This document shows, in pieces, positions 1-64,000 of a stretch of DNA of 64,000 nt. The DNA is from Bdellovibrionales bacterium (lineage in GTDB: Bacteria > Bdellovibrionota > Bdellovibrionia > Bdellovibrionales > DASUEL01), in contig JBFWOZ010000009.1 in NCBI GenBank assembly GCA_050250255.1, positions 16,895-80,894 on the forward strand. The letters run 5' to 3'. The notes under the pieces are model-generated. The model saw only the letters and a list, made by a program, of their open reading frames with translations. It made no database searches and was not told the DNA's origin. Made by a program: the position numbers and the translations under genes. Position 1 is the first letter of the stretch. Each line of letters begins with the position of its first letter.

Positions 1-2
1 TT

Positions 3-668
3 CTCATCAACGCTTCCAGCTACGAAAAAACTTCTCAGGCTGTATATTCCGACGTAGGTATACTTACTCTTGGTCACTGGCTGGAACGTGTTCTTCAAAA
101 GCCACTTTTAGATTTATGGAGTGATTGGGCTACCGAAATGGGATTTCAAAACCTCCATTTTCACGAAAACAACGTTCCTATTTATAAAAAAACTCTCTAT
201 GCACCCACAGAAGACTGCTCTTGGAGAAAAAAAATCCTTCAAGGAGAGGTTCATGACGACAACACCTGGGCTCTCGGTGGAGTTGCATCCCATGCGGGTC
301 TCTTTGGTGGGCTTGATGATTTAGAAATATGGGCCCAACACCTACGAAAAAGTTTTTATGGGCAAGGCAAAACTCTCATTGATTCTAAAGTTACACGCCT
401 ATTTTGTTCCAGAGCTATTTCAAAAGAGGAAGGGGACTGGGGTTTAGGATTTATGATGCCGACGTCAGGCTCCGCTTCTTGCGGTCAGTATTTCCATGAG
501 ACTTCTTTTGGGCATACTGGTTTTACAGGGACTTCATTCTGGTTTGATCCTAAGGCAGATTTTATGGTGATTCTTTTAAGTAACCGAGTACATCCGACTC
601 GAGCCAATCGTAAATTTATTGAACTACGTCCTCAAATTCACAATCAGCTCTACGAACATCTTATCTAA
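3..668 (+). CDS. Serine hydrolase, beta-lactamase/AmpC-like family (5'-truncated)
   Basis: The frame is open from position 3 (…AVYSDVG…). Family motifs YSD, GEVHD, HAGLF, FGHTGFTG and LSNRVHP are present. Confidence 0.85.
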   Translation, partial: LINASSYEKTSQAVYSDVGILTLGHWLERVLQKPLLDLWSDWATEMGFQNLHFHENNVPIYKKTLYAPTEDCSWRKKILQGEVHDDNTWALGGVASHAGLFGGLDDLEIWAQHLRKSFYGQGKTLIDSKVTRLFCSRAISKEEGDWGLGFMMPTSGSASCGQYFHETSFGHTGFTGTSFWFDPKADFMVILLSNRVHPTRANRKFIELRPQIHNQLYEHLI

Positions 669-674
669 AGTATT

Positions 675-1145
675 TTACAGAGCCTTCACGCATTCAATGT
701 TGCCAGTATATTGCATTTCATTAGGACTACCGTCGTAAGAAATATAGATTTTGTAAGCTCGACGTACTGCATTTCTTTGTTCACGTACAGAGGCTAAAGA
801 AACATATCTTTCTTGATTAGCGCTGTAATAAGCGATGAATCCTTGCCAATCATCCTGGTTTCTCGGAGTAGAATCACGATCTTCTTGAGGATCTCTGTCA
901 CTTTTACGGCTTGAACCAGAAAATACTTCTTGCTCATCTTGCACACGAATCGACACTGTGATTTCTGATCTCATTGCTGGCTCTCTGACATCTGCAATTG
1001 TAACAAGAACAGGTATATTATTAACTCGGCCAGAGCAGGAAAATTTTCGAAGGATTTCGCGGGCCATAACATTCGAATTATTTTGTGCTTGGGCAGTGGC
1101 AAATAAACCAAGTGAACTGAGCAAAAGAACAAGAGCTAATTTCAT
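675..1145 (-). CDS. Secreted hypothetical protein
   Basis: 156 aa with a signal peptide (MKLALVLLLSSLGLFATAQA) and an AGGAG RBS upstream. Confidence 0.7.
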   Translation of the reverse strand: MKLALVLLLSSLGLFATAQAQNNSNVMAREILRKFSCSGRVNNIPVLVTIADVREPAMRSEITVSIRVQDEQEVFSGSSRKSDRDPQEDRDSTPRNQDDWQGFIAYYSANQERYVSLASVREQRNAVRRAYKIYISYDGSPNEMQYTGNIECVKAL

Positions 1146-1230
1146 TCAATACTCCTTAAAAAGAATGATGCCAAAATCAATGGGATGAATGCAAAAGTCA
1201 AATCCCTTAGGCCAGCCATGACACAATTAC

Positions 1231-1259
1231 TTGATACAAAACTCACTTCCCTTTACGCT
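1231..1259 (+). promoter_or_regulatory. sigma70-type promoter of mpl (likely leaderless transcript)
   Basis: TTGATA-17 nt-TACGCT; the ATG at 1266 lies 6 nt after the -10 box. Confidence 0.55.
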
Positions 1260-1265
1260 TAAAGA

Positions 1266-2675
1266 ATGGAAATGCCAAAAAAGGGAAGTCATATCTACAT
1301 GATGGGAATTTGCGGAACCGCTATGGGCGGCCTGGCAGGCCTATTAAAGTCTTTAGGTTATAAAGTTACAGGGTCTGATCAAAACGTTTATCCCCCCATG
1401 TCGACTCAGCTAAAAGATATCGGAATTGAGATCGTAGAGGGCTACAAAAAGGAAAATCTGGCCTCCAAGCCCGATCTTGTCATTGTTGGTAACGTTATGA
1501 CTCAAAAGAATGAAGAGGTGCAGGCACTCCTTGCTTCAGGGATTCCCTATACTCATCTACCCAATGCTATCGGCGAATTTATTATCGAAGGCCGCGACAG
1601 CATTGTGATTTCTGGAACCCATGGAAAAACTACGACAACGGCTATGGCCTCCTTCATTGCTGAGGGACAGGGGCTAAAACCCGGGTTTTTAATTGGTGGG
1701 AAGCCTATCGATTTTCCTGTGTCTTTTCGTATTCCCCAAGGGAATACTTTTGTTATTGAAGGGGATGAATACGACACCGCTTTTTTTGCCAAAGTTCCCA
1801 AATTTTTATTCTACAAGCCGAGACACGCTATTCTCACCAGCGTAGAGTTTGATCATGCGGATATCTACAAAGATTTCGATGCCGTAAAAAAAGCATTTGA
1901 TGGGCTCCTCGATATTTTACCTTCTCACGGAACACTGGTTGCGTGTGCCGATGATGATGGCGTTTTGCAAGTTTTAAAGCATGGAACAAAAGCTCGTGTT
2001 GTCACTTATGGAATGAAGAGAGGGGACTATCAGGCAAAAAGCATTGAGCTTTCGCCTCAATATGCCTCTTTTGATATTTATTTAAAAGGTGAAAAAATAG
2101 ATCATTTACAAATTCAACTGTTTGGATCCCATAATATTAAAAATGCCCTAGCCGTCTATGCTTTAGGAAATGAATTAGAGTGGAATCTAGAAAAGTTAAA
2201 ACATTCCTTCGCACAATTTCGCGGAGTCAAAAGACGACAAGAAATCATAGGGAAACCACGCGATATCACAGTCATTGAAGACTTCGCACATCATCCTACA
2301 GCCGTAAAAGTGACGGCTCAATCCATTCGGGATCGCTTTCCAGGACGACGTATCTACACGGTATTTGAGCCTCGATCCGCAACAAGCCGACGCAAAGTTT
2401 TTCAAAAAGATTATGTTGAAGCCTTTACGGGTGATTGGACGTGTTTGTTTGCTAAACCTTTCAATCAATCTAATATCCAAGAGGATGATCGATTTTCTTC
2501 TGAAGATTTAGTGAACGATCTTAAGAAAAACAAGGTCAATACGGAACTCTTCAGTAATGTAAATGAGATTGTAGGCTATCTCAAAAAACATGCGCAATCT
2601 GGCGATGTTATTCTTATCATGAGCAACGGTGGCTTCGATGGAATCTACCAGAAGCTCCTAACTTCTCTCGCTTAA
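1266..2675 (+). CDS. mpl: UDP-MurNAc:L-Ala-gamma-D-Glu-mDAP ligase (murein peptide ligase)
   Basis: Motifs GICGTAMG, GSDQNVYPPMS, GTHGKTTT, EGDEYDTAFF, EFDHADIY, DFAHHPTA and MSNGGF. Confidence 0.93.
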   Translation: MEMPKKGSHIYMMGICGTAMGGLAGLLKSLGYKVTGSDQNVYPPMSTQLKDIGIEIVEGYKKENLASKPDLVIVGNVMTQKNEEVQALLASGIPYTHLPNAIGEFIIEGRDSIVISGTHGKTTTTAMASFIAEGQGLKPGFLIGGKPIDFPVSFRIPQGNTFVIEGDEYDTAFFAKVPKFLFYKPRHAILTSVEFDHADIYKDFDAVKKAFDGLLDILPSHGTLVACADDDGVLQVLKHGTKARVVTYGMKRGDYQAKSIELSPQYASFDIYLKGEKIDHLQIQLFGSHNIKNALAVYALGNELEWNLEKLKHSFAQFRGVKRRQEIIGKPRDITVIEDFAHHPTAVKVTAQSIRDRFPGRRIYTVFEPRSATSRRKVFQKDYVEAFTGDWTCLFAKPFNQSNIQEDDRFSSEDLVNDLKKNKVNTELFSNVNEIVGYLKKHAQSGDVILIMSNGGFDGIYQKLLTSLA

Positions 2676-2814
2676 GCGGAGCTGTTCATTAAATAAAGGT
2701 GATTAACTTTTAGACACGTCTGGGATCTTCTTCAGAGTGTCTTGCCTGCATTGCATAAACCTCTCTGATCATCTAAATTTCTCTCGTATATCGATTTTTT
2801 TAAAGGAGCTTGCT

Positions 2815-5157
2815 TTGAAAAAAACATCGTATTTTTTTGCGATTTTTTGTTTTGCTATTTCGTCCGTGGCTCACACACAGCAGACTCAATCTGTAGAAAT
2901 GCAAGTCGCCAACGAACTTCTCGAGGCCTTTGGAGAAGGATGTTCTAATAACGGTGCGTTCAGCACAACCACACAACAGCATGGAACCACAATTGTAAGA
3001 GTACTTGAAACAATTAAAGATGCTCCTGAATGCTCCACACTTCCATACGCTGTGGCCGCTCTCAATAATGCTCAAGGCAATCTCAACGCGATTTTACAAG
3101 TCTCTCAAGAAGAGCGGGATCTCTTGGCCTCTCGTGAGCAAGAAAAAGCCATGCTTCTTGCACTCGCCGCCGCCAAAGAAGATCACACGACAACAGCGGA
3201 TGATTTGTATCTCATCAAGCAAGAGCTCATCCGCGCAAAAAGTGAAGTGGCGCGCGCCCAAGAGTACGTTAATACCTATCAAAAAAATCGTGTATTGAGT
3301 TTACAAAACGAAGCTTACAACAGCCTTGTCTCCTCAACCAAATCGCTTTTTGGCCAAGGCGCTGCCAACCAACTTTGTTGGAGCGCACAGAGACAAGTAC
3401 TGAGCGGCATCACGGCCGCAGCAGCCACCATTGTTTCCTCTGCGGTATCATCTTCCATATCACTTCCGCTATCTGCGGGAGCCGAGCTGGTTGGACAAAT
3501 TATGGAAATCGTACGACAGTCCAGAATTAACAGACAAATTTCTAAAGTAGCAATGGGGTCGGCAACACGCGCCTATCAATGTACGATGGAGCAACTTTCT
3601 GGCCACTGGTGTGCTGCCAGAGATGCAAAAACAATTTCCAACTTTATGCTCTCAGCTCTCTCAAATAAGCGACATAACAATGGGATTTTTGAAGCTTTAA
3701 AAGTTTTAGATCAGGAGCTTCCTGCCGTTGTGAAGTGGCTTGAGAGAGTCCGCATCGCCTCAGAACCAGCTAACGTGGCCGCGGCCAAGCAGCAAGCGTT
3801 AACGATTTACCGTGATAGTCGTGTTAATACCTCTCTCGTGCTTGGCCTCGGAGTGGTGAAACAGCATAAACCTTTATTTGCTGCGAAACCTACCAAAGAA
3901 CAAAAGTGGTTTGAAATTCGCAATACCATTGACGATATTCTGCAACAAACTGATGCGGCCTCTTACTTCAATATGCAGTACGGAAGTATCGTAAATCCCA
4001 TTTATCAAATTTATAGTCCTAGTATCGCTCCCTACATTCTTCTTGGCCGAGCCAGCAACGATATTCCACGTGATCAAAATGGAAATCTTATCCCTTGGGC
4101 TTCGTTCAACGCCCTTGATCCAAAAGACTGGGGTAAACCTACCGTTTATGATCCTAATATTGATCAGCTAGAACAGCAGTTTCGTCAGTGGATGAAACTC
4201 GCTGCCGAATCTACAAAAGGCGAAATGCAGCAGGATCTTCAATCAAACCCTTTACTTATTATTCAAGAATTTTTTGATATTGATGTGGATGACAGCTCTG
4301 TTGCTTCTTCACTCAATGAAATTATTGTGTACCTGGAAACAAAAATGAGTCCCGACCAACGTAACTCCGTCAATAAAAGATACTACGGTCTTACACTTAA
4401 TCAGTTGAAACAAATTAAAATGGCCATGGATGAAGCCAACAACGTACCTCCAGAAACCTGTATTCGTCGAAACAGTTCCGCAGGCAGTACAGTTTGTCAG
4501 AGTGATATCGATGCCATTGGACGTGTCGCCAACATTGCAAATCTCAATCTTGGCGTAACAGAATTCCAAGACGCCGTCACACGTCTTATGCGGGTGAACA
4601 TTAACAAAATCATTCAAACAGGCATTCTCGATGACGATCTTGAAACGGTCCTCGTAGGTTCTTACGATGTTCTTCGAGAACTAGATAACCTCCGCGGTGC
4701 CGGTGGTCCGCAAGCGGTCATCAAAGATGCCAACGCCGCACAGAGTTCGACACAAGATACACTTAATGCCTTTGGTGATACTTTTGCTGACGGTATGAGA
4801 AAAGTCCTTGAGAACTATAATTCAAAAATCGCTCAAGCAAGGGAAGCAGGCGACAAAGAAGCTAACACACGCATGAAGGCTGATTTATGCTTTAAGCTTC
4901 TTGCTCTTCCTATTTGGCCCACTAAAAAAATTCCAACCAACCTCTGCGAAGGTGTGAAAATGGTATCTGACCTCACCGGCGGCCCGGATATGAAAGTTTG
5001 GAAGAAGGAACTTATTAACGAAAAGTTCCTCGAGCGCGCCTGTATTTATCATGACTTCGAACGAGATGAAGACATCTTTGCGAGAAATTGTGCTAGAAAA
5101 GGGCGTGGCTGCGAAGGCGGAAACCCCAAACTCAAATTCAACAAAAGTCTTCAATAA
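2815..5157 (+). CDS. Large secreted helical hypothetical protein
   Basis: Long ORF. TTG at 2815 follows an AAGGAG RBS and yields a signal peptide (…FAISSVAHT); the ORF track starts at 2737. Confidence 0.7.
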   Translation: MKKTSYFFAIFCFAISSVAHTQQTQSVEMQVANELLEAFGEGCSNNGAFSTTTQQHGTTIVRVLETIKDAPECSTLPYAVAALNNAQGNLNAILQVSQEERDLLASREQEKAMLLALAAAKEDHTTTADDLYLIKQELIRAKSEVARAQEYVNTYQKNRVLSLQNEAYNSLVSSTKSLFGQGAANQLCWSAQRQVLSGITAAAATIVSSAVSSSISLPLSAGAELVGQIMEIVRQSRINRQISKVAMGSATRAYQCTMEQLSGHWCAARDAKTISNFMLSALSNKRHNNGIFEALKVLDQELPAVVKWLERVRIASEPANVAAAKQQALTIYRDSRVNTSLVLGLGVVKQHKPLFAAKPTKEQKWFEIRNTIDDILQQTDAASYFNMQYGSIVNPIYQIYSPSIAPYILLGRASNDIPRDQNGNLIPWASFNALDPKDWGKPTVYDPNIDQLEQQFRQWMKLAAESTKGEMQQDLQSNPLLIIQEFFDIDVDDSSVASSLNEIIVYLETKMSPDQRNSVNKRYYGLTLNQLKQIKMAMDEANNVPPETCIRRNSSAGSTVCQSDIDAIGRVANIANLNLGVTEFQDAVTRLMRVNINKIIQTGILDDDLETVLVGSYDVLRELDNLRGAGGPQAVIKDANAAQSSTQDTLNAFGDTFADGMRKVLENYNSKIAQAREAGDKEANTRMKADLCFKLLALPIWPTKKIPTNLCEGVKMVSDLTGGPDMKVWKKELINEKFLERACIYHDFERDEDIFARNCARKGRGCEGGNPKLKFNKSLQ

Positions 5158-7917
5158 TTAAACTGTCATCTGTCTTAATACGTAATTTAAGATGCCACCA
5201 TTTTTGTAATATTCAAGTTCATTGGCGGTATCGATACGTGATTGTACCGTGATGTTTTTTATCGTTCCATCTCTCGCCGTGACTGTTACGTTCACTTTCT
5301 GTCCTGGCTTCATAGTCGCTAGATCTAAGATCTCAAAAGTTTCATCACCTGTTAAACGATTCGTGTAGAGAGATTCTCCAGACAAAAATTGTAGTGGGAG
5401 CACTCCCATTCCTACAAGATTCGAACGGTGAATACGTTCAAAGCTTTCCGCGATGACCGCCCGAACACCAAGAAGCTTTGTTCCTTTCGCCGCCCAGTCA
5501 CGGGAAGAACCAGTTCCGTATTCTTTTCCTGCCAAAATAACGAGAGGCGTGTGAGTTTTTTCATACTCTTGGGCTGCATCGTAAATCGTCATCTGTTTGT
5601 TACTTGGTTTATGAGTGGTCACACCACCTTCAATTCCTGGAACCATCAAGTTCTTAAGACGAATGTTGGCAAACGTCCCGCGAATCATCACTTCGTGATT
5701 TCCGCGGCGTGCTCCGTAAGAGTTAAAGTCGACCGGTTTCACTCCATGAGCCATAAGATATTTCGCGGCAGGACTGTCTTTCGCAATAGAGCCGGCAGGA
5801 CTGATGTGGTCCGTTGTGACCGAGTCTCCAAACATACAAAGAACTTTTGCTCCCGAGATGTCTTTTACAACTGCGGCTATCTTAGACATGTTATCAAAGA
5901 ACGGCGGTTCTTTGATATAAGTAGATTTATTATCCCACTGGTACAATTCACCGCTAACCCCTTGAATCGCTTGCCACTCTTCAGCGCCGGCAAACACGTC
6001 GGTGTAACCTGCTTTAAACTGTGTGGATGTCACAAATTTATTGACCGTGGCATTGACCTCTTCATGGGATGGCCAAATATCTTTTAAGAAAACATCTTTC
6101 CCATCTTTATCTTGGGCAATTGCGACTTTTGTTAAATCCATTTGTGCGTTTCCAGCAAGTGCGTACGCCACAACAAGTGGGGGAGAAGCTAAATAGTTGG
6201 CTCGTACAAAAGGATTAATACGTCCTTCAAAATTACGGTTACCAGAGAGAACGCCGGCTACGGAAAGATTTCCTTTTACAACCGCATCGCTGATGTGTTG
6301 AGGAAGTGGACCGCTGTTTCCGATACAGGTTGTGCACCCATAACCAACAACGTGAAATCCTATTTTTTCCAAATAAGGCATTAAACCCGAATCAATAAGA
6401 TATGATGTCACGACTTTGGACCCCGGAGCCAAACTTGTCTTCACCCATGGCTTTACCGTAAGACCTTTTTCACAGGCTTTCTTAGCGAGAAGGCCTGCGG
6501 CCACCATCACAGAAGGGTTCGAGGTATTAGTGCACGAAGTGATCGCAGCGATGGCCACCGAACCGTGCTCAAGATTGTAGGTCGCTCCCGAAGGATCTTT
6601 TACAGAAACTTGAACGTTTAAAGAACCAAGCTTCGAAGAAGGATCTTTGGCGTTCACACCTTCAATGATCCACTTTTTAATTTCAGGAGTAGTTACATCC
6701 AAATCTTTTTCAAAACGTGTGGCGACAGACTGACGAAGAGAAGCGCCAACAGCAGCAAGCACCACTCGATCCTGCGGACGAGCAGGACCTGCAAGAGAAG
6801 ATTCCACCTGAGAAAGATCTAATTCTAAAGTGTCCGTGTATTCTGGCTGCGGTTGAGAAGGGGAATACCAGAGACCTTGAGCCTTATAATATTCTTCTGC
6901 ACGAGCGGCGTAGTCCTGACGGTTTGTCATACGAAGATAGTTAATAGTTTGTTCGTCAACAGGGAAAAGACCCACCGTTGCTCCGTATTCGGGAGCCATA
7001 TTCGCAATTGTGGCGCGATCCGCAAGAGAAAGCGCAGACAAACCTGGGCCAAAAAACTCTACGAACTTACCAACGACTCCTTTTTTACGAAGCATCTGGG
7101 TGACGGTTAGAACAAGATCGGTGGCCGTAGCTCCGGGAGCTAACTGACCTGTTAATTTAAATCCCACAACTTGCGGAATTAGCATCGTGATCGGTTGCCC
7201 TAACATCACGGCTTCGGCTTCAATACCACCGACACCCCAACCTAAAACACCTAAACCATTGATCATCGTCGTATGAGAATCAGTTCCGACAAGTGTATCC
7301 GGGTAGAGCCATTCGCCATCTTCACGTTGGGCGGTCATCGCAAGATATGCGAGAAACTCTAAATTCACCTGATGTACGATACCTGTTCCTGGAGGAACAA
7401 CTTGAAAATTTTGGAAAGCTGTTTGTCCCCATTTGAGGAACAAATAACGTTCCATATTTCGTTCAAATTCAAGTTTGGTATTTTCTTTGAGAGCCGAAGT
7501 TTTTCCATAAACATCCACTTGCACCGAGTGATCAATAACAAGAGCAACAGGCTGTAGAGGATTAATTCGAGAAGCTTTTGCGCCCAATTTTTGAATCGCG
7601 CCTCTCATCGCGGCAAGATCCGCCACTGCAGGCACACCCGTGAAATCTTGGAGAACAACGCGACCAGGAGTGAATTGAATTTCACGATCAGGCTCTTCTT
7701 TCGCATTCCAATGCAAAACCGCATCTACATCTTCTTTTTTGATGGCGATACCGTCTTCAAAACGCAGAAGATTTTCGACAAGAATTTTTAACGAGAAGGG
7801 GAGTCGATCGAGGTTGACCTTCTTGTTTTCCGCCAATTTTTTTAAGGAGTGGTATTGATAACTGTTGGCGCCAACCTTCAGTGTCGTTTTTGTGCCATAG
7901 CTATTGAGAAATGCCAT
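5158..7917 (-). CDS. acnA: Aconitate hydratase A
   Basis: Motifs LQDFTGVP, DHSVQVD, GTDSHT, AITSCTNTSNP, GCTTCIGNSG and GSSRDWAAKG. ATG at 7917 follows a GAGG RBS. Confidence 0.97.
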   Translation of the reverse strand: MAFLNSYGTKTTLKVGANSYQYHSLKKLAENKKVNLDRLPFSLKILVENLLRFEDGIAIKKEDVDAVLHWNAKEEPDREIQFTPGRVVLQDFTGVPAVADLAAMRGAIQKLGAKASRINPLQPVALVIDHSVQVDVYGKTSALKENTKLEFERNMERYLFLKWGQTAFQNFQVVPPGTGIVHQVNLEFLAYLAMTAQREDGEWLYPDTLVGTDSHTTMINGLGVLGWGVGGIEAEAVMLGQPITMLIPQVVGFKLTGQLAPGATATDLVLTVTQMLRKKGVVGKFVEFFGPGLSALSLADRATIANMAPEYGATVGLFPVDEQTINYLRMTNRQDYAARAEEYYKAQGLWYSPSQPQPEYTDTLELDLSQVESSLAGPARPQDRVVLAAVGASLRQSVATRFEKDLDVTTPEIKKWIIEGVNAKDPSSKLGSLNVQVSVKDPSGATYNLEHGSVAIAAITSCTNTSNPSVMVAAGLLAKKACEKGLTVKPWVKTSLAPGSKVVTSYLIDSGLMPYLEKIGFHVVGYGCTTCIGNSGPLPQHISDAVVKGNLSVAGVLSGNRNFEGRINPFVRANYLASPPLVVAYALAGNAQMDLTKVAIAQDKDGKDVFLKDIWPSHEEVNATVNKFVTSTQFKAGYTDVFAGAEEWQAIQGVSGELYQWDNKSTYIKEPPFFDNMSKIAAVVKDISGAKVLCMFGDSVTTDHISPAGSIAKDSPAAKYLMAHGVKPVDFNSYGARRGNHEVMIRGTFANIRLKNLMVPGIEGGVTTHKPSNKQMTIYDAAQEYEKTHTPLVILAGKEYGTGSSRDWAAKGTKLLGVRAVIAESFERIHRSNLVGMGVLPLQFLSGESLYTNRLTGDETFEILDLATMKPGQKVNVTVTARDGTIKNITVQSRIDTANELEYYKNGGILNYVLRQMTV

Positions 7918-7990
7918 GTAGACCTCGTCTGTTAATCGTGATGTTGAACTTGTATCACTCAATGATTGCAGACGATCTACAGGTGGTCAA

Positions 7991-8116
7991 AAGAAAGTCG
8001 CTATAAAGGCCGGATCCTTCGTTGCTCGGTCGGGCCACTTGTGCAGCGTGCAGGCAGCACGCTTTCCGCGCGACCCTCGGTCGCGCCTCGGCTGCGGCCT
8101 TTATAGCGACTTTCTT
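7991..8116. repeat. Intergenic palindromic (MITE/REP-like) element with 22-bp perfect arms
   Basis: aagaaagtcgctataaaggccg (7991-8012) is the exact reverse complement of 8095-8116. The GC-rich interior contains the hairpin agcgtgc-aggca-gcacgct. Confidence 0.8.
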
Positions 8117-8119
8117 GCA

Positions 8120-8860
8120 TTAAAAATGCTCATCGGAGTCCATAAATCTCCAACACCCAATGGGAAGTGCACCTAACTTCACGCGGCCAATTCTTACACG
8201 CTTAATCCGACTCACATGAAGATTAATGAGATCACACATACGTCGAATTTGACGTTTTTTACCCTCTTTGAGAACAAATCTCAAAAGCCCTACGTCGAGT
8301 TGATCAATATGGGCGCGTCGAAGAGGCTGGCCATCCAATTCCAGGCCAAACCTTAAAAGTTCAAGGTCTTTCTCAGCAACCTCACCTCGAACGCGAACAA
8401 GATATTCTTTTTCAAGGTTTCCGTCTTCTCCCACCAGCTGTTTCGCAACACGGCCATCCTGAGTGAAAATCAAAAGACCTTGAGAGTCGATGTCCAAGCG
8501 ACCCGCAGGGGCCAAACCTTCAAAATCAGACTTTTTTAGAGGGCGTGAAGGACTCGCAGGATCTCGGTTGGAATCGATGATCAGCTTTACCGCAGGCTCA
8601 TAGTTATCTTCAGGCTGTCCAGAGACAAAACCCACGGGCTTATTGAGCAAAATGGTGACACTTGACTCCATTTCCATCTGAGCTTTGAAGTCTAATTCGA
8701 TTTTTTGAGAGCGGGTCACTTTATAGCCTAATTCGGAGATTCGCTGACCATCCACAAAGACCTGCCCTAGCCGGATGAAGTCGTCGGCTTCGCGTCGGGA
8801 ACAGAGGCCGAGCTCCGACATGCGTTTGGAAAGGCGAATGAGTTCTTCTGAATTCGACAT
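8120..8860 (-). CDS. rRNA pseudouridine synthase (RsuA/RluB/E/F family) with S4 domain
   Basis: S4 motif CSRREAD, LLNKPVG, catalytic GRLD and EGKKRQIRRM. Confidence 0.92.
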   Translation of the reverse strand: MSNSEELIRLSKRMSELGLCSRREADDFIRLGQVFVDGQRISELGYKVTRSQKIELDFKAQMEMESSVTILLNKPVGFVSGQPEDNYEPAVKLIIDSNRDPASPSRPLKKSDFEGLAPAGRLDIDSQGLLIFTQDGRVAKQLVGEDGNLEKEYLVRVRGEVAEKDLELLRFGLELDGQPLRRAHIDQLDVGLLRFVLKEGKKRQIRRMCDLINLHVSRIKRVRIGRVKLGALPIGCWRFMDSDEHF

Positions 8861-8866
8861 GAATGA

Positions 8867-8895
8867 AAGATACACGATCTCTCATGGGGCGTCAA
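8867..8895 (-). promoter_or_regulatory. sigma70-type promoter of the pseudouridine synthase gene (likely leaderless)
   Basis: Minus strand reads TTGACG-17 nt-TATCTT, then 6 nt, then the ATG at 8860. Confidence 0.55.
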
Positions 8896-8963
8896 AATTT
8901 GACTACAAACCGATGAACCAGTGAAATTAAGTGCTTAACCAAACAAGTAAAAGGAAGGTCTCA

Positions 8964-9704
8964 ATGAACGACCATAAAGAACGCAAATTGGATAAACAGG
9001 AAGTAAAAAAACCTGATGCCTTCCTCACCCTTGCGAATGAATTCATTCGCATTATCACAAAATATCGCGGTCCAGTGATGGCAGGCATTGCGGTTGTACT
9101 TTTGGGTTCCGTGGCAATAGGCGTTTATATCTTTTATCAAGAATCGGTGGAACAAAAAGCTCAAGATGCTCTTTTTGCAGCACGAAAAAAATTGCGACCC
9201 GAACTATCGGCACCATTAGGCCAACAGCCAACCATCACCGCAAAGACACTGAACGAAGATTCTATTCAACAATTAGATTCTGTGATGAACCAATATCCTA
9301 AAAGCCGAGCGGCGATTGTTGCGGCCATTGAACTTTCTCAAGCGTATCTTGAAGAAAACAAGAGCACAGAGGCTGTAGGTGCAATTAAAAAAGTGACGCC
9401 TTCTCTCAACTCTCGTGATGTTCTCTACGGAATGTATCAATACCAACTAGGAAAAGCCCTTAGCAGTGCAGGCCAATGTCCAGAAGCACTCGCTCCTTTA
9501 AATGCCCTTGCGAATTCTTCTGGTGCCGCCACTATTTTTAAATCTGGCGCACTTTTGCAAACAGGCCTTTGTTACGAAGCGATGAAACAGCCAGAAAAAG
9601 CAATCGAAGTTTATGAACGCATTACAAAAGAATACACTGAAGGTGCTTCTTCTGAATCTGCTAAAAAATATCTTCGTCTATTAAAAAGAAATTCAAAGTC
9701 CTAA
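8964..9704 (+). CDS. Membrane-anchored TPR protein, YfgM-like
   Basis: Single N-terminal TM helix and TPR-like repeats, directly upstream of a BamB-like gene as in yfgM-bamB. ATG at 8964 follows AGGAAGG. Confidence 0.7.
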   Translation: MNDHKERKLDKQEVKKPDAFLTLANEFIRIITKYRGPVMAGIAVVLLGSVAIGVYIFYQESVEQKAQDALFAARKKLRPELSAPLGQQPTITAKTLNEDSIQQLDSVMNQYPKSRAAIVAAIELSQAYLEENKSTEAVGAIKKVTPSLNSRDVLYGMYQYQLGKALSSAGQCPEALAPLNALANSSGAATIFKSGALLQTGLCYEAMKQPEKAIEVYERITKEYTEGASSESAKKYLRLLKRNSKS

Positions 9705-9736
9705 TTTTTCTCAATGGTCCATGGAGGCTACTCAAG

Positions 9737-10873
9737 ATGAAATATTTCTCTCTTTTTCTTTCAGCCTTCCTTTTTATCGGTTGCAGTATGCTCCAACCGA
9801 AACCTCGCGTTTTGAAACTCGACAAACAGTGGATTCGCAGCACTTACGACACACCTTATAATGGATACCGTCGGGCTCACCAAATGAATCCCGTACTCAT
9901 GGATGATATGGTTCTTCAGGGAAATGCCATAGATGGATTGGCCGCTTTCCATAAAACAACAGGTCGACAACTTTGGCGAATCGATATTCAAAATGGAGTG
10001 GCTTCTGGCGCTCAGGCTTTTGATGACAAACTTTATTTTGGCGGAAGTGATGGTCAATTTTATTGTGTAGATGCCTATACTGGCCGACTGATTTGGACGC
10101 AACCCACACGTATGGAAAACCTTTCTCCACCTCTTGTAGAAAACGGTGTTGTCTATTTTCTTAGCGGAAACGACCATCTCTTTGCTCTTGATGCAAAAAC
10201 GGGAAAACAAAAATGGGTGTACACACGCACGAATTCTACGGAGCTTTCTGTCCGTGGCGGATCACGTCCTGTACTCGTACAAAACACACTTTATATTGGG
10301 TTCAGTGATGGCTACTTGGTCGCCGTTCATATAAAAGACGGAAGTGTCGCTTGGGAAAGACAAATTAATACAAACCCGCGGTTCAAAGACATCGACTCAA
10401 CTCCGGTCATTATCGGCAATACAATTTATGTCTCAGGATACGATAACGCTCTTTACGCTCTAAGCCGCGCAGACGGACAAGTTTTATGGAGACTCGAAGA
10501 GGGGAGTAGCTTTCCTGTCACCATCGCAGGCAATCGCCTCTACCAATCTACAAGTCAAAATACCCTCCGAGCTATCAATACAACAACAGGTCAGATCATT
10601 TGGTCGCGCGGAATATCTCATGGAATCTCAACTCAACCCATGCTTTACAAAGAGTACCTGATCTATGGTGAAAGCGACGGATCTCTTGTCATTGCAGATC
10701 CTACAAATGGAAATCTTATAAAAAGTTATCAGCCCGGTCAGGGTGTCAGTTCTTCTCCAACAATTGATACAGGCACGGGCTATATCTATTTTATTTCTAA
10801 CGAAGGTAATTTACACAGTTTAAAATTACACTGGGCTCGGGATGACCAAGTCCCTAATTATCGCATTCTATAG
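9737..10873 (+). CDS. bamB: PQQ-type beta-propeller lipoprotein, BamB-like
   Basis: Lipobox FIGC, repeated A(L/F)DxxTGxxxW blades and a DIDSTP motif; synteny with a yfgM-like gene. Confidence 0.65.
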   Translation: MKYFSLFLSAFLFIGCSMLQPKPRVLKLDKQWIRSTYDTPYNGYRRAHQMNPVLMDDMVLQGNAIDGLAAFHKTTGRQLWRIDIQNGVASGAQAFDDKLYFGGSDGQFYCVDAYTGRLIWTQPTRMENLSPPLVENGVVYFLSGNDHLFALDAKTGKQKWVYTRTNSTELSVRGGSRPVLVQNTLYIGFSDGYLVAVHIKDGSVAWERQINTNPRFKDIDSTPVIIGNTIYVSGYDNALYALSRADGQVLWRLEEGSSFPVTIAGNRLYQSTSQNTLRAINTTTGQIIWSRGISHGISTQPMLYKEYLIYGESDGSLVIADPTNGNLIKSYQPGQGVSSSPTIDTGTGYIYFISNEGNLHSLKLHWARDDQVPNYRIL

Positions 10874-10876
10874 GAG

Positions 10877-11458
10877 ATGTTCATGACTCTTCGTCTCAGT
10901 TTTATTTTGTTTTTATCAGTCATTTTTTTAAACGGTTGCAGCATGAATCGCTGCAAGACGATCGTAGATCCTAACCCTCCGGCAGCGGCCGTTGAGGACA
11001 CGAGCGAAAAAACAGAGGCGGCCGCTAAGAACAGTCCTTGGGCAACACCCTCTCATAATCCTTCTATGACTCAACTGCCAGGCCAGGTATCCTCCTCTAC
11101 AGCTTTACCACCTCCAGCGGATACGAAAGCAGTGGCGACACCTGTAACATCAACTCTGGGTCAACCCATTGCCGTCCCCGATGTCGAAAGCTCTGACAAA
11201 AACGGACCTACCGTTAGAATCTTTAAATATGATGGCTCCAGGCAATGTGGACAGGGAAAACCACAAACTCTCGAGATTATGGCAAGAGATCTCAAAGGCA
11301 TTACTATCCTCTCACAAGAAAATAAAAATGATGGAATGATGCGCATTCAAATGTGTGGGGCGCCTACTGGAAATGCAAATATTTACGAAATCTATCAAAA
11401 GGATATGAAAAAAGCCTTTAAGAAAGGCTTTCGTGAGTGGAAGGCCGAAGGTCAATAA
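10877..11458 (+). CDS. Hypothetical lipoprotein with Pro/Ser/Thr linker
   Basis: Lipobox LNGC, a low-complexity linker and a small C-terminal domain with two Cys. Confidence 0.7.
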   Translation: MFMTLRLSFILFLSVIFLNGCSMNRCKTIVDPNPPAAAVEDTSEKTEAAAKNSPWATPSHNPSMTQLPGQVSSSTALPPPADTKAVATPVTSTLGQPIAVPDVESSDKNGPTVRIFKYDGSRQCGQGKPQTLEIMARDLKGITILSQENKNDGMMRIQMCGAPTGNANIYEIYQKDMKKAFKKGFREWKAEGQ

Positions 11459-12234
11459 AACCTTCTTGGAGTTTTCTATTGTTCTCACAATTTAAAAAAA
11501 TCTTATTGCGCTTCACTCAAGGAGAGAAAACTCAATCCGAGGTTTCTCTAGAAACTCCTCGCGCACCCCGCATTAAACCTACCGTTATCCATAACGTACA
11601 TTTTCATACTGAAAACAAACCTCTCGGCATTGCAGGTATTTTTAATATTTCTGTTACCGGAATTGGTCTGCTTAATGTCGGACTTCCTGAAGGGATGGAT
11701 ATTGGCAGTGCCTTTCACGGTCATTTAAATATTGCTGGGAAGTCATTTACTGTTCACTTGAGAGTTGCCCATATTAACGGACAAATTATTGGATGCGCCT
11801 TCGAAGGAGACTCTCATGATGTCAGCAAAGCGATCTATGACTATTTTGTTGCCGAAATTTCGGCCATGGAAGTCACTGAAGTCAATGCAAGTTTACTTAA
11901 AAAAGATTCACGAGGTGATCCTCGTTGGTTTTTTGGCGCGAATAACTCAGAAGTATACATCACTGAAACCGACGGTCGCATTTCTTATTTTCACGTCACG
12001 CTTCTAGGAAATTATTTTGAATCATACGCCGATGGTGAACCTAAGTTTGGTTACATCGTAGGAAATGATTCTAATAATAATTTAAAGCCTGACCAAGCGG
12101 CATTGATTCAATATACAAACCAGATGCCTCAAGAAACTTTAAATTTGATTGGTGCGTTTGTACGAAGCATGACGGCGCTTCCTCAAGAACACAAAGCCTT
12201 TATTCTCTCTGTGCTCTCGGAAGCTTTAGACTAA
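11437..12234 (+). CDS. PilZ-domain protein
   Basis: RAPR followed by NISVTG resembles the PilZ c-di-GMP-binding motifs. The start codon is uncertain. Confidence 0.6.
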   Translation: MEGRRSIKPSWSFLLFSQFKKILLRFTQGEKTQSEVSLETPRAPRIKPTVIHNVHFHTENKPLGIAGIFNISVTGIGLLNVGLPEGMDIGSAFHGHLNIAGKSFTVHLRVAHINGQIIGCAFEGDSHDVSKAIYDYFVAEISAMEVTEVNASLLKKDSRGDPRWFFGANNSEVYITETDGRISYFHVTLLGNYFESYADGEPKFGYIVGNDSNNNLKPDQAALIQYTNQMPQETLNLIGAFVRSMTALPQEHKAFILSVLSEALD

Positions 12235-15156
12235 TTATTGAAGATCTAATTCTACGATTTTATCGTTACAAATAAAAACGGCCTGTGCGGGTGTCGTATC
12301 TGTTGCTCGTCGGAAGTTCTGCTCCTTACATCCATTTGAAACATAGATACGACTTTGCGCAGGTTTCACGAGTCCATTTTCGCCAGCCACTATAACCTCA
12401 ACGGCACCGTTGAGGTTATAGCTTGGTGCATAGGCAGCAAGTTTACCATCCACTTCGAGAGGAAAAAAGAATCCCTCATAGAGAAGTGAAGGAAGAAAAC
12501 TAAAACGGTTCGCGCTTAGCGCGTAGGTTTTTCCGGTGATTAGGTTTTTGTAAACCAGATCGTACTGTGAAAGAGCAAACACTTCTTTTTGCTGAGTTTC
12601 ATACTTCGCACCAATAATTTTAAGCAAAGAATCCAACTTATTAATGGGGCTAAGCACAAAATCTTCAGATAATATGTCTGAGTTACGCGTATGAATGAAA
12701 GTGATTTTTTGCTGCCCAGGAAGAGCTGGGCCCGCAAAAGACTTTACGGATGGATTTTGAGTAAATAAATCTGGAGCCGTTAAACCTTCTAATAGACGGA
12801 ACTGACTTAGACCAATTTTGACTTCGTTTTTCTTACCTTCAATTAAATCCGTAATCTTTTGAGTGACATAATAAAAATTTTCAAAGCTACTGCCTTTTAA
12901 ATACAACACCAGATCATCAAAGGTTGTAAGCGCTAGTGTGTCCTTAGGATCTGGAATAACTCTTAATCCTTCTTCAGCAAGATAATAAATATGAAAAGTT
13001 CGTTTCTTATCAGGGTTTGGATCACGTGGCGTAGGCCTAGGCATATCTAAAGGAGGAATTTCTCCCATACCTTTAAAGAAAATACGTTCAAAACCTTTAA
13101 GAAGAACCCATGAATATTGATCGGGGAGTGCCGTAATCTTTTGATCCAAGAGAACGTAGGATTTATCGCCAAATGCGACAAGTGGTTTTAAGAAACGATC
13201 ACGGTAATGAATTTCAGTACCGTTAAACGAATCGGTTCCACCACTACTTACAGTAAAGAAAAACACGAGATCCGCAATACCATCTCGGTTTAAATCTCTT
13301 TGCTCTACCTTAATTAGAGTGCTTTCAAAATCACCCTCTTTAACTGATTCGCCAACGCCCAAAGTTTCTTCCGTCACGACACGGTAGACGTTCATATCTC
13401 GGCGGAGCAATCGATAAGACCATTTTCTATTTTCTAATTTCTTTACTAGAAGAAAATCTGTTGATCCGTCGATAGAACGATACTCTTCACCTTCCTGAAG
13501 CGACACGCCTTGGATTTGGAAAACGCTGACACCTTTTTGTTCTGGCTGTAAAAGAGCCAAAGTTGGGACCATGATTTGCAATTGAAGTTTATAAGTCGAG
13601 ATCACTTTCCCGTCAGATAACACGTCTAATTTTAATTGATCTTCGCCGCTTTGTGACTCATTTACTGGGTATCTGAAGAGAATTGTTTTTTGAACACCCT
13701 TTGGCCAAAGATCAATTTTCTCTGTTGAAACCTGCAGTTCCGTACCATCGCTCGTTCGTGACGCGCGGAAAGAAATATTTTTTCCGTCAAGCCATAGATT
13801 TTTTAAAAGAACCTGACCCATAACGAAAGGATTTTTACGATCCCAGAGGAGACGAATATCTTCCTGTTTCACAGGATAAATGAGAGCTTGTGGTGTTAGT
13901 TGAAAACTTTTTTCCATGTCCAGATTACCAGACAACAGAGTTTTATTTTGCCATGTTTGGAACTGAGAAGCTCTTGGCTCACGAGCACCCAAAATAAGTC
14001 GCGCGAAGGCCTCTTGCGGCGAAATCTCTTGAGAGAGCATCATTGCGAGAGCTCCTGCTACAAACGGAGCAGCCATACTCGTACCGTTTTTATATTCATA
14101 ACCGTAGCGGATATAATATTTTTTAGGTCTAATCGTAGTAGGGTAAGTGCTTAAAATACTAAAACCTGGTGCCGCAATATCCGCGAGGCTACCAAAATTT
14201 GAAAAATGGCTAACAGCTCCATCAGGTCCATAAGAAGCGACGCAAATCACTTGAGCGTAAGCACATGGAAGAATTGGCTGATTCGCCGAATCGTTTCCAG
14301 CTGCGGAAACAATCATCACTCCATTTTTTTGAGCATAATCAAGGATCTCACGAATTGTTTTTTGGTTAGGGTCAATAATCGCAGGCCAGCCGATAGAGAT
14401 GTTAATGACCTTTGCGCCAGATCGAATGGCGTAAACAATCCCACGAGAAATAGCTGTGACAAAACCTCTTTGCTTTGAAAGCTCCGAGTCCAATGGTAAT
14501 CCATCACTCGTTTGTTCAAGAGTGCCCATGGGGCCCGTGGGAGTTTGACCCGAACCAATCACTTTTACAGGAAGAATCTTAACAAATCCCGTAGCAAGAC
14601 CTTTAGTCACACCACCGGCACCAGATGCAGAAATAATCCCGGCGATGTGAGTGCCGTGACCCGCTTGATCTTGAACGTTAAAACTACCACGAGTTCCATC
14701 ACCTTCTTTTGCTGTAAAATTAAATCCATTACAATCAAGAGGGTAACCATTCTTATCAGTGTCAACTACACCCGTTGTTTTTTCACATTGGATGATCTTT
14801 GGTTTATCTAATTTTGCCTCTTTTAAACAAGCAAGATGAGCTTTTAACGCCTCACACTCAGTAGGTTTAGTGGCGATGTAAGGAGCCAATTCTGGATGAT
14901 CTACTTGCACACCCGTATCGACAACAGCAACAATAATTTCCTTCTTTGGAGTGGCCGGAAGATTTCGTAAACGAAGATCTTCGCCCACCACCGCCGGGAA
15001 TTCAATGGTTTTTAAATCTTCTAAATCCACAGGTACAGAAGCACCTTGATTATTGAAGTACCACAGAGAGTCAGGTCCATTTGCATTTACGATGCTGATT
15101 CCACTTAGAATCACAATTAGGGAGGCCAGGAGAATTTTGATTTTTACATGTTTCAT
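12235..15156 (-). CDS. Secreted S8 (subtilisin-family) serine protease with long C-terminal extension
   Basis: Catalytic triad VAVVDTG / GHGTHIAG / GTSMAAP, oxyanion SAAGND, a signal peptide and an FG-GAP-like DLNRDGIADL motif. Confidence 0.92.
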   Translation of the reverse strand: MKHVKIKILLASLIVILSGISIVNANGPDSLWYFNNQGASVPVDLEDLKTIEFPAVVGEDLRLRNLPATPKKEIIVAVVDTGVQVDHPELAPYIATKPTECEALKAHLACLKEAKLDKPKIIQCEKTTGVVDTDKNGYPLDCNGFNFTAKEGDGTRGSFNVQDQAGHGTHIAGIISASGAGGVTKGLATGFVKILPVKVIGSGQTPTGPMGTLEQTSDGLPLDSELSKQRGFVTAISRGIVYAIRSGAKVINISIGWPAIIDPNQKTIREILDYAQKNGVMIVSAAGNDSANQPILPCAYAQVICVASYGPDGAVSHFSNFGSLADIAAPGFSILSTYPTTIRPKKYYIRYGYEYKNGTSMAAPFVAGALAMMLSQEISPQEAFARLILGAREPRASQFQTWQNKTLLSGNLDMEKSFQLTPQALIYPVKQEDIRLLWDRKNPFVMGQVLLKNLWLDGKNISFRASRTSDGTELQVSTEKIDLWPKGVQKTILFRYPVNESQSGEDQLKLDVLSDGKVISTYKLQLQIMVPTLALLQPEQKGVSVFQIQGVSLQEGEEYRSIDGSTDFLLVKKLENRKWSYRLLRRDMNVYRVVTEETLGVGESVKEGDFESTLIKVEQRDLNRDGIADLVFFFTVSSGGTDSFNGTEIHYRDRFLKPLVAFGDKSYVLLDQKITALPDQYSWVLLKGFERIFFKGMGEIPPLDMPRPTPRDPNPDKKRTFHIYYLAEEGLRVIPDPKDTLALTTFDDLVLYLKGSSFENFYYVTQKITDLIEGKKNEVKIGLSQFRLLEGLTAPDLFTQNPSVKSFAGPALPGQQKITFIHTRNSDILSEDFVLSPINKLDSLLKIIGAKYETQQKEVFALSQYDLVYKNLITGKTYALSANRFSFLPSLLYEGFFFPLEVDGKLAAYAPSYNLNGAVEVIVAGENGLVKPAQSRIYVSNGCKEQNFRRATDTTPAQAVFICNDKIVELDLQ

Positions 15157-15165
15157 AATTACTCC

Positions 15166-18100
15166 TTAAAATCCATCGCCTAAATAACGACCAAATAACT
15201 CGTAAGCGAGAATTTTATATTTTTTGACAAATTGTCCAAAGATCCCTTGTTCCAGTTCCGTGCTGTAGGTTCCTAAAGAATCAGAGAAGTACTCTTGTCC
15301 GCCTTCTAAATTCATGCGCTCATCATTTTTTCTAAAACCATTCACTCGAACCTGAAAGAAATAATTCTCATAACCTAAAATTTTTAGCACTTCGTAGAGT
15401 GGAAGCTGGCCTTGCAAAAGATCAACGATTTGATTTTGGATCTTAATAATATCTTTTTTCTCCACAGGAGGCGCATTCCTAAACTCAAGGAGTCTCTGCA
15501 TCCAAGGGAGAAGGCAAGGGTACTGCTGTTCAGCATTGATACTCGCCAAAAAACTTCTGTAGGCTGGATTCGCTAACGTGAATACCTTTGCGTTCTTACA
15601 TTGCGTTTCATAAGCATGTCGACCGCCGATTTCAATCAACCGAGACACGACTTGCGCCTCTTGTCCTCTTTGACCCGCCTTTAAAAACTCTCTGCGAATT
15701 TTTTCCAAGCCCGACGGATAAACAACTAACTGAGACTTGATTTCATAAAGCTGAAAATCCGTTACTTCGTTAAAAACTTCTTTTCTCATGAAAGGATGCC
15801 CAAGGTTGAGGCCCGATACACTTCTTTCAATAGAATCAATAATTTTATAAAAGTCTTTTTTCTTTAAGTTCCAACCGGTCCAGTAGTTTTCGCTAATGGT
15901 GACGGGGTGAAAACTTTGACCGTCTGTCACTTCCGCTTCTGTAGAAATCGTCGACCACTTGGCTTTACCTGCAACAGATGTAAGATTATTTCCACCGACT
16001 CCTCCTGGCCCAAACCCTGGGGCCGCAGCATTCACGATGTCGGAGAGAAGAGAGTAATAATTAACACCGCTTCGGCGTACTTTTCTGACAGAGAAAAGAT
16101 GCGCATCGTATTTTTCTTCTGTGACGTTTTCTTGTTCGCTTTTAGGTGCTCCATCTAAGGGACGAAATTTTAAAGAAACCGTATGTGCTTCATCGAGAGT
16201 ATCTTTCTTTAAAAAGAGAAAGGAGAAACGACTCGACCTTGAAGAGTAATCGTGACCTAATCGGTAGGGAAGGTAGTTACTCTCTAAAAGTTCTGGGCTA
16301 TTTCCGCGAATAAGACCTCTTAACGCTAAACCAATTTTCACATTTCGCTTGTAACCTTCAGAATCGAATTTTCCTGTTGGTTTTTCATCCCCTTCTTTAA
16401 AGTCGATGATGTAGGCACGAGTTTTAGCCACTGCTTTTTTCGGACTGCTTGCGAAGTTTATAATATCAATCCAGAATGAAAGACCAAAATCATGGCTTAC
16501 GGCACCAGAAGCAGCGTCTGTAAGATAGATGTGAAAACCGTCGGCCGTACGAGTGATATAGGTCTTTCGAAGCATAATGAGGTTTCCAGATACCCCATAA
16601 CGAGCTACAAATTCTTGTCCGAGCATGACTGGGATACCCAAAATAGCTGAGATGGGAATTGCAGCCGAGGCTCCGGCACCACCGCCGATAGAGTCAGTAA
16701 CTATGAAAGTTTCTCCCACTTTCATAGCTTTCGCGAAAGCATCAAAAGACTTTTCGTATTCTTCATCTTTTAAGTCCGCTTTAATCAAATCGCCAAGCCC
16801 CAACATAAAATTCAAAACATGAATGTCGTCGCGCGGTTCATTTTCCACCGCAGCTAAACTCGGAAGCGCTCGAACGTGAGCGAAGTCCCGCCGATAAAAT
16901 ACGTTCGCTGAAGCGGTAGGGAGAACATTTTCTTGAGATGTGTTTGTTAAAAAATAACCAAGAGACGCCTGGACAGCTAAAGAGTCGACGAGTTGAATCT
17001 TTGAATCCACACCATAATAAGTTCCAGAAGAAACGGAACGACCAGCTTGGATGCTTGCACCCGCCAGCATCCCGCCCCAGGTATCTAACGGAAAACTGCC
17101 TGGAGCTTCAGGATTTTCGATGTAGCGTTGAATGAACTCTTCAATATCTTTACCCCGACCAGCCGTGATGTCTTCGATCGTTTTCGCCGGAAATTTCTTT
17201 GTAATCGCCTCGAGAACTTTTGAAAGCCCAATACCTTGAGCCTCAAGTCTCATAAATTTCGCAATTTCACCAAGACGAATAGGCGACTCTACATCACCAA
17301 AGGTAAAACGCACGCTGATTCCAGGATAAAATTCTTGGGTCGCTTTACCATTCACTACTTTACCGACGTTCACTTGTGTTTCAAATGGCATTTGCGGAAA
17401 CTCTGCTCCAAGTCCTGCTAAATGAATGAGATGGTTACGTCTTGAAATAAGTTTTTCAAGAAAAAGAGCGGCAATATCTGATGGATAGGCACCAGCCGTT
17501 ACGATTTCTTCAAAATCTTTGCGAGTGAGTTTTGCAATTTTTCGAGCGACCCAACGAATGTCTTGGTAATCCGTATCTGTAAATTCATTGGCGAATACCT
17601 GGTTCATGACAAGAAGGTTATTCACGACCTTACCCATTTCCCAACCAAACATATTCACGTTTTCTGGCATATCCGCCAAAACAAAGAGAGTAATCAAAGC
17701 TCGTGTAGAGCGCTTGCTACCTACGAAACTTTTCTGCGCAACGCCCCAATGAAATTGCGGAACGGTGAGATCAGCAGGCTCCAAGATGACATCTTGCAAA
17801 GTAACTTCTGAGTTTTCAGTATTTTTGCGATCGGTCTCAGGAATCCAGCGTAGACCGTCACTGAGTGTATCTGCAGAAAGTTTGTTAATGAACCGTTGGC
17901 GACATTCTTCTTTCGTTGTGCCACAGAAATTCTTTTCTAATTTTACCTTAAGAAGCGGGTAGTGTTTAATTGCGCTTGTGTTGTAGCCCACTTTTCTCAT
18001 GAGAGCACTGCGCACTAAAGCGCCATGTCCCTGAGGGCTTACCCAAAGGATGAAGTTTCGTCCCTGACTATCGATGACCGTCATGCGCGAAACGCTCAGA

Positions 18101-18429
18101 AGGTCTCCGACCTTCACCGCACCTAAACTAGAATCGTACTCGACCTCAGATTTTTCTGGAAAAGATATTGCGACACGCTTAGGGTCTGTTGGCCAAAGGT
18201 TGTTAGGCTCAGGATCGAGTTGGCTAAGATCTACTTTGTTTTTTAAAAGTTCTGCTGCTTGATCTGAATCAATCGTTTTTCCTTGGTACTGAAGATCATT
18301 AGCGGGGCGCTTTGCGCGGTTGACGGGGATTGCGACCGAAGCAGCAAACACCCAATTTGGCAACGCAAGGATTAAAAACACTCCTGCAAGAAAACGAGTC
18401 AAAAATTTATTCGTCGAATTCTTCGCCAT
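15166..18429 (-). CDS. Large secreted hypothetical protein co-operonic with the S8 protease
   Basis: 1087 aa with a signal peptide; 9-nt gap to the S8 start containing an AGGAG RBS. Confidence 0.8.
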   Translation of the reverse strand: MAKNSTNKFLTRFLAGVFLILALPNWVFAASVAIPVNRAKRPANDLQYQGKTIDSDQAAELLKNKVDLSQLDPEPNNLWPTDPKRVAISFPEKSEVEYDSSLGAVKVGDLLSVSRMTVIDSQGRNFILWVSPQGHGALVRSALMRKVGYNTSAIKHYPLLKVKLEKNFCGTTKEECRQRFINKLSADTLSDGLRWIPETDRKNTENSEVTLQDVILEPADLTVPQFHWGVAQKSFVGSKRSTRALITLFVLADMPENVNMFGWEMGKVVNNLLVMNQVFANEFTDTDYQDIRWVARKIAKLTRKDFEEIVTAGAYPSDIAALFLEKLISRRNHLIHLAGLGAEFPQMPFETQVNVGKVVNGKATQEFYPGISVRFTFGDVESPIRLGEIAKFMRLEAQGIGLSKVLEAITKKFPAKTIEDITAGRGKDIEEFIQRYIENPEAPGSFPLDTWGGMLAGASIQAGRSVSSGTYYGVDSKIQLVDSLAVQASLGYFLTNTSQENVLPTASANVFYRRDFAHVRALPSLAAVENEPRDDIHVLNFMLGLGDLIKADLKDEEYEKSFDAFAKAMKVGETFIVTDSIGGGAGASAAIPISAILGIPVMLGQEFVARYGVSGNLIMLRKTYITRTADGFHIYLTDAASGAVSHDFGLSFWIDIINFASSPKKAVAKTRAYIIDFKEGDEKPTGKFDSEGYKRNVKIGLALRGLIRGNSPELLESNYLPYRLGHDYSSRSSRFSFLFLKKDTLDEAHTVSLKFRPLDGAPKSEQENVTEEKYDAHLFSVRKVRRSGVNYYSLLSDIVNAAAPGFGPGGVGGNNLTSVAGKAKWSTISTEAEVTDGQSFHPVTISENYWTGWNLKKKDFYKIIDSIERSVSGLNLGHPFMRKEVFNEVTDFQLYEIKSQLVVYPSGLEKIRREFLKAGQRGQEAQVVSRLIEIGGRHAYETQCKNAKVFTLANPAYRSFLASINAEQQYPCLLPWMQRLLEFRNAPPVEKKDIIKIQNQIVDLLQGQLPLYEVLKILGYENYFFQVRVNGFRKNDERMNLEGGQEYFSDSLGTYSTELEQGIFGQFVKKYKILAYELFGRYLGDGF

Positions 18430-18558
18430 TCAAACTCCATCGAAAAAGTCTCAATTAAAGGGGGAACATACCATACACTGTAAAAGGGGAGCGAGGTACG
18501 ATCTGGTGATTGTATTTTCGATCTGTCGAGGGAGTAGACAAAATTTGAGGCACGTCTG

Positions 18559-18590
18559 AAAAAAAGAAAAGGCCTCTAGAAGAGACCTTT
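18559..18590 (-). terminator. Intrinsic terminator after lipoprotein copy 1
   Basis: Minus strand aaaggtctct-tct-agaggccttt followed by a T-rich run. Confidence 0.7.
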
Positions 18591-18616
18591 CAAAAGTGTT
18601 TAATATTTAAACAATA

Positions 18617-19636
18617 TTAGTTCATAAGGCTGCCGTAAAAGAAGCCGAGAACTTCTCTCATTGTCTCTGGACTTGTTCTCCAGTTTTGAGCAGCTTCACC
18701 AACAAGGGAATCCATCTCCTTCAAAGCAAGCTCCGTCTTTCCATCACGAGCCATGAGGGCTACGTCTTCAATACGACCGAGCTCAATTCCATAAACACGC
18801 TTAGAAAAAGCAGCCATGTCAGCATGCGTACGAGCGCGCTTAGAACCGATCTCTGACCAATCAACGAGTGAAGCAGCAGCTTGTTCGCTGACATCTGCAT
18901 CTAAAGAGAACTTTGCCTGAAGAACTTCAGAGATACCCTTTACTTGATCGGCACGTTGTTCAGCAATTGTGCCCATGACATCTTGACCTTGTTGTCCACC
19001 CGTAGCGCGAGCAAGGTTTAGTGCTGTTCCATTATAACCATATTCAACGCCAGAAGGGCTACGCATGAACATATCATTAAGCGTATTTACATTTCCTGGC
19101 TGCGTTGTTCTCCATCCGAAATTCCACCCACCTAATTGATTCTCGTAAAACGTTTTTGAAAGATGCCAATCTCTAACATTAATTTCTCGTCCATCTGGCG
19201 TTTTCACATAATGTTCGTAATTCGTAAATGTTTCGATGTATTCATGAACACGTTCCACAAAACCACCCTCACAAACGCTTTGCACAACTCTCGCGCAAGG
19301 ATCCCATTCATTTTGGATCTCAGTCTTTAATCTTGTGTCCTGAAAGGTTTTAAAACTAAAAGAAAAACCATTTAATTTAGAATAATGAGGATCTGTTTGA
19401 AGGTTGATTTTAGAACCGTCGTATTTAAAGTTACAACCCGGTCGAGGTTCACCCTCGCTACAGATCTGCGCCATAGAGTTAAACCAAGCATTTTTATTCA
19501 CATCGGGATTGTTACGAAGCACATCAAATGGATCTACTTTTGGAGCTGAACCGCCACCGCTGCCTCCTCCTCCGTTACAAGCTGACATTATTAATGCCAA
19601 GACGAAAACTAAAGTGCAATTAAAAACAAACTTCAT
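18617..19636 (-). CDS. Variable lipoprotein, tandem paralog copy 1
   Basis: Lipobox MSAC, a Gly-rich tether, the conserved NSMAQICSEGEPRPGCNFKYDGS block and a conserved C-terminal ~120 aa. Confidence 0.88.
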   Translation of the reverse strand: MKFVFNCTLVFVLALIMSACNGGGGSGGGSAPKVDPFDVLRNNPDVNKNAWFNSMAQICSEGEPRPGCNFKYDGSKINLQTDPHYSKLNGFSFSFKTFQDTRLKTEIQNEWDPCARVVQSVCEGGFVERVHEYIETFTNYEHYVKTPDGREINVRDWHLSKTFYENQLGGWNFGWRTTQPGNVNTLNDMFMRSPSGVEYGYNGTALNLARATGGQQGQDVMGTIAEQRADQVKGISEVLQAKFSLDADVSEQAAASLVDWSEIGSKRARTHADMAAFSKRVYGIELGRIEDVALMARDGKTELALKEMDSLVGEAAQNWRTSPETMREVLGFFYGSLMN

Positions 19637-19666
19637 TTATTACCCCCTAAAACAAGGTCTATGAGT

Positions 19667-19682
19667 TGCCCTACCTATGCCA
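19667..19682 (-). promoter_or_regulatory. sigma54-type promoter of copy 1
   Basis: Minus strand TGGCATAGGTAGGGCA (GG-N10-GC). The surrounding sequence is conserved with the region upstream of copy 4. Confidence 0.55.
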
Positions 19683-19785
19683 CTGGATACTACTTAATGA
19701 GAAGGAAAATCGTCGGTCCACCGTACGGTTCTGTGTACAGGTGACGTACACATCTGCGCGAACAAAGCTAAGAAAGAGTAAAGGT

Positions 19786-19814
19786 TGATCACAAGCAATA
19801 TACGCTTGTGATCA
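19786..19814. promoter_or_regulatory. 29-bp palindrome (operator/enhancer or terminator stem)
   Basis: tgatcacaagc-N7-gcttgtgatca, with the same architecture as 30575-30603. Confidence 0.5.
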
Positions 19815-19841
19815 GAAGATTTTGCAATGCTAAATAATTTT

Positions 19842-20795
19842 TTATTGGGCCAGATTGCCGTAGAAGTAGTTTAGAACTTCTCTCATGGTCTCAGGACTTG
19901 TTCTCCAGTTTTGAGCAGCCTCACCAACAAGGGAGTCCATTTCTTTTAAAGCAAGTTCTGTTTTTCCGTCACGAGCAAGAAGAGCCACATCTTCTATGCG
20001 ACCGAGCTCAATTCCATAAACACGCTTAGAAAAAGCAGCCATGTCGGCGTGCGTACGGGCGCGCTTAGAACCAATTTCAGACCAATCCACTAAAGAAGCG
20101 GCCGCTTGTTCACTGACATCTGCATCTAAAGAAAACTTCGCTTGAAGGACTTCAGAGATGCCTTTCACTTGATCGGCACGAACCTCAGCAATTGTACCCA
20201 TGACGTCTTGACCTTGCTGACCACCGGCTGTGCGAGCTGCATTGATCGCAACACCGTCATAACCGTACTTCATACCAGATGGGCTTGTGATAGTTACATC
20301 ACTCACATCAAAATGTACGCCGGTTGTTCTCCCAGCAAAAATCCAGCCGCCCAACTCTTTAGCGAAGTTTTGTTGTTGGTATCGAGTCCAATCTGCCATT
20401 GTATAACGACCACCGCCAGGAATATGAACGAAGTAACGATAGTTTGTATAGGTTTCGCTGGTGTCTGTACAGTAACCATCGAAATCACAGCTTTCATTCC
20501 AACGTGTGGCTGTGTAAGGTTCGCGTTCAATTAAAAATCCACCATTGAGCCGGTCAATGAAAGGGTCTTCGCCTTTTGTAACCTTTGAACCATCATATTT
20601 AAAATTACAACCTGGACGAGGTTCACCTTCGCTACAGATTTGTGCCATGGAGTTATACCAAGCATTTTTATTTACATCGGGACTATTACGGATCGTCGAA
20701 AAATAGTCTGGCGTTGAGCCTCCGCCACCACCATTACAAGCGGTCATTGCAAAAGCTGTTGCCGTCATTAAACTTATTCTTAGAAGTGTTTTCAT
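19842..20795 (-). CDS. Variable lipoprotein, tandem paralog copy 2
   Basis: Lipobox MTAC, the same conserved blocks as copy 1, and an AGAGGA RBS. Confidence 0.88.
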   Translation of the reverse strand: MKTLLRISLMTATAFAMTACNGGGGGSTPDYFSTIRNSPDVNKNAWYNSMAQICSEGEPRPGCNFKYDGSKVTKGEDPFIDRLNGGFLIEREPYTATRWNESCDFDGYCTDTSETYTNYRYFVHIPGGGRYTMADWTRYQQQNFAKELGGWIFAGRTTGVHFDVSDVTITSPSGMKYGYDGVAINAARTAGGQQGQDVMGTIAEVRADQVKGISEVLQAKFSLDADVSEQAAASLVDWSEIGSKRARTHADMAAFSKRVYGIELGRIEDVALLARDGKTELALKEMDSLVGEAAQNWRTSPETMREVLNYFYGNLAQ

Positions 20796-20815
20796 ATTTC
20801 CTCTTTGTTTTAGGC

Positions 20816-20843
20816 AAAAAAAGAGCCTCTAAAAGAGGCTCTT
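20816..20843 (-). terminator. Intrinsic terminator between copy 3 and copy 2
   Basis: Perfect stem aagagcctct/agaggctctt followed by a T-run on the minus strand. Confidence 0.8.
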
Positions 20844-20852
20844 GGTGTTTCG

Positions 20853-21869
20853 TTATTGCATTACGTTTCCATAAAAGAAGTTTAAAACTTCTCTCATCGT
20901 CTCTGGACTTGTTCTCCAGTTTTGAGCGGCTTCACCAACGAGGGAATCCATCTCTTTAAGAGCGAGTTCCATCTTTCCATCACGAGCCATGAGAGCTACG
21001 TCTTCAATACGTCCTAATTCAATTCCATAAACACGCTTAGAAAACGCGGCCATATCGGCGTGCGTACGAGCGCGCTTAGAACCAATCTCTGACCAATCAA
21101 CGAGTGAAGCAGCCGCTTGTTCGCTCACATCTGCATCTAAAGAGAACTTCGCTTGCAGAACTTCAGAGATACCTTTTACTTGGTCTGCACGCTGTTCAGC
21201 GATAGAACCCATGACGTCTTTACCTGTTGTTCCACCTGCTACTTGAGCGGCGTTTAAAGCATTTCCTGCGTAAGAGTACTTCACGCCAGTAGGGCTGAGG
21301 ATTGCGATATCATTGATATCTCCACTTGAACGATGTTCGAACGACCATCCATTCAATTTATCAGCATAAAAGCGAGAGTTAAGACCCCAATCTTTTACAT
21401 TATAAATACGATTGTCAGGAGTGTTCACATAAACCATGTAGTTTGTGAAAGTTTCTACATCTGTGTAATACTCTGTATCGTAGCCACCTACACAGTAACC
21501 ATCCCAATCAACATAATCACAGGAATCCCAAACTTGTCGAGAACGTTGAACCGTTTTTGAATCTGTATAAGCAACACGCGAGAATGTGAAACCATCTAAC
21601 TTAGAATAGTGTGGATCTGCCTGTAGAGTGATTCTTGAACCATCATAACGGAAGTTACAACCTGGACGAGGTTCACCTTCGCTACAGATTTGCGCCATAG
21701 AGTTAAACCATGCGTTTTTATTCACATCTGGATTGTTACGAAGTGCATCGAATGGATCCACTTTTGGAGGTGTACTTCCTCCGCCACCGCCGCCTTCACA
21801 AGCGACTGCGAGCATTGCTAGAGCAACGAACGAACTGACTCTTAAAACTTTTGAAAAACCGGACTTCAT
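20853..21869 (-). CDS. Variable lipoprotein, tandem paralog copy 3
   Basis: Lipobox AVAC, a Gly tether and the same conserved N- and C-terminal blocks. Confidence 0.88.
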   Translation of the reverse strand: MKSGFSKVLRVSSFVALAMLAVACEGGGGGGSTPPKVDPFDALRNNPDVNKNAWFNSMAQICSEGEPRPGCNFRYDGSRITLQADPHYSKLDGFTFSRVAYTDSKTVQRSRQVWDSCDYVDWDGYCVGGYDTEYYTDVETFTNYMVYVNTPDNRIYNVKDWGLNSRFYADKLNGWSFEHRSSGDINDIAILSPTGVKYSYAGNALNAAQVAGGTTGKDVMGSIAEQRADQVKGISEVLQAKFSLDADVSEQAAASLVDWSEIGSKRARTHADMAAFSKRVYGIELGRIEDVALMARDGKMELALKEMDSLVGEAAQNWRTSPETMREVLNFFYGNVMQ

Positions 21870-21915
21870 TTCATTCCCCCTTATAGGATTTATTTTTAGT
21901 TCCGTAGGCCCCTAG

Positions 21916-21931
21916 AGCAACCTACGTGCCA
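21916..21931 (-). promoter_or_regulatory. sigma54 (-24/-12) promoter of copy 3
   Basis: Minus strand TGGCACGTAGGTTGCT is an exact match to the consensus TGGCACG-N4-TTGCW. Confidence 0.8.
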
Positions 21932-22057
21932 TATCACTTTTTTTGTTTACTTGTTTAATGTGAGTTAAAGCTTTCTTTTCGGTGACAATTAGATACCAGA
22001 GCTCTAACGCATCGCTCTATGTCACCAGTTACAAAAGCTTGATCAGACTCACTAGCT

Positions 22058-22092
22058 AAAAAAAAAGCCTGAGAATTTCTCAGGCTTTTTTT
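22058..22092 (-). terminator. Bidirectional intrinsic terminator after copy 4
   Basis: A-run, gcctgaga-att-tctcaggc, then a T-run. Confidence 0.85.
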
Positions 22093-22112
22093 GTAAGTTG
22101 TGTTTACTATTT

Positions 22113-23114
22113 TTACTTCGCAAGATTCCCGTAAAAGAAGTTTAGAACTTCTCTCATGGTCTCAGGACTTGTTCTCCAGTTTTGAGCAGCTTCACCAACA
22201 AGTGAATCCATCTCTTTCAAAGCAAGCTCTGTTTTTCCATCACGAGCAAGAAGAGCGACGTCTTCGATACGTCCTAATTCAATTCCATAAACACGCTTAG
22301 AAAAAGCAGCCATGTCAGCATGCGTACGAGCGCGCTTAGAACCGATCTCTGACCAATCAACGAGTGAAGCAGCAGCTTGTTCGCTGACATCTGCATCTAA
22401 AGAGAACTTTGCCTGAAGAACTTCAGAGATACCCTTTACTTGATCGGCACGTTGTTCAGCAACCGTGCCCATGACGTCTTTACCATTAGTGCTACCAACC
22501 GCTTGAGCTGCGTTGAGAGCAGAACCGTCGTAGGCATACTTCACGCCAGATGGGCTCAAAATAGTAATATCGTTCACATCAGTGAACGATCCCGCCAAAC
22601 GATGTTGGAAACTCCAGCCGTTGAGTGAGTAGCTTCCGCTCACAAGACCCCAGTCCTTTACGTTGAATTGTCTTCCGTCTGGAGTGTTCACAAACACATT
22701 ATAATTCGTGAAGGTTTCTGTGTAAGCATATTCACGTCTCACGTAACCAGCCTGGCAAACGCCGTCTATGTCACGATATGCACAATGATCCCATTCTTCA
22801 GTTTCGCCAACACGGTAACGCTTATCGGTGAATGACGAACGTACGAATGTAAAGCCATTCAAAGTTGTATAAGCAGGATCTTCACCTAAAGAGATTTTTG
22901 ATCCGTCATATTTAAAGTTACAGCCAGGACGCGCTGGTTCACCTTCGCTACACATCTGCGCCATAGAATTGTAAAATGCAGTTTTGTTTGCATCTGGATT
23001 ATTTCGGAGAGCTGCAAAATAATCAGGAGTGGAACTACCGCCACCACCGCCGTTACAAGCTGTCATCACAAACGCTAACATGAGAAACAAAGAACAATTA
23101 AAAACAGATTTCAT
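22113..23114 (-). CDS. Variable lipoprotein, tandem paralog copy 4
   Basis: Lipobox MTAC and the same conserved blocks; 184 bp are identical to copy 1. Confidence 0.88.
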   Translation of the reverse strand: MKSVFNCSLFLMLAFVMTACNGGGGGSSTPDYFAALRNNPDANKTAFYNSMAQMCSEGEPARPGCNFKYDGSKISLGEDPAYTTLNGFTFVRSSFTDKRYRVGETEEWDHCAYRDIDGVCQAGYVRREYAYTETFTNYNVFVNTPDGRQFNVKDWGLVSGSYSLNGWSFQHRLAGSFTDVNDITILSPSGVKYAYDGSALNAAQAVGSTNGKDVMGTVAEQRADQVKGISEVLQAKFSLDADVSEQAAASLVDWSEIGSKRARTHADMAAFSKRVYGIELGRIEDVALLARDGKTELALKEMDSLVGEAAQNWRTSPETMREVLNFFYGNLAK

Positions 23115-23148
23115 TTAGAACCCCTTTAAAAAACAAGGCATGATTAGT

Positions 23149-23164
23149 TGCCAAGCTTATGCCA
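23149..23164 (-). promoter_or_regulatory. sigma54-type promoter of copy 4
   Basis: Minus strand TGGCATAAGCTTGGCA (GG-N10-GC). Confidence 0.6.
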
Positions 23165-23192
23165 GTGATGCTCCCCGTTGAGAAGCAGAACC

Positions 23193-24554
23193 TTAGGGAA
23201 TGCGCTGCATTATCTTCGAGATCTGTTCATCCTGCTGTTCAGTGAGGATTTTAAACGTGAGTTCATTTAAAACGGTCTTCCAGACATTATGAAACTCCTG
23301 CAGGTGTTTGGGATTTACGGCCTGATACACGCGTTCATCTTTAAGAATTAAAACCGTGAGCTGCGCTAGGCGATCTAAAAGACTTATTTCTTTTGTAAAT
23401 TGGACTTTGTCACCAAAGGAGAGACGAAGTTCCGATATGGCCGGTACAAGTAACTCAAGAGAAGGAGTTTTGTCTTGTTTATCCTCAGAAATGACCAAAA
23501 ATTGATCTATCACGCAGCTGGAACAAGACCCCAGGATTCTCAGCAAAGAAAGAATATTCGGAGTCGAAAGGCCTTCTACGGAGCGAATGAGGATTTGACG
23601 AGCTCCACTGGCTTTCACGATGCGACCAAGTTCTAGTTGGGTACTCATGAGTTTTTCAAGATCTGTCACGCGCGCTATAACATAAGCGTTTTGTTCCTCG
23701 CTTGAAGAAATTGCGGTGCTACTACCACTTCCATATATATCTTGAGACGGTTTTGGCCACTGTATGCGACCATTATGAGGGTTACCTGCGATGAGCTCAT
23801 CTGGTTTTGTCGCTTTACCATTATGCGGATTACCAGCGATTTGGGTCACAGCTTTTTGATCAGCCATCGAAATGGTTAAACCAGAAAAATGGAAAGTGTT
23901 GGTCGCACGATCATAGCTATAAGAACGGGTAGGCATACCTTTACGTGCATTCTCAATAAAACGAAGAATGGTTGAAGCAGGAATAGAAAGAGCCGTACCT
24001 TCTTTGGATTTTTGAGAAACCATTCCTACGACTTTATCTCCAGCAAGAACGACAGAACCACTCAATGAACCACGAAGGGGTAATTCTACTCCTTGAACAT
24101 TCTGAATTTCCTGGGCTCGGGGAACGCCGGGCACCATTAATTTCCCGCTGGCAAGATCCATGAATCGCCCCGCGATAGTTGTTAATCCTTTAGATTGAAA
24201 ATCCCAACCCATGATGGAAACAAGTTGCATCTGTTTTAAAGGCGTCAGGGTTTCAAAAGAACAGGCCGAAAAATTCGCGTTTGGCACTTCAAGAAGAGCC
24301 AAATCCGTATGAAAATCACGCGCCATAATTTGGGCAGAAAGCTGAGAAACTTTTTCCTTTTCTACAACAAGACGAGTGGGCTGGAGCGGCAAAGTGTGTT
24401 CATTAACAACTAACTCCGTTGCAGAAATCGCAAAGGCTGTTCCGGAATACTTTATTCCGTCCTCCTCAGAGGTGACTCGCGCGAGAGTACAAGGAGCGTT
24501 CGCCAGCAAGGGTTGAGCGACGCTGAAAAGTAAAAAACTCATAAGCATTTTCAT
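23193..24554 (-). CDS. Secreted trypsin-like (S1) serine protease with C-terminal extension
   Basis: Signal peptide; GTAFAI…VVNEH (His), DLALL (Asp) and GSLSGS (Ser), followed by VVGMV. Confidence 0.7.
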   Translation of the reverse strand: MKMLMSFLLFSVAQPLLANAPCTLARVTSEEDGIKYSGTAFAISATELVVNEHTLPLQPTRLVVEKEKVSQLSAQIMARDFHTDLALLEVPNANFSACSFETLTPLKQMQLVSIMGWDFQSKGLTTIAGRFMDLASGKLMVPGVPRAQEIQNVQGVELPLRGSLSGSVVLAGDKVVGMVSQKSKEGTALSIPASTILRFIENARKGMPTRSYSYDRATNTFHFSGLTISMADQKAVTQIAGNPHNGKATKPDELIAGNPHNGRIQWPKPSQDIYGSGSSTAISSSEEQNAYVIARVTDLEKLMSTQLELGRIVKASGARQILIRSVEGLSTPNILSLLRILGSCSSCVIDQFLVISEDKQDKTPSLELLVPAISELRLSFGDKVQFTKEISLLDRLAQLTVLILKDERVYQAVNPKHLQEFHNVWKTVLNELTFKILTEQQDEQISKIMQRIP

Positions 24555-24555
24555 T

Positions 24556-26847
24556 TTAAGCTCCTTTATTCACAACGTAACCGGCGCTACGACCAGCCCC
24601 GATAGGGGAGAGAAGACGCATTTCTACAAGCAAAGTTAATTCACGAACCGCGGTTCGTGGGCTTAGACCTAAATTTCTCACTACGTCCTGACGACGAAGA
24701 ATTCGCTGAGGTCCAGAAACAAGCGAAAGTATATCTCTTTGTCTTTTGGTTAATGGTTCGGTATCTGTCCAAGCATTTCGAATCTTTGCTTTTTGCAAAG
24801 GCGACACACGATATTTTCCTATATGTAATTCAATCATCACCGACTTACGAAGTCGTCGAATGTGGCTATAGATAATAGGATCATCTTGAAAAGGGCTGTA
24901 TTCCCGACCCCATATCAATTGGATAAGTTGTTCTTTAGAAAGACCACTCAGCCCACTCTCAACTAAATGTTTTAAGATTAAAAATAAAATGGATTGGCTT
25001 TTGATATCAAGCTTCGTTCCTTTTAGAAGAACGACCCCATCCATTTCATCAACAAGTAAACCTTCAGAATATTCCTGCTCATTTTTTGAAAGCTTTGAAC
25101 GTTTTAAAATCCAATGAGTCGAAGTGAGATCTTCTCCAAAACAAAGCGTAAAAAAAGCGGATAAATCTTCTTTAACGGAAGGAGAGCATTTGTTCATTGT
25201 GTGAAGCCATTCCACTTCGTGATGTGAGTCTTGATAGACGAGTCCTCCACGCGCAAGACACGCCAGAAGCATGAGCCCTTGAGCTTGAGCCACCATTAAG
25301 GCCTCATTAAAACATCTCATCATTTTTTCGCGATCTCCCATTGAGAACGCATAAAAACCACGACCTAAACTCTTTAAACATTCTGACCATGGTGAAGAAG
25401 GAAAAGACTCCATTTTTTGAAGAATGGCGTGTACCACTGACCAATTTTTCTGTGCTACCGCAGAAATCATTTGCACTTCAAGAATAGAAAGTTTGTCTGC
25501 CGGCACATGAGGAGACGAGACAAAATCCATCCACTCACTAAGACCAATTCTTTTTTGTAGAACAATAGGGACCCGTGCGACGAGATCTGAAACATCGGTT
25601 TTTAATTGGCCCATGGAACGGGCCTGAAAAGCCACTCGTCGTAATTTCCAGGCGAGTAAGTAAAGTGACGACTGAGCATCTGCTCTTGGGTCCTGAACAT
25701 TTTCTTTACCCGCATATTCCATACCTTGTAAACCAAAGCCGGCTTCAAAAATTTCTAAAGCAGTCTGGGCTTGAGAAAATTGAGTGAAACCCTTCTCTGC
25801 AATATGTCTGCGCGACATACCTAGGGAAATTTGCGCTTGAAACACTTGTCCCAACTCTAAGTGCGCTTGACCTTGAGCTTGTCGAGCGAGCACTTTTTGC
25901 ACTTCGCTTAAGTTTTGGAAGGTAAATACTTCTTCTGTTTTTGCTAAAGCACGGAGTGGCTGATTTTGTACGATTTCTCTTTGCGCTTCAAAAAGCGAAA
26001 GACTTTTTGAAAGGCAGGGAAGTTGAAAGGTCTTGAGTTTTTGATTCACCATCTTGAGCCAAAATTGTACGTCTTTTTCTTGATCTAAAACATGGTGAGT
26101 CGCCGCGAGATTAAAAGCGGCAATCGCACTGGAAGCTGTTTCTTCTTCTAAATCGAAAATCTCAAAAGCTTGTCGATAAAGTGCAAGGGCTTTTGAATAA
26201 TGAGCTAAATTAAAGTAGGGGGAACCGCAAATTAAAAGAATTTGACCACGATCCCAAGAAGACAACTGAGAGATGTTTTGAAGAATATAACTTCTTTCAA
26301 TCAATTCAACCGCTTGTTCTTGGTCACCTGTAATCCGCAAATTGAGAATTTCAGCCGCTAAAATCTTAGGATCGGTCTTTGCATTCATGACCTGTCGAAG
26401 ACTCTCGCAGTCACGTTTTAAATAAAGTTGTGCTTGAAATGTGGCGAGCGATTTTAACTCTTTAAACTTGAGAACTAATTCCCATTGGTTGGACTCGAGA
26501 GCTCGTTTCACGATCCATTCCTTCAATACCAACGGAACCTGATTAGAGCCGAGTTGCTGATCCATCAGTTGTCCTACGAAACTCCACTCTTTTTCTCCAA
26601 ACCCAGAAAAGGATTCTTGTACCGCTTGCAGACATTCGATGAGTCTTCTTTGAAGCGAAATTTCAAACTTCTTTTCTTCTGATATTGAGAGTCTGCCAAA
26701 CTGATTTTCCTGACTCATGTTAAACAAAAGCCAGTCGGACATTTCTTTTTGCAGTTCCACTCCAAAAAGCAAGTTGGCACCTACGCCTCCATATTTGTGG
26801 AGGCAGTAGAGAAATTCTTTTTTCTGGTGCGCCAATTTGAGGCTCAT
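24556..26847 (-). CDS. TPR-repeat transcriptional regulator with OmpR-type winged helix plus a second C-terminal HTH
   Basis: TPR-like helices (YSKALALYRQAFEIF); SKEQLIQLIWG…IYSHIRRLRK (wHTH); RQDVVRNLGLSPRTAVRELTLLVE…GAGRSAGY (DeoR/Fic-like HTH). No signal peptide. Confidence 0.75.
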   Translation of the reverse strand: MSLKLAHQKKEFLYCLHKYGGVGANLLFGVELQKEMSDWLLFNMSQENQFGRLSISEEKKFEISLQRRLIECLQAVQESFSGFGEKEWSFVGQLMDQQLGSNQVPLVLKEWIVKRALESNQWELVLKFKELKSLATFQAQLYLKRDCESLRQVMNAKTDPKILAAEILNLRITGDQEQAVELIERSYILQNISQLSSWDRGQILLICGSPYFNLAHYSKALALYRQAFEIFDLEEETASSAIAAFNLAATHHVLDQEKDVQFWLKMVNQKLKTFQLPCLSKSLSLFEAQREIVQNQPLRALAKTEEVFTFQNLSEVQKVLARQAQGQAHLELGQVFQAQISLGMSRRHIAEKGFTQFSQAQTALEIFEAGFGLQGMEYAGKENVQDPRADAQSSLYLLAWKLRRVAFQARSMGQLKTDVSDLVARVPIVLQKRIGLSEWMDFVSSPHVPADKLSILEVQMISAVAQKNWSVVHAILQKMESFPSSPWSECLKSLGRGFYAFSMGDREKMMRCFNEALMVAQAQGLMLLACLARGGLVYQDSHHEVEWLHTMNKCSPSVKEDLSAFFTLCFGEDLTSTHWILKRSKLSKNEQEYSEGLLVDEMDGVVLLKGTKLDIKSQSILFLILKHLVESGLSGLSKEQLIQLIWGREYSPFQDDPIIYSHIRRLRKSVMIELHIGKYRVSPLQKAKIRNAWTDTEPLTKRQRDILSLVSGPQRILRRQDVVRNLGLSPRTAVRELTLLVEMRLLSPIGAGRSAGYVVNKGA

Positions 26848-26860
26848 GAATTAAAATACC

Positions 26861-28207
26861 TTATGGTTTTTTCACAGGGACAATTGAAGTTGCTGGCTTC
26901 GCTGTAGGTTTTGAGCTTTCGGGAGCAGACTTGGTTTCAGGTGTGTAACGTAGGCCTTCCTCAAACTGCACGCCTGTAAGGTCATTTAAAGAACCCACTC
27001 CCATCAAAAGTAATTTTACTTTTGTTTGGACGTTGTTTTCAGTGTCTTTCCCAGCATTAATGAGAGAGTACAGCTCATTCTGCCAAGCTTGAGAGTTCCA
27101 ATCATTCGCAAAGGCCTGAACTTCCTTAGCCACTGACGCATCTCCACCAGCGCGACCTTTTACCGCTGCTTTCAAAGCCATCGCTTTAAAACGAAGTTGT
27201 GTATAAATCGTGCGGTTCATATTGGAATCCAATGCGTCTTTATTGATAAGAAGCTCCCTCAGCGTGGTCTCCAGTACAACACCAATCGCCGACATCGCTT
27301 TCGAAGGGGCTCCTGCAAGTCCATTCGTCCATCCATAGCTCATGCGTAGTTGGCTCACAAGTTCACGAATATTTTCAATAATGAGTTGAGTCGTAGCAAC
27401 ATCATCATATTCACTAAAAATTTCTTCCATCACTGTACCCATGGCCACAACCATACGGGCGGACTCTTGAACGTTTTGGTGTGTTACAGGCACCGTGATG
27501 ACTTCCTTTTGTAAAACAAATGCATCCATCGCAGATTGGATAGAAGCCTTAAGTCGATCCATGTGTGGTCGGTCGGAACGTCTTAAGGAACCAGTCAGTT
27601 GGTTGAGTTGATTGAGCGTGTTCTGATAGATCGTATAAAGGCCTTGACCGGCATGACTTAGCCCAAGCGCGAGACTCTTGGGACTACCAAGAAACGCGAG
27701 GGAAACAATAGAAAGGTATGGATTTCCATTCCTCGATAGCGTCTCCTGACAATCATATGCAAACTTTGTTACCGGTTTTTCAAATTCAAACTTGGCAGGG
27801 CCAATCGCATTCCAATGTACTACTGGAAAAGTATTAAGATCTACACTAAACGTATCTGGGCGACTTTGCCTGTAAGATCGCACCAATACAGCCGTGATTG
27901 GTAAAGTAGATTCCACGCACACACAAGTTGCTAGAGCGGCTTGACGAACAGCGGTGGAACTCGTCCCGGCCAAACCAATAGGAGCCGAATAAGTTAAGTC
28001 TCCTTTCACTACAGCATTACCAGTAATTTTAACCACACCAATACCAAAATTAATTATGCATTGTTTTTTTCCTTCACACGCACTGACAACATCGAGAACG
28101 ATTTCGCCTTCTGGACTGTGAACAATCCTCTCAACTTTGCCTAGTTGTGCTTGTGAAAAAATTGGTAGCATTGAAAAAATAAATGTAAGTAGAGAAAAAA
28201 TCTTCAT
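26861..28207 (-). CDS. Secreted protein, paralog A (variable N-half, conserved helical C-half)
   Basis: Signal peptide (…FSQA). The C-terminal ~230 aa align closely with 28218-29513. Confidence 0.85.
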   Translation of the reverse strand: MKIFSLLTFIFSMLPIFSQAQLGKVERIVHSPEGEIVLDVVSACEGKKQCIINFGIGVVKITGNAVVKGDLTYSAPIGLAGTSSTAVRQAALATCVCVESTLPITAVLVRSYRQSRPDTFSVDLNTFPVVHWNAIGPAKFEFEKPVTKFAYDCQETLSRNGNPYLSIVSLAFLGSPKSLALGLSHAGQGLYTIYQNTLNQLNQLTGSLRRSDRPHMDRLKASIQSAMDAFVLQKEVITVPVTHQNVQESARMVVAMGTVMEEIFSEYDDVATTQLIIENIRELVSQLRMSYGWTNGLAGAPSKAMSAIGVVLETTLRELLINKDALDSNMNRTIYTQLRFKAMALKAAVKGRAGGDASVAKEVQAFANDWNSQAWQNELYSLINAGKDTENNVQTKVKLLLMGVGSLNDLTGVQFEEGLRYTPETKSAPESSKPTAKPATSIVPVKKP

Positions 28208-28217
28208 AAATAGTCCT

Positions 28218-29513
28218 TTATAGTTTTTTTACGGGGACAAGAGGGGTTACAGGTTTTGTTTCAGGTGTGTAGCGGAGGCCTTCTTCGAACTGTACGCCCG
28301 TGAGATCATTGAGCGAAGCTACAGCCATTAAAAGTAACTTCACTTTTGTTTGAATGTTGTTTTCAGTGTCTTTACCAGCATTAATTAAGGTGTGCAGTTC
28401 GTTCTGCCACGCCTGTGAATTCCAATCCGCAGCAAACGCTTGTACTTCTTTAGATGCCGAAGCATCTCCGCCTGCACGACCTCTGACTGCCGCTTTCAGC
28501 GCCATCGCCTTAAAGCGAAGTTGAGTATAGATGACACGATTCACATTCGAGTCTGTTGCATCTTTAACCATGAGAGTCTCTCGAAGAACAGTTTCTAATA
28601 CCACACTAATTGCCGCCATTGCTTTTGATGGAGCACCCACCAAACCATTTGTCCAACCAAAACTCACTCGCAATTGATTCACTAGTTCGCGAATATTCGT
28701 TATGATTTGTTGTGTACTCTCTATATCGTCATATTCATTAAAAATTTCTTCCATCACTGTACCCATAGCGACAGTCATGCGTGCTGATTCTAAAATATTT
28801 TGATGAGTTACAGGAACCGTTGGCACATTATTCTGCATCACAAAAGCATCCATTGCAGACTGAATCGAACTTTTCAAGCGATCCATATGAGGACGATCTG
28901 AACGCTTTAAAGAACCTGTGAGTTGATTAAGATCGACAAGAGCTTGTTCATAAACGGCAAAAAGTGATGTACTCGACGACGTAAGCGCATGAGATAAGTA
29001 CTTTGGGTTATTAGAAGCGAATGCGATTGAAACAATAGAAACGCCACTTTTAACCAGACCACAATCGAATTTAAATTGTTTCACCGGAGATGGGAAATAA
29101 AACTCTGGCGAAGCATTTTCGACATAATTTGTTAAAACAGACAAATTTGAGTTGTAGGTCGTTGGAAGTGCTCCTATAGATCGAATTAAAATTCCAATAA
29201 TCGGTATATCTGAGATGACTGTTGGGCAATATGGAACTGACACATCAGAGGGTGTGCCGGCCCAACCAAGTGGAGAACGCCAAAAACCTCCAGTTGTAGT
29301 AGTACCAGTCCGACCTGTCTGTAAAAAACCGGTTATTGTTATAGAACCCTGCTCTGTTTTTATGTTGCATATTCTCTGATTTGCACAAGCTGTCGTTATG
29401 TCTATAACGCGATAACCTTTGTTGTTGATCTTTCCTACTACCACAGATGTTTGAGCTGTCGATAAACTAGGCAGAACTGAAAATAGAATAATTATGACGA
29501 AACCAAATCGCAT
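28218..29513 (-). CDS. Secreted protein, paralog B (variable N-half, conserved helical C-half)
   Basis: ATG at 29513 follows GAGGAG and yields the signal peptide MRFGFVIIILFSVLPSLSTA. Confidence 0.85.
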   Translation of the reverse strand: MRFGFVIIILFSVLPSLSTAQTSVVVGKINNKGYRVIDITTACANQRICNIKTEQGSITITGFLQTGRTGTTTTGGFWRSPLGWAGTPSDVSVPYCPTVISDIPIIGILIRSIGALPTTYNSNLSVLTNYVENASPEFYFPSPVKQFKFDCGLVKSGVSIVSIAFASNNPKYLSHALTSSSTSLFAVYEQALVDLNQLTGSLKRSDRPHMDRLKSSIQSAMDAFVMQNNVPTVPVTHQNILESARMTVAMGTVMEEIFNEYDDIESTQQIITNIRELVNQLRVSFGWTNGLVGAPSKAMAAISVVLETVLRETLMVKDATDSNVNRVIYTQLRFKAMALKAAVRGRAGGDASASKEVQAFAADWNSQAWQNELHTLINAGKDTENNIQTKVKLLLMAVASLNDLTGVQFEEGLRYTPETKPVTPLVPVKKL

Positions 29514-29556
29514 ACAAAACTCCTCAAAAACATTTTCGTGGCGCGATTCTGTAGTA

Positions 29557-29572
29557 ACCAATAATCGTGCCA
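29557..29572 (-). promoter_or_regulatory. sigma54-like promoter of the paralogB-paralogA-regulator-protease operon
   Basis: Minus strand TGGCACGATTATTGGT: a perfect -24 box, with TTGG instead of TTGC at -12. Confidence 0.5.
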
Positions 29573-29581
29573 GTTAGGGAC

Positions 29582-29616
29582 TCGTGCGCTCGACACATCC
29601 AAAGTCGAGCGCACGA
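29582..29616. other. 13-bp stem-loop after the 29658-30380 gene
   Basis: tcgtgcgctcgac-N9-gtcgagcgcacga with no clear U-tail. Confidence 0.55.
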
Positions 29617-29657
29617 TTGGGGGACATAAACAAATTCTTCGTGAATTAGTTTTCTAA

Positions 29658-30380
29658 TTAGTAGTTCGATTCAATACGCTCTTTCACTTCGAGAAGAAGC
29701 TCGATCGCATTCACGTATATCGGGTTACCTTCTAATTTTTGTAAGAAAGGTTCTGCCGCCGTGATCGCTGCCTTCAATACGGACGCTTTTGACTGTGTAC
29801 GATTTGAAAGAGGCGAACGTGCACCCGCAGAAGCCGAGAGACGAATCGCTGCACTTCGTAAGGGCAAGAGATACATTCTAAAATCACCATCTGGGATGTT
29901 GATTTGAAGTTGAGCAACAACCGCAAGTACAGCACCGGCAATTTGTTCATTGGTATTTAAGGGTCGAGGAGAGCGATAATAATCCAATCCAAAACCAGGA
30001 GTAGGCTGATAACCACCAGCATCCACCCAGGCGCGGGCATCATTGATTTTTGCACTTCCGTTGAATCGAAAATGGATATTGGAAACCATTTTGCGAATGA
30101 CGATGGGAAAATCGGGATCACGACCTGGAACACCAAGAACCGCTACGCGATCGCTATCGGCATAAACGTCAATCGTCGTGTAATTCCGATATCCTTCGGC
30201 ACTCACGAGAAGACGCTCTACGTAAGTAGGGCGATCAAAGGAATGAGTGGCAGTAGACCCTTCGCTCTGCCAAGAACGGCTCACACGTAACTGAATTTCA
30301 TTTTGCATAGGATTCGCTCGCACGACTTCATTTGAGACCAAAGCGGCAACTACGGCCAACATTCCAAATAGGGACTTCAT
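29658..30380 (-). CDS. Secreted hypothetical protein (beta-rich N-domain plus helical C-domain)
   Basis: Signal peptide (…VVRA) and a GGAGG RBS; the two-domain layout is judged from residue composition. Confidence 0.8.
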   Translation of the reverse strand: MKSLFGMLAVVAALVSNEVVRANPMQNEIQLRVSRSWQSEGSTATHSFDRPTYVERLLVSAEGYRNYTTIDVYADSDRVAVLGVPGRDPDFPIVIRKMVSNIHFRFNGSAKINDARAWVDAGGYQPTPGFGLDYYRSPRPLNTNEQIAGAVLAVVAQLQINIPDGDFRMYLLPLRSAAIRLSASAGARSPLSNRTQSKASVLKAAITAAEPFLQKLEGNPIYVNAIELLLEVKERIESNY

Positions 30381-30573
30381 AAAACCTCCATAAACTAATT
30401 TACGTTCGAACTCATTTTCGAACTTGTTTGTTATGAAGGCGTTTTAAAGAAAGTAAGCAAAAGACTCCACGTACAAAATCAAAGGAGTTTAGCAATTGTA
30501 ACTTGTTGAATTTATTAGAATCAGAGAAGACACTGAAAAAGATTGGCACGAAATGTCTTGTTTAAATAAAGGA

Positions 30574-30604
30574 TTGGTCACAAACGTGGCACGTTTGTGA
30601 CCAA
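30574..30604. promoter_or_regulatory. 31-bp palindrome (operator or terminator stem)
   Basis: ttggtcacaaacgtg-g-cacgtttgtgaccaa, with perfect 15-bp arms. Confidence 0.55.
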
Positions 30605-30686
30605 AAGTATCTAAGTACTAGCGAATTTTTTTCATCAACTGATAACAGAACAGCTCAGCGGTTTTGCTTCATAAGAAAGTGAGGGA

Positions 30687-31763
30687 TCAATTGGACTTAA
30701 TTTTTGTCCAAGTATCATCCCAGGCTTCCGAGTCATTCCCGAGATCTTTTAAAAGTTCCACTTTAGAGAGCTTTACTTTTTTAATCTGACTTGCTCTCAA
30801 CGTTTCATCTTTGATCAAAGAGTCGGCGGCTGAGTTAGGGGTACTGAAAAGAAGTGACTCCGCCATCTCTTGAGCAATTGTAGGCTCTAAGATGAAATTA
30901 ATAAATTCAAAAGCTAAATCCTTCTGAGAAGCACCTACCGGTACGGCCATGTTATCGATCCAAAGTGTGGAGCCTTCTTTTGGAACAAAGTACTTCAATT
31001 CTGGTTTTGTCTTTGCTGTGATCTTGGCATCACCGCTGTAAGCTTGCGCAATCCAAATGTCCTCAGAGTAAAGATGCTGCTTGGGATCACTGGTGAAGAG
31101 ACGCACTTTAGACTTGAGTTGTTTCATGACTTTCTCAGCTTCTAACAACTCTTTCTTGCTTGTCGAGTTTCCAGAGTAGCCAAGCTTTCTCATCGCGATT
31201 CCAATGGCTTCGCGGCTGTCCTCAAGAAGAGCAATTTTATTTGCGTATTCCGCCTTAAAGAGAAGCTCAACCGACTCAGTGGGGTTCTTTACAAACTTTG
31301 AGTTGTAAACAAGTCCGGTGGTGCCCCACATGTAGGGGACTGAGTATTCTCCCTTTGGATCATAGACGAGATTCTTAAAATCAGAACCTAAGTTCTTTAA
31401 ATTAGGAATTTTGCTCTGATCTAGGGGCTCAACTAATTTGTTTTCGATAAGGGCGGTCACCATATAGTCCGATGGAATAATCACATCATAACCTTTGGCT
31501 CCAGACTGAAGTTTCGCGAGCAACTCTTCGTTATTTGAAAAATTATTGTAGTTGATTTTCGCGTTAAATCTTTTCTCAAATTTTTCGATTACACTGGCAG
31601 GCAGGTAGTCAGACATCGCATAGAGGTTTAAAACCTTCGCTTGAGCAGGGGCAACAGTTCCAGAAGTTGCAGCCTCTTCTTTTTTTGTACAACCAACAGC
31701 TAAGGCGAGGCAAAAAAACATCTTAAGAGGTAGGGACGTGAGCACCTTCTGAGATTTGTTCAT
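30687..31763 (-). CDS. potD: Spermidine/putrescine ABC transporter substrate-binding lipoprotein
   Basis: Motifs NEELLAKL, YDVIIPSDYM, VPYMWGTTG and PKEGSTLWID; last gene of the potABC operon. Confidence 0.9.
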   Translation of the reverse strand: MNKSQKVLTSLPLKMFFCLALAVGCTKKEEAATSGTVAPAQAKVLNLYAMSDYLPASVIEKFEKRFNAKINYNNFSNNEELLAKLQSGAKGYDVIIPSDYMVTALIENKLVEPLDQSKIPNLKNLGSDFKNLVYDPKGEYSVPYMWGTTGLVYNSKFVKNPTESVELLFKAEYANKIALLEDSREAIGIAMRKLGYSGNSTSKKELLEAEKVMKQLKSKVRLFTSDPKQHLYSEDIWIAQAYSGDAKITAKTKPELKYFVPKEGSTLWIDNMAVPVGASQKDLAFEFINFILEPTIAQEMAESLLFSTPNSAADSLIKDETLRASQIKKVKLSKVELLKDLGNDSEAWDDTWTKIKSN

Positions 31764-32535
31764 GTTTTTGGAGCCTCCTGTTTTGAAATAAAAATGATGA
31801 GAAGACTAATACGATACTCAAACATAAAATGAAAGCGCAAAGTGCGTTGATCTCCGGAGTAACGCCAAACTTTAACATGGAGTAAACTTTCAAGGGAAGC
31901 GTCGTAACACCCACTCCTGCCGTGAAAAAAGAGATGATGAAGTCGTCAAAACTGAGGGTAAAAACCATCAAAAAGCCCGAAATCAAAGTCGTCCACATCT
32001 GTGGGACCAATATGCGGAAAAAAACTTTTGATTGAGAAGCCCCTAGATCGCGAGCCGCATCTTCCACTAGAGGGTCCATGGCAAGTAGGCGAGTACGTAC
32101 GAGAGTTGAAACGTAGGCCGTTCCAAATGCGGTATGAGCCAAAACGACCGTGAGCTCGCCTAATGGGAGACTTAAAAGCACAAAGAAACTTAAGAGTGAA
32201 AGTCCAATCACCACATCTGGTAACATAATTGGAAGGTACACAAAGAAGCCAAGAGCTTGGCGAAAGAACTTTGGCCCCCTCGCCCAAGAAATCGCCACAC
32301 TCGTTCCAAATATAAGACTTAAAGCACCTGCCGAAAAAGCCACGCGAACCGACGTGGCAAACGCCATTAATATATCTTCATTAGAAAAGAGTTTTTCGTA
32401 CCAATGCGTAGTAAATGACAACCAAGCAGCCCCGCGCTCTGCCGAGTTAAAAGAGAGAATCACCAGCACAATCATGGGTGAGAATAAAAAGAGATAGACC
32501 AGAAAAACTCCAAGAGTTACGGGTAGCTTCTTCAT
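31723..32535 (-). CDS. potC: Polyamine ABC transporter permease
   Basis: TM helices, EAA loop (EDAARDLGA), FTLSFDDF and TTLPL. Confidence 0.9.
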   Translation of the reverse strand: MKKLPVTLGVFLVYLFLFSPMIVLVILSFNSAERGAAWLSFTTHWYEKLFSNEDILMAFATSVRVAFSAGALSLIFGTSVAISWARGPKFFRQALGFFVYLPIMLPDVVIGLSLLSFFVLLSLPLGELTVVLAHTAFGTAYVSTLVRTRLLAMDPLVEDAARDLGASQSKVFFRILVPQMWTTLISGFLMVFTLSFDDFIISFFTAGVGVTTLPLKVYSMLKFGVTPEINALCAFILCLSIVLVFSSFLFQNRRLQKHEQISEGAHVPTS

Positions 32536-33407
32536 AAGATCAGCTCCACATTTTTAGACTTCTGGTATTTTTGAAGTCCCCACATTATCCCTAAAATGAG
32601 AACGAGAAGAATCACGCTCACGGCAGAGCCGAGAGGCCAGTTACGCGAGGTGAGGAACTGTTGAGTCAGTAGGTTCCCGATGTAGACTTCACGACCCCCG
32701 CCCAGAATATCGGGAATCACAAATTCTCCAAGTGCTGGAATAAAAACGAGAATACTTCCAGCCACAATTCCTGGATAAGAAAGAGGGAGGAGAACTTTTA
32801 AAAAAGTAATATAGCGACCTGCACCCAAATCATGTGCCGCCTCTAAAAGACGGCCATCAATTTTTTCAAGATTCAAATAGAGCGTCATCGCCATAAAAGG
32901 AAGATAGTTATAGAGCATCCCTAAGTAGACGGCCGTCGGTGTAAATAAAATTCCTAAGCTTTCTAAATCGGGTGAAAACCATCGTGCCAGTGTGATGAGC
33001 CAACCGTTATCGGAAAGTAGCGCAAACCAGGCATAGGTACGAATTAAAAAATTCGTCCAAAAGGGAATCACTAAAAGAACAAAAAAGAGAGCCTTCCAGC
33101 GGCCCGCTCGAAAAACGAGAAAGAGGGCAAAAGGATATCCCACAAGCAAACAAAGCACTGTGGTAATCCCAGCTAAGAGAAAGGATCGCAGAAAAACAAG
33201 GGAGAAGAGGCTTGCGTACTCGGGATCCAAAAGTTTTCCGTAGGAGGTGAGACTTGGAGCCCAGACCACACCGCCATACGTGCCCTTGGTTAAAAAACTT
33301 AAGACTAAAACGTAAACCAAAGGAATAAGGACTAAAATCACGAGCCAAAAAGAAGCAAGCGATTGAAAGAGGAATTGGCTCCGACTTCTGTATTTCATCG
33401 CTGACAT
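32532..33407 (-). CDS. potB: Polyamine ABC transporter permease
   Basis: PFWTNFLIRTYAW, LLEAAHDLGA and RNWPLGSA. The start is ATG 33407 or TTG 33425. Confidence 0.9.
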   Translation of the reverse strand: MSAMKYRSRSQFLFQSLASFWLVILVLIPLVYVLVLSFLTKGTYGGVVWAPSLTSYGKLLDPEYASLFSLVFLRSFLLAGITTVLCLLVGYPFALFLVFRAGRWKALFFVLLVIPFWTNFLIRTYAWFALLSDNGWLITLARWFSPDLESLGILFTPTAVYLGMLYNYLPFMAMTLYLNLEKIDGRLLEAAHDLGAGRYITFLKVLLPLSYPGIVAGSILVFIPALGEFVIPDILGGGREVYIGNLLTQQFLTSRNWPLGSAVSVILLVLILGIMWGLQKYQKSKNVELIL

Positions 33408-33408
33408 A

Positions 33409-34491
33409 TCATTGCGGCTTTTCAAAAAAATGGCAGTGTTGAGAAGACCAACTTACAAAGACAGAATCACCTACATGCATCTCACGTTTGATTTTTCTTT
33501 CCAGATTTTGTTGAAAAACCGAAAGAGAAACCCCACGTGCCGTTATGACTTCTGCCACCGTATGGGTGCCTAAGTAGGTGAGATGTTTTACTTTTGCTGC
33601 CAAAATGTTTTCACTACTCGGTTTTCTTTTCGTGAGTACCAGTTTTTCAGGCCTGACACACAGTAACCCCTGAGTACCCACAGGTGCGGTGGTATTCTCG
33701 CAAAAGAAAACCCCTTCACCAGCCACTTCAACGCTTCGATTTTTTTCTGTTTGCCCTTGGATGACACCGCTTAAGCTATGGATTGTTCCAATAAACTGCG
33801 CCACAAAATAATTCTTAGGAGTTTCGTAGACCTCAAGGGGAGTGCCCACCTGTTCAATATGACCACGATTCATGATGGCGATGCGATCACTCATATTGAG
33901 CGCTTCTTGCTGGTCGTGAGTGACGTACACAAAGGTGATTCCAAAACGCTTCTGGATAGAAACAAGCTCGCCCTGAAGTTGAATGCGAAGTTTCGCATCT
34001 AGCGCGGCCATTGGTTCATCTAAAAGAACAAGTTTTGGTTTATTAATTAGTGCACGGATCAATGCCACTCGCTGTTGTTCGCCACCGCTCAAAGTATTGA
34101 TGGAGCGATTTCCGTAATCTTTTAACCCCACCATCTCTAAAAGCTCAGTGACTTCTTTTTGGATTTGGCTCTCAGGCATCTTTTGGCAGCGTGGACCAAA
34201 AGCTACGTTGTCGAACACATTTAAATGAGGAAAAAGCGCATACCTTTGAAAAACCGTATGCACATCTCGCTGGTGCGAAGCATGTTTAGTGACATCTACG
34301 TTATCGAGATCGATCCGACCGGAATCGGTCATTTCAAGACCTGCAATCAGGCGAAGAAGAGTGGTCTTGCCGCAACCGCTAGGACCTAGCAAAGAAATGA
34401 ATTCACCCTTGGCGGCCAGTAACTCGGTAGGTTTTAAAACCTGACGACCATTAAAACTTTTCGACACGCCGGAGAGTTGCAACATTGGCAC
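33409..34491 (-). CDS. potA: Polyamine ABC transporter ATPase
   Basis: Walker A GPSGCGKTT, VFQRYALFPH, LSGGEQQR, LLDEP, YVTHDQ and a TOBE-like C-terminus. Confidence 0.92.
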   Translation of the reverse strand: MPMLQLSGVSKSFNGRQVLKPTELLAAKGEFISLLGPSGCGKTTLLRLIAGLEMTDSGRIDLDNVDVTKHASHQRDVHTVFQRYALFPHLNVFDNVAFGPRCQKMPESQIQKEVTELLEMVGLKDYGNRSINTLSGGEQQRVALIRALINKPKLVLLDEPMAALDAKLRIQLQGELVSIQKRFGITFVYVTHDQQEALNMSDRIAIMNRGHIEQVGTPLEVYETPKNYFVAQFIGTIHSLSGVIQGQTEKNRSVEVAGEGVFFCENTTAPVGTQGLLCVRPEKLVLTKRKPSSENILAAKVKHLTYLGTHTVAEVITARGVSLSVFQQNLERKIKREMHVGDSVFVSWSSQHCHFFEKPQ

Positions 34492-34689
34492 TGCTTATCG
34501 CAGAGACCTGCGTGAGATTCAAACAATTTTATACGCTCCGACAAAACCCATTTTCAACGCCGAGTTTAGTGATATTCTAAAAGGGAAGATGAAGATGAAA
34601 ACCCCTGATTACTTCGGTGATTTTTTGAAGAAGTTTGGAGCCTGTTTGAAGTTTTCTTTTAAAACTCGCCTTTTCTGATAAGTTATATT

Positions 34690-35886
34690 ATGTTACATAA
34701 AACATTAAACGAAAGAACCCTCTGTCCTCATGAACAAATCTGTTCTGGGTGCAGCCAATTGCACGTTCCCTATTCGCAGCAGATCCAAGTAAAACAGGAG
34801 CTTCTTCTCTCAAAGCTACGATTATTGGGCTTTTCTGAAAAGACACTTTCCAAGCTCCAAATTTTAACCCCTGGAAGCTCTGGTCTTCGTGACCGCGTTG
34901 ATTACATCCTGGACCAATCTCAAGGAGCTCGAAAACTAGGTCTCTTGAACAAACCTCAGCCAGGGTCTTTTGAACGTGAAATTGTAGATCTCGAAACCTG
35001 CCCTCAGCTCTCTCCCCAGCTCCAATCATGGATGCAGGATTTTAGGGCTGTTTCATGGGATATCCAAAAGGGATCCTTAAGATTACGTGTAGGACCTCAA
35101 GGGCAACGGGGAGTTTGGCTAGATTTTTCCAATGTCGATATCAAAAAACTTTTAGAAGAACCGAATGGATCTCTTAATCAACTCCTCAAGCAAGCTAAAG
35201 TGGAGATGGGGCAAAAACGAAAAAGCGTTCGTTGGGTCGTCCAAGATTCAGGAGAGAAAAAACTCAAACTGACAGACCCTGAACCTGAAGTGTGGTTTGA
35301 AACTTACAATTCACAAGGGGAGCCTCTCCCCTTGTTTTCTTATATTGGCAGCTTCACACAGCCGGGATTTGAAGCGAATCGAACCATGCTGACGTGGCTC
35401 CACCAAGAATTGGCGCAAATTCAACCTACAGGCACACTTGAACTCGGTGCAGGAATTGGTAATTTCACTTTTGCATTGGCAGAATATGGAAACGTTTTCG
35501 CTATTGAGTCCGAGGGACTCGCCCTTGAATGTTTGCAAAAAACCCTCTCTCACCTGCCCGCTCTCTATAAAGAACGAATCCACACACAAAAACTACAATT
35601 CCACCAAATACCTAAAGAAAGCCTACAAAGCTTTGATCTTTGGCTCGCAGATCCGCCTCGCTCAGGCCTTCAAAGCCTTCTGGGAGAGTTACCACAGGCG
35701 ATTTTGCCAAGAAACTTTATTTATATTTCTTGTTACTTAGAGAGTTTCGCCCATGACCTAAAAAAATTAAAAGATATGGGTTATGAATTAAGCTCCATCG
35801 CTCTGCTCGATCAATTCCCGCAAAGCGATCATTTTGAGATTTTAGCTTCTTTGAAGCTTAATACGTCCAACTGTTCCAACGGTTGA
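34690..35886 (+). CDS. RNA (uracil-5)-methyltransferase, RlmD/RlmC/TrmA family
   Basis: Fe-S motif CPHxxxCSGC, ELGAGIGNF, DPPRSG, YISC and DQFPQSDHFE. Confidence 0.85.
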   Translation: MLHKTLNERTLCPHEQICSGCSQLHVPYSQQIQVKQELLLSKLRLLGFSEKTLSKLQILTPGSSGLRDRVDYILDQSQGARKLGLLNKPQPGSFEREIVDLETCPQLSPQLQSWMQDFRAVSWDIQKGSLRLRVGPQGQRGVWLDFSNVDIKKLLEEPNGSLNQLLKQAKVEMGQKRKSVRWVVQDSGEKKLKLTDPEPEVWFETYNSQGEPLPLFSYIGSFTQPGFEANRTMLTWLHQELAQIQPTGTLELGAGIGNFTFALAEYGNVFAIESEGLALECLQKTLSHLPALYKERIHTQKLQFHQIPKESLQSFDLWLADPPRSGLQSLLGELPQAILPRNFIYISCYLESFAHDLKKLKDMGYELSSIALLDQFPQSDHFEILASLKLNTSNCSNG

Positions 35887-36151
35887 GTTCCGCAATTTCA
35901 CTTTGAACTTTATAGATCAATTGAAAGGTAGGATCCTCTCCTACGTCGATGGACGGTACCAAAACTTTTGGTTCAGGAATATGAGATAAGTTTTCTCGAC
36001 TCAAAAAAGGATAATGTGTTTCAAACCGTTGAACCCGCATAACACCCACAGGGATGTGACTGTGAACATCCAGTTTGTTGACGGCCGCTTGACTAATCGA
36101 AACGAAAAAAAATAAACTAAAGTTCAAAATAACTTTTACAAAAAAAACCAT
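35858..36151 (-). CDS. Small secreted hypothetical protein
   Basis: Signal-peptide-like N-terminus (…SISQA) in an otherwise empty gap; slight 3' overlap with the neighbouring gene. Confidence 0.4.
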   Translation of the reverse strand: MVFFVKVILNFSLFFFVSISQAAVNKLDVHSHIPVGVMRVQRFETHYPFLSRENLSHIPEPKVLVPSIDVGEDPTFQLIYKVQSEIAELNRWNSWTY

Positions 36152-36218
36152 GGAATCCCTCACTTATGACTTCAGGTGATAGACTTAAAAAAAACAAACT
36201 GCAACAAAAAGGTATCGC

Positions 36219-37562
36219 TTGAAGCTCCCGTTTGCTGTCTTGTTCAAGTTATTGATTCTATTTTTGGGAACCTCTACTTTATTGAGTGGCGGCTGTACAA
36301 ATATACACACCCCTACGACAGAAGTTTCGGCTCGCTCTCCGATCGCTACTAAAAGATTACTTATCGCTTTAGATGGCGTGGGATATAGCCAATTCAAAAA
36401 GTTACAAGAAGGCGGCTACTTTCGACAGTTTAAGCCTGTTGCTCCAATGGTCAGCAGCTTCCCTTCTATTTCAGATCCCAACTGGGCCCTGATCATGAAC
36501 ACAGAAGTGGAAACCTCTTACACAAAAGAGTACATCGACATTGAATACCGGGACGGTAAAAAAATTGGGCGCAAGGTAGGCAGCCTTTTAAACCATCTGA
36601 GTCAGCCTCCTCTCTACGAGACTCTTTTTGATTTTAAACCAGAGGGCGTATTACAACATCTTGCAAGCCTGACATGGTCAGAAACTACGGGGCTCTATTG
36701 GCTGGACGTGATCGAGAAAGATCTTTTTAACAACTCTTCAAAAGAGTTGTACCAAGCTTTTATTTTTAACACCGACGTTATTTCTCACACCAAAGGGGAA
36801 CAGGATATCTTGCGATATTTGAGCGAAGTCGATTCAAAACTTATTGGCCTTGAAAAACGCTATCAAGAAAAATTTAAACAAAACTTAGAAATTATACTGC
36901 TCAGTGACCATGGAAATATTTTTTTAAAACCTAAAGCCATTCTTCCCGATGAGCGTTTGGCAAAAAAGAAATGGAACCTCAAGGACTATCTCGAAAACGA
37001 ACGTGACGTCGTCTACGTAATTCCCGAGATTCTTTCATTTGCTGCCTTCTATACGCTAGACAAATCAAAGGCGGCTTTAGCGACAGACTTAGCTGAGATT
37101 GAGGGCGTCCATGTCACTCTTACCTACCAAGAACCAAATCGAATCATGGTCTACTCTAAAAACACGATCGCTCAAATCGACGTCGATCCAAAACGAAAAA
37201 CCGTTGGTTACCGCATCGTTAAAGGTCAAGACCCTTTTTCGCATTCGCATCTCTTCAAAAAAGGACCGCTCTCATGGCCTACGTATTTTCATGAAACACT
37301 CGCTACGAAATATCCCTACGCCCTCGTTAGAGCGTGGGAAGCCTTTACGACAAATTCAAAACAAAAGCCCTCTGTTCTTGTGAGCACAAAATCAGGTTAT
37401 GTTTTTGCGAATAAAGCTCTCGAATGGATTACCATGGTTATGGGATTAGAGAGTGTTCATGGATCCTTTGAAAGAGAAGAAAGTTTAGGGATTCTTGTTT
37501 CCAACAAGCGAGAGTTTCCTGCCCTCCCCGTACGAGAAATACATAAGCTTGTAATACAATAA
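36219..37562 (+). CDS. Alkaline phosphatase superfamily (NPP-like) lipoprotein
   Basis: Metal-site motifs LIALDGV, FPSISDPNW, TDVISH, LLSDHG and SVHG; lipobox SGGC. Confidence 0.8.
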   Translation: MKLPFAVLFKLLILFLGTSTLLSGGCTNIHTPTTEVSARSPIATKRLLIALDGVGYSQFKKLQEGGYFRQFKPVAPMVSSFPSISDPNWALIMNTEVETSYTKEYIDIEYRDGKKIGRKVGSLLNHLSQPPLYETLFDFKPEGVLQHLASLTWSETTGLYWLDVIEKDLFNNSSKELYQAFIFNTDVISHTKGEQDILRYLSEVDSKLIGLEKRYQEKFKQNLEIILLSDHGNIFLKPKAILPDERLAKKKWNLKDYLENERDVVYVIPEILSFAAFYTLDKSKAALATDLAEIEGVHVTLTYQEPNRIMVYSKNTIAQIDVDPKRKTVGYRIVKGQDPFSHSHLFKKGPLSWPTYFHETLATKYPYALVRAWEAFTTNSKQKPSVLVSTKSGYVFANKALEWITMVMGLESVHGSFEREESLGILVSNKREFPALPVREIHKLVIQ

Positions 37563-37571
37563 CCTTAATTT

Positions 37572-38396
37572 TTAAAATACAGTATTGTCTTTACCGCGCC
37601 CAATAATTTGGGAAACACAAAGTTCGTTTAAACCCTGAGGCATGGCGAGCGGCTCGAAGGTGTTGGGCACACATACTCTGATTGTTATACACTCAGTCAC
37701 ACAATCAAACATTGTATCAGCTTGAATAACACTGGAAGCTGTCGGATTATAATTCCCAGCATTACTACCCATCGCACGCAACGTTAATACCCCTACTGTG
37801 GCCGCCGTTGCTTTTTCTAAAAACAATTGCCGATACAAATCTGGGAAATGATGTTGTGGTTTTTTTAAAATACGATCTATTGCAGAAGCAACAACGTCTT
37901 CTGATTCTAATTGACGATCTCTAAGCCACGTTTGAATTTTTTGAAAACGACTAGGTATTGCCTCAACCCTTGCAATATTTGAAAAATCTTTGTCTAAAGA
38001 AGCATTCGCGGAGTTGGCACATTGTGTATCTGTTTGGCCAGTCATGCAAACACAAGCATCACGTCCCAGGGTGTCTCTTATACAGCGATCACCCGCAGTA
38101 TTACCTAAACATATTTGTTTCCCACCAGGCAAAATCCGCGCCACACTGGGCGCTGGGCAAACACCCGCAGTCGCTAACCATGCGAGACGTGCGTTCACTA
38201 TCATTTTAGCGGCATCTTCCATAATGAATGTGTATTTATAGGCAAGTCGAATTCGTGCATGTACACGCGCACGCGACGTCACATACATTTGTGCTGTACC
38301 TAACGCGACAAGAATTACCATTGCAATTCCAAAAACAATCACGATGGTTGACATTCCTTTTTGATTTTTAAACATCTGAATGCACTTTAAACGCAT
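37572..38396 (-). CDS. PilX/GspK-like minor pilin (no Glu5), Cys-rich
   Basis: NQKG|MSTIVIVFGIAMVILVALG is a prepilin-like cleavage site; the gene lies directly downstream of another prepilin gene. Confidence 0.6.
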   Translation of the reverse strand: MRLKCIQMFKNQKGMSTIVIVFGIAMVILVALGTAQMYVTSRARVHARIRLAYKYTFIMEDAAKMIVNARLAWLATAGVCPAPSVARILPGGKQICLGNTAGDRCIRDTLGRDACVCMTGQTDTQCANSANASLDKDFSNIARVEAIPSRFQKIQTWLRDRQLESEDVVASAIDRILKKPQHHFPDLYRQLFLEKATAATVGVLTLRAMGSNAGNYNPTASSVIQADTMFDCVTECITIRVCVPNTFEPLAMPQGLNELCVSQIIGRGKDNTVF

Positions 38397-38403
38397 ATAA
38401 CTC

Positions 38404-39345
38404 TCACATCCTGTGCAAGCGTGGGATTTGAAATGGGAAATAATAAAGACTGCCATGCAATCTTTCTGGATCTCCAGTTGCAAGTTGAGAAGGCCCTAAA
38501 TAATTATTACGAAATCCAATGAAAACTTCCATCGACTTGTCTTTATAGTTTTGTGTTCCCGCTGGGGGATTTGGCAAAAATATGTATTGAGATCGATTGC
38601 CACTTAAAAAATAGCGAACCGTTAAAGTAAAAGTTGCTTCTCTTGCATAGGAAGGATTGCCGTTTGCCACCGAAGTAGTCCGAACCAGAAGGCTCACGAA
38701 ATTTTCATATCTTAATGTCGGCCCATCATCAACCGTCGCAGGAATTGTTGCATTCGCGTTTCCGGCTTCCGTTCCGAGGGTAATGATCAAATTTCCTGAA
38801 CAGGCCCGAAAGTCATCAGCCTGTCCAATACAATTTGCTCTTGGAGTTTTAAAAAAAATGCCAGTTTCTCGAAAATTATTGGCAATTGTAAACGCAGCTC
38901 CACCAATTTCATAAGGAGGTATACCTTGAGCAACCGCCTGCCGTTTAAAAGCGGCAATATTAAATGTGTCGTCAGCGGCAAGACCCACTGAATTAAAATC
39001 ACTTGCGGAACTTGTAGGATCGGCTTGGGGATTTAAAATTTGCCCACCTTGCGCGCCCATCGTGATGGCATTCACTCCGTAGAGATCTACGGCTTGAGTG
39101 GCTACGGTTCTCAGCGCGTAAGCCGCAGTAAGAAGACTTTCTTCGGCAGCGTTTTGATCGATAATACGAACAAAACTTCCCATCGCAAATGTGAGAAGAG
39201 CGCCGGCTCCCACAATAACGAAGGAACTGATCGCGACTCCCACCATGAGTTCAATGAGGCTCATCCCTTTTGATGTGAACTTGAACTTAACTGGGACTTT
39301 GTATTTTTTTGAGACGCTCTTGTCTTCGGACTTTGGCCCTGTCAT
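38404..39345 (-). CDS. Type IV prepilin-like protein (PilW/GspJ-like)
   Basis: Class III signal SKG|MSLIELMVGVAISSFVIVG with Glu5. Confidence 0.82.
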   Translation of the reverse strand: MTGPKSEDKSVSKKYKVPVKFKFTSKGMSLIELMVGVAISSFVIVGAGALLTFAMGSFVRIIDQNAAEESLLTAAYALRTVATQAVDLYGVNAITMGAQGGQILNPQADPTSSASDFNSVGLAADDTFNIAAFKRQAVAQGIPPYEIGGAAFTIANNFRETGIFFKTPRANCIGQADDFRACSGNLIITLGTEAGNANATIPATVDDGPTLRYENFVSLLVRTTSVANGNPSYAREATFTLTVRYFLSGNRSQYIFLPNPPAGTQNYKDKSMEVFIGFRNNYLGPSQLATGDPERLHGSLYYFPFQIPRLHRM

Positions 39346-39760
39346 ACCTTCTCTTCTGTTCGGCCGATTCGGGCATAACTTGAGGAATCTTATGGGGTTT
39401 CCCCTCGCTGTCTACAGCAACAAACGTGAGGTAGGCTGTCGAAGTATGATACTTTTTCCCAGTTTGTGGATTTTCGGCTTCTACCCGAACACCCACTTCC
39501 ATAGAGGTGTTTGAAACATAATTAACGGCAGCACGAAGATTTACAATCCATCCCGTATAAATGGGCGCTACAAAGTAAAGGGCATCCACACTTGCCGTTA
39601 CTACATTAGATCGAGAATGTCTTTGAGCAGCGATGGCCGCAGCAATATCAATCCACGACATCACGACTCCCCCGAATATACTTCCAAGGGCATTCGTGTG
39701 CGAAGGGAGTACAAGTTCTGTCATTGTCACTTCTGAAATCGAAACTGGTCGTGCTTCCAT
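39287..39760 (-). CDS. Acyl-CoA thioesterase (hotdog fold)
   Basis: HTNALGSIFGG, WIDIAAAIAA, VTASVD, TSMEVGV and FVAVD; GGAGGAG RBS. Confidence 0.92.
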   Translation of the reverse strand: MEARPVSISEVTMTELVLPSHTNALGSIFGGVVMSWIDIAAAIAAQRHSRSNVVTASVDALYFVAPIYTGWIVNLRAAVNYVSNTSMEVGVRVEAENPQTGKKYHTSTAYLTFVAVDSEGKPHKIPQVMPESAEQKRRYDRAKVRRQERLKKIQSPS

Positions 39761-39776
39761 GACTCCTCCAAGAGAC

Positions 39777-39811
39777 AAAAAAAAGAGCTATCTTTTTTCA
39801 AAGATAGCTCT
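39777..39811 (-). terminator. Intrinsic terminator after the LuxR-type gene
   Basis: Stem agagctatcttt/aaagatagctct with a T-run on the minus strand. Confidence 0.75.
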
Positions 39812-39839
39812 GCTTTTACATTCTTTATGAGCTTTAGTA

Positions 39840-40190
39840 TTAAACGCCAAAGCCTGAACCTGAACCAATTCCACGGCCACCGATGCCACCAATTGGTGCG
39901 CTACCAGCAGGAATTGTATTCGGGCTTGTTTGAGCATTTACAGCCTGAGGAGCTTGAGCGGCTGGAGCTTCTTCTGTGAAGCTTAAATGTGGCATGCACC
40001 ATACGATCAACTGTGCACGTGATTTCACATTCATTTTCTTATATATGTTTGTAAGATGAAATTTAACTGTCTTTTCAGTTACAAAGAGTTGGCTCGCCAC
40101 TTCCTTATTTGACAACCCTTTTGTTACAAGTTCAGCCACTTCGGCCTCACGATTAGATAGACCCTTTTGGGTTAATACGTCTCTGAGCAT
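39840..40190 (-). CDS. Stand-alone LuxR/GerE-type HTH regulator
   Basis: LSNREAEV…GLSNKEVA…TVKFHLTNIYKKM…SRAQL, followed by a low-complexity tail. Confidence 0.9.
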   Translation of the reverse strand: MLRDVLTQKGLSNREAEVAELVTKGLSNKEVASQLFVTEKTVKFHLTNIYKKMNVKSRAQLIVWCMPHLSFTEEAPAAQAPQAVNAQTSPNTIPAGSAPIGGIGGRGIGSGSGFGV

Positions 40191-40486
40191 CCTTGCTCCC
40201 TCCGTTATTATATTGTTTTTTGGTATCCCCTAATTTTTACTACTTCTTAATTTCCAATTCAAAAGTACGTAAAACGCTCATCACCTATATCAAAGTCTGA
40301 CAGCATTTGATCCAACCTGCAATAGGGCAAAAAATCTTTTTTAGCAAAACTAGACCGACCAAAGACCTCAAGCGTCCCTTGATATAATAATTTTTAAGTG
40401 CCCGTATCAATTTGTCTATTTTAAAATTAACCGATTTTTATTTTTTCTAGTCTCCGACAGAAGTCGGCCTAGGTAGCAAAAAACTT

Positions 40487-42973
40487 TTAAAGCTCGACGA
40501 GCTTTTCCTGCCAATGAGAAATTTTAACGAGAGCTTCTAAAGGCGTAAGTCGAGAGATATCCATCTCCTTCAACTCCCCAAGCATCGCCGACTCTTGCCT
40601 AGTCTCTTCACTCTTTGTCTCTTGAGAAAAGAGATTCATTTGCGATGTGAGCTCTTGCGGCTCGGATTCAAATTGATGGAGAATTTGCTCCGCCCGACGA
40701 ATCACACTTGTGGGTAATCCCGCAAGTGCTCCCACCTGAATTCCGTAAGATTGTCCTGCAGGGCCTGGCTTCAATTGATAGAGAAATTCCATCTGTCCTT
40801 TATGATCACGAATCTCCATATGCGCATTTGTTAAGTGAGGAAGTTTCTCAGCAAGAATTGTCAGTTCATGGTAGTGGGTCGCAAAAAGTAAAGTTGCGCG
40901 CTTTTCTGAAATCAAATGCTCTAGGATCGCTTGCGCCAAACTCATTCCATCAAACGTGCTTGTGCCCCGACCAATTTCATCAAGAATCACAAGCGCGGTC
41001 GGCCCCGCTTCTTTAAGAATCTCTGCCGTCTCTTTCATCTCCACCATAAAGGTGGAAAGACCTTGAGAGAGTGCATCGTTGGCTCCAATACGCGTCCAAA
41101 GGCTTTCAAAAATTGGCAGCTTCGCGGTGGCTGCCGGGATAAAACTTCCAATCTGAGCCATTAAAACGGCGCAAGCGACCTGTCTCATAACTGTGCTCTT
41201 CCCTGCCATATTCGGACCCGTTAGAAGTATCCCGTGACCTACAGAAAGATCGACGTCGTTCGCAACAAAAGTTTTTTGCATTTGAGCCAAGAGCTGCTCA
41301 ACGACGGGGTGCCTCAATCCCTGAACTCTTATGTTACGTTCAACTTTTTCGTCATGAAAGTTCGTAAGTTCTGGGCGTACATATTTTTGCTCATTCGAAA
41401 GCCAGGCGAGAGAACTAAATACGTCGAGCTCCGCAATCACCCCAGCGAGCACAAGATAATCACGAATTCTCTCTAGAACACGCTTCTTAAAATCAACAAA
41501 AAGTTCAAATTCAAAATCCAGCCGCTGAGTGCGAGCGGAAAGGATTTTTTGCTCGAGGAGATTGAGCTCCTCAGTGGTAAAACGCTCACCGGTGCTTAAG
41601 GTTTGCTTACGCATATAATAAGAAGGAGCTTTTTCGGCATGGGTTTTTGTCAGCTCAATGAAGAAGCCAAAGACGTTATTGTATTTGACCTTTAGCGATG
41701 AAATTTTCGTTGATTCGCGCTCACGCGCTTCAATTTGCAAAAGTTTTTCTTGAAGATTTGAAGTTAAGTCTATGTATTCATCAAGCTTTTCATTGTAGCC
41801 TTTTTTAAAAATTCCGCCTTCTTTAGGGGACAGCGGCAAATCTTCGGCGAGAGCCTTCAGCGCCTCTTGCGAATCTTCATATATTTTCTGGAATTCTTTA
41901 GAGGAAATTCGCTTATGTTCATGAAGGAGCTCGACGGCGGCCGCAGTAGATTGCATGAGACTGAGCAAATCTCTTCCGCCACAGGCTGGGAGATAGAATT
42001 TGCAAACACGTCGTTCGATATCTCCAATGGCCATAAGCTGTTCACGAAGCCTTTGAAGCTTGGTGTGCTCCGACGCCCAATGAGCAATTTGATTTTGACG
42101 ATATTGAATTTGTTCTTCGTTCACTAACGGAAAGGCGAGCCAGTTTCTTAGCTTTCGAGCGCCAAGAGATGTGCGAGTACGATCGATCGCCCAAAAAAGA
42201 GAACCCTTTTTTTCGCCGTGGTAAGTTTCAAAAATCTCGAGATGTCGCAAAACCTGAGGGCTGAGCCGCATACGCTCGTAAAATTCTCGCTGCTCAAAAA
42301 CTAAAGATTGAGTTTCAAAGCTTGGGAGTGCTTGTTGAATGTACTCAGTCAGTCGCTCTTGAGAGGACCTCTCATCTGTCACAACGCTGAAACAAAATGG
42401 AATTTCAAGTTTCCAGCTTTCGATCAAAACCTTTTGCTTTTCGGTACAGACAATTTCTTTAGGGCTGATTAATTCTAAAATGCGCCCCTTCTCTGATGGC
42501 TTCACCAAAAAGAAAAAGGCCTCACCAGTACTGCTATCGACAAAACTCACTTCCTGGTCGTCAAAGGCCGCAATGTAGTTTGGTCGGTCATTGGCTAAGG
42601 CGTCTGGATCGTAAGCCATTCCGGGAGTTAAAATGCGAGTGATGCCTCTTTTCACAATGCCCTTGGCTTGTTTTGGATCCTCGAGCTGATCACAAATGGC
42701 GACTTTATGGCCCGCATTTAAGAGTTTATTGATCGGGCCCGCAACGCTGTGATGAGGCATCCCACACATGGGCGTCTCATCTTGTGCTTTTTTATTTCGA
42801 CTCGTTAAGGCGATGGAAAGAATAGGTGCCGCAGTTATGGCATCATCATGAAACATTTCATAGAAATCCCCCATGCGGAAAAGGACGATTTTATCAGGAT
42901 GGGCCGACTTGATTTCCCAGTACTGTTTCATAAGTGGAGTCATAGGCCGAAGATCCCCTTCCTCATGGCTCAA
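40487..42973 (-). CDS. mutS: DNA mismatch repair protein MutS
   Basis: Motifs FRMGDFYE, TGPNMAGKST, STFMVEM, DEIGRGTST, FATHYHEL and SYGIQV. Confidence 0.96.
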   Translation of the reverse strand: MSHEEGDLRPMTPLMKQYWEIKSAHPDKIVLFRMGDFYEMFHDDAITAAPILSIALTSRNKKAQDETPMCGMPHHSVAGPINKLLNAGHKVAICDQLEDPKQAKGIVKRGITRILTPGMAYDPDALANDRPNYIAAFDDQEVSFVDSSTGEAFFFLVKPSEKGRILELISPKEIVCTEKQKVLIESWKLEIPFCFSVVTDERSSQERLTEYIQQALPSFETQSLVFEQREFYERMRLSPQVLRHLEIFETYHGEKKGSLFWAIDRTRTSLGARKLRNWLAFPLVNEEQIQYRQNQIAHWASEHTKLQRLREQLMAIGDIERRVCKFYLPACGGRDLLSLMQSTAAAVELLHEHKRISSKEFQKIYEDSQEALKALAEDLPLSPKEGGIFKKGYNEKLDEYIDLTSNLQEKLLQIEARERESTKISSLKVKYNNVFGFFIELTKTHAEKAPSYYMRKQTLSTGERFTTEELNLLEQKILSARTQRLDFEFELFVDFKKRVLERIRDYLVLAGVIAELDVFSSLAWLSNEQKYVRPELTNFHDEKVERNIRVQGLRHPVVEQLLAQMQKTFVANDVDLSVGHGILLTGPNMAGKSTVMRQVACAVLMAQIGSFIPAATAKLPIFESLWTRIGANDALSQGLSTFMVEMKETAEILKEAGPTALVILDEIGRGTSTFDGMSLAQAILEHLISEKRATLLFATHYHELTILAEKLPHLTNAHMEIRDHKGQMEFLYQLKPGPAGQSYGIQVGALAGLPTSVIRRAEQILHQFESEPQELTSQMNLFSQETKSEETRQESAMLGELKEMDISRLTPLEALVKISHWQEKLVEL

Positions 42974-43056
42974 GTCGACACATGATACGGTGAGTTGAAG
43001 GTAAATTTCTCGACCATCGTTGAGTTTTTAAAACGAGCCGCCGAACAACTACCTGC

Positions 43057-44205
43057 ATGATTTTACGTTGGATGGTTTTTGTTACAATTGGAATACTTTT
43101 GGGTTTGAACGACATCGCACTAGCGAATAACTGCGCGTGTGAAGAGATCGTCTGCACTCCCTGTCAGCAAGAAATTGATGTCAAGTTTTATACGGAAAAT
43201 TGCGGAAACAAAGGACAAGTCAAATCCTGTAAAAAACCTGTCTGCCAAGATATAAGTCCACTTCCAAAGCATTGCCAAGCAACTCTCCCAAAAACTCAAG
43301 AGCCTCCTAAATCAGTAACAGCTGTAAAACCAGAAGTTCCCGCTGTTAAAAAATCTGTTGGAACTGTGCTCTCGTCTTTAGGGCAAGTGACTGTGTTTCG
43401 AGAAAAAATTGAAAACCCTCTCAAACTCGGTCAAGGCGTATTCAATGAAGATATCATCAGAACAGGTGAAGATGGCAAAATAAAAATTATGTTTCTCGAC
43501 AAAACAACTGTAAGTCTTATTCCAAAATCAAAAACGCAAATTCAATACGAAGGCAAACCTGGCGAATCCAAAACTCTCCTAGATCTGATGTATGGAACGA
43601 TTCGTAGCACTGTCACTTCTAACCAAGAGCACAGCGAGCATTTTCAAATTCGTACACCTTCTGCCGTTGCGGGAGTTCGAGGCACCGACTTCATTACAAC
43701 TTATTACGAAACTTCAAAGATCACTAAAGTTCAAACTCTTGAGGGCAGCGTTGAGCTCAAGTCTCTTGCGGGAAAAAATAAGGTTCTTGTCTCTGGTGGT
43801 TACTACGCGAGTTACGTCATCGATAAGGAACATCAGGGTTCAGACTCGAGCTCAATGAAGTATTTAGATGCTGGTTTTTTAACCCCACTTGAAAAACTCA
43901 CCCCTGATCAAAAAAATGAGATTCTTTCTAAAACCCAGATTCATACCGAACGCACCATTGCCGCTCATAAAACGATAGAAAAAACGATCATCTGCCGTGC
44001 ACCCGCCGCAAAATTCAATGAATGTTCGTGGACTTGTAAGAACAATCCTCAAGGTGCAAAAACTTGTCGCACAGACTTGCCTCGAGTCTCTTGTGTGAGA
44101 AAACGTTGTGATGCCAACGGGAACTGGTCCGATGATCAGCGCCTCCCGGCGAGCGACGCCCATAAGTGCGAAGCCACCATCACCACCTCCCCTTGCGACT
44201 ACTAA
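43057..44205 (+). CDS. Secreted FecR-domain protein with Cys-rich termini
   Basis: FecR-type motifs DIIRTG, FQIRTPSAVAGVRGTDF and LEGSV; signal peptide. Confidence 0.8.
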   Translation: MILRWMVFVTIGILLGLNDIALANNCACEEIVCTPCQQEIDVKFYTENCGNKGQVKSCKKPVCQDISPLPKHCQATLPKTQEPPKSVTAVKPEVPAVKKSVGTVLSSLGQVTVFREKIENPLKLGQGVFNEDIIRTGEDGKIKIMFLDKTTVSLIPKSKTQIQYEGKPGESKTLLDLMYGTIRSTVTSNQEHSEHFQIRTPSAVAGVRGTDFITTYYETSKITKVQTLEGSVELKSLAGKNKVLVSGGYYASYVIDKEHQGSDSSSMKYLDAGFLTPLEKLTPDQKNEILSKTQIHTERTIAAHKTIEKTIICRAPAAKFNECSWTCKNNPQGAKTCRTDLPRVSCVRKRCDANGNWSDDQRLPASDAHKCEATITTSPCDY

Positions 44206-44290
44206 AAGGTGCGCCGCTCCTTTTGGTAGCAATGGTGCGTCAACGCTTTTCAATTCAAAGATTTAACGCGAATATCACTTTTTTCCCTAA

Positions 44291-44382
44291 GCTCGAGTGG
44301 CGAAACTGGTAGACGCACAGGACTTAAAATCCTGGGGTTCGGTTAAACGGCCGTGCCGGTTCAAGTCCGGCCTCGAGCACCA
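44291..44382 (+). tRNA. tRNA-Leu (anticodon TAA)
   Basis: Acceptor stem GCTCGAG/CTCGAGC, anticodon arm CAGGA-CTTAAAA-TCCTG, long variable arm, T-loop TTCAAGT and an encoded CCA. Confidence 0.95.
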
Positions 44383-44596
44383 ACATTTTATTTCAAAAAT
44401 GAGTTCACAAAAGATTTGTGTTTCAAATCGGTAAAAGAAATCTGGCAGGTTACGGTCATAGTCGCATGTAGAAATTTATAGCTACAACCCACTGATAAAA
44501 AATTTCAGTACTCGTGAAAAACCTTATTCTTTAATAGAGATATCTAAAACAAATTTGAAGCTGCATTAAAAGGAGAAATCAAATAACATTTCTGGA

Positions 44597-45529
44597 ATGT
44601 TAGATCCGACTTGTGCCTCCAAAACTTCCGCAGATACGGCCCAAATCATTGGGCAAAATGCGGCTCAACTGGCTCTCATTGAAGTGAGTCTTGGAAGTCT
44701 CGTACATGCATTTAAAATTCCTTTTGGTGGAACACTTCTCTCGCTGAACCAAACTTATTTTCTTGTTCGAGTAGGGCAGCAGACCAAAAACCACCCCTCT
44801 GCTTCGACGCTACCCTTCTCTGTCTCCTGTATTGTCGCGATGCTCAAAAGCCTTGCTCCAGCGGGAAATAAACTTGCGCCTATGGTGAGTATTAGCATGC
44901 AGGGCTTTCTTTTTTCGCTGCCCCTTATGGTTTTTGGAGTCAGTTCCCCTGCCCTTATCTTTGGCGCCGCTCTATCAAGTGTCTGGTCTGTCCTCCAGCC
45001 TCTTCTTTCTTACTATGTTCTCTTCGGACCAGATTTGTTTCTTGCCGCAGAGTCTCTCGCAAAGAAGACTTTTCCTTTTTGGAATTTATCTGTCACTCAT
45101 CTTCTCCAAGCTCTTTTCGCACTTATTCTCGTAAAAGCGTTTGTAGCCGTAGCTCTTGCACTTCTTGCTCTCAAAAAAGAGGATTCATTATTCCCGGTGA
45201 CTCCAACAATAATAAAGACTTCGACAAAAAAACAAAGCTTTTCTCAAAGCCCACTCCTTTTGGCGCTTAAAGACCTTCTTCGACCGCTTTTTATATTTTC
45301 TTTTTTAATGACAGGTGTGTTCCTGTATCACGTTGAAAGCGACTCTTCTCAACTCATATGGAAGCTGCTCAGACCTATCGCCATAGCATTTCTATTCTTT
45401 TATATCTCGCGAACTTTTCTGATTTCAAAATTATTAGGTAAGCTAAAAGACACCCGATGGGATTTTCTCCATCGGGCCTATGAAATTGCGCTTCAGCAAA
45501 TGAATAAACTGAGCCGGAAGGCGATTTAG
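44597..45529 (+). CDS. Polytopic membrane hypothetical protein
   Basis: 310 aa with multiple hydrophobic helices. Confidence 0.7.
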   Translation: MLDPTCASKTSADTAQIIGQNAAQLALIEVSLGSLVHAFKIPFGGTLLSLNQTYFLVRVGQQTKNHPSASTLPFSVSCIVAMLKSLAPAGNKLAPMVSISMQGFLFSLPLMVFGVSSPALIFGAALSSVWSVLQPLLSYYVLFGPDLFLAAESLAKKTFPFWNLSVTHLLQALFALILVKAFVAVALALLALKKEDSLFPVTPTIIKTSTKKQSFSQSPLLLALKDLLRPLFIFSFLMTGVFLYHVESDSSQLIWKLLRPIAIAFLFFYISRTFLISKLLGKLKDTRWDFLHRAYEIALQQMNKLSRKAI

Positions 45530-46041
45530 AGCGCTCGTACTGTTGCAATAATTGCGGGAGCTCGTCGTAAATTTAATTTAGCATCACGGATATAAATCAA
45601 CGCTTGCTTTTGACTTAGGCGACCAGCTGCCATTTTATTACAAACTTCTGGTTCAAGGGGATCGGTGATTGTGTAAACCGATACGTGTTGAGGCCAAAGA
45701 TTATCTACATTGTTACTTCCACCTGCGCAAAGAGGGAAAAAGTGATCAATTTTATATTGAGATCTTTTGCTCTCTTCAATGTGGTAGCCAAGCTTCGTAT
45801 TATACATTCGAATGATCTGCCACTTCAGCGAAGTTTCTACGCTTCGAGTACAATAAGCAATCTGCTCTGGGTAGCGGTAGGTATTAGGATTCGAACAGAG
45901 AGAACCCCTCGTGAGAGTCTGATCAGGACTCACCGGATAGACCGTATTTTTTTGTGGAATTTCGTAAGCGAAAGAAAAACTGCTTACAAAAGTTATGACA
46001 CTTAGAACACTCGCAACGTAGCGAACGAAAGAACCCCTCAT
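45526..46041 (-). CDS. Secreted HNH-like nuclease
   Basis: Signal peptide; IDHFFPLCAGGSNNVDNLWPQ matches the HNH core DHxxPxxxGGxxxxxNL. Confidence 0.7.
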   Translation of the reverse strand: MRGSFVRYVASVLSVITFVSSFSFAYEIPQKNTVYPVSPDQTLTRGSLCSNPNTYRYPEQIAYCTRSVETSLKWQIIRMYNTKLGYHIEESKRSQYKIDHFFPLCAGGSNNVDNLWPQHVSVYTITDPLEPEVCNKMAAGRLSQKQALIYIRDAKLNLRRAPAIIATVRAL

Positions 46042-46176
46042 TTTGCCTCCAAATAGTGATGCATTTACGGTGCATCGTAGAAACGCCAGACCTTATAACT
46101 GACTTATACTTGTAGTAACTAAATCCAACCTGCATCAGCCTGGAAAGAGTGGCAACTAGAAAAAGAAGGCATAACG

Positions 46177-47091
46177 CTATGCCATGGAATTAAATAACCA
46201 TGCAGCTCCACGCACCCCGCTCGAATCTCCGTACTTTGCTTGTAGGAGACGAGTGGAAATTCCATCTGAAAAAGCATACTGCTGAAGTCGTGCTGGAACC
46301 TCGGAATAAATTTCCTGCATGTTCGAAACACCTCCGCCCAGAACAATCGCTTCTGGATCGAAAACGTTAATCACTTGTGAAAGGGCGCGTGCGATGCGAT
46401 CGAAAAAAAGTTCCAAAGTTTGCATCGCCGCCGCATCCTTTTGATGAAAAGCTTCATGAATTTCTTGGACTGTTTTTTTCTTTTGAGACTTTAAAAAATA
46501 TTCTTTTTCTATGCCCGTACCGGAGAGATAAAGTTCGTTACACAGCCGCTTTCCGCAATAGCAAGCTTCACGCTTCCACTCTTCTTCTGTGGGCCACGCA
46601 AGGGCGCAATGCCCCCATTCTCCAGCGATCGCATTTCCCCCGACGATAATTTTTTTCTCAAATACGAGACCGCCACCACACCCCGTTCCAAGAATCACAC
46701 CAAAAACCGAATTAAAAATTTGTGCAACCCCATCGGTTGCTTCAGAAAGAGCAAAACAGTTTGCGTCGTTGGCTAAACGCACCGGCCGATGCAAAAGTAA
46801 TTCTAGATCTTTTGCGAGGGGTTTACCGATGAGGCAAAGAGTATTGGAGTTTTTAATAAGTCCTGTGCGAGGAGAGACGGCACCAGGGATACCAATCCCC
46901 ACCCCTATCTTCTCGTCAAACCCAATCAAGCTTTGAGCAGTATTCACTAGATCTTTAAGTGCATTTAGGATACGGGCGTAGTCATTTTTTGGAGTCGGAA
47001 CTCTTTCACGATAGAGAATGTTTCCCGACATATCGAGCACACATATCTCTATTTTCGTTCCGCCTAAATCCACACCCACACGATGCTTCAT
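46177..47091 (-). CDS. mak: ROK-family sugar kinase (manno/fructokinase-like)
   Basis: DLGGTKIE, ANDANCFALSEA, GTGCGGG, AGEWGH, CYCG and GDSSGVRGAAWL. Confidence 0.8.
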   Translation of the reverse strand: MKHRVGVDLGGTKIEICVLDMSGNILYRERVPTPKNDYARILNALKDLVNTAQSLIGFDEKIGVGIGIPGAVSPRTGLIKNSNTLCLIGKPLAKDLELLLHRPVRLANDANCFALSEATDGVAQIFNSVFGVILGTGCGGGLVFEKKIIVGGNAIAGEWGHCALAWPTEEEWKREACYCGKRLCNELYLSGTGIEKEYFLKSQKKKTVQEIHEAFHQKDAAAMQTLELFFDRIARALSQVINVFDPEAIVLGGGVSNMQEIYSEVPARLQQYAFSDGISTRLLQAKYGDSSGVRGAAWLFNSMA

Positions 47092-47135
47092 GTTACCCCT
47101 ATTCAAACGCAAAATGTCTTGTAACCTTTTGGGGC

Positions 47136-47798
47136 ATGATCAAGCAAGTTTTTCGATTCAGTTTTACGGACGCCTTTATTCACACTCTAGAGATGTGGCG
47201 ACGCTCCTGGGCTCCACTTTTAGCCCTCACTTGTTTTTTTGAGGGATTCGGATGGCTTTCGCTGCGCCTTCTAGCAGAAAATCAAATTTCGCAACAAATT
47301 TTCCAAGCTCTTTGGAGCCTAGCCGTCGAAAGCGTTTTCCTCCTTATTATCCCTAAACTCTATAAAGATTGGCTGGAAGGAAAACCACCTCAACCAGTTT
47401 GGCCTCATGTTAAAAAACACGTGGAACCCTTCACCATTGAGAGTTTGCGGGTTTTAGGCCGCGTCTCCATAGGTTTTCTCCTGCTTATTGTTCCGGGCCT
47501 TATTCGTGCCATTCAGTACTATTTTGTGGGATATATCATCCAGTTTGATCCGCGTTATGAGCGAGGCGAAGTCGACGCGCTCGAGGCGTCAAAAGCTCTG
47601 GTTCAGGGGCGTTTCTTTCTCGTTTTAGGCGTTCTCATCTGGATCTTAGCCCTCTCTTTGCTAGGTCAACTACGAGATCTCACAAGTCTCTCAGAAATCG
47701 CGACAAGCGCCGCTTTTGTTTTGATGCTTTTCCTCAGAGTTTACATGCAAATTGTTTTGTATTACTTTTACTCCCTTCTGCAAAAGACAAGGCCGTAA
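47136..47798 (+). CDS. Membrane hypothetical protein
   Basis: Several TM helices and LLLIVPG; ATG 47136 avoids overlap with the divergent ROK gene. Confidence 0.65.
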   Translation: MIKQVFRFSFTDAFIHTLEMWRRSWAPLLALTCFFEGFGWLSLRLLAENQISQQIFQALWSLAVESVFLLIIPKLYKDWLEGKPPQPVWPHVKKHVEPFTIESLRVLGRVSIGFLLLIVPGLIRAIQYYFVGYIIQFDPRYERGEVDALEASKALVQGRFFLVLGVLIWILALSLLGQLRDLTSLSEIATSAAFVLMLFLRVYMQIVLYYFYSLLQKTRP

Positions 47799-47813
47799 GG
47801 CAAAGGAGCATAT

Positions 47814-48887
47814 ATGGGTTGGCGATTTGGCTGGGAAGAAATTCCCGAACGAAGCCGTGGGTTAACGTTTGATGATCTCTTAATAACCCCTAACAAATCT
47901 GAGATTCGCTCGCGCCGCGATCCTGATCTTAAAACTCTTTTTACTCGAAAAATTCAAATTGGAATCCCCATCATCAGCGCCAACATGGACACCATTACGG
48001 AAGCCGATATGGCTATCAGCATACGTTCCATTGGAGGCATCGGAATTCTTCACCGCTTTATGTCGATTGCCGATCAAGCCGCTCAAGTGGCAAAGGTGAA
48101 AGAGGCGAAGGCCACTCCTATTATCGCCAGCGTCGGCGTCAACTCTGATGAAAAAGAGCGAGCCGCGGCTCTCATCAAAGCCGGTGCTGAAGGCCTAACT
48201 GTAGACATTGCTCACGGTCATAGCATCGCCATGATCGAAACCGTCAAATTCCTCAAAAAAGAATACCCCCATATTGAAGTGATCGCAGGAAACGTCGCCA
48301 CTCCTGAAGCGACCAAAGAGTTGATTGAAGCAGGAGCTGATGCCATCAAAGTTGGAATTGGGCCAGGCTCTATGTGTACCACCCGTGTCATCACAGGTTG
48401 CGGAGTTCCGCAAGTTACAGCTATCGCGATTTGTGCGATGGCGGCAAAAAATACGGGTGTTCCTATCATTGCAGATGGCGGCATTAAATCTTCCGGCGAT
48501 ATCGTCAAAGCTCTTGCTGCAGGCGCAAGCTCGGTCATGCTCGGGTCTATGCTCTCAGGCACTCTCGAAACTCCCGGAGAAGTACGCCAAGGTCGCAAAC
48601 AGTACCGTGGAATGGCTTCGCGACAAGCTCAAACTTCTTGGCGCGGAGGAGTTCCTGAGGGAATGGCTCCCGAAGGCGAAGCTACAACTGTTGCCGTAAA
48701 AGGCCACGTTCGTGATGTGATTCTCGAACTCTGTGGTGGTATCCGTAGTGGGATGAGTTACATCAGTGCGAATGAAGTAAAGGAAATAGCAGAGAAGACT
48801 CTTTTTGTCGAAATGAGCCAGGCTGGATATTTTGAATCTCACGCTCACGGAGTCTCACGCACTACACCTGTCTGGGATAAAACTTAA
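47814..48887 (+). CDS. GuaB-family IMP dehydrogenase/GMP reductase lacking CBS domains
   Basis: [40 protein letters not shown] and PEG motifs. Confidence 0.85.
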
Positions 48888-48890
48888 TCA

Positions 48891-49949
48891 ATGTCCTCTT
48901 TGATTCAATTATTCCAGAGTCTTTTTCGGCAGCGTCGATTCTATTATCTTCTTACGGGATTCTTTCTTTTAGGAATCATCTGGGGAATCGGATACCGTTC
49001 ATTTTTTTTAAAACCCGGCTTTATTCTGATTCCGCAAAAGAAAAACTTAAAAGTTTTGGCGCTGGAGAATACTTTCCCAAGCGATATTATTGAAGGGTTT
49101 CAAACCCACTCAAAGATTGAAGTCGATCTCGCTTATTTTAAAACTCCTGAAGAATTATTAAAATTTGCTTCTGAAAATTCTTTTGATGTCGTGGTCTTTA
49201 AATCCTATTTAGCGAACCAACTTTTAGAAAAAAAGTTTCTAGCGCCTCTCGACCATGCTCGCATTCAAAATTGGCCCATGATTTCTCACGACTTTCTTGG
49301 ACTTAGCTTTGATCCTGAAAATGATTTTTTTGTGCCACTCGGTTGGGGACTTATGGGGTTTCTCTACCTTCCCTCAAAGTGGACGCACCCCCCTCACCTG
49401 ATCAAAGATTTTTTAACTTCCACATATGAAGGAAAAATTGCACTAAATCCAAGAGAGGAAGACCTTTTTTTCTTAGCTGAGAAAAAGTGGAGTATTCAAA
49501 AACATTCCGACGACAAACTAAAAGCCCAAGCTCTCTTAGAGTTTCAAAAGCTGAAGCTATTAGCCGCTCAGCCTCCACTGCCACCATTTTCCATCACAGA
49601 TGTTGAACTTCAAACGACTCCCCGTTTCGCATTTTATTTGTCTCATGGTGAAGGTTTCCATTTGGCTCAGAATAATAAAGCCTGGCGCTTTATTGTTCCT
49701 GAAGATGGTGCGCTCCTTTGGACTTTGAATCTGGCTCTTTCTCATCAAAGCCCAAATATCTCCTTAGGGTATGAATTTATTGATTATATGCTCGCACAAG
49801 AAGTGGCGCCAGACTTCGCTATCTTACAAAAGACAGGGACCACGGTAATCCTTCAAAACAAAACAATTCCCGATCACCTAAACTATTCATATTTACAAAA
49901 GCTAAACCCCCAGTCCTTAACTCTCGCACGTGGTCGAATCTCACCTTGA
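48891..49949 (+). CDS. Divergent PotD/PotF-like extracellular solute-binding protein
   Basis: N-terminal TM; FDPENDFFVPLGWG, VPEDGALLW and YEFIDYML parallel PotD motifs. Confidence 0.65.
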   Translation: MSSLIQLFQSLFRQRRFYYLLTGFFLLGIIWGIGYRSFFLKPGFILIPQKKNLKVLALENTFPSDIIEGFQTHSKIEVDLAYFKTPEELLKFASENSFDVVVFKSYLANQLLEKKFLAPLDHARIQNWPMISHDFLGLSFDPENDFFVPLGWGLMGFLYLPSKWTHPPHLIKDFLTSTYEGKIALNPREEDLFFLAEKKWSIQKHSDDKLKAQALLEFQKLKLLAAQPPLPPFSITDVELQTTPRFAFYLSHGEGFHLAQNNKAWRFIVPEDGALLWTLNLALSHQSPNISLGYEFIDYMLAQEVAPDFAILQKTGTTVILQNKTIPDHLNYSYLQKLNPQSLTLARGRISP

Positions 49950-50093
49950 GACATCTATAAATCAATACACGAGGCATAGAGTCTCGACATGTAAATCTCC
50001 TCATCGAATCTACAGAATTTGTTGATGAAACCGATAAGTTTAAAGTCGAGTGGCGCCTTAATTTGCCGACTCGATTTGAAGGAGACTCATTGT

Positions 50094-50342
50094 ATGTCGA
50101 AGAAAGAACAAGCAACTAATGGTCAGCAAAAAGTAGCACAAATTGGTGGTCCCGGCATTGGTGCCAACCAAACTTCTGTAAACAAATGTTTAGCAGATTG
50201 CGGTAAGAAACCTCAAGTTGCTGGCTTTTGCGAAGAACATTTTCGTTGGTTTAAAGAAGGTATGATTACTAAAGAGGGCAAAAAGCCTGTGGATTTTGAT
50301 AAGAAACTCCTCAATTTCATGAAAAAGAAAAAAGCGGCTTAA
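50094..50342 (+). CDS. Small basic protein with C-x3-C…C-x2-H motif (possible Zn-binding)
   Basis: AAGGAG RBS before ATG 50094; CLADC…FCEEH. Confidence 0.7.
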   Translation: MSKKEQATNGQQKVAQIGGPGIGANQTSVNKCLADCGKKPQVAGFCEEHFRWFKEGMITKEGKKPVDFDKKLLNFMKKKKAA

Positions 50343-50370
50343 TTTAAGTTCGCCTTAAAGAGGTAATTGT

Positions 50371-52032
50371 TTGAATCGCCGGAACCAGGGTGCAGTTGTT
50401 ATTCCTATTAGACCCCAAAGCGACAGAAGACTTGCAAGTTCTTCTGAGCTGGGCCGTCTATTGTCTCAACATGAGACTGGCGAAGTTCTCGACCTCATTC
50501 TAGAAAAGGCCGTACAGAACATTAATGCTGAGGGCGGTAGCATTTACTTTATCCAAGACTTAAAACAAGAATCCTTTGGAGGCACTCTCCCCCGGTTCCA
50601 TAAAGTTTTACGCTTTTATCGCAGTATCAATATTGAATTGAACAAAAAAGATCTTCATACCTCCTACATTGGCATCGATAATAAAAGTATTGCCGGATAT
50701 GTCGCCCTGACTGGGGAAATCGTTCGTCTCAACGATTGTTACAAACTTCCAAAAGAAACACCCTACCGCTTTGATGACACTTTCGATCTTCAATCTCAAT
50801 ATCGAACAAAATCTGTGCTCTCGGTGCCGATCAAATCTTCATCAGGAAGCGTGATTGGGGTTGTACAACTCGTCAATAAACGAACGAAAAAGCGAAATGC
50901 AAAAACCGGCAGATATCAAATCACTTCTTTTTCTCTTCAAGATGCACAATTGATTGAAGCGCTCGCTTCACAAACCGCCATTGCTCTAGAGAATGCAAAA
51001 CTTTCTAGCGACATCGCAAATCTCTTCGAAAGTTTCGTTCGGGCTTCTGTTACTGCCATTGAGTCTCGTGATCCCACGACGAGCGGTCATAGTGATCGTG
51101 TTGCTGCGATGACGGTGGCTCTAGCAAAAGTGGTAGACCAAACAAGCTATGGGCCTTTCCGACAGGTTAAGTTTTCTCCCCAACAACTTCAAGAAATTCG
51201 CTACGCGAGCCTCCTTCATGACTTTGGAAAAATCGGTGTACGCGAGAATTTACTTTTAAAGGCAAAAAAACTTTTCCCTAATGAGCTTGAAGTTATTATG
51301 TTACGCATTGACTCCGTTCGAGCAAAACATGAAACCCAAATGTGGAAAGGGTTCGCCGAGCATTTAATTCAATGCCAATCAGAAGCTTGCAAAAGGAACG
51401 ATCTCCAATTGGTCCAGCAGCCAGAACAACTCTATTTAAAAACTCAAGAACAGCTAGACCAGTACAACCGCAATCTAGAAACACTTCGCAGCAACATCTT
51501 AAAAGCGAATGAATCCCAAGTGATGGACGGAGACTTTGATATCGAATCTCTTATCCGTTTTATTCAAACTCTCTCTCAGCAGACAGGCCAGCTCATCCTG
51601 AGCGATAACGAAACACTTCGGCTTTCGATTAAGCGTGGAACTCTCTCTAATGATGAGCGTAAACAAATTGAAAGCCACGTCAGCCATACCTTCCAGTTTT
51701 TAAGACAAATTGCTTGGACCGACGCTTTATCCAGCGTTCCTAATATTGCCCATGCACACCATGAAAAGCTCGATGGAACAGGCTATCCCTTAGGTCTCAA
51801 AAAAGATCAGATTCCTCTTCAATCAAGAATGATGGCTATTAGTGATATCTACGACGCTCTCACCGCCATGGATCGCCCCTATAAACGAGCGGTGAGCCAA
51901 GAAAGGGCGATCGAAATCCTTCACATTGAATCAAAACAAGGCAAGTTAGACACCGAACTTCTCAAAATTTTTATTGAAAGCGCTGCTTTTAAAGAGGCTC
52001 TCAAGATTGATAAGATCAAACGCTCCGCTTAA
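50371..52032 (+). CDS. GAF + HD-GYP cyclic-dinucleotide phosphodiesterase
   Basis: GAF motifs (FDxxxxYRTKS, QLVNK), GHSDRV, LLHDFGK, HHEKLDGTGYP and DIYDAL…RPYK. Confidence 0.92.
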   Translation: MNRRNQGAVVIPIRPQSDRRLASSSELGRLLSQHETGEVLDLILEKAVQNINAEGGSIYFIQDLKQESFGGTLPRFHKVLRFYRSINIELNKKDLHTSYIGIDNKSIAGYVALTGEIVRLNDCYKLPKETPYRFDDTFDLQSQYRTKSVLSVPIKSSSGSVIGVVQLVNKRTKKRNAKTGRYQITSFSLQDAQLIEALASQTAIALENAKLSSDIANLFESFVRASVTAIESRDPTTSGHSDRVAAMTVALAKVVDQTSYGPFRQVKFSPQQLQEIRYASLLHDFGKIGVRENLLLKAKKLFPNELEVIMLRIDSVRAKHETQMWKGFAEHLIQCQSEACKRNDLQLVQQPEQLYLKTQEQLDQYNRNLETLRSNILKANESQVMDGDFDIESLIRFIQTLSQQTGQLILSDNETLRLSIKRGTLSNDERKQIESHVSHTFQFLRQIAWTDALSSVPNIAHAHHEKLDGTGYPLGLKKDQIPLQSRMMAISDIYDALTAMDRPYKRAVSQERAIEILHIESKQGKLDTELLKIFIESAAFKEALKIDKIKRSA

Positions 52033-52053
52033 ACAAAATCCCCCACATTCGTC

Positions 52054-52081
52054 TCAACTTTTATAGGTCCTGTGCCGATCT
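52054..52081 (+). promoter_or_regulatory. sigma28 (FliA)-like promoter of the PilZ gene
   Basis: TCAAC-N15-GCCGATCT, compared with the consensus TAAAG-N15-GCCGATAA. Confidence 0.45.
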
Positions 52082-52092
52082 TTATCATAGAC

Positions 52093-52821
52093 ATGATACA
52101 TCGCCCATTTAGCATCATCATTTTGACTTTCCTTTTTGCTCTTGTGACACCCGTGTCAGCACTGCTTTGGCTTTTTCAACATGATGGAAATTATTTTTTA
52201 GCGGCGAAAGAAGCTAACCCAATTCTTGTGGGCTTTTGCGTTGCTTCTTGCCTTGTGAGTTTAGGAATTTGGCGCGTAAAGAGCTGGGGATACTTTTCTT
52301 TTCTCGCTCTCGCCGTCAGCACTCTTTGCTACTTAACTTATCAATACGTCATGAACATGGATGCCTACTTCCATATTAATATTATGGTCTGTGCACTATT
52401 CTCAACGGCTGCTGCTTTCTTTTTACAAAAGCATGTCTCTGCACCTTACTTTAATCCAAAACTTCGATGGTGGGATCGTAATCCGCGCTATCGAATCCAG
52501 ATCGCTGCTAAATTCCAAATTGATCGTCAGACACGTAAGGGAAATCTTCTCGATATCTCTAAAGGTGGATGTTTTACCGAACTCGATACAAAACTTATCG
52601 TCGGCGAAGAGATTGAAATTCGCATCATGCTTTTAAAATTTGATTTTACAACAAAGGCTAAAGTGATTTGGTCCTGTGAAGATCCTAAAGGCTACGGATT
52701 ACTTTTCCAAGGTATGACTTCTCGCCATCGCAAAGAACTCAACCAAATCATTCAGTACTTGGTAGACTCTATGGGCGAACAAGGCCCTGTTATCAACAAA
52801 GGCATCTCCGCCGCTTCTTGA
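52093..52821 (+). CDS. Membrane protein with C-terminal PilZ domain
   Basis: Four TM helices followed by RNPRYR and DISKGG. Confidence 0.8.
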   Translation: MIHRPFSIIILTFLFALVTPVSALLWLFQHDGNYFLAAKEANPILVGFCVASCLVSLGIWRVKSWGYFSFLALAVSTLCYLTYQYVMNMDAYFHINIMVCALFSTAAAFFLQKHVSAPYFNPKLRWWDRNPRYRIQIAAKFQIDRQTRKGNLLDISKGGCFTELDTKLIVGEEIEIRIMLLKFDFTTKAKVIWSCEDPKGYGLLFQGMTSRHRKELNQIIQYLVDSMGEQGPVINKGISAAS

Positions 52822-52833
52822 TTCAATCCAGGA

Positions 52834-53946
52834 TTAACGATTCTGTACTTTTAAGTTGCTAAACGGTCGTGTCGCGCGACCCTGATGATTTTGCTTCAAG
52901 CGTCCGATCGTATCGATACGTCGTTGAGCCATCACATGAGCCGCGGTGTTGGTAGATACTCTTTCGGACTCTGCAATCTGGAAGATGTTCATGAGATTAT
53001 CATAAATCTTATTCACAATTTCCATTGAGCGTTCTTTAGAATAACCTTCGAGCTCCACCCATACATTTACAAGTCCACCGGCATTGATGACGAAATCAGG
53101 GGCGTACAAGATCCCAAGCTCTTTTAGCATGTCTCCATGTTTTGGTTCTGCCAATTGGTTGTTGGCGGCTCCTGCAATAATTTTACATCGCAATTTATTG
53201 ATCGTTTGATCGTTGATGACCGCTCCCATCGCACATGGAGCAAAAATATCACAATCGGTAGCGACAATTTCTTCTGTACTACAAGCGTTGGCACCGAATT
53301 GAGTTACAACGCTGTTCATTTTTTCTTTATCGATATCCGCCACAGTGATCACCGCTTTTTCTCTCTGAAGAAGAGAAACGAGATGGTAACCGACATGACC
53401 AAGTCCTTGAACAGCGACCTTTAATCCCTTTAAACTTTCGCTACCGAATTTTGTTTTCGCACAAGCTTTCATTCCAATGAGAGTTCCCTGCGCTGTAAAA
53501 GGGCTTGGATCTCCAGAACCACCAAGAGCACTGGATGTCCCAGTGACCCAAGGAGTTTCCATCAACACGTGTTCCATATCTTTGACCGAGGTTCCAACAT
53601 CTTCTGCCGTGATGTAACGACCGTTGAGTGAGTTAACAAATTGTCCGAAGGCACGAAAAAGGCCTTCGGACTTATGAGTTTTGGGATCTCCGATAATCAC
53701 GGCTTTCCCACCACCGAGGTTAAGACCTGCTGCCGACGCTTTGTAAGTCATTCCACGTGAGAGTCGAAGCACATCCACTAAAGCTTCATCATCGCTTTTG
53801 TAATTCCACATGCGAGTGCCACCAAGCGCGGGCCCTAGTGCTGTGTTATGAATGGCAATGATGGCCTTCAATCCCACTTCTTTGTTGTGACAAAAAATAA
53901 CTTCTTCGTGGTCCCCGTGCTTTTGAATGACATCAAATACCGACAT
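52834..53946 (-). CDS. ldh: Leucine dehydrogenase (Glu/Leu/Phe/Val dehydrogenase family)
   Basis: GPALGGTR, GMTYK, GGGKAVI, YITAEDVG, QGLGHVG and GAANNQL. Confidence 0.9.
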   Translation of the reverse strand: MSVFDVIQKHGDHEEVIFCHNKEVGLKAIIAIHNTALGPALGGTRMWNYKSDDEALVDVLRLSRGMTYKASAAGLNLGGGKAVIIGDPKTHKSEGLFRAFGQFVNSLNGRYITAEDVGTSVKDMEHVLMETPWVTGTSSALGGSGDPSPFTAQGTLIGMKACAKTKFGSESLKGLKVAVQGLGHVGYHLVSLLQREKAVITVADIDKEKMNSVVTQFGANACSTEEIVATDCDIFAPCAMGAVINDQTINKLRCKIIAGAANNQLAEPKHGDMLKELGILYAPDFVINAGGLVNVWVELEGYSKERSMEIVNKIYDNLMNIFQIAESERVSTNTAAHVMAQRRIDTIGRLKQNHQGRATRPFSNLKVQNR

Positions 53947-54068
53947 GATATGGCCTCACTTATTGGGTTTGGAGCATCCTAATTTTTTCAATTTTATGTG
54001 TCGAGAAAAAAGGCATTTTTAGAAGGGAGAAATAACGCGCATCTGTATAGCAGACACCTATTTAAAAG

Positions 54069-54923
54069 CTATTGGAAGGCGTACAAAAGAACAAAGTGGT
54101 AACCGACGTAGGTGTTCTTTTCGATATAATAACGGGGTTCAAATTTAAGGATGAGCGGATGCGTTCGGTAGCTCAACGAACCATTCATTACGATTCCCAT
54201 ATCTGTGCGATTATAGCTGGTAGGATCCGCCTGAATGTAACTTAAAGCCAGCATAGGACCAGCACCAATAGTGAAGGCTCCGTTTTGTTCTAGAAAATTA
54301 GCCACGGCGTAAGTCAAAATAAAATCCATAATGGCAATATGACCTGCAGCGGTGGTCGTTGGAGAATTATAGTAACTTGGAGCTCCATGATAATAAAGTA
54401 GGTCAGCTTCCATTCCAAAAGAGCCATCAATAAAACTGGCACGGGAAGCGTATTGAAGACCTAAAAACATCAAGTTTTCTGAGAAATCACGGCGGTTGAG
54501 CAGCTCGCGATAATTGAGAAAGCCTAGATTCAAACCAATCCCTTGTGTCACTCCTACTGGACTGAGGCGTTCTTGACCTTGTTTTTTTCGAACCGAAGTT
54601 TTTTTGGTATCTAAGCTTTTTCCAGAATTGATTTCTGAAAGCGGGCGCCCATCCACACTTAAGAGATCCGTATCGGCCATATAACCAATCACTCCACTTT
54701 TCAGTCGCACCCGATGGAAGGCTCCAAACGGCTTTGAAGAAATAGGGAGTTTTTCTCCTCGAGATAAATAATTAATGACAGTAGAATCAAAATCCGCAGA
54801 TTTGTAAACCATCGCTCCTTCAACAGCAACGACACCTTCTTGCGCGGAAAAAGCAATAGTTGGCGAGACACACCACAGAGTAATTACTAAAATTTTTTTT
54901 ATATTTGTAAACGTAATTTCCAT
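54069..54923 (-). CDS. SH3-domain protein with probable C-terminal outer-membrane beta-barrel
   Basis: Signal peptide, an SH3b-like N-domain (…VIGYM), amphipathic beta strands and a near-terminal Phe. Confidence 0.6.
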   Translation of the reverse strand: MEITFTNIKKILVITLWCVSPTIAFSAQEGVVAVEGAMVYKSADFDSTVINYLSRGEKLPISSKPFGAFHRVRLKSGVIGYMADTDLLSVDGRPLSEINSGKSLDTKKTSVRKKQGQERLSPVGVTQGIGLNLGFLNYRELLNRRDFSENLMFLGLQYASRASFIDGSFGMEADLLYYHGAPSYYNSPTTTAAGHIAIMDFILTYAVANFLEQNGAFTIGAGPMLALSYIQADPTSYNRTDMGIVMNGSLSYRTHPLILKFEPRYYIEKNTYVGYHFVLLYAFQ

Positions 54924-55600
54924 ACTCTCAAGAAAGCCTCAACAACAATTTTGGAGGACATCTTACTCTGCCCTACCCGACGCTCTTCAAAAAGAATGGG
55001 AATCTCAGAAATTTTAAACCCTTTTTTGAGGGCACGATATTTTAATTCAATTTGAAAACTATAACCCTCTGATTTCACTTTTTCTAATTCAATAGCTTGT
55101 AGCACATTTCGTTTCCAACCGTTAAATCCACCAGTCCAATCTTGAAGAGGAAACCCGAGAATGAGACGAGAATAAATCCCACCACCGCGGCTTAAAATCT
55201 TACGACCCAATCCCCAGTTTTGAGTTCCCCCGCCCTTGACATAACGAGACCCCACCACAACTTCGGCCCCCGCTTCTCCGGCTTTCAAAATATTTTTTAA
55301 ATCTAATGGCCGATGAGAAAAATCCGCATCCATTTCTACGACAAATTCATAACCATGTTTTAATGCCCAATCAAAACCGGCAAGATAGGCGCGACCCAAA
55401 CCCTGCTTACCGGGGCGTTCTAATAAATGAATTTCGGGGTGTTTTTTAGCAAGCTCTTTTACGACGGCACCTGTACCGTCAGGAGAATTATCATCTACGA
55501 CAAGAATATGGACAGGCCCTACCGTCGAAAAAATTTCCGGTATGATTTGAGAAATGCTTTCCTTCTCATTGTAGGTCGGGATCACGACGAGTGACTTCAT
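54899..55600 (-). CDS. Polyprenol monophosphomannose synthase (GT2, Ppm1/Dpm1-like)
   Basis: IPTYNE, VDDNSPDGT, GLGRAY, EMDADFSH, GSRY and GYSFQIE. Confidence 0.9.
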   Translation of the reverse strand: MKSLVVIPTYNEKESISQIIPEIFSTVGPVHILVVDDNSPDGTGAVVKELAKKHPEIHLLERPGKQGLGRAYLAGFDWALKHGYEFVVEMDADFSHRPLDLKNILKAGEAGAEVVVGSRYVKGGGTQNWGLGRKILSRGGGIYSRLILGFPLQDWTGGFNGWKRNVLQAIELEKVKSEGYSFQIELKYRALKKGFKISEIPILFEERRVGQSKMSSKIVVEAFLRVWKLRLQI

Positions 55601-55678
55601 AGACCTTTACCTCTCCATTAGAATCTCTAGTATTCATGAGACCACTCTGAGAGGCAACAAAAACCAACGGTCATGACT

Positions 55679-55885
55679 TTAAGCTGCAGATTTCTCGAAA
55701 GTTTCTTCGATATCGCAAAGATGAGCAATCAGAAAACTTTCCATCAATTGCATAGAGCGGGAGACTTCTTCCTCTGTTCCTTCACACACGACGTTTTCAA
55801 ACGCAACATCCATCTCCGAAAGCAAATCCATTTTACCGCTTTGAACCTGACCCACTAATTTCTCAAAATTTTCAATTGCTGACAT
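55679..55885 (-). CDS. Small acidic hypothetical protein
   Basis: Strong GGGAGG RBS and a sigma28-like TATAG-N14-TCCGATGT upstream. Confidence 0.6.
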   Translation of the reverse strand: MSAIENFEKLVGQVQSGKMDLLSEMDVAFENVVCEGTEEEVSRSMQLMESFLIAHLCDIEETFEKSAA

Positions 55886-55964
55886 AAAGACCTCCCTGTC
55901 TCTCTTTGAAACATCGGAAGCTTACAGAAAAACTATAATTCTCATACTTAGGTCTGAGAAAAAG

Positions 55965-56447
55965 CTAGACCTTCATCTGTAGACGAGAGGCTTTCTTCTC
56001 GGGCGGTAAAATGGGCGCAGTAGGTGTGCTCAGATTTTTAGCCGTGGCCTGAGACGCCTTGTGTGGCCTAAATTGTTTGAGCAGTTGATACGTTTTTTGA
56101 GAGAGAAGAGAATCTGGAGTGAGTTCTAACTGTTCAATTCGCTGTTTTACAAGCGCCGCTGCTTTTTCTGGATGTTTTCTATAGACGTGTGGATCAAAAC
56201 CACAATACTGGCAGACGACTGCTAATCTGTGGCGCATAAGTATGAGGATTTCCATGACAATGAGCAGACAAACAAAAATGACGATGGCTTCGGGATGCAA
56301 GGATTGCCAAAAGATATAAGAAAGCGCCATGGCCATCAAAGAAGCCGCAAACGTATCACTTAAACCAATTCCCTTTTTCATGTAGACGCTTCGCTGAGAT
56401 TTACAAAAAGCGCAGATTCTTTTTTGCGAAGAGGTGAAAAAACCCAT
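55965..56447 (-). CDS. Membrane protein with two CxxC motifs
   Basis: CAFC and CQYC flank two TM helices. Confidence 0.7.
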   Translation of the reverse strand: MGFFTSSQKRICAFCKSQRSVYMKKGIGLSDTFAASLMAMALSYIFWQSLHPEAIVIFVCLLIVMEILILMRHRLAVVCQYCGFDPHVYRKHPEKAAALVKQRIEQLELTPDSLLSQKTYQLLKQFRPHKASQATAKNLSTPTAPILPPEKKASRLQMKV

Positions 56448-56566
56448 AGACTCATTATGGCAGAAACACCCCTAACCCACTATGGCTTTAAGACCCAAGC
56501 CAGATCAAAGCCTAAGTTTCATGACTTGCTCTTTATTCCCACACAAAGTCCTGAAATAATGAGGGC

Positions 56567-57220
56567 ATGAATACATATAAAGCGCTTTTAATGATTCTTA
56601 CACTCGCAGCCTTTTCATCTTTCGCCCAAGCGAACGAGGAAGAAGGTCTAGACTACAACAGCATCGTTAATGAACTCTCTAAGACAAGAACCGAAATGCC
56701 AAAAACAGATAGCGAGTATGGCGATGATCCTCTCTCCCAGGTGGCCATTCACTTGGGCCTCGCCATGACCAACACGAATTTTGGCATTGAACACGTAGAC
56801 GGCACAAAAACCCAAGCAACCCAAAGAGGTATTCAAGCTGCCTTGGGTATCGATCTCCTCTCCCCACGTTGGATGGCGGAAGGTACAATGCAAAACTATT
56901 TCGACAGAGAGTACGAACAAGGTCATGTCTCTCTCCAAGAATTTGATCTCAAAGTTTTTTATAAAAATCGCCTTGATACATCTTTAGGATATCGTATCGG
57001 TGGCGGACTTGCAGCACGATATCTGACTCTTAAGAGCGCCAAGGGGGGCGAGCAAAAATTTACAACGCCCTCTTCTGTTGCAGCTGTGGGACTTGATCTT
57101 TTTATTAATAATACTTTTAGTATTGGTGGCGAAGTCTCTGCTCGTAACTCCTTAGTGGCCAGTGAAACGCCGGATCAATCTTCTATTGATTTCTTGTTAC
57201 GTATAGATGCACACCTTTAA
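56567..57220 (+). CDS. Probable small outer-membrane beta-barrel protein
   Basis: Signal peptide (…FAQA) and alternating amphipathic strands. Confidence 0.6.
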   Translation: MNTYKALLMILTLAAFSSFAQANEEEGLDYNSIVNELSKTRTEMPKTDSEYGDDPLSQVAIHLGLAMTNTNFGIEHVDGTKTQATQRGIQAALGIDLLSPRWMAEGTMQNYFDREYEQGHVSLQEFDLKVFYKNRLDTSLGYRIGGGLAARYLTLKSAKGGEQKFTTPSSVAAVGLDLFINNTFSIGGEVSARNSLVASETPDQSSIDFLLRIDAHL

Positions 57221-57238
57221 CCGATCTGAAAGATTCAT

Positions 57239-57880
57239 ATGGCAGCATGGCTCGAACAACTACGTCTTCCAGAACGCACACGGGAAATTAGTTTTTTCCT
57301 AAAGGCTTTCGTTCGACAACCCTTCATATCCATTCGAAAACTTCCTAACTGGGATTTCGAGACATCCATTCTCTTAGTCGCCTACTGCTCCATCGCCTCT
57401 GCCATCCTCACAGGCCTTTTCATGAAAGGTTTTTTAGCCCTCATCTCCAGCATTATTCTTGTCCCACTCATGACTCTGATTGGTCTTGGACTTGCGACCG
57501 CTTTTTTCCACTACGCCTTTATCTTTCTCTATGATCGATCTATCGATTGGAAAAAAGTTTTCCAAGTTCTCGCAGTCGCGCTTATTCCGTTTATGATTCT
57601 AAGAGTTCTCGGACACTGGCTTGGCCCGATCGTAATGATCGCCTTCGCCATTACTTGCGTGCTCCTAATTGTTGGGTTCGTTGACAATTTCTATCTCCCT
57701 AAACGCGGAATCATTAAGTTAATGGGCCTAATATTTAGTCTTTTCTTCTGTCAGTGGGTCTACTCCACAATCAAGAACACACCTAAAATCGCCGACTACC
57801 GCGACCGCATCTCCAACGACTCCCTAAAAGTCCTCGATGCTGAATTCAGCGATGAACTCAAAAAGAACTCCGAAGAATAA
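57239..57880 (+). CDS. Yip1-like membrane protein
   Basis: About five TM helices in a Yip1-like layout. Confidence 0.55.
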   Translation: MAAWLEQLRLPERTREISFFLKAFVRQPFISIRKLPNWDFETSILLVAYCSIASAILTGLFMKGFLALISSIILVPLMTLIGLGLATAFFHYAFIFLYDRSIDWKKVFQVLAVALIPFMILRVLGHWLGPIVMIAFAITCVLLIVGFVDNFYLPKRGIIKLMGLIFSLFFCQWVYSTIKNTPKIADYRDRISNDSLKVLDAEFSDELKKNSEE

Positions 57881-57886
57881 TTTCTA

Positions 57887-58086
57887 TTAATTCTAAAAAT
57901 TGAATCGTTACTTACGTGAAGTGTGTGAGGCATAGGTGCTTTTCGTGTCTCCGAGCACGCGGCCATCCATGGCCTCGCCGACCGGCAAGCGCGCCTTCCA
58001 TGGGTCGGAGGTGCTCGGAGACACGAAAAGCACCTATGCCTCACAAAGCAACTCTGGGTAGCTAACGATTCAATTTTTAGAATTAA
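57887..58086. repeat. 200-bp nested palindromic element between convergent genes
   Basis: Perfect outer arms of 24 bp (57887-57910 / 58063-58086) and inner arms of 35 bp (57924-57958 / 58011-58045) around a GC-rich core. Confidence 0.85.
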
Positions 58087-58092
58087 AAAAAA

Positions 58093-58542
58093 TTAGTAGC
58101 CAGTACTGCCGAAACCGCCTTCGGCACGGACGGACTCACTAAGTTCATGAATCTCAATGAACTCAGCGGTGATCACAGGGCAAAGTACGAGTTGAGCGAT
58201 GCGATCTTGATCTTGAATCGTCATCGTTTCCTGACCGAGATTGATAAGTCCCACTTTCACTTCGCCGCGATAATCTGCATCGATGGTGCCGGGAGCGTTA
58301 CAAACTGTAATCCCTTTGTTGATCGCCCAACCGCTTCGTGGTCGCACTTGAATTTCGTAGCCTTCGGGAATCTCAAATGAAAGTCCTGTCGGTATGAGAG
58401 TGCGTGCACCAGGCTTTAAAATGATTTCGGATTCAAGTTGTGCGCGTACATCAAAACCGCTCGCCCCTGTCGTTTGGTAAGTAGGGAGTTCTCCTTTAAA
58501 GTGAGGCCATTTTTTTAGGGGTAAAGAAATTTTCTTAGCCAC
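58093..58542 (-). CDS. dut: dUTP diphosphatase
   Basis: ASGFD, QVRPRSG, PGTIDADYRGE, DRIAQL and RAEGGFGSTG. Confidence 0.96.
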   Translation of the reverse strand: MAKKISLPLKKWPHFKGELPTYQTTGASGFDVRAQLESEIILKPGARTLIPTGLSFEIPEGYEIQVRPRSGWAINKGITVCNAPGTIDADYRGEVKVGLINLGQETMTIQDQDRIAQLVLCPVITAEFIEIHELSESVRAEGGFGSTGY

Positions 58543-59803
58543 CGAAAGTCTCCACCCATTTTTGGTCTTTTTTGGATTTGTGTGGTCCCATGATCAGGAG
58601 GCTCATTTTGTCTAAATCGAGATATTTTCGAATGTATTCTTTCATGCTCTTAAGTGTAACCGCTTCGATTTCTTCGACCACTTGGTCCACAGGTCGGTAT
58701 TCGCGGAAAACAATTTCGTTTACTCCGAGTGAATTCATGCGATTTTCCATGTCATCGGCCCCGAGGAGAATTCCGGCGCGAACCTGATTTTTAAAAAGAC
58801 TTAAATCACTGTCCGCAAGGCCTTCTTTTTTAATACGTTTTAATTCGTCTTGAATAATTCGAACCACTTTTTGAGCTTGGTCTGACGAAGTGTGCGCGTA
58901 GATATTGATCAAACCCGTATCGGTAAAGGTACTTAAGCTCGAGTAAACCGCATACGCAAGACCTTCATCTTCTCTGACTCTTTGATAAAGCTTGGAGGTC
59001 ATCCCTCCACCGAGAAGCGCATTTAAAACGAAGGCTTCAAATCGCTGTTTGTCTTTAAAACTTGTTGCGGGGAATCCCATTAAAATATGAGACTGCTCAG
59101 AATCACGTTGAAACACTTCGCGAAAACACTCAACCTTCACTTTTTTGTGAGGAGCGGATTTACGACCTACCTGTACGCGACCCATTTTCTTTTTGATTTT
59201 TTTTACGAGAGTTTCATGATTCAAACGGCCCGCAGCTGCCACGACAATTTTTGAACCGACATAACGACCTTTGTAGTAATTTAAGAGATCCTTTTTAGTG
59301 AACGACTGCACACTTTCTTCTGTTCCTAAAATCTGATGACCGAGTGCTGATTTTGCATAAAATTTCTCAAGAAAAAGATCATAAACGAGTTCTTCAGGAG
59401 AATCTTCCGAAGAACCAATTTCTTGAATCACGACCCCTTTTTCAACTTCTAATTGATCAATGGGAAATTTCGCTTGGCAGACCAGATCACTTAAAACATC
59501 AACGGCCAGATCCATATCCCCATAAAGACCGAGCGTATGATAACAAGTATGTTCTTTGGTTGTGAACGCATTGATCTCTGCCCCCACCTGTTCCATGTCG
59601 CGAACAATCGCATAGCTATCACGCTTCTTTGTTCCTTTAAACACCATGTGCTCAATGAAGTGTGAAAGTCCTAATTGGTTGGGTTTTTCATCTCGGGAGC
59701 CGGTCTCAATCCAAATTCCAACAGAAACAGCTCGTGAGGAAGGATGATCCTCACTCACGATGGTAATTCCGTTATCCAGTGTCGTCCGTTGAAATGCTGA
59801 CAC
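58535..59803 (-). CDS. M16 family (pitrilysin/MPP-like) zinc peptidase
   Basis: HFIEHMVFKGT (HxxEH), NAFT and LYQRVREDEGLAY. Confidence 0.93.
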   Translation of the reverse strand: MSAFQRTTLDNGITIVSEDHPSSRAVSVGIWIETGSRDEKPNQLGLSHFIEHMVFKGTKKRDSYAIVRDMEQVGAEINAFTTKEHTCYHTLGLYGDMDLAVDVLSDLVCQAKFPIDQLEVEKGVVIQEIGSSEDSPEELVYDLFLEKFYAKSALGHQILGTEESVQSFTKKDLLNYYKGRYVGSKIVVAAAGRLNHETLVKKIKKKMGRVQVGRKSAPHKKVKVECFREVFQRDSEQSHILMGFPATSFKDKQRFEAFVLNALLGGGMTSKLYQRVREDEGLAYAVYSSLSTFTDTGLINIYAHTSSDQAQKVVRIIQDELKRIKKEGLADSDLSLFKNQVRAGILLGADDMENRMNSLGVNEIVFREYRPVDQVVEEIEAVTLKSMKEYIRKYLDLDKMSLLIMGPHKSKKDQKWVETFGG

Positions 59804-59834
59804 GATTGCCCCCTAAAATGTCATAGACCGAAAA

Positions 59835-61934
59835 TTAATTCGGTCTATCTAAAAGAGCTTTACGAGAGAGCTTAATTCGACCTGTGCGGTCGATATCAAG
59901 AACCTTCACCTGAATCTCTTGACCCTCTGAGAGAGCATCAGTCACAGCACGAAGTCTTTCGTGTGCAATTTCAGAAATATGGAGAAGACCTTGCGTGTTT
60001 GGAAGAAGTTCTACAAAGGCACCGAAGTCTGTGATTTTCACGACGCGACCATTGTAGGTCTTGCCCACTTCCGCTTCAGCACAGATGTCTGCAACCATTT
60101 GTTTCGCTTTACGGATTCCGTCCATATCGCTTGAAGCAATATGAATAGTTCCATCGTCTTCGATATCCATTTTCACGCCGCAGGCTTCGATGATTCCACG
60201 AATCACTTTTCCACCGGAGCCAATCACTTCGCGCACTTTATCTGGCCTGATCTTCATCGTCTCAATACGTGGAGCAAATTCAGAAATATCACCACGAGGA
60301 GCACGAATCACTTTTTCCATTTCATTAAGAATATGATCGCGACCTACTTTTGCTTGAGCGAGCGCTGTTTGCAAAATGTCGAAAGTAAGACCTTCGATTT
60401 TGATGTCCATTTGACAAGAAGTGATTCCGTTTTTGCTACCGGCAACTTTGAAGTCCATATCTCCCAAGTGATCTTCATCACCAAGAATGTCCGTCAACAC
60501 TGCAACCTTATCACCCTCTTTAATAAGACCCATCGCGACTCCCGCAACGTTGTCTTTTACCGGAACTCCGGCATCAAGAAGTGCGAGAAGACCAGAACAA
60601 ACCGTTCCCATTGAAGAGGAACCGTTCGACTCAAGGACTTCGCTCACGATACGGATAGTGTAAGGGAATTTTGCGAAATCAGGAAGAACCGCTTGAAGCG
60701 CTCTTTCTGCCAAAAATCCGTGACCAATCTCACGACGACTTTGCCCGCCCATTCTTCCTGTTTCACCAACAGAGAATGGAGGAAAGTTGTAATGAAGCAT
60801 GAACTTTTTTGTGACCGTGCCGTTAAGGCTGTCGATCATCTGCTCATCATCACCGGTGCCGAGAGTCACAGTTCCTAGTACTTGCGTTTCTCCACGAGTA
60901 AAAAGTCCTGAACCATGAGTACGAGGAAGGACGCCAACTTCACAAGCAATCGGACGAACCGTTTTAGTGTCACGACCGTCAATACGAATTCCATCGTTCA
61001 AAATCAAATCTCTTGAACTACGGTACTGAACATCTTCAAAAAGTGTTTTGAGGTCTTTTTTACGTCTTTCGAGAAGTTTTTCATCATCAACAAGAGCTAA
61101 GAAATTCTCTTCTGCTTCTGCCCTGATTTGCGCCATCGTTTCGTAGCGCTTCATCTTTTCGCGAATGCGATAAGCTTCACGAATCTTTGGCTTCAATGCG
61201 GCTTCTACTTCAGTGCGGAATCCCGCATCGATAGAGGCCTTTGTGAAGTTACGCTTTTCTTTTCCAACTTTTTTCGCGAGTTCTTCCTGTACTTGAAGAA
61301 GTGGCATCATAGAATCATGACCAAACTTCAAAGCATTCAAAAGATCTTCTTCCGAAATGTACTTAGATTCCCCTTCCACCATCAAGATACCTTTACGGCT
61401 TCCCGCAACCATGATGTCCATGTCGGACGTCGCGAGTTGTGTAGGTGTTGGGTTCGCAATAAATTGACCATTGATTCGCCCTACTTGAACGAGAGCAACC
61501 GGACCGTTAAATGGAATATCACTGATCGTTGCGGCGGTAGAGGCACCAAGAGCTGCAAGAACTCCCGGAGCAATCAGCCCATCCGAACTCAGAACAGTGG
61601 CAACCACTTGTGTTTGAAAGTTGTAACCTTCAGGAAAAACAGGACGAAGAGGACGATCTAACAAACGAGCCGTTAATGTCGCTTCGTTTGTAGGTCGGCC
61701 TTCGCGCTTAAAGTAGCCACCAGGAATGCGGCCAGTTGCGTAGAATTTCTCTTGAAATTCTACGGTGAGCGGAAAGAAGTCCATGTCGGAAGTTTCCTTC
61801 GACGACACGATCGTTACAAGTACAACGTTGCTTCCGCAGGTTACAAGAACAGAGCCATCAGCTTGCTTTGCAAGTCTGCCGGTTTCTAATGTGATTTCAT
61901 TAGTTCCGACTTTGACCGAAACAGTAGTTTTCAT
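59835..61934 (-). CDS. pnp: Polyribonucleotide nucleotidyltransferase
   Basis: FFPLTV, RREIGHG, SNGSSS and GDMDFKVAG, plus KH and S1 domains. Confidence 0.98.
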   Translation of the reverse strand: MKTTVSVKVGTNEITLETGRLAKQADGSVLVTCGSNVVLVTIVSSKETSDMDFFPLTVEFQEKFYATGRIPGGYFKREGRPTNEATLTARLLDRPLRPVFPEGYNFQTQVVATVLSSDGLIAPGVLAALGASTAATISDIPFNGPVALVQVGRINGQFIANPTPTQLATSDMDIMVAGSRKGILMVEGESKYISEEDLLNALKFGHDSMMPLLQVQEELAKKVGKEKRNFTKASIDAGFRTEVEAALKPKIREAYRIREKMKRYETMAQIRAEAEENFLALVDDEKLLERRKKDLKTLFEDVQYRSSRDLILNDGIRIDGRDTKTVRPIACEVGVLPRTHGSGLFTRGETQVLGTVTLGTGDDEQMIDSLNGTVTKKFMLHYNFPPFSVGETGRMGGQSRREIGHGFLAERALQAVLPDFAKFPYTIRIVSEVLESNGSSSMGTVCSGLLALLDAGVPVKDNVAGVAMGLIKEGDKVAVLTDILGDEDHLGDMDFKVAGSKNGITSCQMDIKIEGLTFDILQTALAQAKVGRDHILNEMEKVIRAPRGDISEFAPRIETMKIRPDKVREVIGSGGKVIRGIIEACGVKMDIEDDGTIHIASSDMDGIRKAKQMVADICAEAEVGKTYNGRVVKITDFGAFVELLPNTQGLLHISEIAHERLRAVTDALSEGQEIQVKVLDIDRTGRIKLSRKALLDRPN

Positions 61935-61958
61935 TTTATCTCCAGATTCAAAGAAATA

Positions 61959-62228
61959 TTATTTACGGATACCAAGATCTACGATGAGAGAATTGTATTT
62001 CTTTACATCTGTTTTCTTGAGGTAGTTTAAAAGACTGCGACGACGGCTTACTAATTGTAGAAGACCGCGGCGGCTGTGAACGTCTTTTTTGTGTAGAGCA
62101 AAATGCTCTGTGAGCTCGTTGATTCGCGCTGTAAGTAGAGCGACTTGAACTTCTGAACTTCCGGTATCCAATTCAGAACGACGGTATTTTTTAATAATGT
62201 CGGTTTTAACTTCTTTTTCCATTGCCAT
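61959..62228 (-). CDS. rpsO: 30S ribosomal protein S15
   Basis: [13 protein letters not shown] and [12 protein letters not shown]. Confidence 0.98.
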
Positions 62229-62281
62229 AAAATTCTCCTCGTTTTGCCTTATGGTCCGTTTGGCGATCGCAACCTAAAGCG

Positions 62282-62371
62282 TATTAAATGTCTCCGGGCC
62301 TTTTTTCTGGCTACATTGCTTCACAAAGTGGACGCTACGTAGCCAGAAAAAAGGCCCGGAGACATTTAATA
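62282..62371. repeat. 33-bp perfect inverted repeat in the rpsO upstream region
   Basis: 62282-62314 is the exact reverse complement of 62339-62371, with a 24-nt spacer. Confidence 0.85.
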
Positions 62372-62409
62372 GCTGGAATTAGGGGGAGGGTCAATTGAAG
62401 TACACGGAT

Positions 62410-63324
62410 TTACTGTCTAAAAACTCGAGAAATAGCGAAGTCGCCTTCTAGTTCTGTCGGAGTCAAAATTGCGAGCATGGCCCGTGAATTTTGAGAGAGA
62501 ACTTGGATACCAGTATTCTCGAGTTTTCCTCGGTAATAGGGCTTTAAACGGCTTTTAAGGCTATAAGAGATTTGACCATTCTTAAGAAGCGTCTCGTCTT
62601 TCCCCTGCACCATGATCGCTGGCCAAGGAAGTACCTGCTTCAGTGGTATAAAACTCTCTGGTTTCTCACGAAAACTTTTCACCTGATCGAGCTGTATAGC
62701 ATTCTCAAGACTAAAAGGCGAAGACCAAGTCCGTCTCAAAACTTCCAAAGCGGCTCCACACCCTAAGATCCCACCGATATGCTCGGTCCAAGAGCGAATG
62801 TAACTTCCCTTTGAGCACTTGATGTCACACTCGAAGGTATTATGTTGCACATCTCGAATTTTCAGATCGTAAAAATTCATAGTTTTAATCGGAGTCTCGA
62901 ACTCTTTACCCTGTCTTGCCTCACGGTGAAGAGTTTTACCTTGAACTTTAACCGCCGAAAACTTTGGTACGTGAAGCTCCAAGCTTCCTAAAGAAGCTTC
63001 TAATGCCGCCCTGATTTGCTCTCTATTTAAATCTACTTTTTGTTCGGTCAAAACTTTTCCCGAAGTATCAAGAGTGTCTGTCGTTACCCCGAGCTGAGCC
63101 TTTAAAGAGTAGCCTTTATCCTCACAGAGTACGTACTGCGAAAGTTTAGTCGCCTCTCCTAAAAGTAAAACAAGAAGTCCCGTCGCTTGGGGATCAAGAG
63201 TGCCGGCATGACCGACACTTTGGAGATTCAATTCTTTTTTGATTTGTCTGACCACGTCGTGGCTTGTACAGCCCGGTGGCTTATCAACAAGTAAAAGGCC
63301 ATCTAGAGATGTCGTTGAATTCAT
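62410..63324 (-). CDS. truB: tRNA pseudouridine(55) synthase
   Basis: DKPPG, TSHD, GHAGTLDP, FSAVKVQG and CSKGSYIRS. Confidence 0.95.
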   Translation of the reverse strand: MNSTTSLDGLLLVDKPPGCTSHDVVRQIKKELNLQSVGHAGTLDPQATGLLVLLLGEATKLSQYVLCEDKGYSLKAQLGVTTDTLDTSGKVLTEQKVDLNREQIRAALEASLGSLELHVPKFSAVKVQGKTLHREARQGKEFETPIKTMNFYDLKIRDVQHNTFECDIKCSKGSYIRSWTEHIGGILGCGAALEVLRRTWSSPFSLENAIQLDQVKSFREKPESFIPLKQVLPWPAIMVQGKDETLLKNGQISYSLKSRLKPYYRGKLENTGIQVLSQNSRAMLAILTPTELEGDFAISRVFRQ

Positions 63325-63339
63325 GGCCTTACCTTTTAA

Positions 63340-64000
63340 TTAAAGAACACCAGCAACGGATTGACGTTCGTAAGCTTCGATAATGTCACCGACCTTAAGA
63401 TCGTTGTAATTTTCGATGCCGATACCACACTCAAATCCTGTAGCGACTTCTTTTGCATCATCTTTGAAACGCTTTAAGCTCGACAATTTTCCATCGTAAA
63501 TCACGCGAGAATCACGAATGAGCCTCACAAGTGATTGACGAGTGATTTTTCCATCCAGCACTGAACAACCAGCAATTGTACCGATTTTTGGAATGCTGAA
63601 AGTGTTTCGAACTTCTGCACGTCCCAAAACCTTTTCCACAATCGTTGGTGCGAGCAAACCCTCCATCGCCTTTTTAAGATCGTCTACAACTTCGTAAATA
63701 ATGGAATATGTCTTAATTTCTACACCTTGGCTCTTCGCAAGAGATACGGCGCTCGTTTCAGGACGAACGTTAAAGCCAATGATGAGACCTTTTGCAGAAC
63801 TCGCAAGGAGAACGTCAGATTCAGAAATCCCTCCTACCGCACTGTGAATGATCTTGATCTTCACTTTCTCGGTAGACGCTTTTTCGAGCATGCCTTTTAA
63901 GGCTTCGCTACTCCCCGCCACGTCGGATTTCAAAACGATTGGAAGCTCTTTGGTATCTCCCGTTTGTACTTTCGAAAAAAGTTCTTCGAGAGAAACTTTT
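63340..64000 (-). CDS. infB: Translation initiation factor IF-2 (C-terminal part; continues beyond the window)
   Basis: KSDVAGS, IIGFNVRP, IAGC and SLKRFKDDAKEV…ECGI. Confidence 0.97.
   Translation of the reverse strand, partial: KVSLEELFSKVQTGDTKELPIVLKSDVAGSSEALKGMLEKASTEKVKIKIIHSAVGGISESDVLLASSAKGLIIGFNVRPETSAVSLAKSQGVEIKTYSIIYEVVDDLKKAMEGLLAPTIVEKVLGRAEVRNTFSIPKIGTIAGCSVLDGKITRQSLVRLIRDSRVIYDGKLSSLKRFKDDAKEVATGFECGIGIENYNDLKVGDIIEAYERQSVAGVL

Follow-up and report, generated by a model that had tools for sequence, protein, structure and literature searches.

Four long-diverged lipoprotein paralogs beside a subtilase gene and a predicted outer-membrane barrel gene in a Bdellovibrionales genome: a possible export and display unit

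The window, a 64,000-nucleotide stretch of contig JBFWOZ010000009.1 from a Bdellovibrionales bacterium, carries four tandem lipoprotein genes followed by genes for a large predicted barrel protein and a subtilase, all on the minus strand. The genes, and the short motifs that lie among them, are listed below.

12235..15156, minus strand: S8 subtilase, 973 aa, D/H/S motifs intact, with a C-terminal part of ~550 aa that has no Pfam match (Pfam)
15166..18429, minus strand: P0165, 1087 aa, with a signal peptide, a Fam20C/PI4K-like N-domain and a predicted outer-membrane-type beta-barrel (residues about 441-1036; structure model)
18567..18591, minus strand: terminator-like hairpin after copy 1 (consensus match only)
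18617..19636, minus strand: lipoprotein copy 1 (P0001, 339 aa; ORF)
19667..19682, minus strand: sigma-54-type motif before copy 1 (pattern match)
19842..20795, minus strand: lipoprotein copy 2 (P0002, 317 aa; ORF), whose hairpin is shorter
20821..20843, minus strand: terminator-like hairpin separating copy 3 from copy 2 (consensus match only)
20853..21869, minus strand: lipoprotein copy 3 (P0003, 338 aa; ORF), the copy used for the structure model
21916..21931, minus strand: sigma-54-type motif before copy 3 (pattern match)
22113..23114, minus strand: lipoprotein copy 4 (P0004, 333 aa; ORF)
23149..23164, minus strand: sigma-54-type motif before copy 4 (pattern match)

The four ORFs reported by the first-pass annotation were confirmed: all are full and intact, with signal peptides, and each has a lipobox-like Cys at residue 20-24 and a Gly tether (pattern match). 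This Cys hardly varies in alignments of 121 and 30 rows, and by signal peptide and lipobox Cys the array proteins can be classed as bacterial lipoproteins. No fifth copy was found in the 3.09-Mb genome, either by tblastn or with a C-domain HMM. Searches of Pfam, NCBIfam and PDB sequences placed the lipoproteins in no family; the Atlas returned unnamed clusters only (0.77, a lead only). No internal peptide repeats were seen in the alignment of the four copies, and repeat-protein matches of P0120 and P0160 were discarded as chance.

The constant-variable-constant layout is real. Pairwise amino acid identity among the copies is 80-95% in the N block (copy-1 residues 35-75), 39-57% in the middle (residues 76-215) and 94-97% in the C-terminal 120 aa. 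The middle had been called hypervariable; it is indeed divergent, but not hypervariable in the CDR sense, for the alignment of copies shows that W111, C114, C122, ETxTNY, W157, GW and SPxGxxY are invariant.

The sigma-54-type motif (-24/-12, GG-N10-GC) precedes copies 1, 3 and 4; copy 2, which starts 58 bp behind copy 3, has no promoter motif of its own. The window contains 3 such motifs against 0.67 expected, but this count is biased, as the pattern was drawn up with the sites already in view. A fairer test compares lipoprotein upstream regions with other ORFs of the same loci: the motif occurs in 16 of 59 of the former and 2 of 579 of the latter. Sigma-54 is encoded in the genome.

Structure prediction for copy 3 distinguishes two parts.

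20856..21218, minus strand: copy 3 residues 218-338, helical conserved C-domain (AlphaFold2 and family alignment)
21423..21587, minus strand: copy 3 residues 95-149, the most divergent part, modelled as a long beta-hairpin tipped by a Cys pair (AlphaFold2)

The hairpin strands span E63-88 and E94-117 in the numbering of a model begun at residue 33, a prediction based on 7 of the 121 rows in the alignment. The copies diverge most in the distal hairpin: identity averages 28% across copy-3 residues 104-140, against 97% across 218-334. In the model this most divergent stretch projects, and the first-pass annotation's view of the lipoproteins as built on a common scaffold is supported. Given a shared scaffold and a projecting divergent stretch, it is plausible that the copies present different binding surfaces. 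The C-domain begins at a (G/S)(R/K)D motif, preceded by a linker of pLDDT<50. Across the family (145 rows) the C-domain is constant and the N-part is Tyr/Gly-rich and ranges from 19 to 229 aa; the predicted long disulphide-tipped hairpin is a clade-specific insertion. Of 160 family rows, 115 have Arg or Lys just before the conserved Asp; the other 45, Bdellovibrio-type members among them, do not.

One explanation of the constant C-domain is that the lipoproteins are subunits of a polymer or coat, co-assembling through their C-domains into rings or fibres, with mixed assemblies keeping these domains alike. The logic would resemble that of type V pilins, where a lipoprotein precursor is matured by a protease and anchored in the membrane. 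C-domains are near-identical within the clade, the variable parts are aromatic-rich, and the modelled two-stranded ribbon, with ~25 residues per strand, would gain stability from pairing with neighbours; the lipoprotein model also combines high pLDDT with a low pTM (0.57). Foldseek with this model, however, returned nothing at E<=0.001, and the best structural match (Z 4.9) is to no pilin or other polymer, the matches spanning the helical part only. The absence of a fold match does not imply a new fold. We consider a polymer rather improbable.

The divergence of the middle invites comparison with antigenic variation, and the first-pass annotation had proposed a mechanism like that of Borrelia vls or Mycoplasma vlp/vsp. 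In vls, silent promoterless cassettes feed one expression site; in vlp/vsp, variation arises from tandem-repeat size changes and from homopolymer or inversion phase switches. The array would then be a fast-diversifying repertoire of antigenic-variation or receptor cassettes, its middle either driven apart by diversifying selection or shuffled between ends that stay constant. The layout fits, tandem lipoprotein-type genes are common to all three, the divergent part is predicted to project, and inter-copy recombination within the locus does occur, as the following tracts attest.

18783..18966, minus strand: 184-nt tract identical in copies 1 and 4, copy-1 side (gene conversion)
22279..22462, minus strand: the same tract, copy-4 side (gene conversion)

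The tract is unlikely to be due to chance (permutation p<5e-5), and run X1 contains a collapsed 176-nt contig at about double depth that matches it. Yet identical tracts of at least 30 nt are confined to the C-domain; none lies in the middle. There, pairwise pS is 0.71-0.88 against a pN of 0.32-0.41, and dN/dS is ~0.16-0.26 where measurable, dS being saturated elsewhere. The variable part thus reflects old divergence under purifying selection, whereas conversion acts in the constant part, whose likeness is upheld by purifying selection and gene conversion together. There are no silent cassettes, as every copy is intact and three of the four carry a promoter motif of their own; no repeat-length variation was seen in the alignment of the copies.

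The middles are also retained across organisms, a result that the first-pass annotation had itself named as telling against its reading. One copy's middle shares 71% identity with another organism's protein and 43-57% with its own paralogs, and a tree with the four window middles in a single clade is rejected by an AU test (p=0.022); the history of the middles is, on this evidence, older than the split from that organism. In the C-region tree of seven long-form proteins the four window copies group at a support of only 60/21, and trees of these proteins mostly lack resolution, the pairing of P0003 with P0005 included. A metagenome scan for close relatives found none, so that P0005-P0007 lack DNA and hence a dS value. 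The sole genome of the same family (G001, 77% complete) gave no match. Contigs of runs X1-X3 contain no variants where covered, with the cover low and patchy, the runs from one study, and contigs prone to drop rare variants. Added to this, 58 of 71 lipoprotein-bearing genomes have a single copy. A fast repertoire is accordingly largely refuted and the least probable of the explanations. Judged from their sequences, the four genes are old, slowly diverged and stably kept paralogs; a shuffling disguise system is not supported. By itself the array is a modest case: paralogs have multiplied, and one of their domains evolves in concert.

P0165 provides a wider context. Its model (pLDDT 75, pTM 0.66, from 19 sequences) has about 15 strands in residues 441-1036, which match OmpG (Z 11.8, rmsd 5.7, 217 aligned), CymA (Z 11.6), FhaC (11.1), TamA (11.0), PelB (11.0) and PgaA (10.9); all top matches are single-chain outer-membrane barrels. 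That the protein forms a closed membrane barrel is not certain, because the model is moderate, Foldseek returned nothing at E<=0.001, the rmsd across the many barrels matched at Z 10-12 is 4.6-7.8, and a clear hydrophobic face is seen only in strands about 2-8 of 15, roughly half. Outer-membrane proteins tend to end in an aromatic residue, as do 13 of 18 full-length P0165 homologues. Sequence searches found no family for P0165 (Pfam, NCBIfam, PDB) or for its homologues (Pfam, NCBIfam), and its Atlas cluster (0.97) is unnamed: hypothetical, Bdellovibrionota. Residues 64-339 match Fam20C (Z 8.3, rmsd 4.1, 217 aligned). Of 19 rows, 14 retain the candidate catalytic Asp, D253; no Asp column stands in the strand taken for the DFG position, and the N-domain does not read as an active Fam20C/PI4K-type kinase. 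As the register was assigned by eye, we only infer that it is a pseudokinase. No published description of a barrel joined to a kinase-like domain was found.

Alternatively, P0165 could be a secreted pore-former directed against prey membranes and activated by the subtilase, with the lipoprotein as chaperone or immunity factor. In the model, long, short-tipped and only partly amphipathic hairpins project from helical parts, and MACPF pores appear among the weak Foldseek matches (E 0.2-0.3). The exclusively outer-membrane character of the top matches and the aromatic ends of the homologues argue otherwise, and we judge a pore-former highly improbable.

Among 151 genomes of the order, the barrel gene is present in 72 and the lipoprotein gene in 71; all 71 have both. 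In 69 genomes they lie within 10 kb of each other, in two arrangements: 39 downstream and 27 upstream, plus 3 on the opposite strand. The subtilase matches PF00082 Peptidase_S8 at 131.7 bits (cut-off 21.8), and all 14 linked proteases examined match this family too. Lipoprotein, predicted outer-membrane barrel of ~1,100 aa and subtilase of ~1,000 aa make up a widespread, apparently undescribed three-gene set. Linkage is not universal: at 26 of 42 lipoprotein loci neither partner was present in the flanking DNA examined, several of these with full 8-kb flanks. The conserved tie to barrel and subtilase genes had been missed by the earlier reading.

This linkage also fits a fixed feeding complex, modelled on SusCD/RagAB or on the dentilisin lipoprotein-protease complex, in which the lipoprotein would act as a substrate-binding lid on the barrel, the subtilase would cut prey or environmental protein, and the barrel would import the pieces, the four copies serving different substrates. 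The solute channels OmpG and CymA are among the barrel matches. Nevertheless, the modelled barrel has neither a plug domain nor the size of a TonB receptor, and in some family members no more than 19-40 residues precede the C-domain, which is too short a stretch for a binding lid. We regard a feeding complex as unlikely, though more probable than the other rivals.

By gene order and size, though not by alignment to published sequences, the set appears to correspond to Bd2427 (lipoprotein), Bd2428 (S8 protease) and Bd2429 (barrel) of Bdellovibrio bacteriovorus HD100, annotated there as uncharacterised, S8 protease and uncharacterised, respectively. Relatives L058 and L060 have the order barrel-S8-lipoprotein-(rhomboid)-...-HD-DUF1338, as in the published HD100 locus list; their S8 proteases are 1032-1034 aa and 114.4-115.5 kDa (HD100: 1033 aa, 114.9 kDa) and their lipoproteins 301-319 aa (HD100: 301 aa, 32.1 kDa). 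Bd2430 (342 aa, pI 9.3, wrong side) was dropped as the lipoprotein counterpart. Whereas the array genome has four lipoproteins, HD100 has one at the locus, with a different N-part that lacks the long hairpin.

Bd2427 is induced 14.4/11.0-fold at prey entry and 5-fold in host-independent growth (PMC2797640), with a log2FC of +1.54 at 3 h; protein levels peak at 3 h for the lipoprotein, 1 h for the barrel and 2 h for the protease (PMC12546842). The rise of the HD100 counterparts after prey entry, with a peak during growth in prey, is consistent with feeding. Bd2428 was detected in culture supernatant (PMC3898049). It is also listed among Tudor's predation-deficient mutants, as cited in PMC2797640, a listing that would suit a pore-former. 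Published Tn-seq reports no predation defect for Bd2427-Bd2429 (fitness 1.1-1.4), a result that tells against a pore-former and is consistent with a redundant feeding role. Two peptides each of Bd2427 and Bd2428 occur in the PMC11003981 proteome files, from which Bd2429 is absent, again unlike expectation for a pore-former.

The reading we prefer, at a probability of roughly 40%, is that the three genes form a dedicated lipoprotein export and display unit, of which the four old paralogs are the expanded cargo. The lipid-anchored lipoprotein would reach the outer membrane, where its constant C-domain would dock with the periplasmic kinase-like domain of the barrel protein; the divergent hairpin would be displayed at the cell surface, with possible cleavage by the subtilase at the (G/S)(R/K)-D junction. 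This genome has one barrel and one such subtilase; four cargoes sharing them would account for C-domains that stay 94-97% alike while the tips drift. At four other loci with tandem lipoprotein pairs the C-domains are no more than 60-72% alike, and near-identity is therefore not required for barrel sharing. We count for a display unit the linkage, the single barrel and subtilase beside four lipoproteins, the barrel and Fam20C model matches, the constant C-domain, the Arg/Lys-Asp site, the selection and conversion results, the separate promoter motifs and Bd2428 in the supernatant; we count against it the moderate barrel model, the unlinked loci, the rows without Arg/Lys, the less similar tandem pairs elsewhere, the differing HD100 peak times and the few alignment rows behind the hairpin. 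A more specific version can be offered tentatively, and is doubtful as a whole: an undescribed Bdellovibrionota system in which lipoproteins leave through an outer-membrane barrel that bears a periplasmic pseudokinase receptor, by means of a helical C-terminal export domain that the subtilase clips off, and in which nearly any aromatic-rich passenger of 19-229 aa could be displayed, the passenger being expanded here to four separately promoted disulphide-tipped hairpins.

Little is known of how predatory bacteria, once inside prey, move lipoproteins and proteases across their outer membrane. If the correspondence by gene order and size holds, the set joins three genes of the model predator, uncharacterised and induced during the predation cycle, in one conserved, testable module, and HD100 is a genetically tractable and harmless setting for its mechanism.

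Parts of the module recall known systems. In the dentilisin complex of Treponema denticola a subtilase is encoded with lipoproteins, and in SusCD/RagAB a lipoprotein is paired with an outer-membrane barrel; both associations recur here. The subtilase, however, scores only 64 bits against NF033595 (cut-off 300), and neither size nor family makes the barrel a TonB-dependent receptor. Two-partner secretion and Omp85 proteins (FhaC, TamA) offer a similar barrel shape (Z about 11, although Z-scores do not separate Omp85 members from porins) and a conserved cargo domain with a variable passenger; FHA is also known to be matured by a subtilase. Omp85/TpsB proteins have one or more POTRA domains and then a 16-stranded barrel, whereas neither Pfam nor the model reveals a POTRA domain in P0165, and the cargo here is a small lipoprotein. 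Slam, or type 11 secretion, also sets the gene for an outer-membrane barrel with a periplasmic N-domain beside lipoprotein genes (185 of 353 Slams), dedicated surface display being proposed, but has a TPR N-domain, a 14-stranded DUF560 barrel and TbpB-like cargo (PMC5449769). Pfam and NCBIfam give no match to a TPR N-domain or DUF560 barrel in P0165 or its homologues. In the present module the N-domain is kinase-like, the barrel carries large helical inserts, the cargo has a helical C-domain and a subtilase is tightly coupled.

The four tandem lipoprotein genes that the first-pass annotation placed at 18617–23114 are present at these coordinates and with the lengths assigned to them; tblastn and a C-domain profile search of the whole genome found these copies only. 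The constant–variable–constant layout is real: identity between copies is 80–95% in the N block, 39–57% in the middle and 94–97% over the last 120 residues (the C-domain). Several Trp, Cys and Gly positions and the ETxTNY motif stay invariant through the aligned middles of copies 1–4, and the copies have no Pfam or NCBIfam family match. The array alone is an ordinary kind of expansion. While the observation is confirmed, the interpretation placed upon it, a repertoire of binding specificities on a shared scaffold with a layout typical of antigenic variation, holds only in part.

A codon comparison over all six pairs of copies showed that synonymous sites in the middle are saturated (pS 0.71–0.88; pN 0.32–0.41), with dN/dS of 0.16–0.26 in the three pairs having finite dS. 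In the C-domain dN is 0.027–0.050, dS 0.25–1.08 (below that of the remaining gene parts) and dN/dS 0.03–0.12. Within the C-domain a tract of 184 nucleotides is identical in copies 1 and 4; of the 87 polymorphic sites 32 in a row match, a stretch reached in 0 of 20,000 permutations, and for the remaining five pairs permutation p is 0.015–0.63. The tract is present in reads: in sequencing run X1, possibly the source sample, it appears as a single collapsed contig at about double depth.

As a test of orthology we used P0005 and P0006, long-form lipoproteins from a 3.6-kb contig of another organism. In its middle, copy 3 shares 71% identity with P0005 but 43–57% with its own paralogs; the middle of copy 4 is 60% identical to P0006, and the hairpin within it 57%, versus 41–45% to paralogs. 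C-domain identity, 94–97% inside the window, is 89–92% across organisms. A single clade of the four window middles was rejected (AU test, p 0.022), and the C-region tree joins the four copies weakly (60/21 support); P0003 (copy 3) and P0005 are neither supported nor rejected as a specific pair. Together the cross-organism identities, the dS and permutation results and the AU test indicate that the middles are old and retained, and that the ends are held alike by selection plus conversion. Saturation, low dN/dS and retention across organisms argue against a fast-varying repertoire, which is very improbable. Runs X2 and X3, from the same study, showed zero differing letters over the covered parts of the copy 1 and copy 3 middles, a weak result at depth 2–3 with 12 and 13 of 30 bins covered.

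The two genes that follow downstream also recur beside homologues of the array; the coordinates of the whole set are:

18617–23114, minus strand: lipoprotein array, copies 1–4
15166–18429: large protein, 1087 aa
12235–15156: subtilase (S8), 973 aa

At E≤0.001, raw matches among 151 genomes of the order numbered 76 for the large protein and 85 for the lipoprotein. Four genomes whose short matches fell in a paralogous N-domain, and 14 with weak matches covering signal peptide and tether only, were removed, leaving 72 and 71, with both proteins in 71, although the profiles were built partly from these same genomes and related genomes are not independent. The two genes lie within 10 kb of each other in 69 of the 71 genomes and on separate contigs in the other two. 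Of 101 genomes sampled from the phylum, 36 also carry the large protein, and three families beyond the order are represented among them. At 26 of the 42 named loci (nearly all with Bdellovibrionota group titles) a flank of up to 8 kb had neither partner, which speaks against strict linkage. We conclude, with a probability of about 0.9, that the copies are stable paralogs within a conserved three-gene set; this is much firmer than any mechanism.

The lipoprotein is single in 58 of the 71 genomes and forms tandem pairs in 6 others; the four-gene array is found here only. Because the C-domains of four other tandem pairs are only 60–72% alike, extreme C-domain constancy is special to the window clade. 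The top copy number found was six homologues, on five contigs of genome G115 (C249, C182, C128, C34, C203). At loci L029, L030, L035, L037, L041, L047 and L050 the lipoprotein gene stands without the large-protein (predicted barrel) gene or the subtilase, with a CinA-like gene on one side and DedA/CHASE2-like/CRP-like genes on the other (labels by eye), and all carry the sigma-54 motif.

The profile searches recovered sets of 80 and 91 proteins (two of the 91 matches were discarded as repeats). Family members have in common a lipobox, a Gly tether and a helical C-domain of ~116 aa; the stretch between tether and C-domain is rich in Tyr (12.5%) and Gly (15%) and spans 19–229 aa (145 rows). In members P0129, P0119, P0121, P0133, P0143 and P0139 this part consists of W/Y-x-x-G repeats, of low-complexity Gly/Asn/Asp sequence or of just ~20 residues. 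Since the Cys-pair motif lies 116–133 residues from the C-domain in the window clade versus ~52 in the common form, the middle is largely a clade-specific insertion. An AlphaFold2 model of copy 3 (residues 33–338, 121 rows, pLDDT 90, pTM 0.57) predicts a two-stranded hairpin of 26 + 24 residues with a Cys pair at its tip (covered by 7 rows only), joined through a linker of low confidence to a helical C-domain. The distal hairpin is the least conserved portion (28% identity), and structure searches with the model found no matching solved fold.

A GG-N10-GC motif of the sigma-54 consensus type lies 46–62 bp before copies 1, 3 and 4; a pattern search found none upstream of copy 2. The pattern was written only after the window sites had been seen. 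In relatives (not independent) it stands before 16 of the 59 distinct lipoprotein genes versus 2 of 579 other ORFs at those loci; across this genome, which encodes sigma-54, it stands before 24 of 2,110 ORFs. Rather than silent cassettes, the copies appear to be genes that are each expressed on their own.

The large-protein model (pLDDT 75, 19 rows) has a C-terminal barrel-shaped sheet resembling outer-membrane barrels (rmsd 4.6–7.8; Z scores: OmpG 11.8, CymA 11.6, FhaC 11.1, TamA 11.0, PelB 11.0, PgaA 10.9). The best Foldseek rows are likewise barrels, none at E 0.001, and amphipathicity is clear in about half of the strands. The N-domain model resembles Fam20C and PI4K II kinases (Z 8.3, rmsd 4.1); the catalytic Asp residues are not clearly conserved. 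This kinase-like domain alone is common to other ORFs of ~520–1,280 aa, at G000:C9:1-3828 (outside the window) and in many relatives, sometimes as tandem pairs, forming a wider uncharacterised family.

Elsewhere in the window, 26861–28207 and 28218–29561 (minus strand) form a second tandem pair, whose proteins look secreted and match no Pfam family. Their overall identity is 57%: the first ~190 aa diverge, and the helical C-terminal halves are far more alike. They are the sole two copies in the genome. Immediately upstream of the array, 23193–26847 (minus strand) encodes a trypsin-like protease and a TPR-like protein of 763 aa that has a winged-helix domain, a neighborhood not kept at homologue loci. 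Just past the subtilase, on the opposite strand, 8931–10873 (plus) carries TPR protein and BamB-like beta-propeller genes.

At loci L058 and L060 the order is barrel, S8, lipoprotein, (in L060) rhomboid, hypothetical genes, HD protein and DUF1338/HGLS. In L060 the gene for this rhomboid protease (L060:7800-8618) directly adjoins that of the lipoprotein; none was seen beside it in L058. This order parallels, with agreeing sizes, the B. bacteriovorus HD100 list Bd2429, Bd2428, Bd2427, Bd2426 (rhomboid), ..., Bd2421 (HD), Bd2420 (DUF1338) in PMC2797640 and PMC12546842; by gene order and size, Bd2427–Bd2429 were mapped as the lipoprotein, S8 and barrel counterparts. Under this mapping, Bd2427 rises 14.4/11.0-fold at prey entry and ~5-fold in host-independent growth, Bd2428 2.6/2.3-fold and Bd2429 2.3/2.0-fold at prey entry (PMC2797640), with protein log2FC of +1.54 at 3 h, +0.91 at 2 h and +0.74 at 1 h, respectively (PMC12546842). 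Induction that follows prey entry speaks against an ancestral role in recognising prey at first contact. Culture supernatant contains Bd2428 (PMC3898049, including Table 2), which PMC2797640 cites as one of the predation-deficient transposon mutants of Tudor. In contrast, strain 109J Tn-seq rows, assigned by gene order (PMC6561027), give fitness of 1.6–1.8, 1.6–1.9 and 1.1–1.4 for the Bd2427, Bd2428 and Bd2429 counterparts (hit cut-off 0.1). Full texts, mostly of open-access papers and with few of their supplements, searched for Bd2427, Bd2428, Bd2429, Bd2430 or barrel/kinase-like/subtilisin/lipoprotein combinations in Bdellovibrio held only passing mentions of Bd2428; the main text of PMC12034629 and PMC13689555 does not mention Bd242x.

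Our best reading, a tentative one, is a dedicated export/display unit in which the C-domain would dock, the subtilase would act as maturase, cutting at a (G/S)(R/K)-D junction, and the hairpins would be the displayed tips. The junction is found in 115 of 160 rows and is missing in Bdellovibrio-type members. That the parts instead form a fixed feeding complex is unlikely, that the lipoprotein is a polymer subunit less likely again, and that the large protein is a secreted pore-former improbable. The array flags an envelope module that is apparently undescribed and is testable. Known systems with which its features can be compared are vls, vlp/vsp, TPS, SusCD, dentilisin and type V pili. Slam is a further such system, its features being those described in PMC5449769.
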